Assembly: GCA_046538485.1 (NCBI GenBank)
Contig: JBKHIT010000044.1
Coordinates: forward strand, 1 to 41,271
DNA length: 41,271 bases
From: Candidatus Brocadiia bacterium
GTDB lineage: Bacteria; Planctomycetota; Brocadiia; SM23-32
Direction of reading: 5' to 3'
Made by a program: the position numbers and the translations under genes. The notes under the pieces were generated by a model that was not told the DNA's origin, did not search any database, and was given only the letters and a program-made list of their open reading frames with translations. Positions 1 through 41,271 of the stretch are shown one piece after another; position 1 is the stretch's first letter, and every line of letters begins with the position of its first letter.

Positions 1-72
1 CGTTTTTCTACTTAAATCGAAGAGGCAACTGTCCAATTCACGCTGAACCAGTACATCTCGGGCTCCGAACAT

Positions 73-275
73 GAGGTACGGCCCCACCCACGCAAGGTAG
101 GTGGTAGCCTTTTTGGGGGGAGCGGCCTGGTAGTGCAAAGGTACAGCCCCACCGACACGAGGTCGGTGGTAGCTCTTTTGGGGGAGCGGGGCCGATAGTG
201 CACAGGCGCAGCTCCTCGTAACACTTTTTCCCTTACCACCGGGTTCATCCCGGTGGGAGGGTACCTTTTGCACTA
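73..275 (-). repeat. REP-like family B cluster, inverted and diverged copy
   Basis: Hairpins CCACCGAC-ACGAG-GTCGGTGG and CCACCGGG-TTCAT-CCCGGTGG; the reverse complement aligns to parts of 3690-3940 and 10458-10776. Confidence 0.85.
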
Positions 276-324
276 CTGGCGCGTTGCCGGTCCGTAGTGC
301 AGAATGACACCAACGCCAGCAAAT

Positions 325-3300
325 TCAGTCCTTGTAGCGCCGCACCAGGACCTTCGGGGGATCGTAGGAGCGGTCGAGGATGATGAAGAACTGCTTATCC
401 ACATCCACTTCACTCTCTTCCAGATCACCGTCCCCGCTGGTATCTCTTCCGACGCGCGCCCGTCCGAGAATCGCCCAGACGTCCGTGCGGACGGTCACGA
501 GGTTATACATGAACCGTGCGAGAGCTTCGCGCCGAGCGGAGTTGGGAACGCTGGAGTCCGGATTCTCCGGCGACCCGCCATCGCCCACTTCGAATATTTT
601 AGGCACACGATTGAAAAAGTCATCCACGGAACTGAAGGGCCCGTTCGTATTTCGCTCGTCTTCAATCGCTGCAACCAGAGCCGACCGACGCGCAGCAGCA
701 TCGGCCCATAACGCCTGCAGCCTTTGTTGTTCAAAAAGAGCCGTGATTACTTGAGCAGGCGCCATATTGACGTTAATCTTTCCGCACAACCGGATCTCCG
801 GTCCCCCGCTATCGCCGTCGCCCGACCCATCATCATCGGCTGCTCCGTCACGGTCTTCATCCGCGCCGTTCTCGAACGGGCTGGTGGGACCGACGACGTA
901 ATCGAAGAAGTTCTTCGGGTACACCACATCGACGCCGGTCACAGGCGGATTTTCTGTGAGACTGAGCGTGCCCCATTCGACGCCGCTGGGGACAAACCCG
1001 AGGTAACCCGGCGAGGGGAGTTTACCGATATCCATCACCATGATCTCACCGGCCGCGCTGTACTCGGCGCCTCCTACATCGGCCGGTGGGAAACTGTGCA
1101 GCACGTTATCATCACCACTTCCCAGTTGATTCCACCGGTCGCCAGAAGGCACCTGACCCGTTCCCTGCCAGCTGCGGTTGAACCATGCCAGCTGTGTAGT
1201 ATCCTTTATCGAATCACTATGCCAACCCGGGGTCCCATCGTAGGTTCGATTCAGAATATTGACGGCCCCCCCCATGGCCCAGGCTCCATTTGTACCCACG
1301 AAGGCAAGAGTCCCGACACCGTCACCGTCAGGATCGCGCCACCGCCACCACGACGGTCGAGGATCGCCAATCTGGGTCGAAGTGGTCGCCGTTGTTACCC
1401 CGTCGCCATCGTCTTCGCCTGCATTGTCCTGCACCACAAACCGCATGACGGTCTGTCCGCTTCTTTTGAGGGTAAGCACCGTGGGGCTGCCATCGCTGGT
1501 GGCATAATCGTCTTTCACTGGAGGCGAAGTCTCTTTGGTCGGCCCGCCCGTAAACTCCTGCATACAATTGATTTCAGGCACTTGCATGTTACCCACGTCC
1601 CCGATTACATTCGCGAAGGGGCCTCCACTCAGCGCATTATCCACGATCAGGAAATGCCCACCGGCTGGAATCGTTTTATCCGGAAGTGTTATGTTCCGGG
1701 TCGGAGCCGATGTTGAATGCCATCCGTCGGGCTCACCATCCCCCGTCCAGTCTTCGAACTTCCACGTGCGCAAACCGGTTATTTCAATCGAATAATCGCT
1801 CAGATTTATAGGTTTGTTCCAGGGGTTGACCAATTTAATGTATTTCCCCCAACCGGTCGGCGGATAAAAAATCTCCGTGCCCGGCATCGTCTCCAACGTA
1901 TCCCAGGAACCATCTCCGCCATCGTAGAAACGCGTATCATCGTTGTCGTACTGTCCGTCCACACTTCCGTCATCTATCCAGATCTCTTCACCCGGATCAA
2001 AATTTGTATTTCCATTTGCATCATTGTACAGAAATTTCGCCGCTCGCCCGGGAGCTGACCCCGGATCCGAAATAGTTCCGTCGTTGGCCGGGCGGAACGG
2101 ATGCACTGAACTATCGATCCCCGCTTCCACCTCGGCGATGTACGGCGTGACTTCCACGCCCGCAAAATCGTAATTGCCGCCCCCCACAGTCAAACCCGTA
2201 GCATTTGTGGGTTCGGAATCGTCATCAAGCATATCGATCAAATTGAAGGCCACCTGCGTGAGGATAACCCTCTTTTGGTCATCTGTGGGGCTGGCGCCCG
2301 GCAATACGACGGCTTCGAGATCAAACAGGAAGTCCCGCAGGTTTTCGGCCAGCCAAACTTTCGTGCTATTGTCCGCCGTGTCCAGATTGGGCAAGCCGTT
2401 CTGCAGAGCGCGGCAAAGGTTCATATCTCCCCCCAGGGAATTCGTCAACATGGTCCCGTACTGCATAAACTCGTATCCCCCCAGATTCGACGCTGTGGTC
2501 AGGGTATTCGCAAAAGCATTACTACCACGTATCGACCGTGCCGCGAGAATTGTCCCGCCACTGCGTGTGGTGAAATATTGAAGACTATCCCCGGACAGCC
2601 CGCCGTCATCATGGAGCATACTGGTGGCCCGGCTCCCGACCACGCCCCAGAGCATATCCTGGAGATCCGTCGTGCCGAACGGTCGGTCGTACAGGTTCCC
2701 CGTGCTGGAATTGAATGCGGGATACTCCGGATCAAACTCCGTAGGTTCATCCACCGGATCGGTATCATCGCCATCGATTACCCCGCTGGCGTCAAAATCC
2801 ATATGGTCGTTGCCGAGCCGATCGTTGTCGGAATCGCCGGAAACGCCCGGGTCGGTGTCGCTTCCGTAGCGGCTTTCCCGGAGAGCTGTCACGCAGTCCG
2901 CAGCATCAGTGGCACTGACACCGAGGGATTCCAAGGTAGAGGCAAGATCAGCCTCGTGAGCGGAAAGTCCCTGCGCCTGGCCGTCGCCGGCGATGTTCAC
3001 ATCGAGACATCGTCCGCCGACGTCCACCCAGTAAAGCGCAAACTCGCCCATCTGATCCGTGCTTCCGCCCCAATCCGATCCCAGGGTGTTGAGTGCGTTC
3101 TTCCAGATCGCCCATTTGGCATCGTTGTCATTCACAACACCATCGTTGTTCGTATCTTTGATCGCAGCATCGTTGGTGCTGGCCTGGAACATCCGGTAGG
3201 TTTCCGCGCCGGGCAGCCATTCCTCATGCGGCGAATCGAAGCTTTCGTTGTCGCCGGCCAGAGCCGCATAGGTATAGCCGCACGGATAAACAGGATTAGT

Positions 3301-3579
3301 GACCGTGCCGCCACTCTCAGCGTCAAGTTTTTCAAAATCATACTGGAATTTGTTGGCGTCAGAACCGAATTTGTCGGTCTGCAGGATATCGACACAGTAG
3401 GCTTCGATGGCGGAGACGAATTCATCGATATTCTGTTCGGCTTGAAGATAACTGCTGGTGCGCAGTTCGACCCGGGAAATTATGGCAAGGGTTCCGGCCA
3501 GAAGCATAAGGACCGCCAGCAGGCCGACGACGATCACCAGGACGGTTCCGCGGCGTTTTCTGTCCCGTGAGAGTTTCAT
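325..3579 (-). CDS. Very large GspK/PilX-like minor (pseudo)pilin, 1084 aa, with Asp-rich segments, a lamin-tail-like domain and a C-terminal HhH/SAM-like region
   Basis: Class III signal RKRRG|TVLVIVVGLLAVL lacking Glu+5 (K/X type); YIKLVNPWNKPINLSDYSI...TIPAGGHFLIV (LTD-like); GKINVNMAP...ERNTNGPFSSVDDF; RBS AAGGAG; last gene of the G-H-I-J-K order. Confidence 0.8.
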   Translation of the reverse strand: MKLSRDRKRRGTVLVIVVGLLAVLMLLAGTLAIISRVELRTSSYLQAEQNIDEFVSAIEAYCVDILQTDKFGSDANKFQYDFEKLDAESGGTVTNPVYPCGYTYAALAGDNESFDSPHEEWLPGAETYRMFQASTNDAAIKDTNNDGVVNDNDAKWAIWKNALNTLGSDWGGSTDQMGEFALYWVDVGGRCLDVNIAGDGQAQGLSAHEADLASTLESLGVSATDAADCVTALRESRYGSDTDPGVSGDSDNDRLGNDHMDFDASGVIDGDDTDPVDEPTEFDPEYPAFNSSTGNLYDRPFGTTDLQDMLWGVVGSRATSMLHDDGGLSGDSLQYFTTRSGGTILAARSIRGSNAFANTLTTASNLGGYEFMQYGTMLTNSLGGDMNLCRALQNGLPNLDTADNSTKVWLAENLRDFLFDLEAVVLPGASPTDDQKRVILTQVAFNLIDMLDDDSEPTNATGLTVGGGNYDFAGVEVTPYIAEVEAGIDSSVHPFRPANDGTISDPGSAPGRAAKFLYNDANGNTNFDPGEEIWIDDGSVDGQYDNDDTRFYDGGDGSWDTLETMPGTEIFYPPTGWGKYIKLVNPWNKPINLSDYSIEITGLRTWKFEDWTGDGEPDGWHSTSAPTRNITLPDKTIPAGGHFLIVDNALSGGPFANVIGDVGNMQVPEINCMQEFTGGPTKETSPPVKDDYATSDGSPTVLTLKRSGQTVMRFVVQDNAGEDDGDGVTTATTSTQIGDPRPSWWRWRDPDGDGVGTLAFVGTNGAWAMGGAVNILNRTYDGTPGWHSDSIKDTTQLAWFNRSWQGTGQVPSGDRWNQLGSGDDNVLHSFPPADVGGAEYSAAGEIMVMDIGKLPSPGYLGFVPSGVEWGTLSLTENPPVTGVDVVYPKNFFDYVVGPTSPFENGADEDRDGAADDDGSGDGDSGGPEIRLCGKINVNMAPAQVITALFEQQRLQALWADAAARRSALVAAIEDERNTNGPFSSVDDFFNRVPKIFEVGDGGSPENPDSSVPNSARREALARFMYNLVTVRTDVWAILGRARVGRDTSGDGDLEESEVDVDKQFFIILDRSYDPPKVLVRRYKD

Positions 3580-3590
3580 AATTGTCTCCT

Positions 3591-4160
3591 TTAACGGCAG
3601 GGTTTAGTTGTTAGTTGCTGGTTCCTGGTTCCTGGTTGCTGGTTGACTGGAGCTGGTGAACAGATAACGGACTGGAGCAGGTTGTTGTTTGGTGCGGAGG
3701 TACCCTCCCACCGAGGTAAACTCGGTGGTAGGGTGCGGCGGGTCCGGGGCGTCGAATCAGGCACTGACTTTTTGCAGGCTACCGCTGACCCTGTGTCACC
3801 GGGGCTATCGTTCTGCATGAGGGACGCATTCTTCCGCAAAAAAGCTACCACTGACCTTGTGTCAGTGGAGCTGTACTTCTGCACTAAAGAGCCACGCACA
3901 CCAAAAAGGTTACCACCGACCTTGTGTGACCGTACTTCGTGTGGGAAGCAAAACCTCCGGGCGGAGCGTTTTGGAATGCCATGCACTGGTGCCGGTTTCG
4001 ATGTGTTGCATCCGGCGGCCAGGAGCATTCTCTGCATAACGGGGATGTTTACGGATCCGACGCGTGCGGTGCCCCGCGCGCCAACGGCGCGCTCTGGAGT
4101 GCGGTGTGTTGCGCCGCATGGCGCACTCACCGCTATGCCGTTTATTCTTTTCAGTCTCAT
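3591..4160 (-). CDS. Putative repeat-encoded bridge ORF (189 aa) between RAYT and the K-type pilin
   Basis: AAGGTG-N5-ATG 19 nt after the RAYT stop; open through repeats A0 and B; stops 11 nt before the next ATG; translation unproven. Confidence 0.3.
   Translation of the reverse strand: MRLKRINGIAVSAPCGATHRTPERAVGARGTARVGSVNIPVMQRMLLAAGCNTSKPAPVHGIPKRSARRFCFPHEVRSHKVGGNLFGVRGSLVQKYSSTDTRSVVAFLRKNASLMQNDSPGDTGSAVACKKSVPDSTPRTRRTLPPSLPRWEGTSAPNNNLLQSVICSPAPVNQQPGTRNQQLTTKPCR
3604..3645. repeat. Tandem heptamer repeat, 6 units
   Basis: TTAGTTG x2, CTGGTTC x2, CTGGTTG x2. Confidence 0.8.
3665..4002 (+). repeat. REP-like family B cluster, direct repeat copy 1
   Basis: Near-identical to 10431-10840 except a 66 bp and a 6 bp indel and a few substitutions; hairpins CCACCGAG-GTAAA-CTCGGTGG and CCACTGAC-CTTGT-GTCAGTGG. 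Confidence 0.95.
4003..4142 (+). repeat. Family A half element A0 (spacer plus right REP)
   Basis: GCGCGCCAACGGCGCGC hairpin then TGGAGTGCGGTG...CTCACCGCTATGCCGTT; left REP absent, abuts family B. Confidence 0.85.
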
Positions 4161-4179
4161 CGGAGCACCTTAAAACGAT

Positions 4180-4716
4180 TCAGAAATTATCCGGCACTTT
4201 CACCCTATCGATCTTGAAACTGTCAAGCGTTCTACGGAAAGCCGAAGTTGCGTTGTCCTCAAACCACCGTGCTGAACACCAGCGATACTGCAGAGGATCG
4301 TCGGCCTTTTCGTGTTTCACTGGATTGTTATGAACATATTTCAGTCTGGAAAAATATGACTTCTGCGATGTTATGCGAGTGTCCCAGTAATTACTCCACA
4401 CTTTGCGGCCCTCTTCTCCATCCCACCCATTGCATTTTCTGGCCGTCTCTCTGTGCAACAACGATATCAAATCTCTCAGGCTCGCCGGGTTTTGTTCGCA
4501 TAAGCCGATGAAATGATAATGGTTTTCAAATACCGTCCATGCCTGGAGCTGCCAACCATAATCTTTGCTGGTCGAGAATAACATGTCGTGGAGATAATTA
4601 AGTCTTTCCGGACCACGGAATACCGGTTTTTTCCGATATGTGCTGCCGGTAACGATATAAACACCGGCATCACCCAGTTTGTGAACCGGAGCATGATGCC
4701 AATCCGTGGTTTTCAT
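4180..4716 (-). CDS. rayT: REP-associated tyrosine transposase (RAYT / TnpA-REP, HUH Y1 family)
   Basis: YIVTGSTYRKKPVF, HUH motif NHYH, catalytic Tyr in YVHNNPVKH, YRWCSA; 178 aa; flanked by REP hairpins; no tnpB adjacent. Confidence 0.93.
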   Translation of the reverse strand: MKTTDWHHAPVHKLGDAGVYIVTGSTYRKKPVFRGPERLNYLHDMLFSTSKDYGWQLQAWTVFENHYHFIGLCEQNPASLRDLISLLHRETARKCNGWDGEEGRKVWSNYWDTRITSQKSYFSRLKYVHNNPVKHEKADDPLQYRWCSARWFEDNATSAFRRTLDSFKIDRVKVPDNF

Positions 4717-4728
4717 TCTATTTGCACC

Positions 4729-5019
4729 TCAGTTAGAGCTTAGAAACGACAACGGCAACAGCGAACGGCAACAACGAACGACATAGCGGTGAAGAATCAC
4801 CGCACTCCATAGCCGGCTTCGCCGGCGGGGTTCATACATGCGCTGGTTTTTGCCGCTTGGTTCGGCACGGGACATTTCCCGGAACCCCGGGATGTTTACG
4901 GAACCGGCCCGTGTGCTGAGCCGCGCGCCCGCGGCGCGCTGTGGAGTGCGGTGTGTTAAAACGGGGCTACCCGTTTTACTCACCGCTATGTCGTTCCGGA
5001 ATATGTGAGTTCTCATCAT
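4729..5019 (-). CDS. Putative repeat-encoded bridge ORF (96 aa) upstream of RAYT
   Basis: GGAG-N7-ATG; open through A1; its TGA lies within the RAYT RBS (TGAGGTG); translation unproven. Confidence 0.3.
   Translation of the reverse strand: MMRTHIFRNDIAVSKTGSPVLTHRTPQRAAGARLSTRAGSVNIPGFREMSRAEPSGKNQRMYEPRRRSRLWSAVILHRYVVRCCRSLLPLSFLSSN
4776..4996 (+). repeat. REPIN-like family A element A1 (inverted REP doublet, spacer type Z)
   Basis: Perfect 17 bp terminal inverted repeat GAACGACATAGCGGTGA / TCACCGCTATGTCGTTC; inner CACCGCACTCCA / TGGAGTGCGGTG. Confidence 0.92.
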
Positions 5020-5167
5020 CTTCCATCTCCGCGTTACCACACGCTTAAGAGCCGTTCACTACCGACTCGCCGTCACTCTCTCAACTCCGTTCTTTCCGTC
5101 GAAGATTCGCCCGTACGGCGAATTAACTCTTAGCTTTCTCCAGTCTGTTACTCAGACTCATATCTCA

Positions 5168-6019
5168 CTACGGTATTTCCACCAACCGCCGGATCACCAG
5201 CGGGTTGCGTTCCTCTTCCTGCAAACCACCTTCGGAGCCCACGATTTCCATGGTAATTTCGACTATGTCCGGCTCCCCCGCATTTTGTTGTTCCGTTGGC
5301 CCCGTAATACTATCCCAACTTTGATACCATGTGTCAGTACTCTGTAGATAATACCGCACCCGAAACTGACGGAATCCAAAAGCTACTGTGTAACTATCTT
5401 CTGAGGAATTCACACCTTCAAGCACATCCCCTGGCGTCCCAGCTGCGAGCAAAAAATGTTCATCGAGATCGCTGGCGTTAGGATCCGCATCGGTGCTGTC
5501 ATCGTCATTATCACCATCGTAGCCAGGCAATTGGATTCGTATTAGCTTGTAAGGGGTCGGATCAGCGTGGCTGTCTGTATCCGGTACTACATAGTAAATG
5601 ACTCGCCAAGGTTCAGCGCCGTCAGCCCCATTCGTTGTAAAAAATTCCAGGCCATTTTCTTCTTGGCCACCAGTATTGTCGAATTCATCGTAATCGTCGG
5701 TAAAATCACCATTAGCATTGTTATCCACTCGGTACGAAGTAGAATTCCCGGAATCGACTCCCAGGAAAACGGCGCCTGATTCCGTTGAAGGTTTCAGAAG
5801 TTCGCTAAGATCATCGTCTATCAATTTCACCGCCGCATGTCCGTTATGCATGGCATCGATTGTGGAGCGGGAATGTTTGAAGACGGCGGTGCCCTGGCTG
5901 AAGGCCACGACGACGACGCTCATGATGATGGCACCGAGCGCCACCGCTACCAGCATCTCAACCAGCGTGAAAGCGGAGCGTCTTTTCGGTTGTTTTCTTT
6001 CTTGTCTCCGTGCGATCAT
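5168..6019 (-). CDS. Minor pilin, GspJ/PilW-like
   Basis: RSA|FTLVEMLVAVALGAIIM methylation motif; C-terminal FRVRYY...WDS...PDIVEITM typical of J-type; RBS AGGAGGAGG before the ATG at 6019. Confidence 0.85.
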   Translation of the reverse strand: MIARRQERKQPKRRSAFTLVEMLVAVALGAIIMSVVVVAFSQGTAVFKHSRSTIDAMHNGHAAVKLIDDDLSELLKPSTESGAVFLGVDSGNSTSYRVDNNANGDFTDDYDEFDNTGGQEENGLEFFTTNGADGAEPWRVIYYVVPDTDSHADPTPYKLIRIQLPGYDGDNDDDSTDADPNASDLDEHFLLAAGTPGDVLEGVNSSEDSYTVAFGFRQFRVRYYLQSTDTWYQSWDSITGPTEQQNAGEPDIVEITMEIVGSEGGLQEEERNPLVIRRLVEIP

Positions 6020-6046
6020 CGGGTCCGTCCTCCTCCTGTCCACGGG

Positions 6047-6946
6047 TTACGGATTGATTGTCGAACTGTACAGGGCCACGAGATGATGTCGACTCGCGAT
6101 CTCGACCGTATGTCCGGTCAGCTGTCCTCCATCGTCCAGTGTCGGATTCTTGAACGCCCTGACAAGCCGCACGCGGCTGTTGCTCTGGTCGATGGCGGCA
6201 ATTCTGTACCAGATGCCCACCTCCGTACTTCTAAGATAATCCTGGGCGCGGATTTCATCCCAATCAGGGTCTGTTGTGAACTCGACCCACTGACTATCCT
6301 GGGTGAACGTCGCACTTCCAGAATCATCTTCGATCTTGTAGTTTCTCCACACGGCGACCTGAACGTTCCAGTTTGTGTCTTGTTTAATTCCATTTTCAGC
6401 GTACGGATCGTCTCCGGGCGCTGGCCCGTTCTCATCTGACTTACCATCCCCATCATCATCAAAAGGAACCGGCGTTAACGTAGCCGTCCATCCATAGTCG
6501 GGGTTCTCCGGGCATTTAACATAGTCCGACCCATCCAGATCCGAATCGGTGTGAACAGCATCGGGGTAAATCTGGAACGTCGGATTCATATTCCCGTGGC
6601 CTCTTGTCTCTGTCGAACAGAAATCATGCAGCGCAGCACACATGTTATCCCAGGGCTGGTCACCAAGAGTTTTAGTTTTTCCGTTTGAAAACTGCCCCCT
6701 ACCGTAACCATCGGAAAGATGCAGTGAATACTGTTTCAAGCTCACGATAGCGCTTCTCCCGATCGAATCCGCCACGTAGCGGTTCTTTGCGGTCGTGACG
6801 TTTCGTATCGCGAGGGGGAATATGGCGCAAATGCCCATCATACCGACGGCGAGGATACCGATCGCGATCAGGATCTCCACCAGCGTGAAACCCAGTCGGG
6901 CGTTTTCTTGCCCATCTCTCTTGTGGCTCGTGAAAAACCGTACCAT
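6047..6946 (-). CDS. Minor pilin, GspI/PilV-like
   Basis: RLG|FTLVEILIAIGILAVGMMGICAIFP; RBS AAGGAG before the ATG at 6946 (alternative ATG at 6970 overlaps the upstream TGA). Confidence 0.85.
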   Translation of the reverse strand: MVRFFTSHKRDGQENARLGFTLVEILIAIGILAVGMMGICAIFPLAIRNVTTAKNRYVADSIGRSAIVSLKQYSLHLSDGYGRGQFSNGKTKTLGDQPWDNMCAALHDFCSTETRGHGNMNPTFQIYPDAVHTDSDLDGSDYVKCPENPDYGWTATLTPVPFDDDGDGKSDENGPAPGDDPYAENGIKQDTNWNVQVAVWRNYKIEDDSGSATFTQDSQWVEFTTDPDWDEIRAQDYLRSTEVGIWYRIAAIDQSNSRVRLVRAFKNPTLDDGGQLTGHTVEIASRHHLVALYSSTINP

Positions 6947-6966
6947 TTCGTTTTTCTCCTTCTCGA

Positions 6967-7773
6967 TCATTCTTCGACGGAGCGTGTCATACCACTCGCA
7001 TACGTCACGTCGATCCGGACGATCTTCTCCCTGGCGTTGTCCGAGAGCCAGACCGACCAGTTGCAGGCTTCGCCCTGCGGGTTCCATTCGTGGAACGGAT
7101 CCTCATCGATGATTCCGTCTCCATCGTCATCAGTGCCCGGCATATCTTCATCTATGTCGCCGTCGCCATCATCATCATCGTCCCCATCCCCATCGGCATC
7201 CCCGGCCGGATCTTCATCTATGGAGCCGTCGCTATCATCATCAATTCCATCGACGGCATTGGGGTCTATACCATCTTCGTCAGTCGAACCATCACCATCG
7301 ACATCCCAGCCCCCCCCGCCGGGCCAGGCCTCAGCGAGCAACCCTCCCGATCGCGTGAACACAATTGCCCGGGAGATCTCATTGTTTTTCGGCGGGGAGG
7401 GAGACTTGGCTCTGATTGTGCATCCGCTCCGCGTCGGGTAGACCGGGAATTTGCAGCCGGATGGTAGATATTGAACTTTACCAATCGCGCCAAGGTCTGC
7501 GACCGTATTGCCGGCGTAAGCTCTCACGGAGCTTTCCTCTTTATCGAACAGCACGACCGTCTGCCGTCCGTGCAGCACGGCATAACTGCGCGCCTGGTAG
7601 AGCATCGATTTGACGATGCGCGCGCCACCGCGCAGGGCGCGACCTTCCAGCATCGGCATCATCGCCGCCACGCTCATAGCCGCCACAAGCGTGATGATAG
7701 CAATCACCACCAGCAGTTCCGTGAGCGTGAACGCACGGGCGGGAGGGCGACGGGGTATCTTTGGATTTTTCAT
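6967..7773 (-). CDS. Minor pilin, GspH/FimT-like, with Asp-rich repeat insert
   Basis: ARA|FTLTELLVVIAII...LYQARSYAV; IVFTRSG; repeated DGxDDDxDGxIDED; GGAG RBS before the ATG at 7773. Confidence 0.85.
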   Translation of the reverse strand: MKNPKIPRRPPARAFTLTELLVVIAIITLVAAMSVAAMMPMLEGRALRGGARIVKSMLYQARSYAVLHGRQTVVLFDKEESSVRAYAGNTVADLGAIGKVQYLPSGCKFPVYPTRSGCTIRAKSPSPPKNNEISRAIVFTRSGGLLAEAWPGGGGWDVDGDGSTDEDGIDPNAVDGIDDDSDGSIDEDPAGDADGDGDDDDDGDGDIDEDMPGTDDDGDGIIDEDPFHEWNPQGEACNWSVWLSDNAREKIVRIDVTYASGMTRSVEE

Positions 7774-7774
7774 G

Positions 7775-8050
7775 TCAGTCTCCAGGGGGAAAAGTGAAAG
7801 CGGTGCTCCGTCCGCCTTTGGGCGGACTCCCCACCGCACTCCAAAGCCGGCTTCGCCGGCAAGGTTCATGCATAGGCTGAGTGTTGTTCCATCCTGCGGC
7901 GGAGAAGAATTTCCGTAACTCGGCGATGTCGACGGAACCGGCGGGTGCGGTGTGCCGCGCGCCAACGGCGCGCTGTGGAGTGCGGTGTGTTAAAACGGGG
8001 CTACCCGTTTTACTCACCGCTGTGCCGTTCTGGAACGTGTCATAATTCAT
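7775..8050 (-). CDS. Putative repeat-encoded bridge ORF (91 aa)
   Basis: GGAG-N7-ATG; ATGA overlap with the upstream repeat ORF; TGA 1 nt before the pilin ATG; translation unproven. Confidence 0.3.
   Translation of the reverse strand: MNYDTFQNGTAVSKTGSPVLTHRTPQRAVGARHTAPAGSVDIAELRKFFSAAGWNNTQPMHEPCRRSRLWSAVGSPPKGGRSTAFTFPPGD
7797..8030 (+). repeat. Family A element A2 (long left REP, spacer X)
   Basis: AAAGCGGTG-CTCC-GTCCGCC-TTTG-GGCGGAC-TCCC-CACCGCACTCCA ... TGGAGTGCGGTG-TGTTAAAACGGGGCTACCCGTTTTAC-TCACCGC. Confidence 0.92.
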
Positions 8051-8346
8051 ATCATTTCTCCATAACGACAACGGAGAACGACGAACAAGAACAACGAACG
8101 ACAACAACATAGCGGTGAAGAATCACCGCACTCCATAGCCGGCTGCCGCCGGCGGGGTTCAGATATGGGCTGATATTTGTTGCATCCCGCGGCAAGCAAC
8201 ATTTTCAGGACCCCCGGGATGTCGGTGGAACGGGCCCGGCCAATGTCCCGCGCGCCCACGGCGCGCTGTGGAGTGCGGTGTGTTAAAACGGGGCTACCCG
8301 TTTTACTCACCGCTGTGTCGTTCTGGAACGCTTTACCTCTCATCAT
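8047..8346 (-). CDS. Putative repeat-encoded bridge ORF (99 aa)
   Basis: GGAG-N7-ATG; ends in an ATGA overlap with the next repeat ORF; translation unproven. Confidence 0.3.
   Translation of the reverse strand: MMRGKAFQNDTAVSKTGSPVLTHRTPQRAVGARDIGRARSTDIPGVLKMLLAAGCNKYQPISEPRRRQPAMECGDSSPLCCCRSLFLFVVLRCRYGEMI
8107..8323 (+). repeat. Family A element A3 (short left REP, spacer Y)
   Basis: CATAGCGGTGAAGAATCACCGCACTCCA ... TGGAGTGCGGTG...TCACCGCTGTGTCGTTC. Confidence 0.92.
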
Positions 8347-8446
8347 CTCTCATCTCCGCATTACTACCGACTATCTACTACCGACTCCTTTTCCAATCCG
8401 TTACTCCATTCACTTTCACCCGCCTCAGGCGGTCTCAACTCTAAAC

Positions 8447-9013
8447 TCAATTCCCCCCCCCTCCGCGTCTCACCCAGTTGACGATATCGTCGCCGACGTT
8501 TTTCGGGTTTTCGCTCGTGGGATTATGGTTTGGCGGTGTATCATCGGTCCCATTCGGTCCCAACGACCAGATATCGAGGTCGGGCCGATTAAAACCACCT
8601 TTCAATATCCTGATCGGATTCTCCCAGGGATCCACAACCTGCGGGTCGCCGCCGCTGTCCTCCTGGATCGCCGCGCCGGTGGTGCCTTCGGCTTTCCCGC
8701 CGGTATCGGCTTCCATCAGGATACGGGCCACGGTTTCATTCGGAATCAGACCGCTTCCCCCGGCCGTTGGCCAGCTTCCGTAAAGATCGCGATATTCTTC
8801 GAGGGCCGTTTCGGTGCGTTGAAGGAGCATATAGGTGTTGTCACGTTTCGCTCTTTCGCGCACCTGATGGCTTGCGGCCAGAATCATCCCGGCCAGCATG
8901 CCGATGATCGCCACAACGACCAGAATCTCAATCAGTGTGAATCCCCCGCGGGCGGTGTCCGCAGAGCAGCGCTGGGATTCGGGAGCAGGATTTGTTTGAT
9001 TACCGGATCTCAT
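8447..9013 (-). CDS. GspG-like major (pseudo)pilin 2
   Basis: RGG|FTLIEILVVVAIIGMLAGMIL; DPWENP, DIWSLGPNG, GDDIVNW (T2SS G-type C-terminus); RBS GGAGG. Confidence 0.9.
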   Translation of the reverse strand: MRSGNQTNPAPESQRCSADTARGGFTLIEILVVVAIIGMLAGMILAASHQVRERAKRDNTYMLLQRTETALEEYRDLYGSWPTAGGSGLIPNETVARILMEADTGGKAEGTTGAAIQEDSGGDPQVVDPWENPIRILKGGFNRPDLDIWSLGPNGTDDTPPNHNPTSENPKNVGDDIVNWVRRGGGGN

Positions 9014-9040
9014 GTGTCTTCCTCCGCGAGGGCTGTGTTT

Positions 9041-9128
9041 CCAAACATACGAGAAGAATCAAGATTATCGGTTGCTTCGGCTTTGTTTATAGCGCGGGCA
9101 CTACCTTTGTGACGGCACAGAAGTGAAA
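9041..9128 (+). repeat. 88 bp linker repeat E, copy 1
   Basis: Colinear and similar to 10856-10943 (GAGAA.AATCAAGAT.ATCGGTTG.TTCGGCTTTGT...CAGAAGTGAAA). Confidence 0.75.
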
Positions 9129-9383
9129 GCGGTGCTCCGTCCGCCTTCTGGCGGACTCCCCACCGCACTCCATAGCCGGCTGGCGCCGGCGGGGTTCAGA
9201 TATGGGCTGATATTTGTTGCATCCCGCGGCAAGCAACATTTTCAGGACCCCCGGGATGTCGGTGGAACCGGCGCGTGCGGTGTCCCGCGCGCCAACGGCG
9301 CGCTGTGGAGTGCGGTGTGTTAAAACGGGCCTCAGGCGCGTTTTACTCACCGCTGTGCTGTTCCGGAATGTGTCATACTTCAT
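9087..9383 (-). CDS. Putative repeat-encoded bridge ORF (98 aa)
   Basis: GGAGGGAG RBS; ATGA overlap with the upstream repeat ORF; stops 73 nt before the pilin ATG; translation unproven. Confidence 0.25.
   Translation of the reverse strand: MKYDTFRNSTAVSKTRLRPVLTHRTPQRAVGARDTARAGSTDIPGVLKMLLAAGCNKYQPISEPRRRQPAMECGGESARRRTEHRFHFCAVTKVVPAL
9126..9363 (+). repeat. Family A element A4 (long left REP, spacer Y)
   Basis: Left end nearly identical to A2; spacer nearly identical to A3. Confidence 0.92.
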
Positions 9384-9676
9384 ATCGCTCCCTCCACAAC
9401 GACAACGGATAACGACAAACGGCAACAACGAACGGCACAGCGGCGATGAATCGCCGCACTCCATAGCCGGCTTCGCCGGCGGGGTTCAGGCATAGGCTGA
9501 GTGTTGTTCCATCCTGCGGCGGTGATCATCTTCCGCAACGCCGGGATGTTGGCGGAACGGGTGCGTGCGGTGTCCCGCGCGCCAACGGCGCGCTGTGGAG
9601 TGCGGTGTGTTAAAACGGGCCTCAGGCGCGTTTTACTCACCGCTGTGCTGTTCTGTAATACGTCATCTCTCATCAT
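9380..9676 (-). CDS. Putative repeat-encoded bridge ORF (98 aa)
   Basis: GGAG-N7-ATG; ends in an ATGA overlap; translation unproven. Confidence 0.3.
   Translation of the reverse strand: MMRDDVLQNSTAVSKTRLRPVLTHRTPQRAVGARDTARTRSANIPALRKMITAAGWNNTQPMPEPRRRSRLWSAAIHRRCAVRCCRLSLSVVVVEGAI
9430..9653 (+). repeat. Family A element A5 (short left REP, spacer X)
   Basis: GCGGCGATGAATCGCCGC left hairpin; body nearly identical to A6. Confidence 0.92.
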
Positions 9677-9746
9677 CTCTCATCTCCACATCACTACCGA
9701 GTTCTCTTCCAATCCGTTACTCAGTTCACTCTTAACCGTCGTTCTC

Positions 9747-10367
9747 TTACCAATTTCCGATATCGTCGCCGAGATCATCGATATCGTCTTTCGTCGGGGG
9801 GGTGGCCATATTGACAACTTCATCCACCCCATCGTAACCGGCCGACCATATATCGATGGTGTTCGAATTGATATTAGATGCATCCCACGATCCTTCATCA
9901 TCGTTATTGTCGAATCGGAAACAATTGACCGTGCGGTCCTCTCGGAACGGATCGCGGTATTCTTCGTTCCCATCACCATCGCTGTCAAGGAGCCGGTCGG
10001 CCTGAAAATTGAAATAGGCATCGGCGTTTTTCGTGGCTCCCACTTCCGAGCCCGAAGGTGAAACGCGGAACGTGGTGCCGAGATAATAGACAATGGCCTC
10101 TTCTGAATCGTTCTCATCCACGGTCGCGTCGCCATCGAAATCATTATTCGGCGGGTACGCATTCCAATCCCGTTCGTAGGCGACAAACGCGGTTTCGAGT
10201 CCGCGGATTTCGGTTTTCGTCGCCCCTTTTTTCGCCGCGACGCGTGCGGCGTGGATGGCGGGCATCAGCATGGCGGCGAGTATACCGATGACGGCGATCA
10301 CAACGAGCATCTCCACGAGCGTGAACGCCCGGTGGGCGCGGCGACGGGTGATCTTTGGATTTTTCAT
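9747..10367 (-). CDS. GspG-like major (pseudo)pilin 1
   Basis: HRA|FTLVEMLVVIAVIGILAAMLMP; YERDWNAYPP; DIWSAGYDG...GDDIGNW. Confidence 0.9.
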   Translation of the reverse strand: MKNPKITRRRAHRAFTLVEMLVVIAVIGILAAMLMPAIHAARVAAKKGATKTEIRGLETAFVAYERDWNAYPPNNDFDGDATVDENDSEEAIVYYLGTTFRVSPSGSEVGATKNADAYFNFQADRLLDSDGDGNEEYRDPFREDRTVNCFRFDNNDDEGSWDASNINSNTIDIWSAGYDGVDEVVNMATPPTKDDIDDLGDDIGNW

Positions 10368-10368
10368 G

Positions 10369-11304
10369 TCAGTCTCCAGGGGGAAAAGTGAACGGAGTAA
10401 CGGGCCGGGGTAAGCTTTGAGTGAATTGAGTAACGGACTGGAGCTGGTTGCTGTTTGGTGCGGAGGTACCCTCCCACCGAGATAAACTCGGTGGTAAGGA
10501 AAACGCGCGCTGGAGTCCTTTTAGTGCAGAGGTATCCGCCCACCGAGACAAGCTCGGTGGTAGGGTCCGGCGGGTCCGGGGCGTCGAATCAGGCACTGAC
10601 TTTTTGCAGGCTACCGCTGACCCTGTGTCACCGGGGCTATCGTTCTGCATGAGGGACGCATTCTTCCGCAAAAAAGCTACCACTGACCTTGTGTCAGTGG
10701 AGCTGTACTTCTGCACTAAAGAGCCACACGCACCAAAAAGGTTACCACCGACCTTGTGTCGGTGGGACCGTACTTCGTGTGGGAAGCAAAACCTCCGGGG
10801 GGAGCGTTTTGGAATGCCATGCACTGGTGCCGGTTTCGATTTCCTTCGTACGCTCCCAAACGGGCGAGAAAAATCAAGATCATCGGTTGGTTCGGCTTTG
10901 TCTCTTGCGCGGGATCTGTTTTTGCAATGGCGCAGAAGTGAAATCGCTGCCCCCCATGGGGGTTTCCCGGGGGAAAGTGCGCCGGTTTTCATGGAACTTA
11001 TCTGCATCTGGATAGCTCCCTCCAGACCGACAACGGATAACGGCAAACGGCAACAACGAACGACATAGCGGCGAAGAATCGCCGCACTCCATAGCCGGCT
11101 TCGCCGGCGGGGTTCATGCATAGGCTGAGTGTTGTTCCATCCTGCGGCGGTGATCATCTTCCGCAACGCCGGGATGTTGGCGGAACGGGTGCGTGCGGTG
11201 TCCCGCGCGCCAACGGCGCGCTGTGGAGTGCGGTGTGTTAAAACGGGCCATTGGTGCGTTTTACTCACCGCTGTGTCGTTCTGTGATATGTCGTCTCTCA
11301 TCAT
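10369..11304 (-). CDS. Putative repeat-encoded bridge ORF (311 aa) across A6, E and B
   Basis: GGAG-N7-ATG at 11304; open for 936 bp through three repeat types; TGA 1 nt before the pilin ATG; translation unproven. Confidence 0.3.
   Translation of the reverse strand: MMRDDISQNDTAVSKTHQWPVLTHRTPQRAVGARDTARTRSANIPALRKMITAAGWNNTQPMHEPRRRSRLWSAAILRRYVVRCCRLPLSVVGLEGAIQMQISSMKTGALSPGKPPWGAAISLLRHCKNRSRARDKAEPTDDLDFSRPFGSVRRKSKPAPVHGIPKRSPRRFCFPHEVRSHRHKVGGNLFGACGSLVQKYSSTDTRSVVAFLRKNASLMQNDSPGDTGSAVACKKSVPDSTPRTRRTLPPSLSRWADTSALKGLQRAFSLPPSLSRWEGTSAPNSNQLQSVTQFTQSLPRPVTPFTFPPGD
10431..10840 (+). repeat. REP-like family B cluster, direct repeat copy 2
   Basis: Near-identical to 3665-4002, with one extra 66 bp REP unit and an intact last hairpin. 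Confidence 0.95.
10856..10943 (+). repeat. 88 bp linker repeat E, copy 2
   Basis: Similar to 9041-9128. Confidence 0.75.
11058..11281 (+). repeat. Family A element A6 (short left REP, spacer X)
   Basis: GAACGACATAGCGGCGAAGAATCGCCGCACTCCA ... TCACCGCTGTGTCGTTC. Confidence 0.92.
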
Positions 11305-11392
11305 CTCTGATCTCCACTTCACTTCCGACTAGCCACTACCGGTTCCGTCTTGACTCTCTCCAATCCGTTACTCAGTTCACTCTCAACTGTCG

Positions 11393-12658
11393 TTACGACA
11401 GCGAGGACATAATCGAGATGAGGGGCATGAAAAGTGCGATCACGATTCCACCGATAACCAGGCCGAGGCCGATAATCATGATTGGCTCCATCAGGCTCGA
11501 AAGTCCTTCCACCATGGTATCGACCTGTTCATCGTAGTCATCGGAAATACGAATAAGCATATCGTCGAGGTTACCGGTTTCCTCTCCGACATCGATCATA
11601 TTGACCACCATATCTTCGCAGACATTGGATTGTCCCAGGGGACGTGCGATCGGTTCACCTTCGCGGATGCTGTCATGGACATCGGTCAGCGCCGTGGACA
11701 ACACAACATTTCCCACGGTATCGCGCGTGATACTGAGAGCTTCAAGAATAGGAACACCACTGGTGATCAGTGTACCGAAGGTCCGGGTGAAGCGCGCGAC
11801 GGAACTTTTCCGGCTGAGGGTTCCGAAAATCGGGATATGAAACTTAACCCAATCGGTGGCATATCGACCGGCGCGGGAAGAGCGGATCAATTTATAGAGC
11901 ACGAAGATTCCGAAAGGGATAGCGGGTAAGAGGTACCAGTAGCTGGTCGCGAAGCTGGTCACCATCAGCAGAATTTGAGTTGGGAGAGGTTTTTCCACCC
12001 CGAGTTCCTCGAACATCTTCATAAACTCAGGGATAATAAAGATGATAAGCAGGGCGAGGATAACACTGGCGAACCCCAGGACGGCAACGGGGTAGATCAT
12101 GGCTCCGAGGACGCGGCGTTTGAGTCGTGCGGCTTTTTCGCGGAATTCGGCCAGCCGGGTCAACACCAGATCGAGCACACCGCCGGCTTCTCCGGCTTTC
12201 ACCATGTTGACGTAGAGTTCATCGAAGGCTTTGTTGTGCTGCGACATAGCTTCCGAGAGGCTGCTTCCTCCTTCGACATCTTCAGCGACCTCGACGAGAA
12301 TATTTTTCAGGGCACACGGGCGCATCTGTTCGTGGAGAATATTGAGACTTTGCACGACAGGAATACCCGCATCGGTCAGAGTCGCAAGCTGGCGTGTGAA
12401 AGTGTTAAGATCTTTGGCTCTTACCCCGCCGATGACAATCTGTTTTCTTTTTTTGGGCTTTCCCCGCGCTGCCGCGCCCTGGCCTTTACCGGATTCTTTT
12501 TTCTTTTTCTTCTTCCCCCCCCCGAGTTCTTTCACTCGCGTGGGGAAAAGTCCCATATCGCGGATCTGGGAGACCGCTTCATCCGTGTTACGTGCATCGA
12601 CTTCACGGCGAACCGTCTTTCCGTCGCTGTCCATCGCCTCACATTGGAATGTTGGCAT
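11393..12658 (-). CDS. pilC: Type IV pilus / T2SS inner membrane platform protein (PilC/GspF)
   Basis: FTRQLATLTDAGIP, MVKAGEAGGVLD, AMIYP, GEETGNLDDML, LMEP; GGAGG RBS before the ATG at 12658 (MPTF). Confidence 0.95.
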   Translation of the reverse strand: MPTFQCEAMDSDGKTVRREVDARNTDEAVSQIRDMGLFPTRVKELGGGKKKKKKESGKGQGAAARGKPKKRKQIVIGGVRAKDLNTFTRQLATLTDAGIPVVQSLNILHEQMRPCALKNILVEVAEDVEGGSSLSEAMSQHNKAFDELYVNMVKAGEAGGVLDLVLTRLAEFREKAARLKRRVLGAMIYPVAVLGFASVILALLIIFIIPEFMKMFEELGVEKPLPTQILLMVTSFATSYWYLLPAIPFGIFVLYKLIRSSRAGRYATDWVKFHIPIFGTLSRKSSVARFTRTFGTLITSGVPILEALSITRDTVGNVVLSTALTDVHDSIREGEPIARPLGQSNVCEDMVVNMIDVGEETGNLDDMLIRISDDYDEQVDTMVEGLSSLMEPIMIIGLGLVIGGIVIALFMPLISIMSSLS

Positions 12659-12770
12659 CTTTTGCACCTCCAGCCTAAATTGCCCGTAATACGTCCTTTC
12701 GCGCTATGACACCTGGTTTTCAAGACTTTTCTGTGTGCTAATTTTTAGGGCCGTTACGCCCACTATTTGT

Positions 12771-12799
12771 ATTATGCCGCCCGGAACTCCGTTTGTCAA
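12771..12799 (-). promoter_or_regulatory. Sigma70-type promoter for the pilC-pilin operon
   Basis: TTGACA-N17-CATAAT on the minus strand, about 110 nt upstream of pilC. Confidence 0.7.
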
Positions 12800-12999
12800 G
12801 ACTTTTTTTTGAGAAGAGTGTGCGCTGTCGGTCGTTGCGCTATTTGGCAGCGCTGGATTAGTTTGAGATTGCCGCCGATTCCCGAACGGAACAGGGCGCA
12901 AATTCCTCTGGTTTCCCCGGGGACCCTCTTTAAAGCTCGTTATGCAACTGACCACTTAGCGGCAAAGATTGTGTGTGCGCAGTCCCGCTTGTTGACCGC

Positions 13000-13205
13000 G
13001 TTCTGAACTCCAGCCCGCAGGAGCGGTTCTGAAGTCCAGTCCGCTCATGGGAAATGTAGACTTGAGTTCAACTGAGTTCGCCACCGGCGGGCGAAACTGG
13101 ACTTGAGGCGGACAATGGCTCAGACGTGTCAAGATGCGCGGGGATTCGACCGAATTGACCCGCGTGCTGAACTCCAGCCTACGGCTGAAGTGCAGTCCGC
13201 TCCTG
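13000..13205 (+). repeat. REP-like family C cluster
   Basis: TGAACTCCAGCC-N-(GG)CTGAAGT.CAGTCCGCTC twice plus GACTTGAGTTCA...TGGACTTGAGGCGGAC; inverted homolog at 40374-40521. Confidence 0.85.
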
Positions 13206-13278
13206 TGATAGGGCATTTCGGGAGCCTGTGGACCGGGTCGTCAGGCGCGGAAGGGGTTTATGCCGGGCTGAATGCCCG

Positions 13279-15006
13279 CTATTTTTCGGTTACGGTAGCT
13301 CGGGCGACTTCTTCGATTGTTGTTTTTCCATCGTAGACCGCCAGCAATCCGCTATCCCGCAGTGACCGCGCGCCATATTTTCTCGCGCAGGCCCTCAGTT
13401 CTCCGGTGGAAGCGCCTGTCATCATCAGTTCCCGCAGTTCATCATTCATCCGGACGATTTCGAACACGCCCAGTCGGCCTTTGTATCCAATATTATTGCA
13501 GACCTGGCAACCTCGCCCGCGGTAGAATTCTTTCCCCTCGACATCTTCCGGTTTCAGTCCGACCTGCAGAAGGTGTTCGGCGGAGGGTTCGTAGAGTTCT
13601 TTGCAGTTGGTGCAAATTTTTCGCACGAGTCTCTGGGCGATGATACCTTCGAGTGTAGCGTTGATGAGATAGGGTTCGAGTCCGAGGTCGATCAATCGCG
13701 TAATAGCGGTAGCGCCGTCATTAGTATGACTGGTGCTGAAGACGACGTGGCCGGTGAGCGAAGCCTGGACGGCGATTTGCGCGGTATCCAGGTCACGAAT
13801 CTCACCGATGAGAATGATATCAGGGTCCTGACGGAGGAAACGGCGCAGAGAGCCGGCGAACGTAACGCCGATATCATTTTTAATTTCCATCTGCATGATC
13901 CCCTCGATATCGTATTCGACGGGATCTTCGGCGGTCAGAATTTTGATGCCCACCTGATTGAGTTCACGCAGGATGGAATACAGAGTCGTGGTTTTACCGC
14001 AACCTGTCGGCCCGGTGCACAGGACGATGCCGTGGGGTTTATTGATAAGAGCCTGAACTTGTTCCATATCGTCGGTACGCAGACCGATTTTATCAAGATC
14101 GAGCGCCACCTGTCGTCGGTCGAGCACACGGCAGACGATACTTTCACCGAACATTGTGGGGAGTGTTGATATACGCAGGTCAACCGGGTTACCACTTATG
14201 TTCAGTTCGACACGGCCGTCCTGGGGGCGCCGGCGCTCGGCGATATTCATGCCGGACATAGCTTTAATACGGGTCGCGATAGCAACATGGAGATGTCGTG
14301 GGGGCGGGACCATTTCGTAGAGTACTCCGTCGACCCGGTATCGGATTTTGAACTCATCCTCGAAGGGCTCGAAATGAATGTCACTGGCTCGGTCCTGGAT
14401 CGCCTGGAGGAGCACGAGGTTCAGCAAACGACGCACCGGTGCGGATTCCGCCATTTCTTCGAGGCTTTGCAGGTCGATCGATTCACTTTCGTCCCTGCCT
14501 ATCTCTTCGACGTCCCCGAACTCATCACCGAGTTCTTCGAGGATTCCTTCGACATCTTCCTCGGCGCTGTAATAATTGTCCAGGGCCATATTAACGGCTT
14601 TTTCGTTGCTGGCGGCTCCGGCAATTTCGCAGTTGAGCAGAAACCGTAAATCATCGAGCGTTTTCAGGTTAGTTGGGTCAGCGAGGGCAACTGTCAGAAC
14701 CCCGTTTTCAAACCGGATGGGCACGATACGGTAAGAATGGGCGATAGCGGAGGAGACGCGGTTGATCACATCGCTCGGGATTTCGATTGCTTCCAGGTCA
14801 ACCACTTCCATGCCGCTCTGTTTGGCGAGAGCAGTTGTCAGATCGTATTCATCGATATAACCCAGCTGGACAAGGATGCCTCCGATGGCGCCCCCGCGGT
14901 CGTTTTGGACGGCGAGTGCTTCCTGGATCTGACTTTCGGTGACAAGATCCATATCTTTGAGGATTCGTCCCAGCAGTTTTTTCCGGTATTCTGCGCTTGG
15001 CCTCAT
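13279..15006 (-). CDS. pilB: Pilus extension ATPase PilB/GspE (copy 2)
   Basis: MshEN-like N-terminus, ASDIHFEP, GPTGCGKTTT, EDPVEY, LRQDPDIILIGEIRD, CxxC...CxxC; likely start MRPSAEY at 15006. Confidence 0.93.
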   Translation of the reverse strand: MRPSAEYRKKLLGRILKDMDLVTESQIQEALAVQNDRGGAIGGILVQLGYIDEYDLTTALAKQSGMEVVDLEAIEIPSDVINRVSSAIAHSYRIVPIRFENGVLTVALADPTNLKTLDDLRFLLNCEIAGAASNEKAVNMALDNYYSAEEDVEGILEELGDEFGDVEEIGRDESESIDLQSLEEMAESAPVRRLLNLVLLQAIQDRASDIHFEPFEDEFKIRYRVDGVLYEMVPPPRHLHVAIATRIKAMSGMNIAERRRPQDGRVELNISGNPVDLRISTLPTMFGESIVCRVLDRRQVALDLDKIGLRTDDMEQVQALINKPHGIVLCTGPTGCGKTTTLYSILRELNQVGIKILTAEDPVEYDIEGIMQMEIKNDIGVTFAGSLRRFLRQDPDIILIGEIRDLDTAQIAVQASLTGHVVFSTSHTNDGATAITRLIDLGLEPYLINATLEGIIAQRLVRKICTNCKELYEPSAEHLLQVGLKPEDVEGKEFYRGRGCQVCNNIGYKGRLGVFEIVRMNDELRELMMTGASTGELRACARKYGARSLRDSGLLAVYDGKTTIEEVARATVTEK

Positions 15007-15046
15007 TCTATTTCTTCCTTTGCGCGCCCGTTTTAACGTTGGGCTA

Positions 15047-16132
15047 TCATTTTTGCGGCTGTGTCGGCGTTTCAAGTTCTTTGAGACGGTTACTGGTATC
15101 ATCAACGTACCGGCATCGCCGCATAACTTCTGCGCGTTCGATAATACCCTGACTGTAGAGTTGTATCAAGGAATCATCAAGCAATTTCATTCCCCGGTCC
15201 CGGCTTGTCTGGATGGTCGAATCGATGCGGAACGTTTTATCTTCTCTGATTAAGTTCCGCACGGCATTGGTACATATAAGGATCTCGTAAGCGGCAACGA
15301 GACCCGACCCATCGGCGCGGGGCACGAGTGTTTGTGTCATAGCGGCCACAAGTGTCGATGCCAATTGTGTTCGCACCTGTTGCTGCTGCTCGGCCGGGAA
15401 CTGGTCTATGATCCTTTCGACCGTTTCTTGAGCGCTGTTTGTATGGATGGTTGAAAACACCAGGTGGCCGGTTTCGGCGGCGGCAATTGCGAGCCGGGTG
15501 CTTTCGAGGTCTCGCATCTCACCCACCAGTATGACGTCGGGTGCTTCTCGCAGGGCCCGCCGGAGAGCATCGCCGAAATCGGGCACGTCGGATCCCAGCT
15601 CACGCTGACTGACCACAGACTTTTTGTGATCGTGGCGATATTCAATAGGATCTTCGATGGTAATTATGTGAACCTTACGGTTTTTATTGATGTGGTCGAC
15701 CATGGTCGCCAGGGTGGTGGTTTTCCCACTCCCTGTCGGACCGGTTACCAGGACAAGCCCACGCGGCCGGTAGAGCAATTCCTGGATTTCGTCCCCCAGC
15801 CCGAGTTCTTCGAAAGTACGGATTCTCCACGGGATCAAACGCAGCACGACGCAGATTTTGCCTTGCTGGCGGAAGACGGCGACACGGAATCGAGCTTTTT
15901 GTTCGAAAGCGAAGCCGAAGTCGGTGGAGCCAACCTCCTGCAATTCCTGTTGTCTGTGTTCGGGCGTAATGCTTTTCATCAAAGCGACGGTATCTTCTTC
16001 CGACAGGACTTCCGTCGGCAAATCATGGAGATCGCCCTGCAATCGGAACACGGGGGGACGCCCGACGGTAAGAATAATATCTTCCGCCTCTTTTTTGATG
16101 GCGGCATTGAGAAGTTTTTCCATCTTTATCAT
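15047..16132 (-). CDS. pilT: Pilus retraction ATPase PilT
   Basis: GPTGSGKTTTLA, EDPIEY, ALREAPDVILVGEMRD, AETGHLVFST, AVRNLIRE (AIRNLIRE hallmark); GGGAG RBS before the ATG at 16132. Confidence 0.95.
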   Translation of the reverse strand: MIKMEKLLNAAIKKEAEDIILTVGRPPVFRLQGDLHDLPTEVLSEEDTVALMKSITPEHRQQELQEVGSTDFGFAFEQKARFRVAVFRQQGKICVVLRLIPWRIRTFEELGLGDEIQELLYRPRGLVLVTGPTGSGKTTTLATMVDHINKNRKVHIITIEDPIEYRHDHKKSVVSQRELGSDVPDFGDALRRALREAPDVILVGEMRDLESTRLAIAAAETGHLVFSTIHTNSAQETVERIIDQFPAEQQQQVRTQLASTLVAAMTQTLVPRADGSGLVAAYEILICTNAVRNLIREDKTFRIDSTIQTSRDRGMKLLDDSLIQLYSQGIIERAEVMRRCRYVDDTSNRLKELETPTQPQK

Positions 16133-16373
16133 AGAGATTTCTCCCGTTAAATCGGCGGCCACCGCCCCCGGATCATTCTTCGGGGAACAATTGCTTCTGC
16201 TGAGAGTCTCGACGGCGTTAGCAAATCCCGGATGTAAGCGGCGCAGACACTGGAGAGCAGGCGGGGGAACAGGTCTGTCTCATCCGAGCGGGAACCCTGT
16301 ATAAACCTGCGACTTTTGAGCGAGGCAGAGCGAGTTTCCGGACAGACACCTGAATAGTGCAGATCCACAATGA

Positions 16374-18089
16374 TCAGTCGATATCTTCGATCCCGCCGGC
16401 CACCCGTAACACTTCTTCCAGCGTTGTTGTACCGGATTGCACTTTGCGCAGACCATCTTCCATAAGCGTCATCATCCCCTGAGCTCGGGCCTTATCGCGC
16501 AATTCACCGGCGGGGGCTTTTTCAAAAGCGAGGTCCCGCAATTCCTGACTCATCTCCATCACTTCGAAGATGGCAATGCGGCCGCGATATCCTGTTCCTG
16601 AGCAGTCGGGGCATCCTTCGCCCCGGTAGAGCGTAACATCCTTCAGCTCTTCCTCACTCCATCCAACGGCCTCGTAGTATTTTTCGGGGTATTCGTGGGG
16701 CTCCTTACAGCTCTTACAGATAGTTCGCACCAGCCGCTGGGCCATTGTTGCCACAACGGACGATGCCACGAGGAAAGGTTTAACTCCCAGGTCGATCAGA
16801 CGTGGGATAGCCGTCGGAGCATCGTTCGTATGCAGGGTGCTGAAAACAAGGTGTCCGGTCAGAGCGGCACGAATGGCAATCTCAGCCGTTTCGGCATCAC
16901 GAATCTCACCGACGAGAATCACTTCGGGTGCCTGTCGCAACATGGCGCGAAGAATCGCGGGGAAGGTTCGGTCAATATCTTCCTGGACCTGGGTCTGATT
17001 TATTCCAGAAAGGTGGTATTCAACCGGATCTTCAGCGGTCAGGATTTTCGTGTCGGGCCGATTGAGTGCGTTAAGAGCCGAATAGAGGGTGGTCGTTTTC
17101 CCGCTACCGGTCGGTCCGGTAACAAGAAAAATTCCGTTGGGCTGGCGAATAATCTCTTCGAAATGGGAAAGGTCATCCTCGTGAAACCCAAGCTCGGTAA
17201 GACTGACCTTAACCGACGCTTTATCGAGGATACGCATCACGATGCTTTCGCCGTCAGTGGTGGGGATATCGCTCACACGGAGGTCGATCTGGCGGCCGGC
17301 GGTTTTCATCAGGATTCGTCCATCCTGAGGACGTCGTTTCTCGGCCAGATCCATATCGGCCATCAGTTTCAGGCGGGCAATGAGGGAATTTTGGAGGCGT
17401 TTCGGAGGCGATTCCACTTCCCGGCACATTCCATCGACCCGATAACGCACGCGGAGGCGGTTTTTAAGCGGTTCTATGTGGACGTCACTGGCGCGGGCGC
17501 GAACGGCTTCCGTGATCAGGAGGTTTACCAGCCGGATAATCGCCCCGTCTTCCGCGAACCCCTCTTCTCCCTCTTCCCCTGTTTCATCGGTGAGCTCGGC
17601 GAAAGAAACTTCGCTCTCGGTGAATTCGCGGAGCATGTTATCGACCGTCGATTCTTCGCTACCGTAGTACCGTTCAATGGCATCTTCAATCGCTTTCTCA
17701 TGAGCCAGAACGGGTTTAATTTCCTGGTTCAGAATGAACTGGAGATTATCGATGGTGCAAAGATCAAGATCGGCAATGGCAATAGTCAGGCTACCGTCCT
17801 TAAGACGAAGAGGCATAATATTGTGCATCTTGGCCGTGTTGCGCGGAACAGCCTCCATGGCTTCGCCTTCAGGCTGGACTTCTTGCAGGTTTACCACGGG
17901 GACATCGAACTGCTCGCCGAGGGCCTTCAGCATGTCCGAATGGTCAACGAACCCGAATTTTACCAGGATCTCACCCAGTTTGAGGTCTTCGCTGGATTTT
18001 TGTTGATACTCCAGAGCGCGGTCAACCTGTTGCTCGTTGACCAACCCTTTTCTGACCATCATTTCACCAATCAGCCGACGCTTCGCCAT
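16374..18089 (-). CDS. pilB: Pilus extension ATPase PilB/GspE (copy 1)
   Basis: Tandem MshEN motif (RLIGEMMVRKGLV...KLGEILVKFGFV), ASDVHIEP, GPTGSGKTTT, LRQAPEVILVGEIRD, tetracysteine motif. Confidence 0.95.
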   Translation of the reverse strand: MAKRRLIGEMMVRKGLVNEQQVDRALEYQQKSSEDLKLGEILVKFGFVDHSDMLKALGEQFDVPVVNLQEVQPEGEAMEAVPRNTAKMHNIMPLRLKDGSLTIAIADLDLCTIDNLQFILNQEIKPVLAHEKAIEDAIERYYGSEESTVDNMLREFTESEVSFAELTDETGEEGEEGFAEDGAIIRLVNLLITEAVRARASDVHIEPLKNRLRVRYRVDGMCREVESPPKRLQNSLIARLKLMADMDLAEKRRPQDGRILMKTAGRQIDLRVSDIPTTDGESIVMRILDKASVKVSLTELGFHEDDLSHFEEIIRQPNGIFLVTGPTGSGKTTTLYSALNALNRPDTKILTAEDPVEYHLSGINQTQVQEDIDRTFPAILRAMLRQAPEVILVGEIRDAETAEIAIRAALTGHLVFSTLHTNDAPTAIPRLIDLGVKPFLVASSVVATMAQRLVRTICKSCKEPHEYPEKYYEAVGWSEEELKDVTLYRGEGCPDCSGTGYRGRIAIFEVMEMSQELRDLAFEKAPAGELRDKARAQGMMTLMEDGLRKVQSGTTTLEEVLRVAGGIEDID

Positions 18090-18276
18090 CGCGGTCTCTC
18101 TGTGATAGAATCTTTATATAAATCGCAACAACCAATAACCACGTTGCTGGCATAGGGCACAAACCCTAAAATAGGCAAAGGGAACTGCTTTTGGCCCGAT
18201 CTTAGATCGATGCCTGTACAGACCTATGCCGAATATATTATAAACACACACCCGCATAGAGCGCAAGGCAAGAATC

Positions 18277-19176
18277 ATGGGGAAAATCAACCGTCTGCTA
18301 TCACCGCAAATGGTCTCGAAAATCGCCACTGTTGTGCTCCGAGCCAGGCATCTTGTGGAAGGGACTTTGAGCGGAATTCACAAGAGCCCCCACAAAGGTT
18401 CAAGCGTCGAGTTTCTGGAACATAAACGCTACACCCCCGGCGACGAAATCAAAAATATCGACTGGAAACTTGTCGCCCGCAGCGATCGGATCTACGTCAA
18501 ACAGTTTGAGGATGAAACGAATCTCAGGGCTATGCTCGTGGTCGATAACAGCCGTTCGATGAATTATGGCCCAACCGGTCGCAAAAAAATCGAATACACG
18601 CAGTTGGCCGCAGCGGCATTCTGCTATCTATTGCTGAGCCAATCGGACGCCGCCGGCCTGCTGAGCCAGCAAGGGGACAAACGGCTCTATGTGCCACCCC
18701 GCGGGAACTGGTCCCACTACCGTGCCATAACCGGCGCTCTGGGGGGGCTGCAAGCCAGGGGGCAAAATCACTGGCTTGACCATCTCATTGAATTGGCGAG
18801 TTCTTTTCGCAAACGCAGCATGTTTCTGATCTTCACCGACTTGCTGGTAGAGCGGGAAGACATGCTCACCGCTTTGCGGTTGCTCAAAGATCGCCGTCAG
18901 GAGGTTTTGATGTTCCATATCCTCCATCCCTACGAAGTCGAATTCCCGTTCGACGGACCGCGGATGTTTCGGGACTTAGAAAATCCCGAGCTTAATATCC
19001 TGGCCGATCCCGAAACCACCCGTCAACAATACCAGGAACGGGTTGATGAACTTAAACGGTTTTACCGGGATAAAATGGCCCGAATGGAGCAAGAATACCA
19101 TTTCCTGCGAACCGATAACCCGCTCGAACAATCACTTGTTCATTATTTGGCTCGCCGCGAGGCCCGGGCTCCGTGA
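18277..19176 (+). CDS. DUF58 (vWA-like) family protein
   Basis: GIHKSPHKGSSVEFLEHKRYTPGDEIKNIDWK...YVKQFEDET...VVDNSRSM. Confidence 0.9.
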   Translation: MGKINRLLSPQMVSKIATVVLRARHLVEGTLSGIHKSPHKGSSVEFLEHKRYTPGDEIKNIDWKLVARSDRIYVKQFEDETNLRAMLVVDNSRSMNYGPTGRKKIEYTQLAAAAFCYLLLSQSDAAGLLSQQGDKRLYVPPRGNWSHYRAITGALGGLQARGQNHWLDHLIELASSFRKRSMFLIFTDLLVEREDMLTALRLLKDRRQEVLMFHILHPYEVEFPFDGPRMFRDLENPELNILADPETTRQQYQERVDELKRFYRDKMARMEQEYHFLRTDNPLEQSLVHYLARREARAP

Positions 19177-19254
19177 AATTCGACCCGCTTTACCCTATAC
19201 TTTCGTATTGCTCTTTCCCCGGTTTACTGAACTTTTCCCTTTCTGAGATCAATC

Positions 19255-20232
19255 ATGAGTATTCTTGTTACAGGTGGAGCGGGTTTCATCGGAAGCCACC
19301 TGCTCGACCGACTGGCCGAACAAAAGCGAGCGGTTATCTGCCTGGATAATTTTAATGACTACTATTCAGCCCGACTCAAGCGTCGCAACATTGACGCCGC
19401 AATGAGTTCCGGGCAGGTCGAATTGGTGGAAGGAGATATTCGGGACAAAAATACCTGCCGCCGGATATTCAAGGACTATGAGGTGGATCGCGTGGTCCAC
19501 CTGGCAGCCCGAGCGGGCGTGCGGCCTTCCATCGAGAAGCCTGTGCTCTACGAACAGGTCAACTGCCAGGGCACAATTCATCTGCTGGAATCGGCCCGCG
19601 AGGCGGACGTTGATATGTTTGTATTTGGCTCCAGTTCATCGGTATATGGAGTCAGCGAACGCATCCCTTTTCAGGAAGATGATCCCGTCGATTTACCCAT
19701 CAGCCCCTACGCAGCCAGCAAAAGGTCCGGAGAACTTTATTGCCGCGCCTGGCATCACCTTTACGGGCTGCCGATCGTTGCGCTCAGATTCTTCACTGTC
19801 TACGGTCCCCGCCAACGTCCGGATCTGGCCATCAGCAAATTCACGCGGCTCATCGAAGCCGGGGAACCGATCCCGATGTTTGGCGACGGATCAAGCCGGC
19901 GCGATTACACGTACGTCAGCGACATTATCGATGGAGTCGTGGCGGCCCTGGACAGCAACCTGAAGTTCGAAATAATCAATCTTGGCAACTCTGATCCGGT
20001 TGAGCTTCAACACTTGATACATCTGATCGAGAAAGCGCTCGGAGAGGAAGCCGAAATCAAGCAGCTCCCGGACCAACCGGGGGACGTCCCTATCACCTAT
20101 GCCGACGTTTCCCGGGCTCAGGAACTGCTAAACTACCGTCCACAAGTGCCCATTGAGGAGGGGATTGAGGCATTTGTCCGGTGGTTTCGACAAAATGGAA
20201 CAGCCCGTTCCCAAGGGAACCAATCGCCATGA
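19255..20232 (+). CDS. NAD-dependent nucleotide-sugar epimerase/dehydratase (UDP-glucuronate 4-epimerase-like)
   Basis: ILVTGGAGFIGSH, HLAARAGVRPS, SSSSVYG, YAASK, RFFTVYGPRQRPD. Confidence 0.92.
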   Translation: MSILVTGGAGFIGSHLLDRLAEQKRAVICLDNFNDYYSARLKRRNIDAAMSSGQVELVEGDIRDKNTCRRIFKDYEVDRVVHLAARAGVRPSIEKPVLYEQVNCQGTIHLLESAREADVDMFVFGSSSSVYGVSERIPFQEDDPVDLPISPYAASKRSGELYCRAWHHLYGLPIVALRFFTVYGPRQRPDLAISKFTRLIEAGEPIPMFGDGSSRRDYTYVSDIIDGVVAALDSNLKFEIINLGNSDPVELQHLIHLIEKALGEEAEIKQLPDQPGDVPITYADVSRAQELLNYRPQVPIEEGIEAFVRWFRQNGTARSQGNQSP

Positions 20233-21497
20233 GATCCGAATCCGACAACGAAATTTTCAGCAGCATACCGGAAATTCTCAGAGAAATTCGCGACGGCCAT
20301 TTTGTCATTATTGTTGATGACGAAAACCGGGAGAACGAGGGGGATCTTGCGCTCGCGGCCGAACATGTTACCCCGGAGAGTATTACGTTCCTGCTCAACG
20401 AAGCCAAAGGATTTTTGTGCCTCGCTATCGACTCAAATATCGCCGATCAACTCGATCTTCCGCCGATGGTTTCCGAAAACCGAAGCCAGTTCGGCACCCC
20501 CTTTACGGTATCGGTGGACGCGCGAAACGGTATCACGACGGGGGTAAGCGCGCACGATCGAGCTCGTACGGTCCAAACTATAATCGATGAAGGGGCCTCG
20601 CCCGAGGATCTGGTGCGGCCCGGGCATATAATGCCCCTGGCCGCTCGTTCCGGCGGCACACTTGTGCGTGCGGGCCACACCGAGGCCGCGGTCGACTTGT
20701 CCCGAATGGCCGGCCTGCGACCGGCGGCCGTTATCTGCGAAGTAATGAACCCTGACGGCACGATGGCGAAACTGCCTGACCTGGAAAAAATGGCCGACAA
20801 ATTCGACCTCAAAATATGCTCAATTGTGGATATCATCCAACACCGACACCGTTCCGAATACCTGGTCGAAAAAACCGTTTGTGTGGATTTGCCGACGCGG
20901 TGGGGGCATTTTAAGCTTCATTACTATCGTTCCGATGTGGACGACAGGGAACATATTGCCATCTGTTGCGGTGAATTTGGGACGGACGATTCTTCACCGG
21001 CCCCGCCGATACAAGACCCCGTGCTTGTACGGGTCCACGATGAGTGTTTTACGGGCGATATTCTTGGCTCGCTCCGCTGCGATTGCGGTGAACAGCTCCA
21101 CGAATCCCTCCGGATGATACAGGAAGAGGGTCGTGGGCTTGTTCTTTACATGCGACAAGAAGGTCGGGGCATCGGATTGGAACATAAACTTCATGCCTAC
21201 GTGCTCCAGGACCAGGGGTACGATACAGTTGAGGCCAATGAAGAGCTGGGGTTCCCCCCCGATAAACGTGAGTATGGCGTGGGGGCCCAGATTCTGCGCC
21301 ATCTTGGCGTTCGCCGAATGCGGTTGATCTCAAATAACCCAAAAAAATTCAAAGCGCTACGGGGTTATGGGCTCGAAATCGTTGAACGCGTCCCTCTCGA
21401 AATTCCCCCACGTGAAGAAAATATTCGTTACCTGCGGACCAAGAAGGAAAAACTGGGCCATATGCTCAAACTCGAAGATTCCGAAGATGAGGTGTGA
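20229..21497 (+). CDS. ribBA: Bifunctional DHBP synthase / GTP cyclohydrolase II
   Basis: VDDENRENEGDL, RAGHTEA, VRVHDECFTGD..GSLRCDCG, RQEGRGIGL; ATGA overlap with the upstream gene. Confidence 0.96.
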   Translation: MRSESDNEIFSSIPEILREIRDGHFVIIVDDENRENEGDLALAAEHVTPESITFLLNEAKGFLCLAIDSNIADQLDLPPMVSENRSQFGTPFTVSVDARNGITTGVSAHDRARTVQTIIDEGASPEDLVRPGHIMPLAARSGGTLVRAGHTEAAVDLSRMAGLRPAAVICEVMNPDGTMAKLPDLEKMADKFDLKICSIVDIIQHRHRSEYLVEKTVCVDLPTRWGHFKLHYYRSDVDDREHIAICCGEFGTDDSSPAPPIQDPVLVRVHDECFTGDILGSLRCDCGEQLHESLRMIQEEGRGLVLYMRQEGRGIGLEHKLHAYVLQDQGYDTVEANEELGFPPDKREYGVGAQILRHLGVRRMRLISNNPKKFKALRGYGLEIVERVPLEIPPREENIRYLRTKKEKLGHMLKLEDSEDEV

Positions 21498-21566
21498 GTT
21501 CTCGAGAGAGGGGACCCCGCACTTCAACCTGATTGGTTTCAAAGCTATTGCGAAAGGAACAAGAAC

Positions 21567-22958
21567 TTGGCAAGTATTCAGGAACCCGCAAGAAACCTCG
21601 AAGTTATTGCTGAAGCCGACGTCGTGGTCGCCGGAGGCGGCCCCGGTGGCTGGCCGGCGGCGGTGGCCGCCTCGCGCCAGGGTATGTCAACTGTCCTGAT
21701 TGAACGTTACGGTTTCCTGGGAGGCATGGCGACAGCTGGCCTTATCGGTCCCGTCCTCGGACATACTGCCCACAGCAGCGACACCCCCATTCTCGGCGGG
21801 ATACCCCGGGAAATGTGCGAAACTCTCCACAAACATGGTGGTGCTCCCGCGTGGAACGATGCCATAAAAGATTGGGGCGTGCGTTTCGAGCCAGAAATTA
21901 TGAAGGTTGTCCTCGATGAAATGGTGGCGCAGGCAAATGTTCAGTTTTTGCTTCACTCATGGGTCGCCGATGCGCTGGTTGAGAACGACCGCATTCGGGC
22001 CCTCGTGATCGAGAACAAATCGGGGCGTCAGGCTGTTATCGGGAAAGCGTTTATCGACGCAACCGGGGATGCCGACGTGGCCTTTCGCGCCGGAGTTCCA
22101 ACGCATTCTGGCCGCCCCCAAGACGGACGCCCAATGGCAATGGGATCAATGTTTAAAGTCGGAGGGGTGCAAAAACTATCCAAAAAACAGCGCGAAAAAG
22201 GTGCCGACGCAATGAGCGAAGCCCGCGAAAGCGGTGAACTTCTCATTTACAATCCGGGCATAGAGACGCGTTCTTCAACAACGCGTCAGGATTATATCAC
22301 TCCTAACATGACCCGCCATGCCGGGGATCCGACCGATGCCATCTCGCTGACACAAGCCGAGATTACCGTGCGCAGAGAAATGTACGATATCGTCGAAAAA
22401 TACCGCGATGCGGTCCCGGGGTATGAAGATGCGCACATTGCCGCGTTACCAACGCAAATCGGCCTCAGAGAATCGCGTCAGATCGAAGGGCTGTATACGT
22501 TTACAGGCAACGACGTAGTCGAAAGCCAGAATTTCGATGACGTCATTGCACTCGGTTCGTGGTGGATCGACATTCATTGCCCACTCGGCAAAGTAACCGG
22601 TGGAGTCCATGTCTGCCGTGCATCCTGTCCTGCCGACCCTCTCTGCGATATGCTGGCCGAACACAAAGGTGAACTGCCTGATCGATTGAGGCCGGATGAA
22701 GGGGAGTATTACGATATTCCCTTCCGAAGCCTTGTCCCGCGCCAGATCGACAATCTTTTGGTCTCAGGCCGATGCATATCGGCGGACAACCAGGGGATGG
22801 CCGGGACGCGAGTGATGGGAACATGCATGGCAATCGGCGAGGCCGCTGGCACGGCCGCGGCGCTGGCCGCTGATCGTGATATTGCCATGTCTGAAATGGA
22901 TATCAGTCTGTTACAGGCCAAACTCGAAGCTGCAGGAGCACTGCTGGGGGCTGAATAA
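21567..22958 (+). CDS. FAD-dependent oxidoreductase
   Basis: DVVVAGGGPGG, LIERYGFLGGMATAG, FIDATGDADVA, NLLVSGRCIS; TTG start after AAAGGA. Confidence 0.9.
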   Translation: MASIQEPARNLEVIAEADVVVAGGGPGGWPAAVAASRQGMSTVLIERYGFLGGMATAGLIGPVLGHTAHSSDTPILGGIPREMCETLHKHGGAPAWNDAIKDWGVRFEPEIMKVVLDEMVAQANVQFLLHSWVADALVENDRIRALVIENKSGRQAVIGKAFIDATGDADVAFRAGVPTHSGRPQDGRPMAMGSMFKVGGVQKLSKKQREKGADAMSEARESGELLIYNPGIETRSSTTRQDYITPNMTRHAGDPTDAISLTQAEITVRREMYDIVEKYRDAVPGYEDAHIAALPTQIGLRESRQIEGLYTFTGNDVVESQNFDDVIALGSWWIDIHCPLGKVTGGVHVCRASCPADPLCDMLAEHKGELPDRLRPDEGEYYDIPFRSLVPRQIDNLLVSGRCISADNQGMAGTRVMGTCMAIGEAAGTAAALAADRDIAMSEMDISLLQAKLEAAGALLGAE

Positions 22959-23035
22959 CGAAACTGGCCCGGAAGAGCTTTCTGCCTATCATGACAAACC
23001 ACTGGAAACCCGATTTCGTATCACGTATAAATGGT

Positions 23036-23064
23036 TTGACCGTGCAGCAGCCTTATCGTATGAT
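23036..23064 (+). promoter_or_regulatory. Putative sigma70 promoter upstream of the kinase
   Basis: TTGACC-N17-TATGAT. Confidence 0.55.
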
Positions 23065-23294
23065 TTCGTAGTGCTTGGCCCGCCCGGTTTTTTGGCCGAG
23101 AAAATCTGCGAACGGTATTTACCAAAATACATTCATTAACCTGACAAAAGGTGCTTCAAGTTATCCGTAAAATCCGCGCGGGAGGCAAGATAGGGAGCTT
23201 TAGTGGCATTACATAGGTATACAGAGGCCAAAACACGTTTTGGTGAATTTTCATTTACCCTGTATTTTTCAAACACGGGCGACGGGGGTCCGAT

Positions 23295-24758
23295 ATGGGC
23301 GAGCAGGATGCGGAGCAAGTTTTCGCACAAATAGCTTCCCAAAAGGGGTTTTTGAGCGAAGATCAAATCGAAGAGTGCAGCCGGGTATACCGGGAACTTG
23401 CCAGCAGTGGGGAACCACGGCAAAGCTTGGTTCGCATAGCATACGACAGAGGTTATTTGAGTCGGGAGCAACTCCAGGAGTTTCGAGACGAACTTCGTGA
23501 GAGGGGTATCTACCCACGCATGGGCGGGTATGAACTCATAGAAAAACTCGGGAGGGGCTCAATGGGGCTGGTCTACAAAGCCAACCAACTTTCCCTTCAG
23601 CGAACGGTCGCTCTGAAAATCCTTGAGCCGAAATACTTCCGGGACGACAAATACGTCGAACGATTCCGTCAGGAAGCTCTTCTCGCCGCCAAACTCAATC
23701 ATTCGAACGCCGTACAAATCTACGACGTGGAACAAATCAAAAACCGACATTTCATCGTCATGGAGTATATCGATGGAGAATCGGTTCGCAAGGTGCTGAA
23801 AAGGGGAAGAATACCCGAACGCCGATCGCTGGAGATCGTAAGGGACATCTCGAATGCTCTCGGCAAAGCTCATGAGAAGGGTATTATCCACCGCGACATC
23901 AAACCGGCCAATATCCTCATCAACTCCGATGGTGTCCCGAAGATATCGGATCTCGGTCTGGCAAAAGATATGAGCGCCGGAGTAGGAGAGGATATTGAAG
24001 AGACTTCGATGGCCGTAGGCACACCCCGGTTTATGTCCCCGGAACAATGTCGTGGCGAAACCGATATCGACCGACGTTCAGACATCTATTCTCTCGGTAT
24101 TACACTCTTCGAAATGGTCTGCGGGGATCCTCCCTTTACGGCGCCAACGCGACGAAAAACAATCGAAAAACACGTCCATGAACCACTCCCGAACCCTGGT
24201 TCGTTTTATCATTCGCTTTCCGATGGCACATGCCGCCTTTTGAAGAAAATGACCTCGAAGGATCCTGACGATCGTGTTCAACGGTGCGACGAACTGGTGG
24301 ATTTGATTGAAGCGATCCTCGTCGGAGGAGGGATTCCGGAAGCCCTCAAAGTTGTCACGCGCCCAAGATCAGATCAGGGGGAAGAAAAAACCTCAGATCA
24401 AAAATCCACAGGGGCTGTAATGGGCAAATCGGACATCCGTATCGACAGCTCCCATCTGAAAAATGCACGCGAAAGCCAGGGAGAAAAAGCAAAATCAGCA
24501 GAAATGAAAGACGAAGATCTGGCCTTCGAGGAAACAGATTTTGAGGTAAATGTTGGAAAAGTAGTGGACGAGAGCGGAGCTCAGAATGGTGGGGAAGAAC
24601 TCAAGGAAGCCGATTGGAATACTACAGGAGCGGCAACAACCCCGGGAAAAACCGGTGGAACCCGTTCATGGCCACTGTCACTCTGGGCCATCGGTCTCGG
24701 CATAGGACTGGTCGTGCTCCTTATCCTGCTTGTGCTTTTGGTCATCGGGGCCCTGTAA
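23295..24758 (+). CDS. Membrane-anchored Ser/Thr protein kinase (Hanks type)
   Basis: LGRGSMGLVY, VALK, HRDIKPAN, DLGLA, GTPRFMSPEQ, DIYSLG; C-terminal hydrophobic helix. Confidence 0.95.
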   Translation: MGEQDAEQVFAQIASQKGFLSEDQIEECSRVYRELASSGEPRQSLVRIAYDRGYLSREQLQEFRDELRERGIYPRMGGYELIEKLGRGSMGLVYKANQLSLQRTVALKILEPKYFRDDKYVERFRQEALLAAKLNHSNAVQIYDVEQIKNRHFIVMEYIDGESVRKVLKRGRIPERRSLEIVRDISNALGKAHEKGIIHRDIKPANILINSDGVPKISDLGLAKDMSAGVGEDIEETSMAVGTPRFMSPEQCRGETDIDRRSDIYSLGITLFEMVCGDPPFTAPTRRKTIEKHVHEPLPNPGSFYHSLSDGTCRLLKKMTSKDPDDRVQRCDELVDLIEAILVGGGIPEALKVVTRPRSDQGEEKTSDQKSTGAVMGKSDIRIDSSHLKNARESQGEKAKSAEMKDEDLAFEETDFEVNVGKVVDESGAQNGGEELKEADWNTTGAATTPGKTGGTRSWPLSLWAIGLGIGLVVLLILLVLLVIGAL

Positions 24759-24907
24759 AGCGGTCAGATGGAAAGCGCAACATTGAGATTGATACCGAAT
24801 TTGATGAAAAACGGCTGGAATTTCAGCGTCATTTCGTGTAACTATATAAATAGAGCCTTCTTTAAAAAATTAAATGAAACCATTCCGTAGTCGCAGAGGA
24901 GGAGAAC

Positions 24908-25990
24908 ATGGCGGACGAACGAATCAGCGAAGAAGAGCTGATGGATCGCTGGAGTATTTCCCCAACGGGCCTTGATCGATTGATCGAAGACGGTCATCTT
25001 AAAGTCAAGAGTGAAGAAGAGGGAACTCGCTATTTCGACAGCTATGAAATCGAAAGTGTTGAAGCGATGAAAGGCGGAAGAGATTTCGTCTCAGCCCGGG
25101 AAGCCGTTGAAGAACTCGGGATCCCCGAAGATGATCTCGAAAATGCGGTCGACTCAGGAGCTGCTACACTTTATCGTTTCGGCGATGAAGCTCGGTATGC
25201 TCGAAACCGACTGGAAGAATTGCGCGACAAAATGGGGGCTGATGTCGAAGACTCCTCGGATAAAACTCAGGCCATCAATGAAGATGAACTCTTTGATTTC
25301 GGCGATGAAATCGATGCCGAACTCGGACTCGAGGAAGAAGAGGAGGATCTTACTGAAAGCGACCTCATCAGTGGGCCCGTAGAACCCACGGGTATGGGGA
25401 GCGAAGAGGAAGAGGAGGAGGAAGAAATATCGGGGGAAGAGGAAGAAGTTGCGGAAGCGGATATGATAACTGAAGTCGTCGATGTAAGCGGGCTGGAAGC
25501 CGGGGAAGAAGACCTGCTGGGCGATATTATCGAAGACGTCGGCTCCGATATCGAAGATGAAGCTGAATCGACGGGCGACCTTGTCGGCGAAGAAACCGTT
25601 GATATGGATACCGGCCAGGAGGCTACAGCGGATATTACTGAGCTGGATGCGGAAACAATTGATGAAACCTGGGATGAAGGGCAGCGAACAGCTGATATTA
25701 CCCAGCTGGAAGAAGAAACCTTCGAGGGTGAAGAATTGGAAGACATTCTTGCCGGCGAAGAAGAACTTCACGGTGAGGTAGAAGAAGAGGAAGATTTCGA
25801 TGTGCCATACGGAGCTCCCGTGGCTACCGAAGCGGAAGCTCCCGTATCAACCTGGGTTGTTCTGCTGCTCGTGGTGGTAGTACTCGCTCAAGTTCTCGCA
25901 GCGATATTTGTCGCCGAAAACGTTCTCCAACCCGAGCGCAGCACTGGACTCGCAAAACATCTGAATATATTCGCCGAAAAAGCGGAATAA
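24908..25990 (+). CDS. Acidic membrane protein with two N-terminal MerR/excisionase-like HTH repeats
   Basis: ISEEELMDRWSIS...LIEDGHL...RYF and VSAREAVEELGIP...VDSG...RY; long Glu/Asp linker; TM segment WVVLLLVVVVLAQVLAAIFV; RBS GAGGAGGAG. Confidence 0.7.
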   Translation: MADERISEEELMDRWSISPTGLDRLIEDGHLKVKSEEEGTRYFDSYEIESVEAMKGGRDFVSAREAVEELGIPEDDLENAVDSGAATLYRFGDEARYARNRLEELRDKMGADVEDSSDKTQAINEDELFDFGDEIDAELGLEEEEEDLTESDLISGPVEPTGMGSEEEEEEEEISGEEEEVAEADMITEVVDVSGLEAGEEDLLGDIIEDVGSDIEDEAESTGDLVGEETVDMDTGQEATADITELDAETIDETWDEGQRTADITQLEEETFEGEELEDILAGEEELHGEVEEEEDFDVPYGAPVATEAEAPVSTWVVLLLVVVVLAQVLAAIFVAENVLQPERSTGLAKHLNIFAEKAE

Positions 25991-26180
25991 AACTGTCGTT
26001 TCATGGGTCGGTTCGTCGGCCCAAAATCAGTCCCGCCCAATCTCTCGACACAGAGACGAGTCCTCCCAAACTGTTTCCGACCGGCGGCCTTTCTCTACCC
26101 TTCACTTATATGAGTCAGAAATTATTTTCCCCTCCACCAAATGAAAGACAAAAGCGGGGCGCCTGTGTTTGCAAAGGCAT

Positions 26181-26208
26181 TTGACTCAACTTTGCTCGGC
26201 TTTATACT
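26181..26208 (+). promoter_or_regulatory. Putative sigma70 promoter
   Basis: TTGACT-N16-TATACT upstream of the isomerase gene. Confidence 0.45.
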
Positions 26209-26290
26209 TCAACATCTCCGTGTTTAATACGTTGCGAACCGTCACCATTCATATCTTTCTTTTTTTTCTCTCGCAGGAGGGGAGTTGTCA

Positions 26291-27136
26291 ATGAGGCTCG
26301 GTTACCTGACACAGTTAACGGAAGAAGAGGCAAGAAGAGCCGCCACCATCGGCTACGATTGTCTGGAAGCCCATGGGCCATGGGAAATGGATGAAATACG
26401 ACTGAAAAACGACCGCAAAAGGGAAATCGCACGGGTTCAGGCTTTCCTCGAAGAAACAGGCATCAGTATTTCAGCCATCGCGATTTTCCGACCAGGCTAC
26501 GAAGACCCCAAACCGCGGGTCAAACGTTACCGGGCCTATATCAAACTCTGCGCGGAAATGGGGATCGACACCATAACTACTCTCAGCGGCGGCGTGGAGA
26601 ATGGGACGCTTGAGGAAAATCTCGATTATTTTGAGGATGTCTTCTCACGCGCAGTTTCCACGGCCGAAGATAAAGGTGTGCGAATCGCGTTCGAGAATTG
26701 GCCGGGGCTCCGGGGTACTTTCCCTCCTATTCAAACCGTCAATTTCGCCTTTTCGCCAGGGGCGTGGGAACAGATGTTCGATCGGGTAAAATCGAAAATG
26801 ATCGGACTCGAATTCGATCCTTCTCATCTTGTCTGGCAGGGAATGGATTGGGCAAAAGTTCTCCGACGATTTGCCAATCGCGTTTACCATGTCCACGCAA
26901 AAGATACCGAGATTATGCAGGACAAACTTAAAACAGACGGTTTCTTCTCCGCTGGCTGGTGGAGATACCGGCTCCCCGGATACGGCCGTGTGGACTGGCA
27001 TAAACTGACCAGCATACTCAAAGAGATCGGTTACGACGGTGGAATTTGCGTGGAACACGAGGATCCAGTCTTCACCGGTGATCGGTGGGAAGAAGGCCTT
27101 GTAAAAGCTCACAGCTACCTCCGTCCTCTCGTTTGA
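26291..27136 (+). CDS. Sugar phosphate isomerase/epimerase (xylose isomerase-like TIM barrel)
   Basis: IAFENWP, LEFDPSHL, HVHAKD, RLPGYGRVDW, GYDGGICVEHED. Confidence 0.9.
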   Translation: MRLGYLTQLTEEEARRAATIGYDCLEAHGPWEMDEIRLKNDRKREIARVQAFLEETGISISAIAIFRPGYEDPKPRVKRYRAYIKLCAEMGIDTITTLSGGVENGTLEENLDYFEDVFSRAVSTAEDKGVRIAFENWPGLRGTFPPIQTVNFAFSPGAWEQMFDRVKSKMIGLEFDPSHLVWQGMDWAKVLRRFANRVYHVHAKDTEIMQDKLKTDGFFSAGWWRYRLPGYGRVDWHKLTSILKEIGYDGGICVEHEDPVFTGDRWEEGLVKAHSYLRPLV

Positions 27137-27177
27137 GTCGTCGGAGTTTTTCCCCTAAAAATCTATGTCTTGTCTGA

Positions 27178-28965
27178 GTGACCCGCGATCCGGGGAGGGA
27201 AAAACGTTTGCGAACTGGTTCTCGGCTGGTGAAACACTGGGGTTTTCTGCGTAAAAAAGCCCGTTTTCTTGCTCCCCATATCAAAAAGTATCTTCCCTGG
27301 ATTCTTCTTGCGTTCGTGCTCGGCTTTTACGGGATGCTTCAGGCGAAGACGTTTACACCGGCTTACATGGAGGAGGATCCTGACGGGTATCTTTGGCTCG
27401 CAAAACGCATTGCAAGAGGCCAATCTCTAACCGTCGAACCGCCCGATCTTTTCCGATATCACTCGCACATCTGGGTGGAAAATGATCGGGGGCATGTCAT
27501 CCCGAAATTCGCTCCCGGTTATCCCCTCTTACTGGCGGCGGGTTACCGTTTGTTCGGCGATGAGGGGATGTTCGTCGTCAGCCCTGCCATGGGATTCTTG
27601 ACCCTTCTTGCGACATTTTTGTTGATAAGGGAATGGACGGACGGATTTGTGGCGCTTCTTGTTACCGTATCCCTGGCCGCGAATCGGATGTTTCTCTACT
27701 ACACGGGCTACTTGCTCACCCACGCCACCAACGTCTGTTTCGTAACCTGGGGGATGTATTTCCTGTGGAAATGGTTACGCAAACCGGGCCCTGTTTGGGC
27801 AACGTGCGCCGGTCTCTGTCTGGGATATGCCGCGACCGTTCGACACACCAGCGCGCTTGTTGTCCTATCGGGTATTCCCGCGGTAGCAGCCGTTATTCTG
27901 AGAGGAAGGCGGCAAGAAAATATTCCCTGGAAGGGAATTGTTGCGCTGATCCTGGCCGGTATAATATTTCCGCTTTTGTTGCTCGCATACAACAATTCCG
28001 TGTACGGGGGCATGTTCACGACCGGTTACCAGATGTCTGGAGAACAATTTGCCTTCTCTCTCGGGTATCTCAAAGACAATTTACCGGTATTGGTGGGTGG
28101 ATTAGCCAGCGAAATGTTGCCGTTCCTGTTCCCTTTGGGGCTGGCGGGGATCGTGTTGCTGGGCCACTGGCACGAACGCCTGATGCGGCTGCTCTGGTTC
28201 TGCCCCCTTCTTGTCGCCTATTCGGCCTATTACTGGTCAACCGATAGCCAGGCCTATTTCCGGTTTATGATCGTGACGATGCCTTTGCTTGCTGGGGCGG
28301 GGTACATGTTGATCGACCGCGCATGGCCACTGAAGTGGTTCAGTAACCACGACGACTCAATACCACCCGCCAAAAGATGGGGTCCTACCGCCGCCATGGT
28401 AACTCTGTGCGGGGCTCTCCTCATCACTGCACACGATCATGTCGGAAAAGCCTATGAGGGGCGGCTCTATGGCCACAACAGTCGGAATTTCGCCCGTGCT
28501 GTCCGCGGGCTCGCCGCACTTGTCGAATCGGATGCTGTTGTTTTCACCCGCCATCCATTTTCAAATTACGCGGGCACGAGAGAGTCCTGGACGCTCTATG
28601 ATCTGAACGCTTTCCAGCGAAAGTACGGGCGGCGCAAGTTCTCCCAACGTAAAGGGAGAGAAAGGTGGCCCCATAAACAACCGAGACGCCACCCGGAACG
28701 GACGGCGCGCTTTCGAAAATTCTACGATGAGACGAGCCAGGGAGAACTGACGCGGTTAAAACAAGAAATCATAAATACCGCCGCACGCAAGGGCAAACAG
28801 GTGGTATTCTTCGTTCGGAAAGGACGCAAAAGCTGGGAGCGGGAGACGTTACCACAGGGATGCAAACTTCAGTTAATCTGCGAGACCCAAATCTCATGGG
28901 AGCATTGGCGCAGACGGCCCCGGGATGAGGAATGGCATCTGTACGAACTGGAGTGCCAGGATTAA
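27178..28965 (+). CDS. Polytopic membrane glycosyltransferase (GT-C, ArnT/PMT-like)
   Basis: EEDPDGY loop after the first TM, PKFAPGYPLLLA, many TM helices; start position uncertain. Confidence 0.7.
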   Translation: MTRDPGREKRLRTGSRLVKHWGFLRKKARFLAPHIKKYLPWILLAFVLGFYGMLQAKTFTPAYMEEDPDGYLWLAKRIARGQSLTVEPPDLFRYHSHIWVENDRGHVIPKFAPGYPLLLAAGYRLFGDEGMFVVSPAMGFLTLLATFLLIREWTDGFVALLVTVSLAANRMFLYYTGYLLTHATNVCFVTWGMYFLWKWLRKPGPVWATCAGLCLGYAATVRHTSALVVLSGIPAVAAVILRGRRQENIPWKGIVALILAGIIFPLLLLAYNNSVYGGMFTTGYQMSGEQFAFSLGYLKDNLPVLVGGLASEMLPFLFPLGLAGIVLLGHWHERLMRLLWFCPLLVAYSAYYWSTDSQAYFRFMIVTMPLLAGAGYMLIDRAWPLKWFSNHDDSIPPAKRWGPTAAMVTLCGALLITAHDHVGKAYEGRLYGHNSRNFARAVRGLAALVESDAVVFTRHPFSNYAGTRESWTLYDLNAFQRKYGRRKFSQRKGRERWPHKQPRRHPERTARFRKFYDETSQGELTRLKQEIINTAARKGKQVVFFVRKGRKSWERETLPQGCKLQLICETQISWEHWRRRPRDEEWHLYELECQD

Positions 28966-28992
28966 GAAAAGAACCTCGATGAACTGCGCTTA

Positions 28993-31900
28993 TCACTGCG
29001 TCTCACCGTCTTGATCACCGCTATCTTTCTTAAGTCGGACGGGAAGTTCGGCATCGCTTCGGCGCATGTGGACGTCCATCTGGGGAAACGCAATTTCAAG
29101 CCCGGCTTCCCGGAACGCAGAATCGATACTTCGGTGGATTTCGTGTCCCACCTGGATACGGCTTTCAAGATCGGGGACGAACAGCCGCAGTTCCAGATTC
29201 AGGCAGCTATCACCGAAACCCTCAAAAACGACTTTAGGCGGTGGCTCTTCCAGCACAACCGGATGCGATTTAGCGATCTCAAGGAGGGTCTCTTCCGCCA
29301 GCTCGACGTCGGAACCGTACGCAACTCCGACCTGGAATTTCAGCCGGAGGACAGTATCGGAAAGAGACCAGTTTATCAGCCGGCCGGTCACAAATTCCCG
29401 GTTCGGAACCACGAGTTCTTTACGGTCCCAGTCGGTAATCGTAGTGGCTCGAATTCGTATGCGCGTGACCGTCCCGGAGGTCTCTCCAACCGTGACGGTA
29501 TCTCCAACACGCATCGGGCGCTCGAACAGGATAATGAGACCGGATATAAAATTCGCAAAGATCTCCTGCAGTCCGAATCCCAACCCAACGCCCATAGCGG
29601 CAACAAGCCACTGGACTTTTGACCATCCCAGACCAATCTGCCCGAAGGCGAGGATCGCCCCGACAGCGATTATACAGTAGCGCGAAAGCGTCGTGATAGC
29701 GAAAGATACTCCGCGGTCCAGAGGCAGATTTTTGAGAACAAAGATATTGAGAAGCCCCGGGACATTGCGCGTAGCAATCACTGTGAGCACTACGATAATG
29801 AGCGCTCCAAAGCAATCTGCAAGCGTAATCGGAATAGTTTGCTCAATGGCTTCGGTGGCTTCCCCCGCTCCGTCCGCACCGACTTTCGCCGTAATTGACC
29901 ACAGCTCGACTTGTTCCAGAATTCCGAGGGCAGGAACAATTTCGGACCAGATCATCCACAATCCAATCAACAGGCCGAAACCCAGGCCGGCGGCAACGAA
30001 ACGTCGTGTTTGCTGGCTGAGTGTGTAGAGGCTTTGTTCTCCTTCGGGTTCCTCGGCAGGCAGAAACTCCGTTCCGTCGGTGCTTGTTTCTTTCTGATCC
30101 TCTTCTTCGCGCCGTTCCTCAGCTTCTTTGACAGCCAGCCGCCGGCGTTGAAGGACCAGCCACCGCACAACAACGGCATTCGCGAAGCCGGCCGTAACGA
30201 AAAGAAGGGTTGTCCAAAACAATCGACGTCCCAGCTCGGTTGCCGTATGGTAATATCCGAAGGCCGCTGCAACCGTCAGGCAAATTGGGAGGAGTATAAT
30301 AAGCCCGTAAAGCAAATAGCGTATTCGCTGGAGATAGCTTTCGCGGTGCCGCCGCATATAAGCACGCACGAGCGGAGCGGAAGGACGGAACGCCAGGGCA
30401 AAAAATATCGCAGCAGAAGAAGTCTCAATCATAAAAGCAATTCGTCCGAGTGATTCCTGCCAGGCTGTGTTGGGCTGATAATTGAACGAGCCGTGGAGCG
30501 CGCAAACCGTCACGAAAATGCACATAAACCAGGCAAGATGCCGTCTCATAAATCGGGCAGCTTCTTCTCGGAGGCGAAAATGTTTATCAACCAGGCCATT
30601 TTCGAAACACATAACTCTGAGAAACTGAAGGAGCAAAAAGAAACCCGCTCCCAGTCTCAGTCCTGCACCAACGGAACGTGCAAACGGGCTGGCTGTCACA
30701 GGAGCCCCCATCTTCCAGCCGATGAACCAGAGTAAACCCGGCCAGAGGAGAGCAAAAGCCATCGTCATACCGATCGCTTCCAGGGTATAGCTGAATTTAT
30801 CCTCAGGGGTCTTATGGAGTCTCTCCGCCGTCTTCACCAACCGCGATCGTATCGGCGAGCGGGCCCAAATCAATACGAGTAAAATAATCAGAGCCGCAAC
30901 TGCGACTCCGGGGGATGTTCCCAACCCGTGCCAGAAAGCCCGACCGGCCTGTCGCCAGTTTCCGGGGTCAACTAACCAGGCAAGAGCCGCGAATGCTTTC
31001 CGGAAAGTGTCCGAGGCCAGGTGCTGAGTGTTCTGGACCCAGAGAACGCGTTCGCCGATATATTCTCCGTATTCCCGCACCGTCGAAACCAATCCACGCT
31101 CAACAATCTGCAGGTCCACAAGCTGGCCAAAATAGCGGTTATAATCACGGATCAATGCATCCAGGTATTCCCGCCGTCGGCTCAGAAGTTCCCGGGCGGC
31201 GCTACGAATCTTCTCCTGTGATGGCGCCTGCCTTCCCAGAGAGATTTCGGACATCAGCTCACTGACCGCCCGGTTCAAATCGGCCAGGTTCGACCGTTGT
31301 TCTTCCAGTTCTATTAAATGGAACTGAACATTGGCCATTTTGGCACGTCTTTGCTTGATTTTCCGACGGTGTACCGGCAGCTGAGGAAGATTCGCTTCTT
31401 TTCGCAGCAGCAGCCTCCCGATAGCATTTGCGAGACCCGCAGCTTCGACTTTTTCTTTAACCATGGAGAACTCTTCCTCCAGTTTCGCCAATTTGCCCTG
31501 CAATTCATCAAGGGTGGAAGAGGTGGTTTTAATTTCTGCCAGCAGCCCCTCGGGCCCGGTCCGTTGTTGGACCAATTGCTGATTTTCGCTGGCAATTTCT
31601 CCCAATCGAGAGTGAAGCTCGCTCATCTGTTCCGTGGTCTCAACCGCTTCCTCTGCCGTTTCCTGAGCTTCTTTCTGCCTTCGGTTCGAGACAATTTCCC
31701 GCCATTTTTCCGCCAGATGTCTGTAATGTGCGACGCGACGGGCGGCCAGCTCTCGGCGCGTGGCAAGCAATTCCCGCCGTGCATCGTAGCTGCGAAGTTC
31801 TTCCTCATACGCTGCCAGTTGCGTTCTGATGTCTTGCGCGCGTGACCGGAGTAAAAGATACTCAGCACGGCCTGTTCGGTCGGAAGCCGGCGGTCTGGAT

Positions 31901-32463
31901 GTCGCCTCAATCTGTTCTTCAAGCGCCTCCAGCTGTTTCCTGGTCTCAACCTGCAAATCAGCGAGTTCCGCTCGCCGTTCGGCACGGCGTTTGAGTTCCG
32001 CATCGAGTTGCGCAACCTCTTCCCTGGTATTTTTAAAAGCGGCCCGGACACCGTTGAGTCGGGTTTCCAATTCGTCAAAAGACGCTTTTTCCGGAACATC
32101 AGGTTCGGGCTCGGGAACAATCTGCTCCAATTTCTGTTTGAGCTGTTTGAGTTTCGCTGGGGCGTTCTCACGCTCCCGGGTCAGCGTGTTTATCCGTTCC
32201 CGATTCTGGGCAGCTGACTGTAAATTCTCCTTGATCCGCACGTAAAGATTTTCGAGCTTTGTCCTGGTTTCTTCCGTCAGGTCATCCTCGGCCTTAATTT
32301 GCTCGATGCGCTGGTCGATCTGCTGGGGTGTGGAAAGTTCCTGTTCCCCGATTGCATCGGGCTCTCCCCCAGGTTCTCCGGCCGTCAGAGGCCGGACAAA
32401 AAAACACATTAGAGTGCATAGCCAGAGACAAAGAAGCAATCTGTGCAAATAATAATTTTTCAT
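28993..32463 (-). CDS. Large MscS-family mechanosensitive channel (MscK/KefA-like)
   Basis: Signal peptide, long coiled coil, TM region, GLGFGLQEIFANFISGLIILFERPMRVGD, DWDRKELVVPN, IAFPQMDVH; likely start MKNYY at 32463. Confidence 0.92.
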   Translation of the reverse strand: MKNYYLHRLLLCLWLCTLMCFFVRPLTAGEPGGEPDAIGEQELSTPQQIDQRIEQIKAEDDLTEETRTKLENLYVRIKENLQSAAQNRERINTLTRERENAPAKLKQLKQKLEQIVPEPEPDVPEKASFDELETRLNGVRAAFKNTREEVAQLDAELKRRAERRAELADLQVETRKQLEALEEQIEATSRPPASDRTGRAEYLLLRSRAQDIRTQLAAYEEELRSYDARRELLATRRELAARRVAHYRHLAEKWREIVSNRRQKEAQETAEEAVETTEQMSELHSRLGEIASENQQLVQQRTGPEGLLAEIKTTSSTLDELQGKLAKLEEEFSMVKEKVEAAGLANAIGRLLLRKEANLPQLPVHRRKIKQRRAKMANVQFHLIELEEQRSNLADLNRAVSELMSEISLGRQAPSQEKIRSAARELLSRRREYLDALIRDYNRYFGQLVDLQIVERGLVSTVREYGEYIGERVLWVQNTQHLASDTFRKAFAALAWLVDPGNWRQAGRAFWHGLGTSPGVAVAALIILLVLIWARSPIRSRLVKTAERLHKTPEDKFSYTLEAIGMTMAFALLWPGLLWFIGWKMGAPVTASPFARSVGAGLRLGAGFFLLLQFLRVMCFENGLVDKHFRLREEAARFMRRHLAWFMCIFVTVCALHGSFNYQPNTAWQESLGRIAFMIETSSAAIFFALAFRPSAPLVRAYMRRHRESYLQRIRYLLYGLIILLPICLTVAAAFGYYHTATELGRRLFWTTLLFVTAGFANAVVVRWLVLQRRRLAVKEAEERREEEDQKETSTDGTEFLPAEEPEGEQSLYTLSQQTRRFVAAGLGFGLLIGLWMIWSEIVPALGILEQVELWSITAKVGADGAGEATEAIEQTIPITLADCFGALIIVVLTVIATRNVPGLLNIFVLKNLPLDRGVSFAITTLSRYCIIAVGAILAFGQIGLGWSKVQWLVAAMGVGLGFGLQEIFANFISGLIILFERPMRVGDTVTVGETSGTVTRIRIRATTITDWDRKELVVPNREFVTGRLINWSLSDTVLRLKFQVGVAYGSDVELAEETLLEIAKSHPVVLEEPPPKVVFEGFGDSCLNLELRLFVPDLESRIQVGHEIHRSIDSAFREAGLEIAFPQMDVHMRRSDAELPVRLKKDSGDQDGETQ

Positions 32464-32826
32464 CCGGATTGTTCCTGACAAATTAATTCCGCGGCCGAGC
32501 CAGAGCGCACCCACTGTCACGCACGTGGAGCCACTTGTTCTCACAGTACCATCAGTTTATTTTAGGTCTGTTTTCACTTAAGGCAAGTTCGATGGCTTCC
32601 AATTCCATGGCTTCGGCCACCAAATGTAAGAGGGGTTTCCTTGAAAACACACTACTTTCCGTGCATATTGTGGCGGTAGGGCAATTGTTTACAACGCCCT
32701 CCGAAAGCTTGCACAATATTGAAAGACCCTTTTCTGCTGCCCAGAGAATAACCTGAGCAATGATATCCGCAGCCTTTGATCCCCTACGACCGTCGTGAAA
32801 CAACGCAGTGACTCCGGGAGTCCTGA

Positions 32827-34161
32827 ATGAGCGCGCAATACAACGCACACCTCCGATGCTTTGCCGGTTGCGATGAGCAATACGGTTGCGACGAAGTTGT
32901 GTACCGATGCAAGAAGTGCAACAGTTTACTGGAAGTCAAACACGACTTGGGCGCCCTCAAACAGCGATCGGCACCGGAATGGAAAGAACTTTTCGGGAAC
33001 CGGTGGGGGGATCCGAGCGGTCCGCTCTCCAGCGGCGTGTGGGGAAAAAAAGAGTGGGTTTGTCCGGAAGTTGATGATGGCAATATCGTATCTCTGCAGG
33101 AGGGTAAGACGGCTCTATTGCGATTGGAGCGTTTTGGTGCGGAGATCGGCGTCCCAGACCTTTTTGTAAAACTCTGCGGAAATTCTCATACCGGTTCGTT
33201 CAAGGATCTCGGCCTGACCGTTCTTGTTAGTATGGTGCAACAGATGCGCGCCAATGGTCAGGATATCCCGGCCGTGGCCTGCGCATCAACCGGCGACACA
33301 TCCGCTGCGCTGGCCGCCTATTGTGCGCGCGCCGGAATTCAATCCGTGGTTTTCCTTCCCCGTGGAAAAATCAGCCCTTCGCAACTCGTCCAGCCCGTCG
33401 CAAACAATGCACTGACCCTCGCTCTTGATACGGATTTCGATGGTTGTATGGAACTGGTTCAGGAAGTGACAAGCCGTGAGAATATCTACCTGGCCAACTC
33501 AATGAATAGCCTGCGCATTGAAGGACAGAAGACGGTTTCCATTGAAATCGTCCAGCAGCTCGGGTGGGAAGTGCCCGACTGGATTATCATCCCTGGTGGG
33601 AACCTCGGCAATGTCAGCGCTCTGGGATTGGGTTTTGAAATGATGCGGGACCTCGGGCTTATCAAGCGTGTCCCGCGTATCTGTTGTGCCCAGAGCTCCC
33701 AAGCCAATCCTCTATATCGAAGCTTCCTGCAGGATTTCGGAGATTTTGAGCCCGTCCAGGCGAAGAAGACTCTGGCCAGCGCCATTCAAATTGGTAACCC
33801 CGTCAGCATCTGGAAAGCCATCAAAACACTCAAAACATTCGGTGGTGTCGTCGAGCAAGCTACGGAACAGGAATTGGCCAACGCCAGCGCCCGAGCCGAC
33901 CGCGTGGGGCTTTTTACCTGTCCTCATACCGGAGTCGCCCTTGCCGCCCTATTCAAACTCATCGACAGAGGGGAAATTACTGCCGATGACCGTGTTGTGG
34001 TGATTTCCACCGCCCACGGGCTTAAATTCCCGGATTTCAAGATCGACTATCATTGGGATCGTCTTGATGGAATCAGCAGCCGACATGCCAATCCACCAAT
34101 TGAAATAGCCGCCGATTACGACGCGGTTGTTTCGGCAATATACAAGCGCCTGGAAGACTAA
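32827..34161 (+). CDS. thrC: Threonine synthase
   Basis: [52 protein letters not shown]. Confidence 0.95.
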
Positions 34162-34221
34162 CCCGCATTTCTCACGAACCTTAAAGAAAACTTGTCATAA
34201 AAGGAAGGGCAAGTTACACCG

Positions 34222-35088
34222 ATGAAATATTTTATGACAGTCGTTTTCATGCTGACTCTCGTTGTTTGTGTGACGGTACCGGGGCTGGCTGGTGAGGATG
34301 AAGTTGCCCGTCTCAAAAAGAAAATAGAAAACCTGAAAGCCAGAATTGATACGCTCGAGAAACAACTCGAGGGAACCGCGAAACCGGTTAACCTTGCCCG
34401 CACGACTCTCGCTCGAGTCAAGGGCTCTTCCGTTAACGGAGCCCGCCCCCTGGACGATCCTTACTACGGCGTTCTCAATGCGTTCGACGACGGCCAGAAC
34501 TTCATGGATGGCGTCAATTACAGTTACTGGCTCAGCGGACGAGAAAACGCACCGTGGGTCGAGCTGCGGTTCAGCAAACCCGTCGTCCTCACCGAAATCC
34601 AGGTTGAAGGAGGGCCGCCATTCGAGCCGCGTTTGTATATGGCCAGGGGCGGAGAAAGCAACCGCAAAAAAGTGGAGAAAAAAATCCATTTTGAAAACCC
34701 GGTGAGAGGAGTATCGGGAATTCGCCTGACCTTTGAAGGCAAAGGTACCACACGCGTGGAAGAAATCCGCGTGTTCGGGTTCCCCCCTCCTGGTGCGGAT
34801 TACGAAACGCGCCGACCGAACGTTATCCCCACCAGGCACAGCGCTATGCTGAGCGCCCGGGAAGCTTTTCAAACCTGGCAGCAAGAGATCTGGGCCGGTG
34901 TACATTCGAAAATCCGCGAGGCGCCCGGAGCGTTTATTATCACGTTTCGGCGCCAGGGACTTGATGTCTTCGAAGTCGTGGTCAATAAAGAGACAGGTAA
35001 AGCTCGTGCACAACCTCTGGTAAGACTGGCCCCACGCGAGCAAAAAGGACCACGCAAGAATAGACCTGAAGATCAAGGCCCTCTTTGA
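34222..35088 (+). CDS. Secreted hypothetical protein with a short coiled coil and a discoidin-like domain
   Basis: Signal peptide; VARLKKKIENLKARIDTLEKQL; NAFDDG...YW...PWVELRFSKPVVLTEI. Confidence 0.7.
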   Translation: MKYFMTVVFMLTLVVCVTVPGLAGEDEVARLKKKIENLKARIDTLEKQLEGTAKPVNLARTTLARVKGSSVNGARPLDDPYYGVLNAFDDGQNFMDGVNYSYWLSGRENAPWVELRFSKPVVLTEIQVEGGPPFEPRLYMARGGESNRKKVEKKIHFENPVRGVSGIRLTFEGKGTTRVEEIRVFGFPPPGADYETRRPNVIPTRHSAMLSAREAFQTWQQEIWAGVHSKIREAPGAFIITFRRQGLDVFEVVVNKETGKARAQPLVRLAPREQKGPRKNRPEDQGPL

Positions 35089-35356
35089 GCGAACTGCCCG
35101 GATCGTGTAGCCCGGAGTTTTCAAGGGGGCTCTTCGCTACAGTTTTCTGGCACCGCGTATGTTTTTCAAAAACTCTCCAAACACTACTCCCCCCCCGAGG
35201 ATACCGTTACAAGAACAACCTCTTTTGCTTCTTGAAACATCCGGCGCAGGGCTATTGGGGTCTGCCCGGGGGGCGAGGCTCACTGGCAAGCCCGATTCAG
35301 AATGCAGCAGATACAAAGCCCGGAGACCTGAACATGGGCTTCCGCCAGCACAACGT

Positions 35357-37813
35357 TCAGTTCTCAATTTTCCCGCCCGGCCCGACTTTCTCCTGCAGGT
35401 TCTGCAGCTGGGGGCTGGTAAAAAATCTGGGCTCATCATTACCCCGGTATTGGATTTTCACCGCGACAGCCCCTTCCGACTCAACGAGCGGGACAACAAG
35501 TCGGCCTTTTTTGCTCGTAAGAACGCTCCGGCGGCGGATTTGCCCGGTTGCGCATTCCATAATCATAACAGCGTATTTCCCCCCCAGCATCCCTCCCAGG
35601 GCAATCTCCTGTCCCCTGGGCAAAAGTGAGGTTCGCCCTTCGGGGTCAGCCTCTGTGTGCGCAGGCCAATGAAGCCACAAATAACAACTCTTATGATTGA
35701 GTAAACCCCGTACGGCCACTTCATTGTCTCCCGCCAGCAAAATCGCCGTCTCGATCAGCTTATAATTCTGGCTGCGCCGATCAATCCCCCGGGCAAAACG
35801 GGAAATCGGGGAAAAATAGCGGGCGAGGTTGTGGGGTCGGATATGAGAGTCCCACCACCACGGCATCGCATTGCCCCCGACAGGCAGCATGAAAGTCCCC
35901 CAGAGAGCGTCCCGCAATTCGCATCCGAACTGGTCTTTATTCGCCTCAGCGAGCGTGGAACCGCGCCCGTATTCAGCAATAAAATACGGTTTCTTCAGAC
36001 CGCGCATCTGGAGGTATTCTTTCACCACTCTGACCGGCACGTCCGGTCCGTAGAGATGAGCTGGTATGAAATCGATGGATCCGATCTGCCACAATGCTTT
36101 ACCGGTGACCTTCTGGGAGACGCTGGTGGTGACAAGGTGGTTATTGGGGTCGATCTTCTTCAAGTAAACGCTCATCTCCTTGTGCCATTCCACCACATCG
36201 TCGAAACTGCGGTACTGCGCCAGATCAACCTCATTGAACAATTCCCACGCAAAAAGATTTGGGGAATAGGAATACCGGGCGACCATGTAGTCGAGACGAC
36301 GCTTGAACAACTTTTTGGCTTCGGAATCCGTGAAGAACTCCGACTCAAGGTAACATGGTCCCCCATTCCGGGAATTGTAGGGGTTATTCTTCCAGGCTTT
36401 ACCCGTTAGCATATCGTGAGCCACAAGAACAAGTTGTATGCGTAACTCGTGCTGCCGGGCAAGCCGGAATATTCGATCCAAACGCATGCCGGCGTCCAGA
36501 TCGTAGCGACCCGGCTTTTGCTCGATCTTGAGGTTCCAGGGACAAAGCCAGACTCTCACGAAATTTTGGCCGGTTTCCTCTTGACGGCGAAAGTATGGCT
36601 CATAATCCTGCGCCCATGCGACATTTTGACCAATCGGATAAAAGAATTGACCCGTCTCAAATTCAAAATACCGCGGATCCTTGCGCGCCACCCGCACGAA
36701 CCCTTTTTCTTTTGAATCGGTCACGTAGAACCACCGGGTACGGCCCGAGTTCCTCCCTTCGGGGTTTTTAACACGAATCTGGAAAGTCCACCGACCGATT
36801 GCGGTCGGGGCGAAACGAATGAGAAAGATTGGCCACCCCCGTCCGAATTTTTCACTGTCGGCGTATCCGGCGAAAAAACCGCGCACGGTGCGGGTGCGGC
36901 CATCGGGAGCCGTAAAAACAGCTTCTACAAGTGCATCGTCTGGATCGAACAGATCTCCAAATGTGCCTTTAAACTGAACACCCAGCTCAAATTTGCGGTA
37001 TATCCCCACCCCCCGAGTCGGTTGATAAACTTCGATATCACTAGGGGCCGTCCGGCTCCAATCTTCGGGCGGTATTCCCTCGAACCTCAAATTGTCCACA
37101 AAAACCGTCGTGCTGTCCGATTCTCCCTGGTCCACAACGAGGTAAAACTGCTTCGTCTGATCTTTTGAGCCAAAGAAAGCCGTCTGGCTGTCGGTGTTTA
37201 TCAACTCCTTCAGCGAACAAGAAACGTCGCTGTTCCAGCCTTTTTGCAAATTCGCAAGAGAGGATTGATGCCACCCGTCACCGGTATCCTTGTACGCGAA
37301 AGAGAGTCGCACGCCCGCCTCCGACGCATAGACATCGACAAGCACTCGACGCAGCCCTTTCAGCTTGAGTTTCGCCCCCCGCCGCACAAGCACCCAGCCT
37401 TTGTTACGAAAACGTGCATCGATGCGCATCGAACGCTTGCCCTGCGAGCTGCGTTCTGAGGAAGATGATAGACGGGCGGGATCCCCGGCGCTATCAACAC
37501 TCCAGCCCGCTCGGGCCGGGCTGGTCTCGAAACCTTCCCACAGAAATCGGTTGCTGCGAGGTCCCTTTTCATCCGAAGCTGAAGGGTGAGAATCGAATTG
37601 GTTCCGCATCCTTCTCGCCGGTGGTCCAGCCGAAAGAAGTTCCGCGGGCAACTCCGGCTCCCCCGACGCCGCCCGGGCCGGCAAAAAATCCAGCAGCAGC
37701 GCCAAAAACAACCCTATCATCATTCTACGGACGGTGGGCAGGAGACGCCTGTTTGAATTTTCACCGGACATCACGGGCACCGATTGGCTGGACGGATCGT
37801 TGTGGCCGGGCAT
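35357..37813 (-). CDS. Secreted clan GH-A glycoside hydrolase with N-terminal carbohydrate-binding/Ig-like (DUF5060-like) domains
   Basis: AWELFNEVD (acid/base), YFIAEYG (nucleophile), GFVRV..DPRYFEFETG..FYPIGQN; true start may be a downstream Met. Confidence 0.8.
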   Translation of the reverse strand: MPGHNDPSSQSVPVMSGENSNRRLLPTVRRMMIGLFLALLLDFLPARAASGEPELPAELLSAGPPARRMRNQFDSHPSASDEKGPRSNRFLWEGFETSPARAGWSVDSAGDPARLSSSSERSSQGKRSMRIDARFRNKGWVLVRRGAKLKLKGLRRVLVDVYASEAGVRLSFAYKDTGDGWHQSSLANLQKGWNSDVSCSLKELINTDSQTAFFGSKDQTKQFYLVVDQGESDSTTVFVDNLRFEGIPPEDWSRTAPSDIEVYQPTRGVGIYRKFELGVQFKGTFGDLFDPDDALVEAVFTAPDGRTRTVRGFFAGYADSEKFGRGWPIFLIRFAPTAIGRWTFQIRVKNPEGRNSGRTRWFYVTDSKEKGFVRVARKDPRYFEFETGQFFYPIGQNVAWAQDYEPYFRRQEETGQNFVRVWLCPWNLKIEQKPGRYDLDAGMRLDRIFRLARQHELRIQLVLVAHDMLTGKAWKNNPYNSRNGGPCYLESEFFTDSEAKKLFKRRLDYMVARYSYSPNLFAWELFNEVDLAQYRSFDDVVEWHKEMSVYLKKIDPNNHLVTTSVSQKVTGKALWQIGSIDFIPAHLYGPDVPVRVVKEYLQMRGLKKPYFIAEYGRGSTLAEANKDQFGCELRDALWGTFMLPVGGNAMPWWWDSHIRPHNLARYFSPISRFARGIDRRSQNYKLIETAILLAGDNEVAVRGLLNHKSCYLWLHWPAHTEADPEGRTSLLPRGQEIALGGMLGGKYAVMIMECATGQIRRRSVLTSKKGRLVVPLVESEGAVAVKIQYRGNDEPRFFTSPQLQNLQEKVGPGGKIEN

Positions 37814-38068
37814 TCCGGCCGTTTTTATTATTGTATCGGTCCTCGACTCTCTCTGCCAACAGAGGGAGGATGTGTGGTCCCCTCTTTTTCCTCGTATGCG
37901 AAAAAACGGGAGGATATCACATTGCCTCCTAATTTTCCTGGTGGATGATGCTGATCTGATGACGCGTCTGCTTCCAGAGCCGATGGCTCATGCAGCCCAA
38001 CCGGCGCAGCCTGGGGATCGATGGCGGCGCCCGGTCAGCATCAACCCAGGACATCACTAAAATTCTCC

Positions 38069-38100
38069 TTGACAAACTCGGGGGGGGGATACACTATGCT
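38069..38100 (+). promoter_or_regulatory. Putative sigma70 promoter with a G9 tract in the spacer
   Basis: TTGACA 38069-38074; G9 38080-38088; TACACT at 15 bp or TATGCT at 20 bp spacing. Confidence 0.5.
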
Positions 38101-38150
38101 GGTAGCATAGGTGAAAGTGGCAAACAATTACATCTGGGGGGGGACGACCG

Positions 38151-38591
38151 ATGAGGCGCAAGCCAATCCGTAGTGCTGTGGCGGGGATGTTCGTTCTGGC
38201 GGTGGCTTCGCTCGTTGCTTACGCCACTATGCCGGATGAATCGGGCGGAGGAACCGACACCGACGATGTGCAGGTTACCACAGAGCGGCAGTTCCAATCG
38301 GGAGGTCCGCCCAACAATCCGTGGTCAACACTCCTGCAGCTCAATCTCGCTGAAGACCCCAATGGCACGTGCGGGGAGGGGTACGCCTCCGGCACCGGCT
38401 ACAAAGGCACCCCGCAGTGGGTCAACCACACCATCGACCTGACCGGGTACGAAGACCGCTACGTCAAGATCCGGTTCGCCTTCGACACCGGGGACGCTCT
38501 ATATAACAACCACGCGGGCTCGTGGGTCAAGAATGTGCAGTTGGACGGGGAGTACATCGAGAACTGGGTGGTGCTATGCTGCAGTGGATAG
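38151..38591 (+). CDS. Small secreted protein, possibly a partial beta-sandwich domain
   Basis: Signal peptide; WVNHTIDLTGYEDRYVKIRFAFDTGD...GSWVKNVQL resembles the C-terminal half of MAM/immune inhibitor A-type jelly rolls. Confidence 0.5.
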   Translation: MRRKPIRSAVAGMFVLAVASLVAYATMPDESGGGTDTDDVQVTTERQFQSGGPPNNPWSTLLQLNLAEDPNGTCGEGYASGTGYKGTPQWVNHTIDLTGYEDRYVKIRFAFDTGDALYNNHAGSWVKNVQLDGEYIENWVVLCCSG

Positions 38592-39380
38592 CGATAACAA
38601 CACTTGGCATCGTACTTGTGGTTATGAATCTTATACTCGGGATAAGAGAAAAAGGCCCCAAAAGGCGGCGCAACAGATTCATCATCGCGGCCTGCTCCCT
38701 GATCCCTACGGGATTGGGGTTGTGGAACATGGCGACTTACACGCCTCGGCCCACGAGCATGGAGAAACTCGAAAAAAGCGCCCGAGAATCCTTGCGAAGA
38801 GTCGAGAAAGCGCAAAAAAGGCTCGAAAAAGCTGTGGGGGAAGACCTGAGGTCCGAGAATGAGGGGCCGGATCTGTCGGCCCGAGAGGAAGAATTCTTGA
38901 CCGAAGTAATCGTGGGCGATACGGGCAGGATTCGTGCTATGCTTCAGGAAACCCCCGAACTGGTAAAGCTCCGTGAGTTGCATCTGGATACCCCCCTGCA
39001 CTCAGCCGTGAATGCAGGCCTGAAGGAGCGGGAGGCTATTGCCACCATAAGGGTGCTATTGGAACACGGGGCAGCTGTTGATACAAAGAATGTGCGCCAA
39101 GAGACAGCACTGCACCGTGCGGCCTTTGAGGGTAAGCCGGGCGTCTGTTCTGCACTTCTGAAGGCGGGGGCAAACCCGAACTCGCGGGATCAGAACGGAA
39201 TGACACCCTTACATGCCGCTGCTTTAGAAGGACAGTTGGAGGTGTGCCGGGTCTTGCTGGGGGGGGCGGGCAGACCCCAACCTGGAAGCATTAGACGAAA
39301 CGCCGTTAGAAATGGCCAAGAGCCGTGGGCATAACAAGATAGTGGCGATGCTTCAAGAGCACACTGCAGTGGAAAAGTGA
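38576..39380 (+). pseudogene. Membrane-anchored ankyrin repeat protein, frameshifted at a G8 tract
   Basis: Two N-terminal TM segments; TPLHSAV, TALHRAA, TPLHAAA; after G8 (39259-39266) the ankyrin sequence ADPNLEALDETPLEMAKSRGHNKIVAML continues in the +1 frame to TGA at 39380. Confidence 0.8.
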
Positions 39381-39448
39381 AGGCATGGGTTTTACTTGAT
39401 GTTCAGCAACGCAGGCTTCGCACGGACTCCTGAGACGAAGGTTTCCCA

Positions 39449-39841
39449 GTGCAGGACAGATTGGCGTCCATATTAAAAGTATCTGCCGTGGGTATCCTAT
39501 GCCTTCTGGTTGGCATGGGAGCCGGAGCTTACTGGGGAGTAACCCATGTCAAAAAACAACAACGGCTGCGAGAACAGGAGGTCCAAAACGCTCCTGTGGA
39601 TTGGGTGGAGGAAGCTCGAAAAGAAATGAGGGCAGGCAACTTAAAACAGGCAATCTCATGCTATCAACGAGTCCTGAACTGCGAACCATCGCGCCGAAAG
39701 ATATTTGTCGAAGCCGAGAATGAGTTGCGAGCAGCACGGCGGGTTCTGGAAATGTCACAGGAGTTGCAAGCGGCAGATCAAAATAATGGTGGCACTTCCG
39801 AAACCGGTCATTGGGAAACGCCTGGGGCCAACAAACAATGA
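39449..39841 (+). CDS. Small membrane-anchored TPR-like protein
   Basis: N-terminal TM; WVEEARKEMRAGNLKQAISCYQRVLNCEP matches the TPR pattern. Confidence 0.6.
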   Translation: MQDRLASILKVSAVGILCLLVGMGAGAYWGVTHVKKQQRLREQEVQNAPVDWVEEARKEMRAGNLKQAISCYQRVLNCEPSRRKIFVEAENELRAARRVLEMSQELQAADQNNGGTSETGHWETPGANKQ

Positions 39842-39844
39842 GGT

Positions 39845-40115
39845 TTATTCAGCCAGGTATCTACGGTAGCGGCTGAGTTCTTGTAGTTGCGATAACTTGA
39901 GCCGTCTCTTTGGCCTTACGCTCGCCCCGGTGGCTGCGCCCACTCGTTCTGCCCCCTGCATGGACGCGGTATTCGGCGGTCAAGTGCTCTGCAAAAAGGC
40001 GATGCTGAACGGCCTTGCGGCCGAAGATGCTCAGGCAGGCGGGATTACCCATGGCAATCGCCAACCTCTCATACACGAATGACTTCCAGTAGTTCGTATC
40101 GACCTCCACGTGCCG
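39845..40115 (-). pseudogene. Probable phage terminase large subunit (GpA-like) C-terminal remnant with internal deletion
   Basis: RHVEVDTNYWKSFVYERLAIAMGNPACLSIFG...HRLFAEHLTAEYRV then, in another frame, ASMQGA...RRLKLSQLQ; recalled similarity to Planctomycete prophage terminases, not searched. Confidence 0.55.
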
Positions 40116-40373
40116 CAGTGGGGTTGAGGAGGAGGAGCAAACTACAAGATGGCAACGGAGATATGGGAAGAAACGGGGTGCGCCCCCCTGCCGACTGTAC
40201 CGGGTGACTGCACGAACTACCCGACATGGCCGGGGAGCCGTTTGCGTTGATCAGAAATATTGGCACAGTCAGCGCTTAGCATGGCCAGAAAAAAGTTTTT
40301 ACCCCACAATTGCAGGTTGAATCCTTAAGCACGCCGAGACAAGCCCGGCAGATTTGTAAGCGGGTCCGAACCC

Positions 40374-40521
40374 GGGAGCGGACTGGACTTCAGCCGGAGG
40401 CTGGAGTTCAGAACCCGGCAAAGAAAACCGCATAGCACGCAGTACAAAGACCAACAACGAACGGCAGGTCCGCCTCAAGTCCAGTTTCGCCCGCCGGGGC
40501 AGGCTCAGCTGAACTCGAGTC
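40374..40521 (-). repeat. REP-like family C cluster, inverted relative to 13000-13205
   Basis: GGAGCGGACTGGACTTCAGCCGGAGGCTGGAGTTCAG and GTCCGCCTCAAGTCCAGTTTCGCCCGCCGG match reverse complements of 13167-13205 and 13069-13113. Confidence 0.85.
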
Positions 40522-40731
40522 TGCAGGATACGCGCTCGAGAAGCGGGGCTGCAAGAAGCCATTTGCGCTGATTGGAAGTCTTTTGGCAGCGGAGGTTTAA
40601 CCGGAGGCAGAAAAACTCTTTACCCCCAAAAACCTGCTCTCAGCGGCGCTGAGCACCGTGTTGGACCGCAGCAGGCCGATTTTTACCCCGGAACCTCCAA
40701 AATGAAAGTGTGCGGTATCCAACGTTTTCCG

Positions 40732-40938
40732 GAACGACACAGCGGTGAGTAAAACGCGCCTCCGGCCCGTTTTAACACACCGCAATCCAGAGCGCGCCGT
40801 TGGCGCGCGGGGCACCTCACCGGCCGGTACCGCCGGCATCCCGGGGTTGCGGGAAATGTCTCGTGCCGCAGTACGCAACAAAAATCAACGTATGTATGGT
40901 GGTACCCTGCCAGCGCGTCGCGCTGGCTTTGGAGTGCG
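40732..40938 (-). repeat. Family A element A7 (inverted, spacer type Z)
   Basis: GAACGACACAGCGGTGAGTAAAACGCGCC...GTTTTAACACACCGCA ... GGCTTTGGAGTGCG; spacer similar to A1. Confidence 0.88.
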
Positions 40939-41121
40939 CGCGACCGCGAGTCGCGGTAGACTACATCGGGGTGCTGCAGGGTCCTTAGTAGGCTCTGCCG
41001 GTGAAACTGATATTTCCGGAAATTGAATCCCCCACGGGGGGCGCCGCTTTTAATTTGTCAGTGCCACCGTTTCGGAACGCGTTCTATTTTTCGTCCCAGG
41101 ACCAGGAACTCCGGCGGCTGA

Positions 41122-41271
41122 CGGCGCCTTCGCACGGCGCTACACTCTGAGGCACTCTTTCGGAGTCCACAAAAGCCCCTGAAGAGACTCACTACGAACC
41201 TGACGCTGGTTTCGGTGCTTGCGTTAACTCCGGGAACGCACAAATCACTGAAACGTGCTCGTAGTCGACCG
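41122..41271. repeat. Possible GTAG-type REP half-sites at the window edge
   Basis: GCGCC-TTCGCAC-GGCGC-TACA, CACTACGAAC and terminal TCGTAGT; single copies only. Confidence 0.3.

Follow-up and report, generated by a model that had tools for sequence, protein, structure and literature searches.

Does a RAYT gene lying among pilin genes, with palindromic repeats in the gaps around them, mark a locus at which pilins are rearranged, or a repeat system that has multiplied inside an ordinary operon? The question is raised by the first 13 kb of the window, the stretch of 41,271 nucleotides analysed here. A pilC/gspF platform gene (11393..12667, PF00482 above cut-off) is followed by two GspG-like pilins, G1 (9747..10367) and G2 (8447..9013), the minor pilins H (6967..7773), I (6047..6961) and J (5168..6019), a RAYT gene (4180..4716) and a large K-like minor pilin of 1084 residues (325..3579), all on the minus strand. 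A sigma70-like promoter predicted 5' of pilC on the same strand (12771..12799) has 11 of 12 consensus matches and a 17-nt spacer, and ranks first among 14 sites found (7.3 expected). An earlier sequence-only reading had described pilC-G-G-H-I-J-K on one strand behind one sigma70 promoter, with an intact, co-oriented RAYT between J and K, and this description holds.

The gene set fits a type IVa pilus operon, with PilB and PilT ATPases, a PilC platform and prepilins carrying the methylation motif; the gene run is pilB-pilT-pilB-pilC, then major and minor pilins. The pilT family and prepilin N-methyl models scored above cut-off, PF07963 and TIGR02532 being passed by all five G, H, I and J proteins, and the PilB, PilC and G to K subfamily models scored below. 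The labels G, H, I, J and K combine sub-cut-off NCBIfam matches with position; they are accompanied by orthology for G2, H, I and J, by orthologues of G1 in four genomes (G001, G012, G013, G020) and, for K, by weak GspK matches and orthologues in G012, G013 and G045. H, I, J and K are each single-copy within the assembly. The H-I gap (5 nt) and the I-J gap (27 nt) are module-free, which makes H-I-J one unbroken block, and the operon carries about 3.5 kb of gap DNA filled with repeats.

The RAYT/TnpA-REP protein has 178 residues and passes model NF047646 marginally (80.7 bits, cut-off 80). Against the IS200 transposase model NF033573 it reaches 20 for a cut-off of 55, and thus scores as a RAYT. 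It carries H66-Y67-H68 and Y127, the pair of metal-binding histidines and the single catalytic tyrosine expected of a Y1 HUH protein; H66, H68 and Y127 are invariant in all 22 alignment rows, and Y127 aligns with Y115 of 4ER8, the residue changed in a catalytic mutant (PMC8266576). The nearest paralogue is 53% identical and lies on contig C21, where it also has a GGAGTG-footed hairpin, the only REPs on this 5-kb contig being the flanking ones; no near-identical second copy occurs in the assembly, which is 88% complete.

Seven units of repeat family A lie in the gaps: a truncated one 3' of the RAYT gene, fused to a B copy (4001..4142); A0 upstream of the RAYT gene (4730..5040); the tandem pairs A1 + A2 in the G2-H gap (7799..8370) and A3 + A4 in the G1-G2 gap (9121..9700); and A5 in the pilC-G1 gap (11012..11328), which folds at z = -5.59. 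The six full units are REPINs, inverted doublets with a structured spacer, and all seven units have the same orientation, as direct repeats. Family B forms three clusters, in the RAYT-K gap (3665..4002), in the pilC-G1 gap (10431..10840) and, in opposite orientation, after K (62..300). The tally of seven A units and three B clusters given earlier was therefore correct, one A unit being truncated. No Pfam family matched the open reading frames that cross the A units.

Local enrichment of A is strong. A profile trained on the local copies gave 86 matches on 47 contigs, with 8 at 1-13250 against 0.22 expected, these 8 being the seven units plus one reverse self-match. This is the top 13.2-kb interval of the genome for A matches, the next best having 5. 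A plain-pattern search placed 13 of the 51 A-type REP arms of the genome at 4096-11271 (7.2 kb) and 38 elsewhere. Six of 18 genome-wide B matches are local, in the three clusters. Family C has 297 matches on 83 contigs, with one local against 0.76 expected; its cluster at 12990..13215 belongs to a genome-wide family and is not locus-specific. The genome-wide mapping called for by the sequence-only reading bears out a local concentration of A, but not of C. The interval 18277-37813, reported as free of A, B and C, was likewise empty in profile searches, and A and C copies recur at 40360-40940.

The foot of the A hairpin is GGAGTG, not the canonical GTAG or GTGG. In the supplement of PMC6006769 this foot is catalogued for one subclass 2.2 TnpA-REP, from Chloroflexus; the RAYT described here resembles that member in its foot. 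A GGAGTG-footed hairpin lies within 600 nt at 65 of 80 RAYT homologue loci, and the gene in the window is flanked by such arms at 4096, 4808 and 4943, which pairs A with this RAYT clade as its cognate REP. In the long-loop arm the clade foot is intact in 7/7 local copies versus 1/12 dispersed arms with the same flank (Fisher P 1.6e-4); the plain-pattern search added two dispersed arms whose foot is intact but whose flank differs. Judged by sequence, the local copies look like a sub-family partly distinct from the dispersed units. A tree groups them with two dispersed copies, but is unreliable given their mosaicism. Beyond the immediate flanks, up to 6 kb, 8 arms are found here, a number equalled by one homologue locus in 80, the tandem array L084. 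The density is thus at the top of the range of the clade, and as an instance of a known repeat system the locus is unusually dense.

The other repeats have different affiliations. C flanks a different RAYT, on contig C90, and with no local enrichment it was not counted as part of the RAYT-A system. The C90 RAYT sits between two prepilin-like genes; the genome has 123 such genes, which was taken as the base rate. B flanks none of 86 homologue loci, so its candidacy as a substrate of the RAYT clade is unsupported, and none of the remaining Y1 genes in the assembly has a B match nearby. Segment D is a local-only duplicate pair, 79% identical (9041..9138 and 10856..10953). The short repeat E lies directly after the pilC stop (11354..11394), with further copies at 9704-9743 and 8377-8422, an inverted one at 10419-10442, and others on other contigs.

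The unusual feature of the locus is exchange between its gaps. The six full A copies are mosaic, their nearest partner differing by segment (permutation P 0.003, from 23 spacer sites alone). The B copy at 3665..4002 matches 10524-10840 over 317 nt at 95%, non-repeat tail included, with about 270 nt at near identity. A5 with its flanks matches A4 over 314 nt at 94%, and the whole G2-H gap matches the G1-G2 gap over 587 nt at 81.6%. One tract reaches coding DNA: the ribosome site, start codon and prepilin leader of G1 (10340..10392) and of H (7746..7798), both on the minus strand, are 96% identical over 53 nt, a sequence found nowhere else in the assembly. The tract stops at the common prepilin codons, upstream of the cleavage site, and over the first 60 nt of their mature parts G1 and H share 65% identity, a level seen in other pairs too. 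Of the exchange via modules suggested earlier, the swapping of sequence among modules, with one tract into the G1/H coding leaders, is borne out, but exchangeable pilin cassettes are not.

Gene order is that of five genomes of the same family, as far as their contigs reach, and H-I-J-K agrees with five outgroup genomes; the relatives listed include none of the same genus. They have one-to-one pilin orthologues, tight gaps and no RAYT. Similarity among the pilins of the operon is confined to the N-terminal helix: past residue 30, G1 and G2 match over 36 residues only (E 3.6e-4) and other pairs have E values of at least 0.047, while the G1 orthologues match at 33-38% beyond the helix. The distance between G2 and the cleavage site of H is 43-70 nt in relatives versus 715 here. 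In G045, of another genus, an A-type REPIN occupies the same J-K gap, although the whole genome holds no more than 10 arms, spread over 6 loci. The gap may therefore be a site of long standing or a favoured one. A tandem K duplication, 42% identical, follows the REPIN. The J-K gap of G012 has no REPIN. An alternative order within the family, G-H-K-J-I, forms one well-supported PilC clade of 14 rows, with no RAYT and no A, B or C match in the regions examined, and is therefore read as an ancient single event; K is labelled there by position and weak matches. The PilC match of G024, a paralogue without pilins, was left out of the tree. Two metagenome scans with J gave no match, and the seven homologues of K that were found lack gene context.

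Neither the RAYT clade nor its repeats favour pilins. A prepilin lies near one of the 80 homologue loci (L094, with the RAYT upstream of gspF-gspG), which rules out an association. With crude ORF calls of at least 250 residues, A adjoins 1 of 118 other prepilins and 34 of the 2358 remaining long ORFs; the corresponding counts are 0 and 9 for B, and 10 and 185 for C; without an excess at these prepilins, targeting of pilins by the repeats is also ruled out. In G021 and G041 the RAYT clade is present elsewhere in the genome, and the pilin operons have no REP. A non-pilin parallel is provided by G024, where six REP modules of the same orientation lie in the gaps of a filamentous prophage. That contig has no RAYT, so a present-day local REP cluster does not require a RAYT in cis.

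Population variation was read from Logan contigs of runs X1-X4, covering 15 of 64 joints in one set and 15 of 20 in another. The modules present vary among related strains. Some joints, if read literally, would delete genes (9136->10952 in X4; 4785->11020 and 4783->11052 in X3; 9461->11090 in X1). One X3 contig exits at 5064, runs through an E-like module and re-enters at 5178, so deletion-like joints can be module swaps; G1, G2, H, RAYT and pilC each have contigs in the runs with such joints. Within G2 and I the strains vary in internal loops, at a distance from the modules. Partial codon differences in X3 (synonymous/non-synonymous: H 11/2, G2 7/6, RAYT 2/3) are too few for a selection test.

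Taken together, the locus is read, with a probability of roughly 0.7, as a REPtron whose REPINs have proliferated locally in a conventional type IV pilus operon of ancestral gene order, the RAYT being the presumed cause. The RAYT and its cognate A repeats sit in the J-K gap, and the repeats have likely multiplied into neighbouring gaps by RAYT-started cut-and-rejoin. The enzyme may nick A hairpins in single-stranded DNA close to its own gene; new units would then be inserted, and old ones converted, by strand transfer or by host repair templated on a nearby copy. Flanking DNA would sometimes be carried along; the B cluster, segment D and the G1/H leader are passengers copied between gaps. Selection for a complete pilus would purge products that delete or reorder genes, leaving only the gaps and the cleaved-off leader to change. 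Some of the later mixing may be RecA-type recombination rather than the work of the RAYT.

Host homologous recombination could also have made the tracts, by tandem duplication and collapse or by conversion, using direct repeats and the F-T-L codons, after the RAYT had seeded only the first repeats. The uniform orientation of the seven A units (chance 0.016), the homology of two whole gaps, the long near identity of the B copies, the end of the leader tract at common prepilin codons, the G024 cluster on a contig without RAYT and the K duplication in G045 are all consistent with this. It leaves unexplained, however, why the densest cluster surrounds the RAYT and why the foot is kept in local arms, and new modules in formerly tight gaps require a non-homologous first step. 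Depth in X1 over unique pieces is even (27-33), and no standing amplification is visible. This explanation is considered unlikely. A bolder version of the preferred reading is less likely still: the J-K gap would be an old REPtron site, and the RAYT a cis-preferring conversion engine that moves copies of repeat-bounded DNA from gap to gap, rewrote one pilin's start of translation, and yields rare variants in which G1, G2 or the minor-pilin block is missing or doubled, to the benefit of the host.

It is quite improbable that the modules are kept as tuners of the transcript, with hairpins after pilC, G1, G2 and J governing read-through or the stability of the mRNA, and with the copied leader restarting translation of H. 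PMC3184786 cites a part for REPs in attenuation and in stabilising mRNA, and also links Neisseria repeats to NIME. A block of E plus A follows the stops of pilC, G1 and G2, and that of J in X3; terminator-like B hairpins precede G1 and K on the sense strand; and with the widened G2-H spacing H would need its own start once insertions had broken coupling to G2. Yet the relatives run the same operon module-free, the regional count of terminator-like hairpins is near chance (18 versus 13.1), and the modules vary between strains.

It is very improbable that the locus is adaptive in the sense of the sequence-only reading, with pilin cassettes being shuffled, converted or lost through the RAYT. The local enrichment is real, one exchange entered pilin coding DNA, deletion-like joints occur among strains and G045 has its REPIN in the J-K gap. 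Against this, comparison with relatives shows the ancestral order kept, and the supposed cassettes are non-homologous genes with one-to-one orthologues and no silent copies, three of them in the module-free H-I-J block. The coding tract covers only the cleaved-off leader, variation in G2 and I lies elsewhere, the X3 module swap offers another source of joints, and no preference for pilins exists. The locus is most likely not a pilin-shuffling machine.

It is hardly credible that assembly of a repeat-rich metagenome bin produced the mosaic or misplaced the RAYT. No listed contig spans the stretch, breaks fall on either side of the RAYT (3765-4069 and 4810-4958), and the sole X1 contig compared has other letters at 4897-4908. 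But X2 agrees with the window there, and fully identical X1 pieces (100%) take each gene into adjoining modules, although X1 is not independent, as it may be the sample from which the assembly came. The assembled order is that of the relatives, the copies differ by 4-25%, and contigs of both X1 and X3 break at 7786, in the common leader.

Several known systems invite comparison. In Neisseria, several homologous silent pilS cassettes donate to one expressed gene, pilE, and the conversion tracts fall in the part of the mature protein exposed at the surface. Both loci have repeats among their pilin genes and traces of non-reciprocal transfer, but the one described here has different subunits, no silent homologous cassettes or variable expression copy, and a tract confined to the removed leader. 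Shufflons have inverted recombination sites around alternative gene ends and a site-specific invertase, whereas the A units here are all direct repeats, the genes are all on one strand, and no invertase family matched among the 11 genes scanned. Type IVa pilus and type II secretion operons of the G-H-I-J-K kind have the same pilB-pilT-pilB-pilC run and pilin order, without the inserted RAYT and the repeat-filled gaps. Described REPtrons share several traits with the locus: an HUH-Y1 gene between inverted REP doublets, further doublets across the genome, mosaic and tandem higher-order units, and, with the Chloroflexus entry, the foot. They differ in their usual foot, to which GGAGTG is a known exception. 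This cluster spans four gaps over about 7 kb of one operon, includes three further kinds of repeat and has duplicated a coding leader. In Marinomonas sp. MWYL1, REPs of the REPtrons Ma and Mb are concentrated near their own tnpA, which was read as local multiplication after recent arrival (PMC8266576). The concentration is alike here, but most arms lie elsewhere, the dispersed sub-family is partly distinct and the host locus is a pilus operon.

A literature search for RAYTs with pilins or pili gave no relevant system in the texts available, and a pilin-diversifying role for a RAYT is not shown by this locus. The E. coli TnpA-REP cleaves and recombines in vitro, and capture of flanks has been proposed from it (PMC3333891); the spread of REPINs by RAYTs in vivo and the gain to the host are presented as still open in PMC5581495 and PMC3333891. 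To this the locus adds a natural record of local spread, with seven foot-intact copies around the enzyme, segment-wise mosaicism and captured flanks. The captured ribosome site and leader peptide fit the prediction of the in vitro model, and the locus supplies junctions and a foot variant, local versus dispersed, in a RAYT clade without biochemistry in the cited papers.

The assembly (5.19 Mb in 143 contigs, 88% complete) carries on the minus strand the run pilB-pilT-pilB-pilC, followed by the prepilin genes G1, G2, H, I and J, the RAYT gene, and K, encoding a large K-like minor pilin; the subunit letters G to K are based on NCBIfam matches under threshold and on position. Together with a promoter-like site upstream of pilC (11 of 12 consensus matches), the gene calls agree with the layout proposed by the sequence-only reading, namely pilC-G-G-H-I-J-K on one strand behind a promoter, with the RAYT between J and K. 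That the RAYT is intact was also confirmed: it narrowly passes the NF047646 cut-off, residues H66, H68 and Y127 are kept in 22 of 22 aligned rows, and it aligns with E. coli TnpA-REP (4ER8). Positions 1–55, at the contig start, recur with full identity at the ends of C16, C90, C77, C58 and C1, so that another repeated element follows K. At 38522–39334, an ankyrin-like ORF has an early stop after a run of G, possibly a frameshift.

The same reading had considered the pilin genes as exchangeable cassettes. This was rejected by comparison with 23 pilC regions of relatives, one of which is a paralogue without pilins. The order G-G-H-I-J-K is complete in genomes G012 and G045, and holds to the contig limit in G001, G013 and G020. 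In five genomes from other families, H-I-J-K is preceded by one to three G genes. The rest of the family has G-H-K-J-I or a prefix of that order, and those of them in a PilC tree, built without G008 (broken pilC), form one clade. Past the N-terminal helix, each pilin is 26–41% identical to its own orthologue and hardly matches its neighbours, and H, I, J and K occur once each in the assembly. No RAYT match was found in the 23 regions. The distance from stop codon to cleavage site is 805 nt between G1 and G2, against 74–94 nt in relatives, and 715 nt between G2 and H, against 43–70 nt. Since the order is shared with relatives, whose gaps are tight, and each pilin has its own orthologue, the gene order is, from these comparisons, ancestral and the gaps derived.

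The gaps are filled by repeats. Family A is a REPIN of two inverted hairpins about 135 nt apart, with the foot GGAGTG and a folding z of −5.6. Six full units and a truncated one lie in four gaps, all in the same orientation. A profile search gave 86 matches on 47 contigs, with the operon as the top 13.2-kb window (7 units versus 0.22 expected); as the profile was built from local units and favours local copies, a plain pattern served as a cross-check and placed 13 of 51 arms genome-wide within 4096–11271. Six of the 18 matches of family B are also at the operon. The enrichment expected of the repeats thus held for A and B and failed for C, which has 297 matches genome-wide. Family C was discarded as part of the system, as it is not enriched locally and flanks a different RAYT on both sides elsewhere (C90:47427–48098, between two prepilin-like genes). 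Around the 118 other prepilin-like genes of the genome, none of the three families is enriched. The clade foot is kept in all 7 local long-loop arms; of 12 dispersed arms that share their flank, 1 has it, and the plain pattern revealed two further dispersed arms with an intact foot. The A unit at 40731–40938, adjoined by a C cluster at 40360–40525, is 99.5% identical to C110:42792–42999 and is a recent long-range copy within the dispersed A sub-family. Two more dispersed families, at 12825–12945 and 10955–11011, have about 20 and 6 copies elsewhere; one of them separates the C cluster from the pilC promoter. On C99 (37205–37942), two Rhs-repeat genes enclose a RAYT-like gene of greater length, whose ends bear short inverted motifs.

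The RAYT clade was surveyed at its best 80 genomic loci, from many phyla: an A-type hairpin lies within 600 nt of the RAYT in 65, and a prepilin gene within 6 kb in one. This sole pilin-adjacent locus, in a Kiritimatiellales bin (L094, 1514–4818), combines a same-clade RAYT with 13 REP arms and immediately precedes a gspF-gspG-gspH-like cluster. The REP density of the operon is at the top of the range of the 80 loci. A RAYT paralogue on C21 (53% identity) is also flanked by an A-type hairpin, and the PMC6006769 supplement gives the GGAGTG foot for a subclass 2.2 protein of Chloroflexus. Family B had no match at 86 loci of RAYT homologues. Two family members with a RAYT of this clade elsewhere in the genome (G021, G041) have pilin operons free of the REP. 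In the literature covered, mostly outside subscription papers, no described system coupling a RAYT with pilins or pili was found.

Exchange between gaps is clear. The six full A units are mosaic: the nearest partner of a unit differs between its segments, and sites that are incompatible cluster in space, also when the spacer is taken by itself (23 sites, P 0.003). An alignment of 587 nt at 81.6% links the G1-G2 gap with the G2-H gap; one A unit of the G1-G2 gap (A4) and the unit of the pilC-G1 gap (A5) align with their flanks over 314 nt at 94%. A B cluster with its unique tail recurs as a 317-nt copy at 95%, fused into the truncated A adjoining the RAYT. Segment D has two copies in the assembly, both at the operon. 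A 53-nt tract common to G1 and H (96%) runs over the ribosome site and start codon into the leader peptide, most of which it covers; it occurs at no other place in the assembly. Over the 60 nt upstream of the cleavage site the two genes are 87% alike, against 17–35% for the other nine local pairs; in eight relatives, 79 of 80 pairs reach at most 43%, the exception being one pair in G030 at 72%. In that genome (L043), several leader peptides resemble translated short heptamer-type repeats. The mature parts of G1 and H are not homogenised. Host recombination between direct repeats may be behind part of the mosaic.

Six DNA runs from two studies contain the stretch as contigs, of which four were compared. 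X1 is probably the source sample: its unique pieces are 100% identical to the window at depths of 27–33, each gene linked to adjacent modules, and none of the pieces listed crosses the repeats left or right of the RAYT. X3 and X4 contain related strains whose contigs cover RAYT, H, G2, G1 and pilC. Their modules are arranged differently: among the joints listed (15 of 64 and 15 of 20), an E-like module comes after J (5064 to 11344, returning from 11388 to 5178), G2 is preceded by D and pilC-gap sequence (9136 to 10952), and tails are swapped ahead of the RAYT (4785 to 11020; 4783 to 11052); X1 has a joint from 9461 to 11090. Taken literally, the last four would delete pilin genes, and contigs alone are ambiguous; module swaps are favoured because one joint returns and the depth is even. 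Within genes, strains vary in internal loops of G2 (8493–8550) and I (6371–6442). Differences in X3 are bunched in short tracts of H (7564–7636, mostly synonymous) and G2 (8700–8759), a pattern suggestive of alleles exchanged between strains.

Neisseria cassettes and shufflons provide the background for comparison. The broad form of an adaptive rearrangement system is improbable here. In G024, the gaps of a filamentous prophage hold six modules with this type of REP, all in one orientation, on a contig with neither pilin nor RAYT, so that colonisation of several gaps is not pilin-specific. This filamentous-phage-like prophage (C442, 2178–12953) follows a tmRNA gene, encodes a Rep (PF23343), a Zot-family ATPase and a secretin, and holds 4 of the 7 strict-pattern arms of G024; single-stranded phage is a possible preferred RAYT substrate. 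Two results pull the opposite way: the top-of-range REP density of the operon, and the J-K gap of another genome. In G045, from a different genus, an A-type REPIN sharing only the REP core with A lies exactly in the J-K gap (C313, 7642–7782), without a RAYT and ahead of two tandem K genes that are 42% identical (1549–7447); this genome carries just 10 arms, spread over 6 loci, and the J-K gap is tight in G012. The G045 unit may mark an old REPtron site (RAYT gene with its REPs) from which the RAYT has gone, a loss described in certain strains of E. coli (PMC3333891), or may be an independent insertion.

The locus is a genuine REPtron of unusual density, set within a pilus operon. Most likely, the RAYT would nick single-stranded A in the neighbourhood of its gene; units would then be inserted and converted by strand transfer, or by repair off a nearby copy, sometimes with flanking DNA. 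In vitro, the TnpA-REP of E. coli cuts and recombines BIMEs, and flank capture has been proposed for it (PMC3333891); REPs of Marinomonas cluster close to their tnpA (PMC8266576). Selection for a complete pilus would purge the gene-level products.
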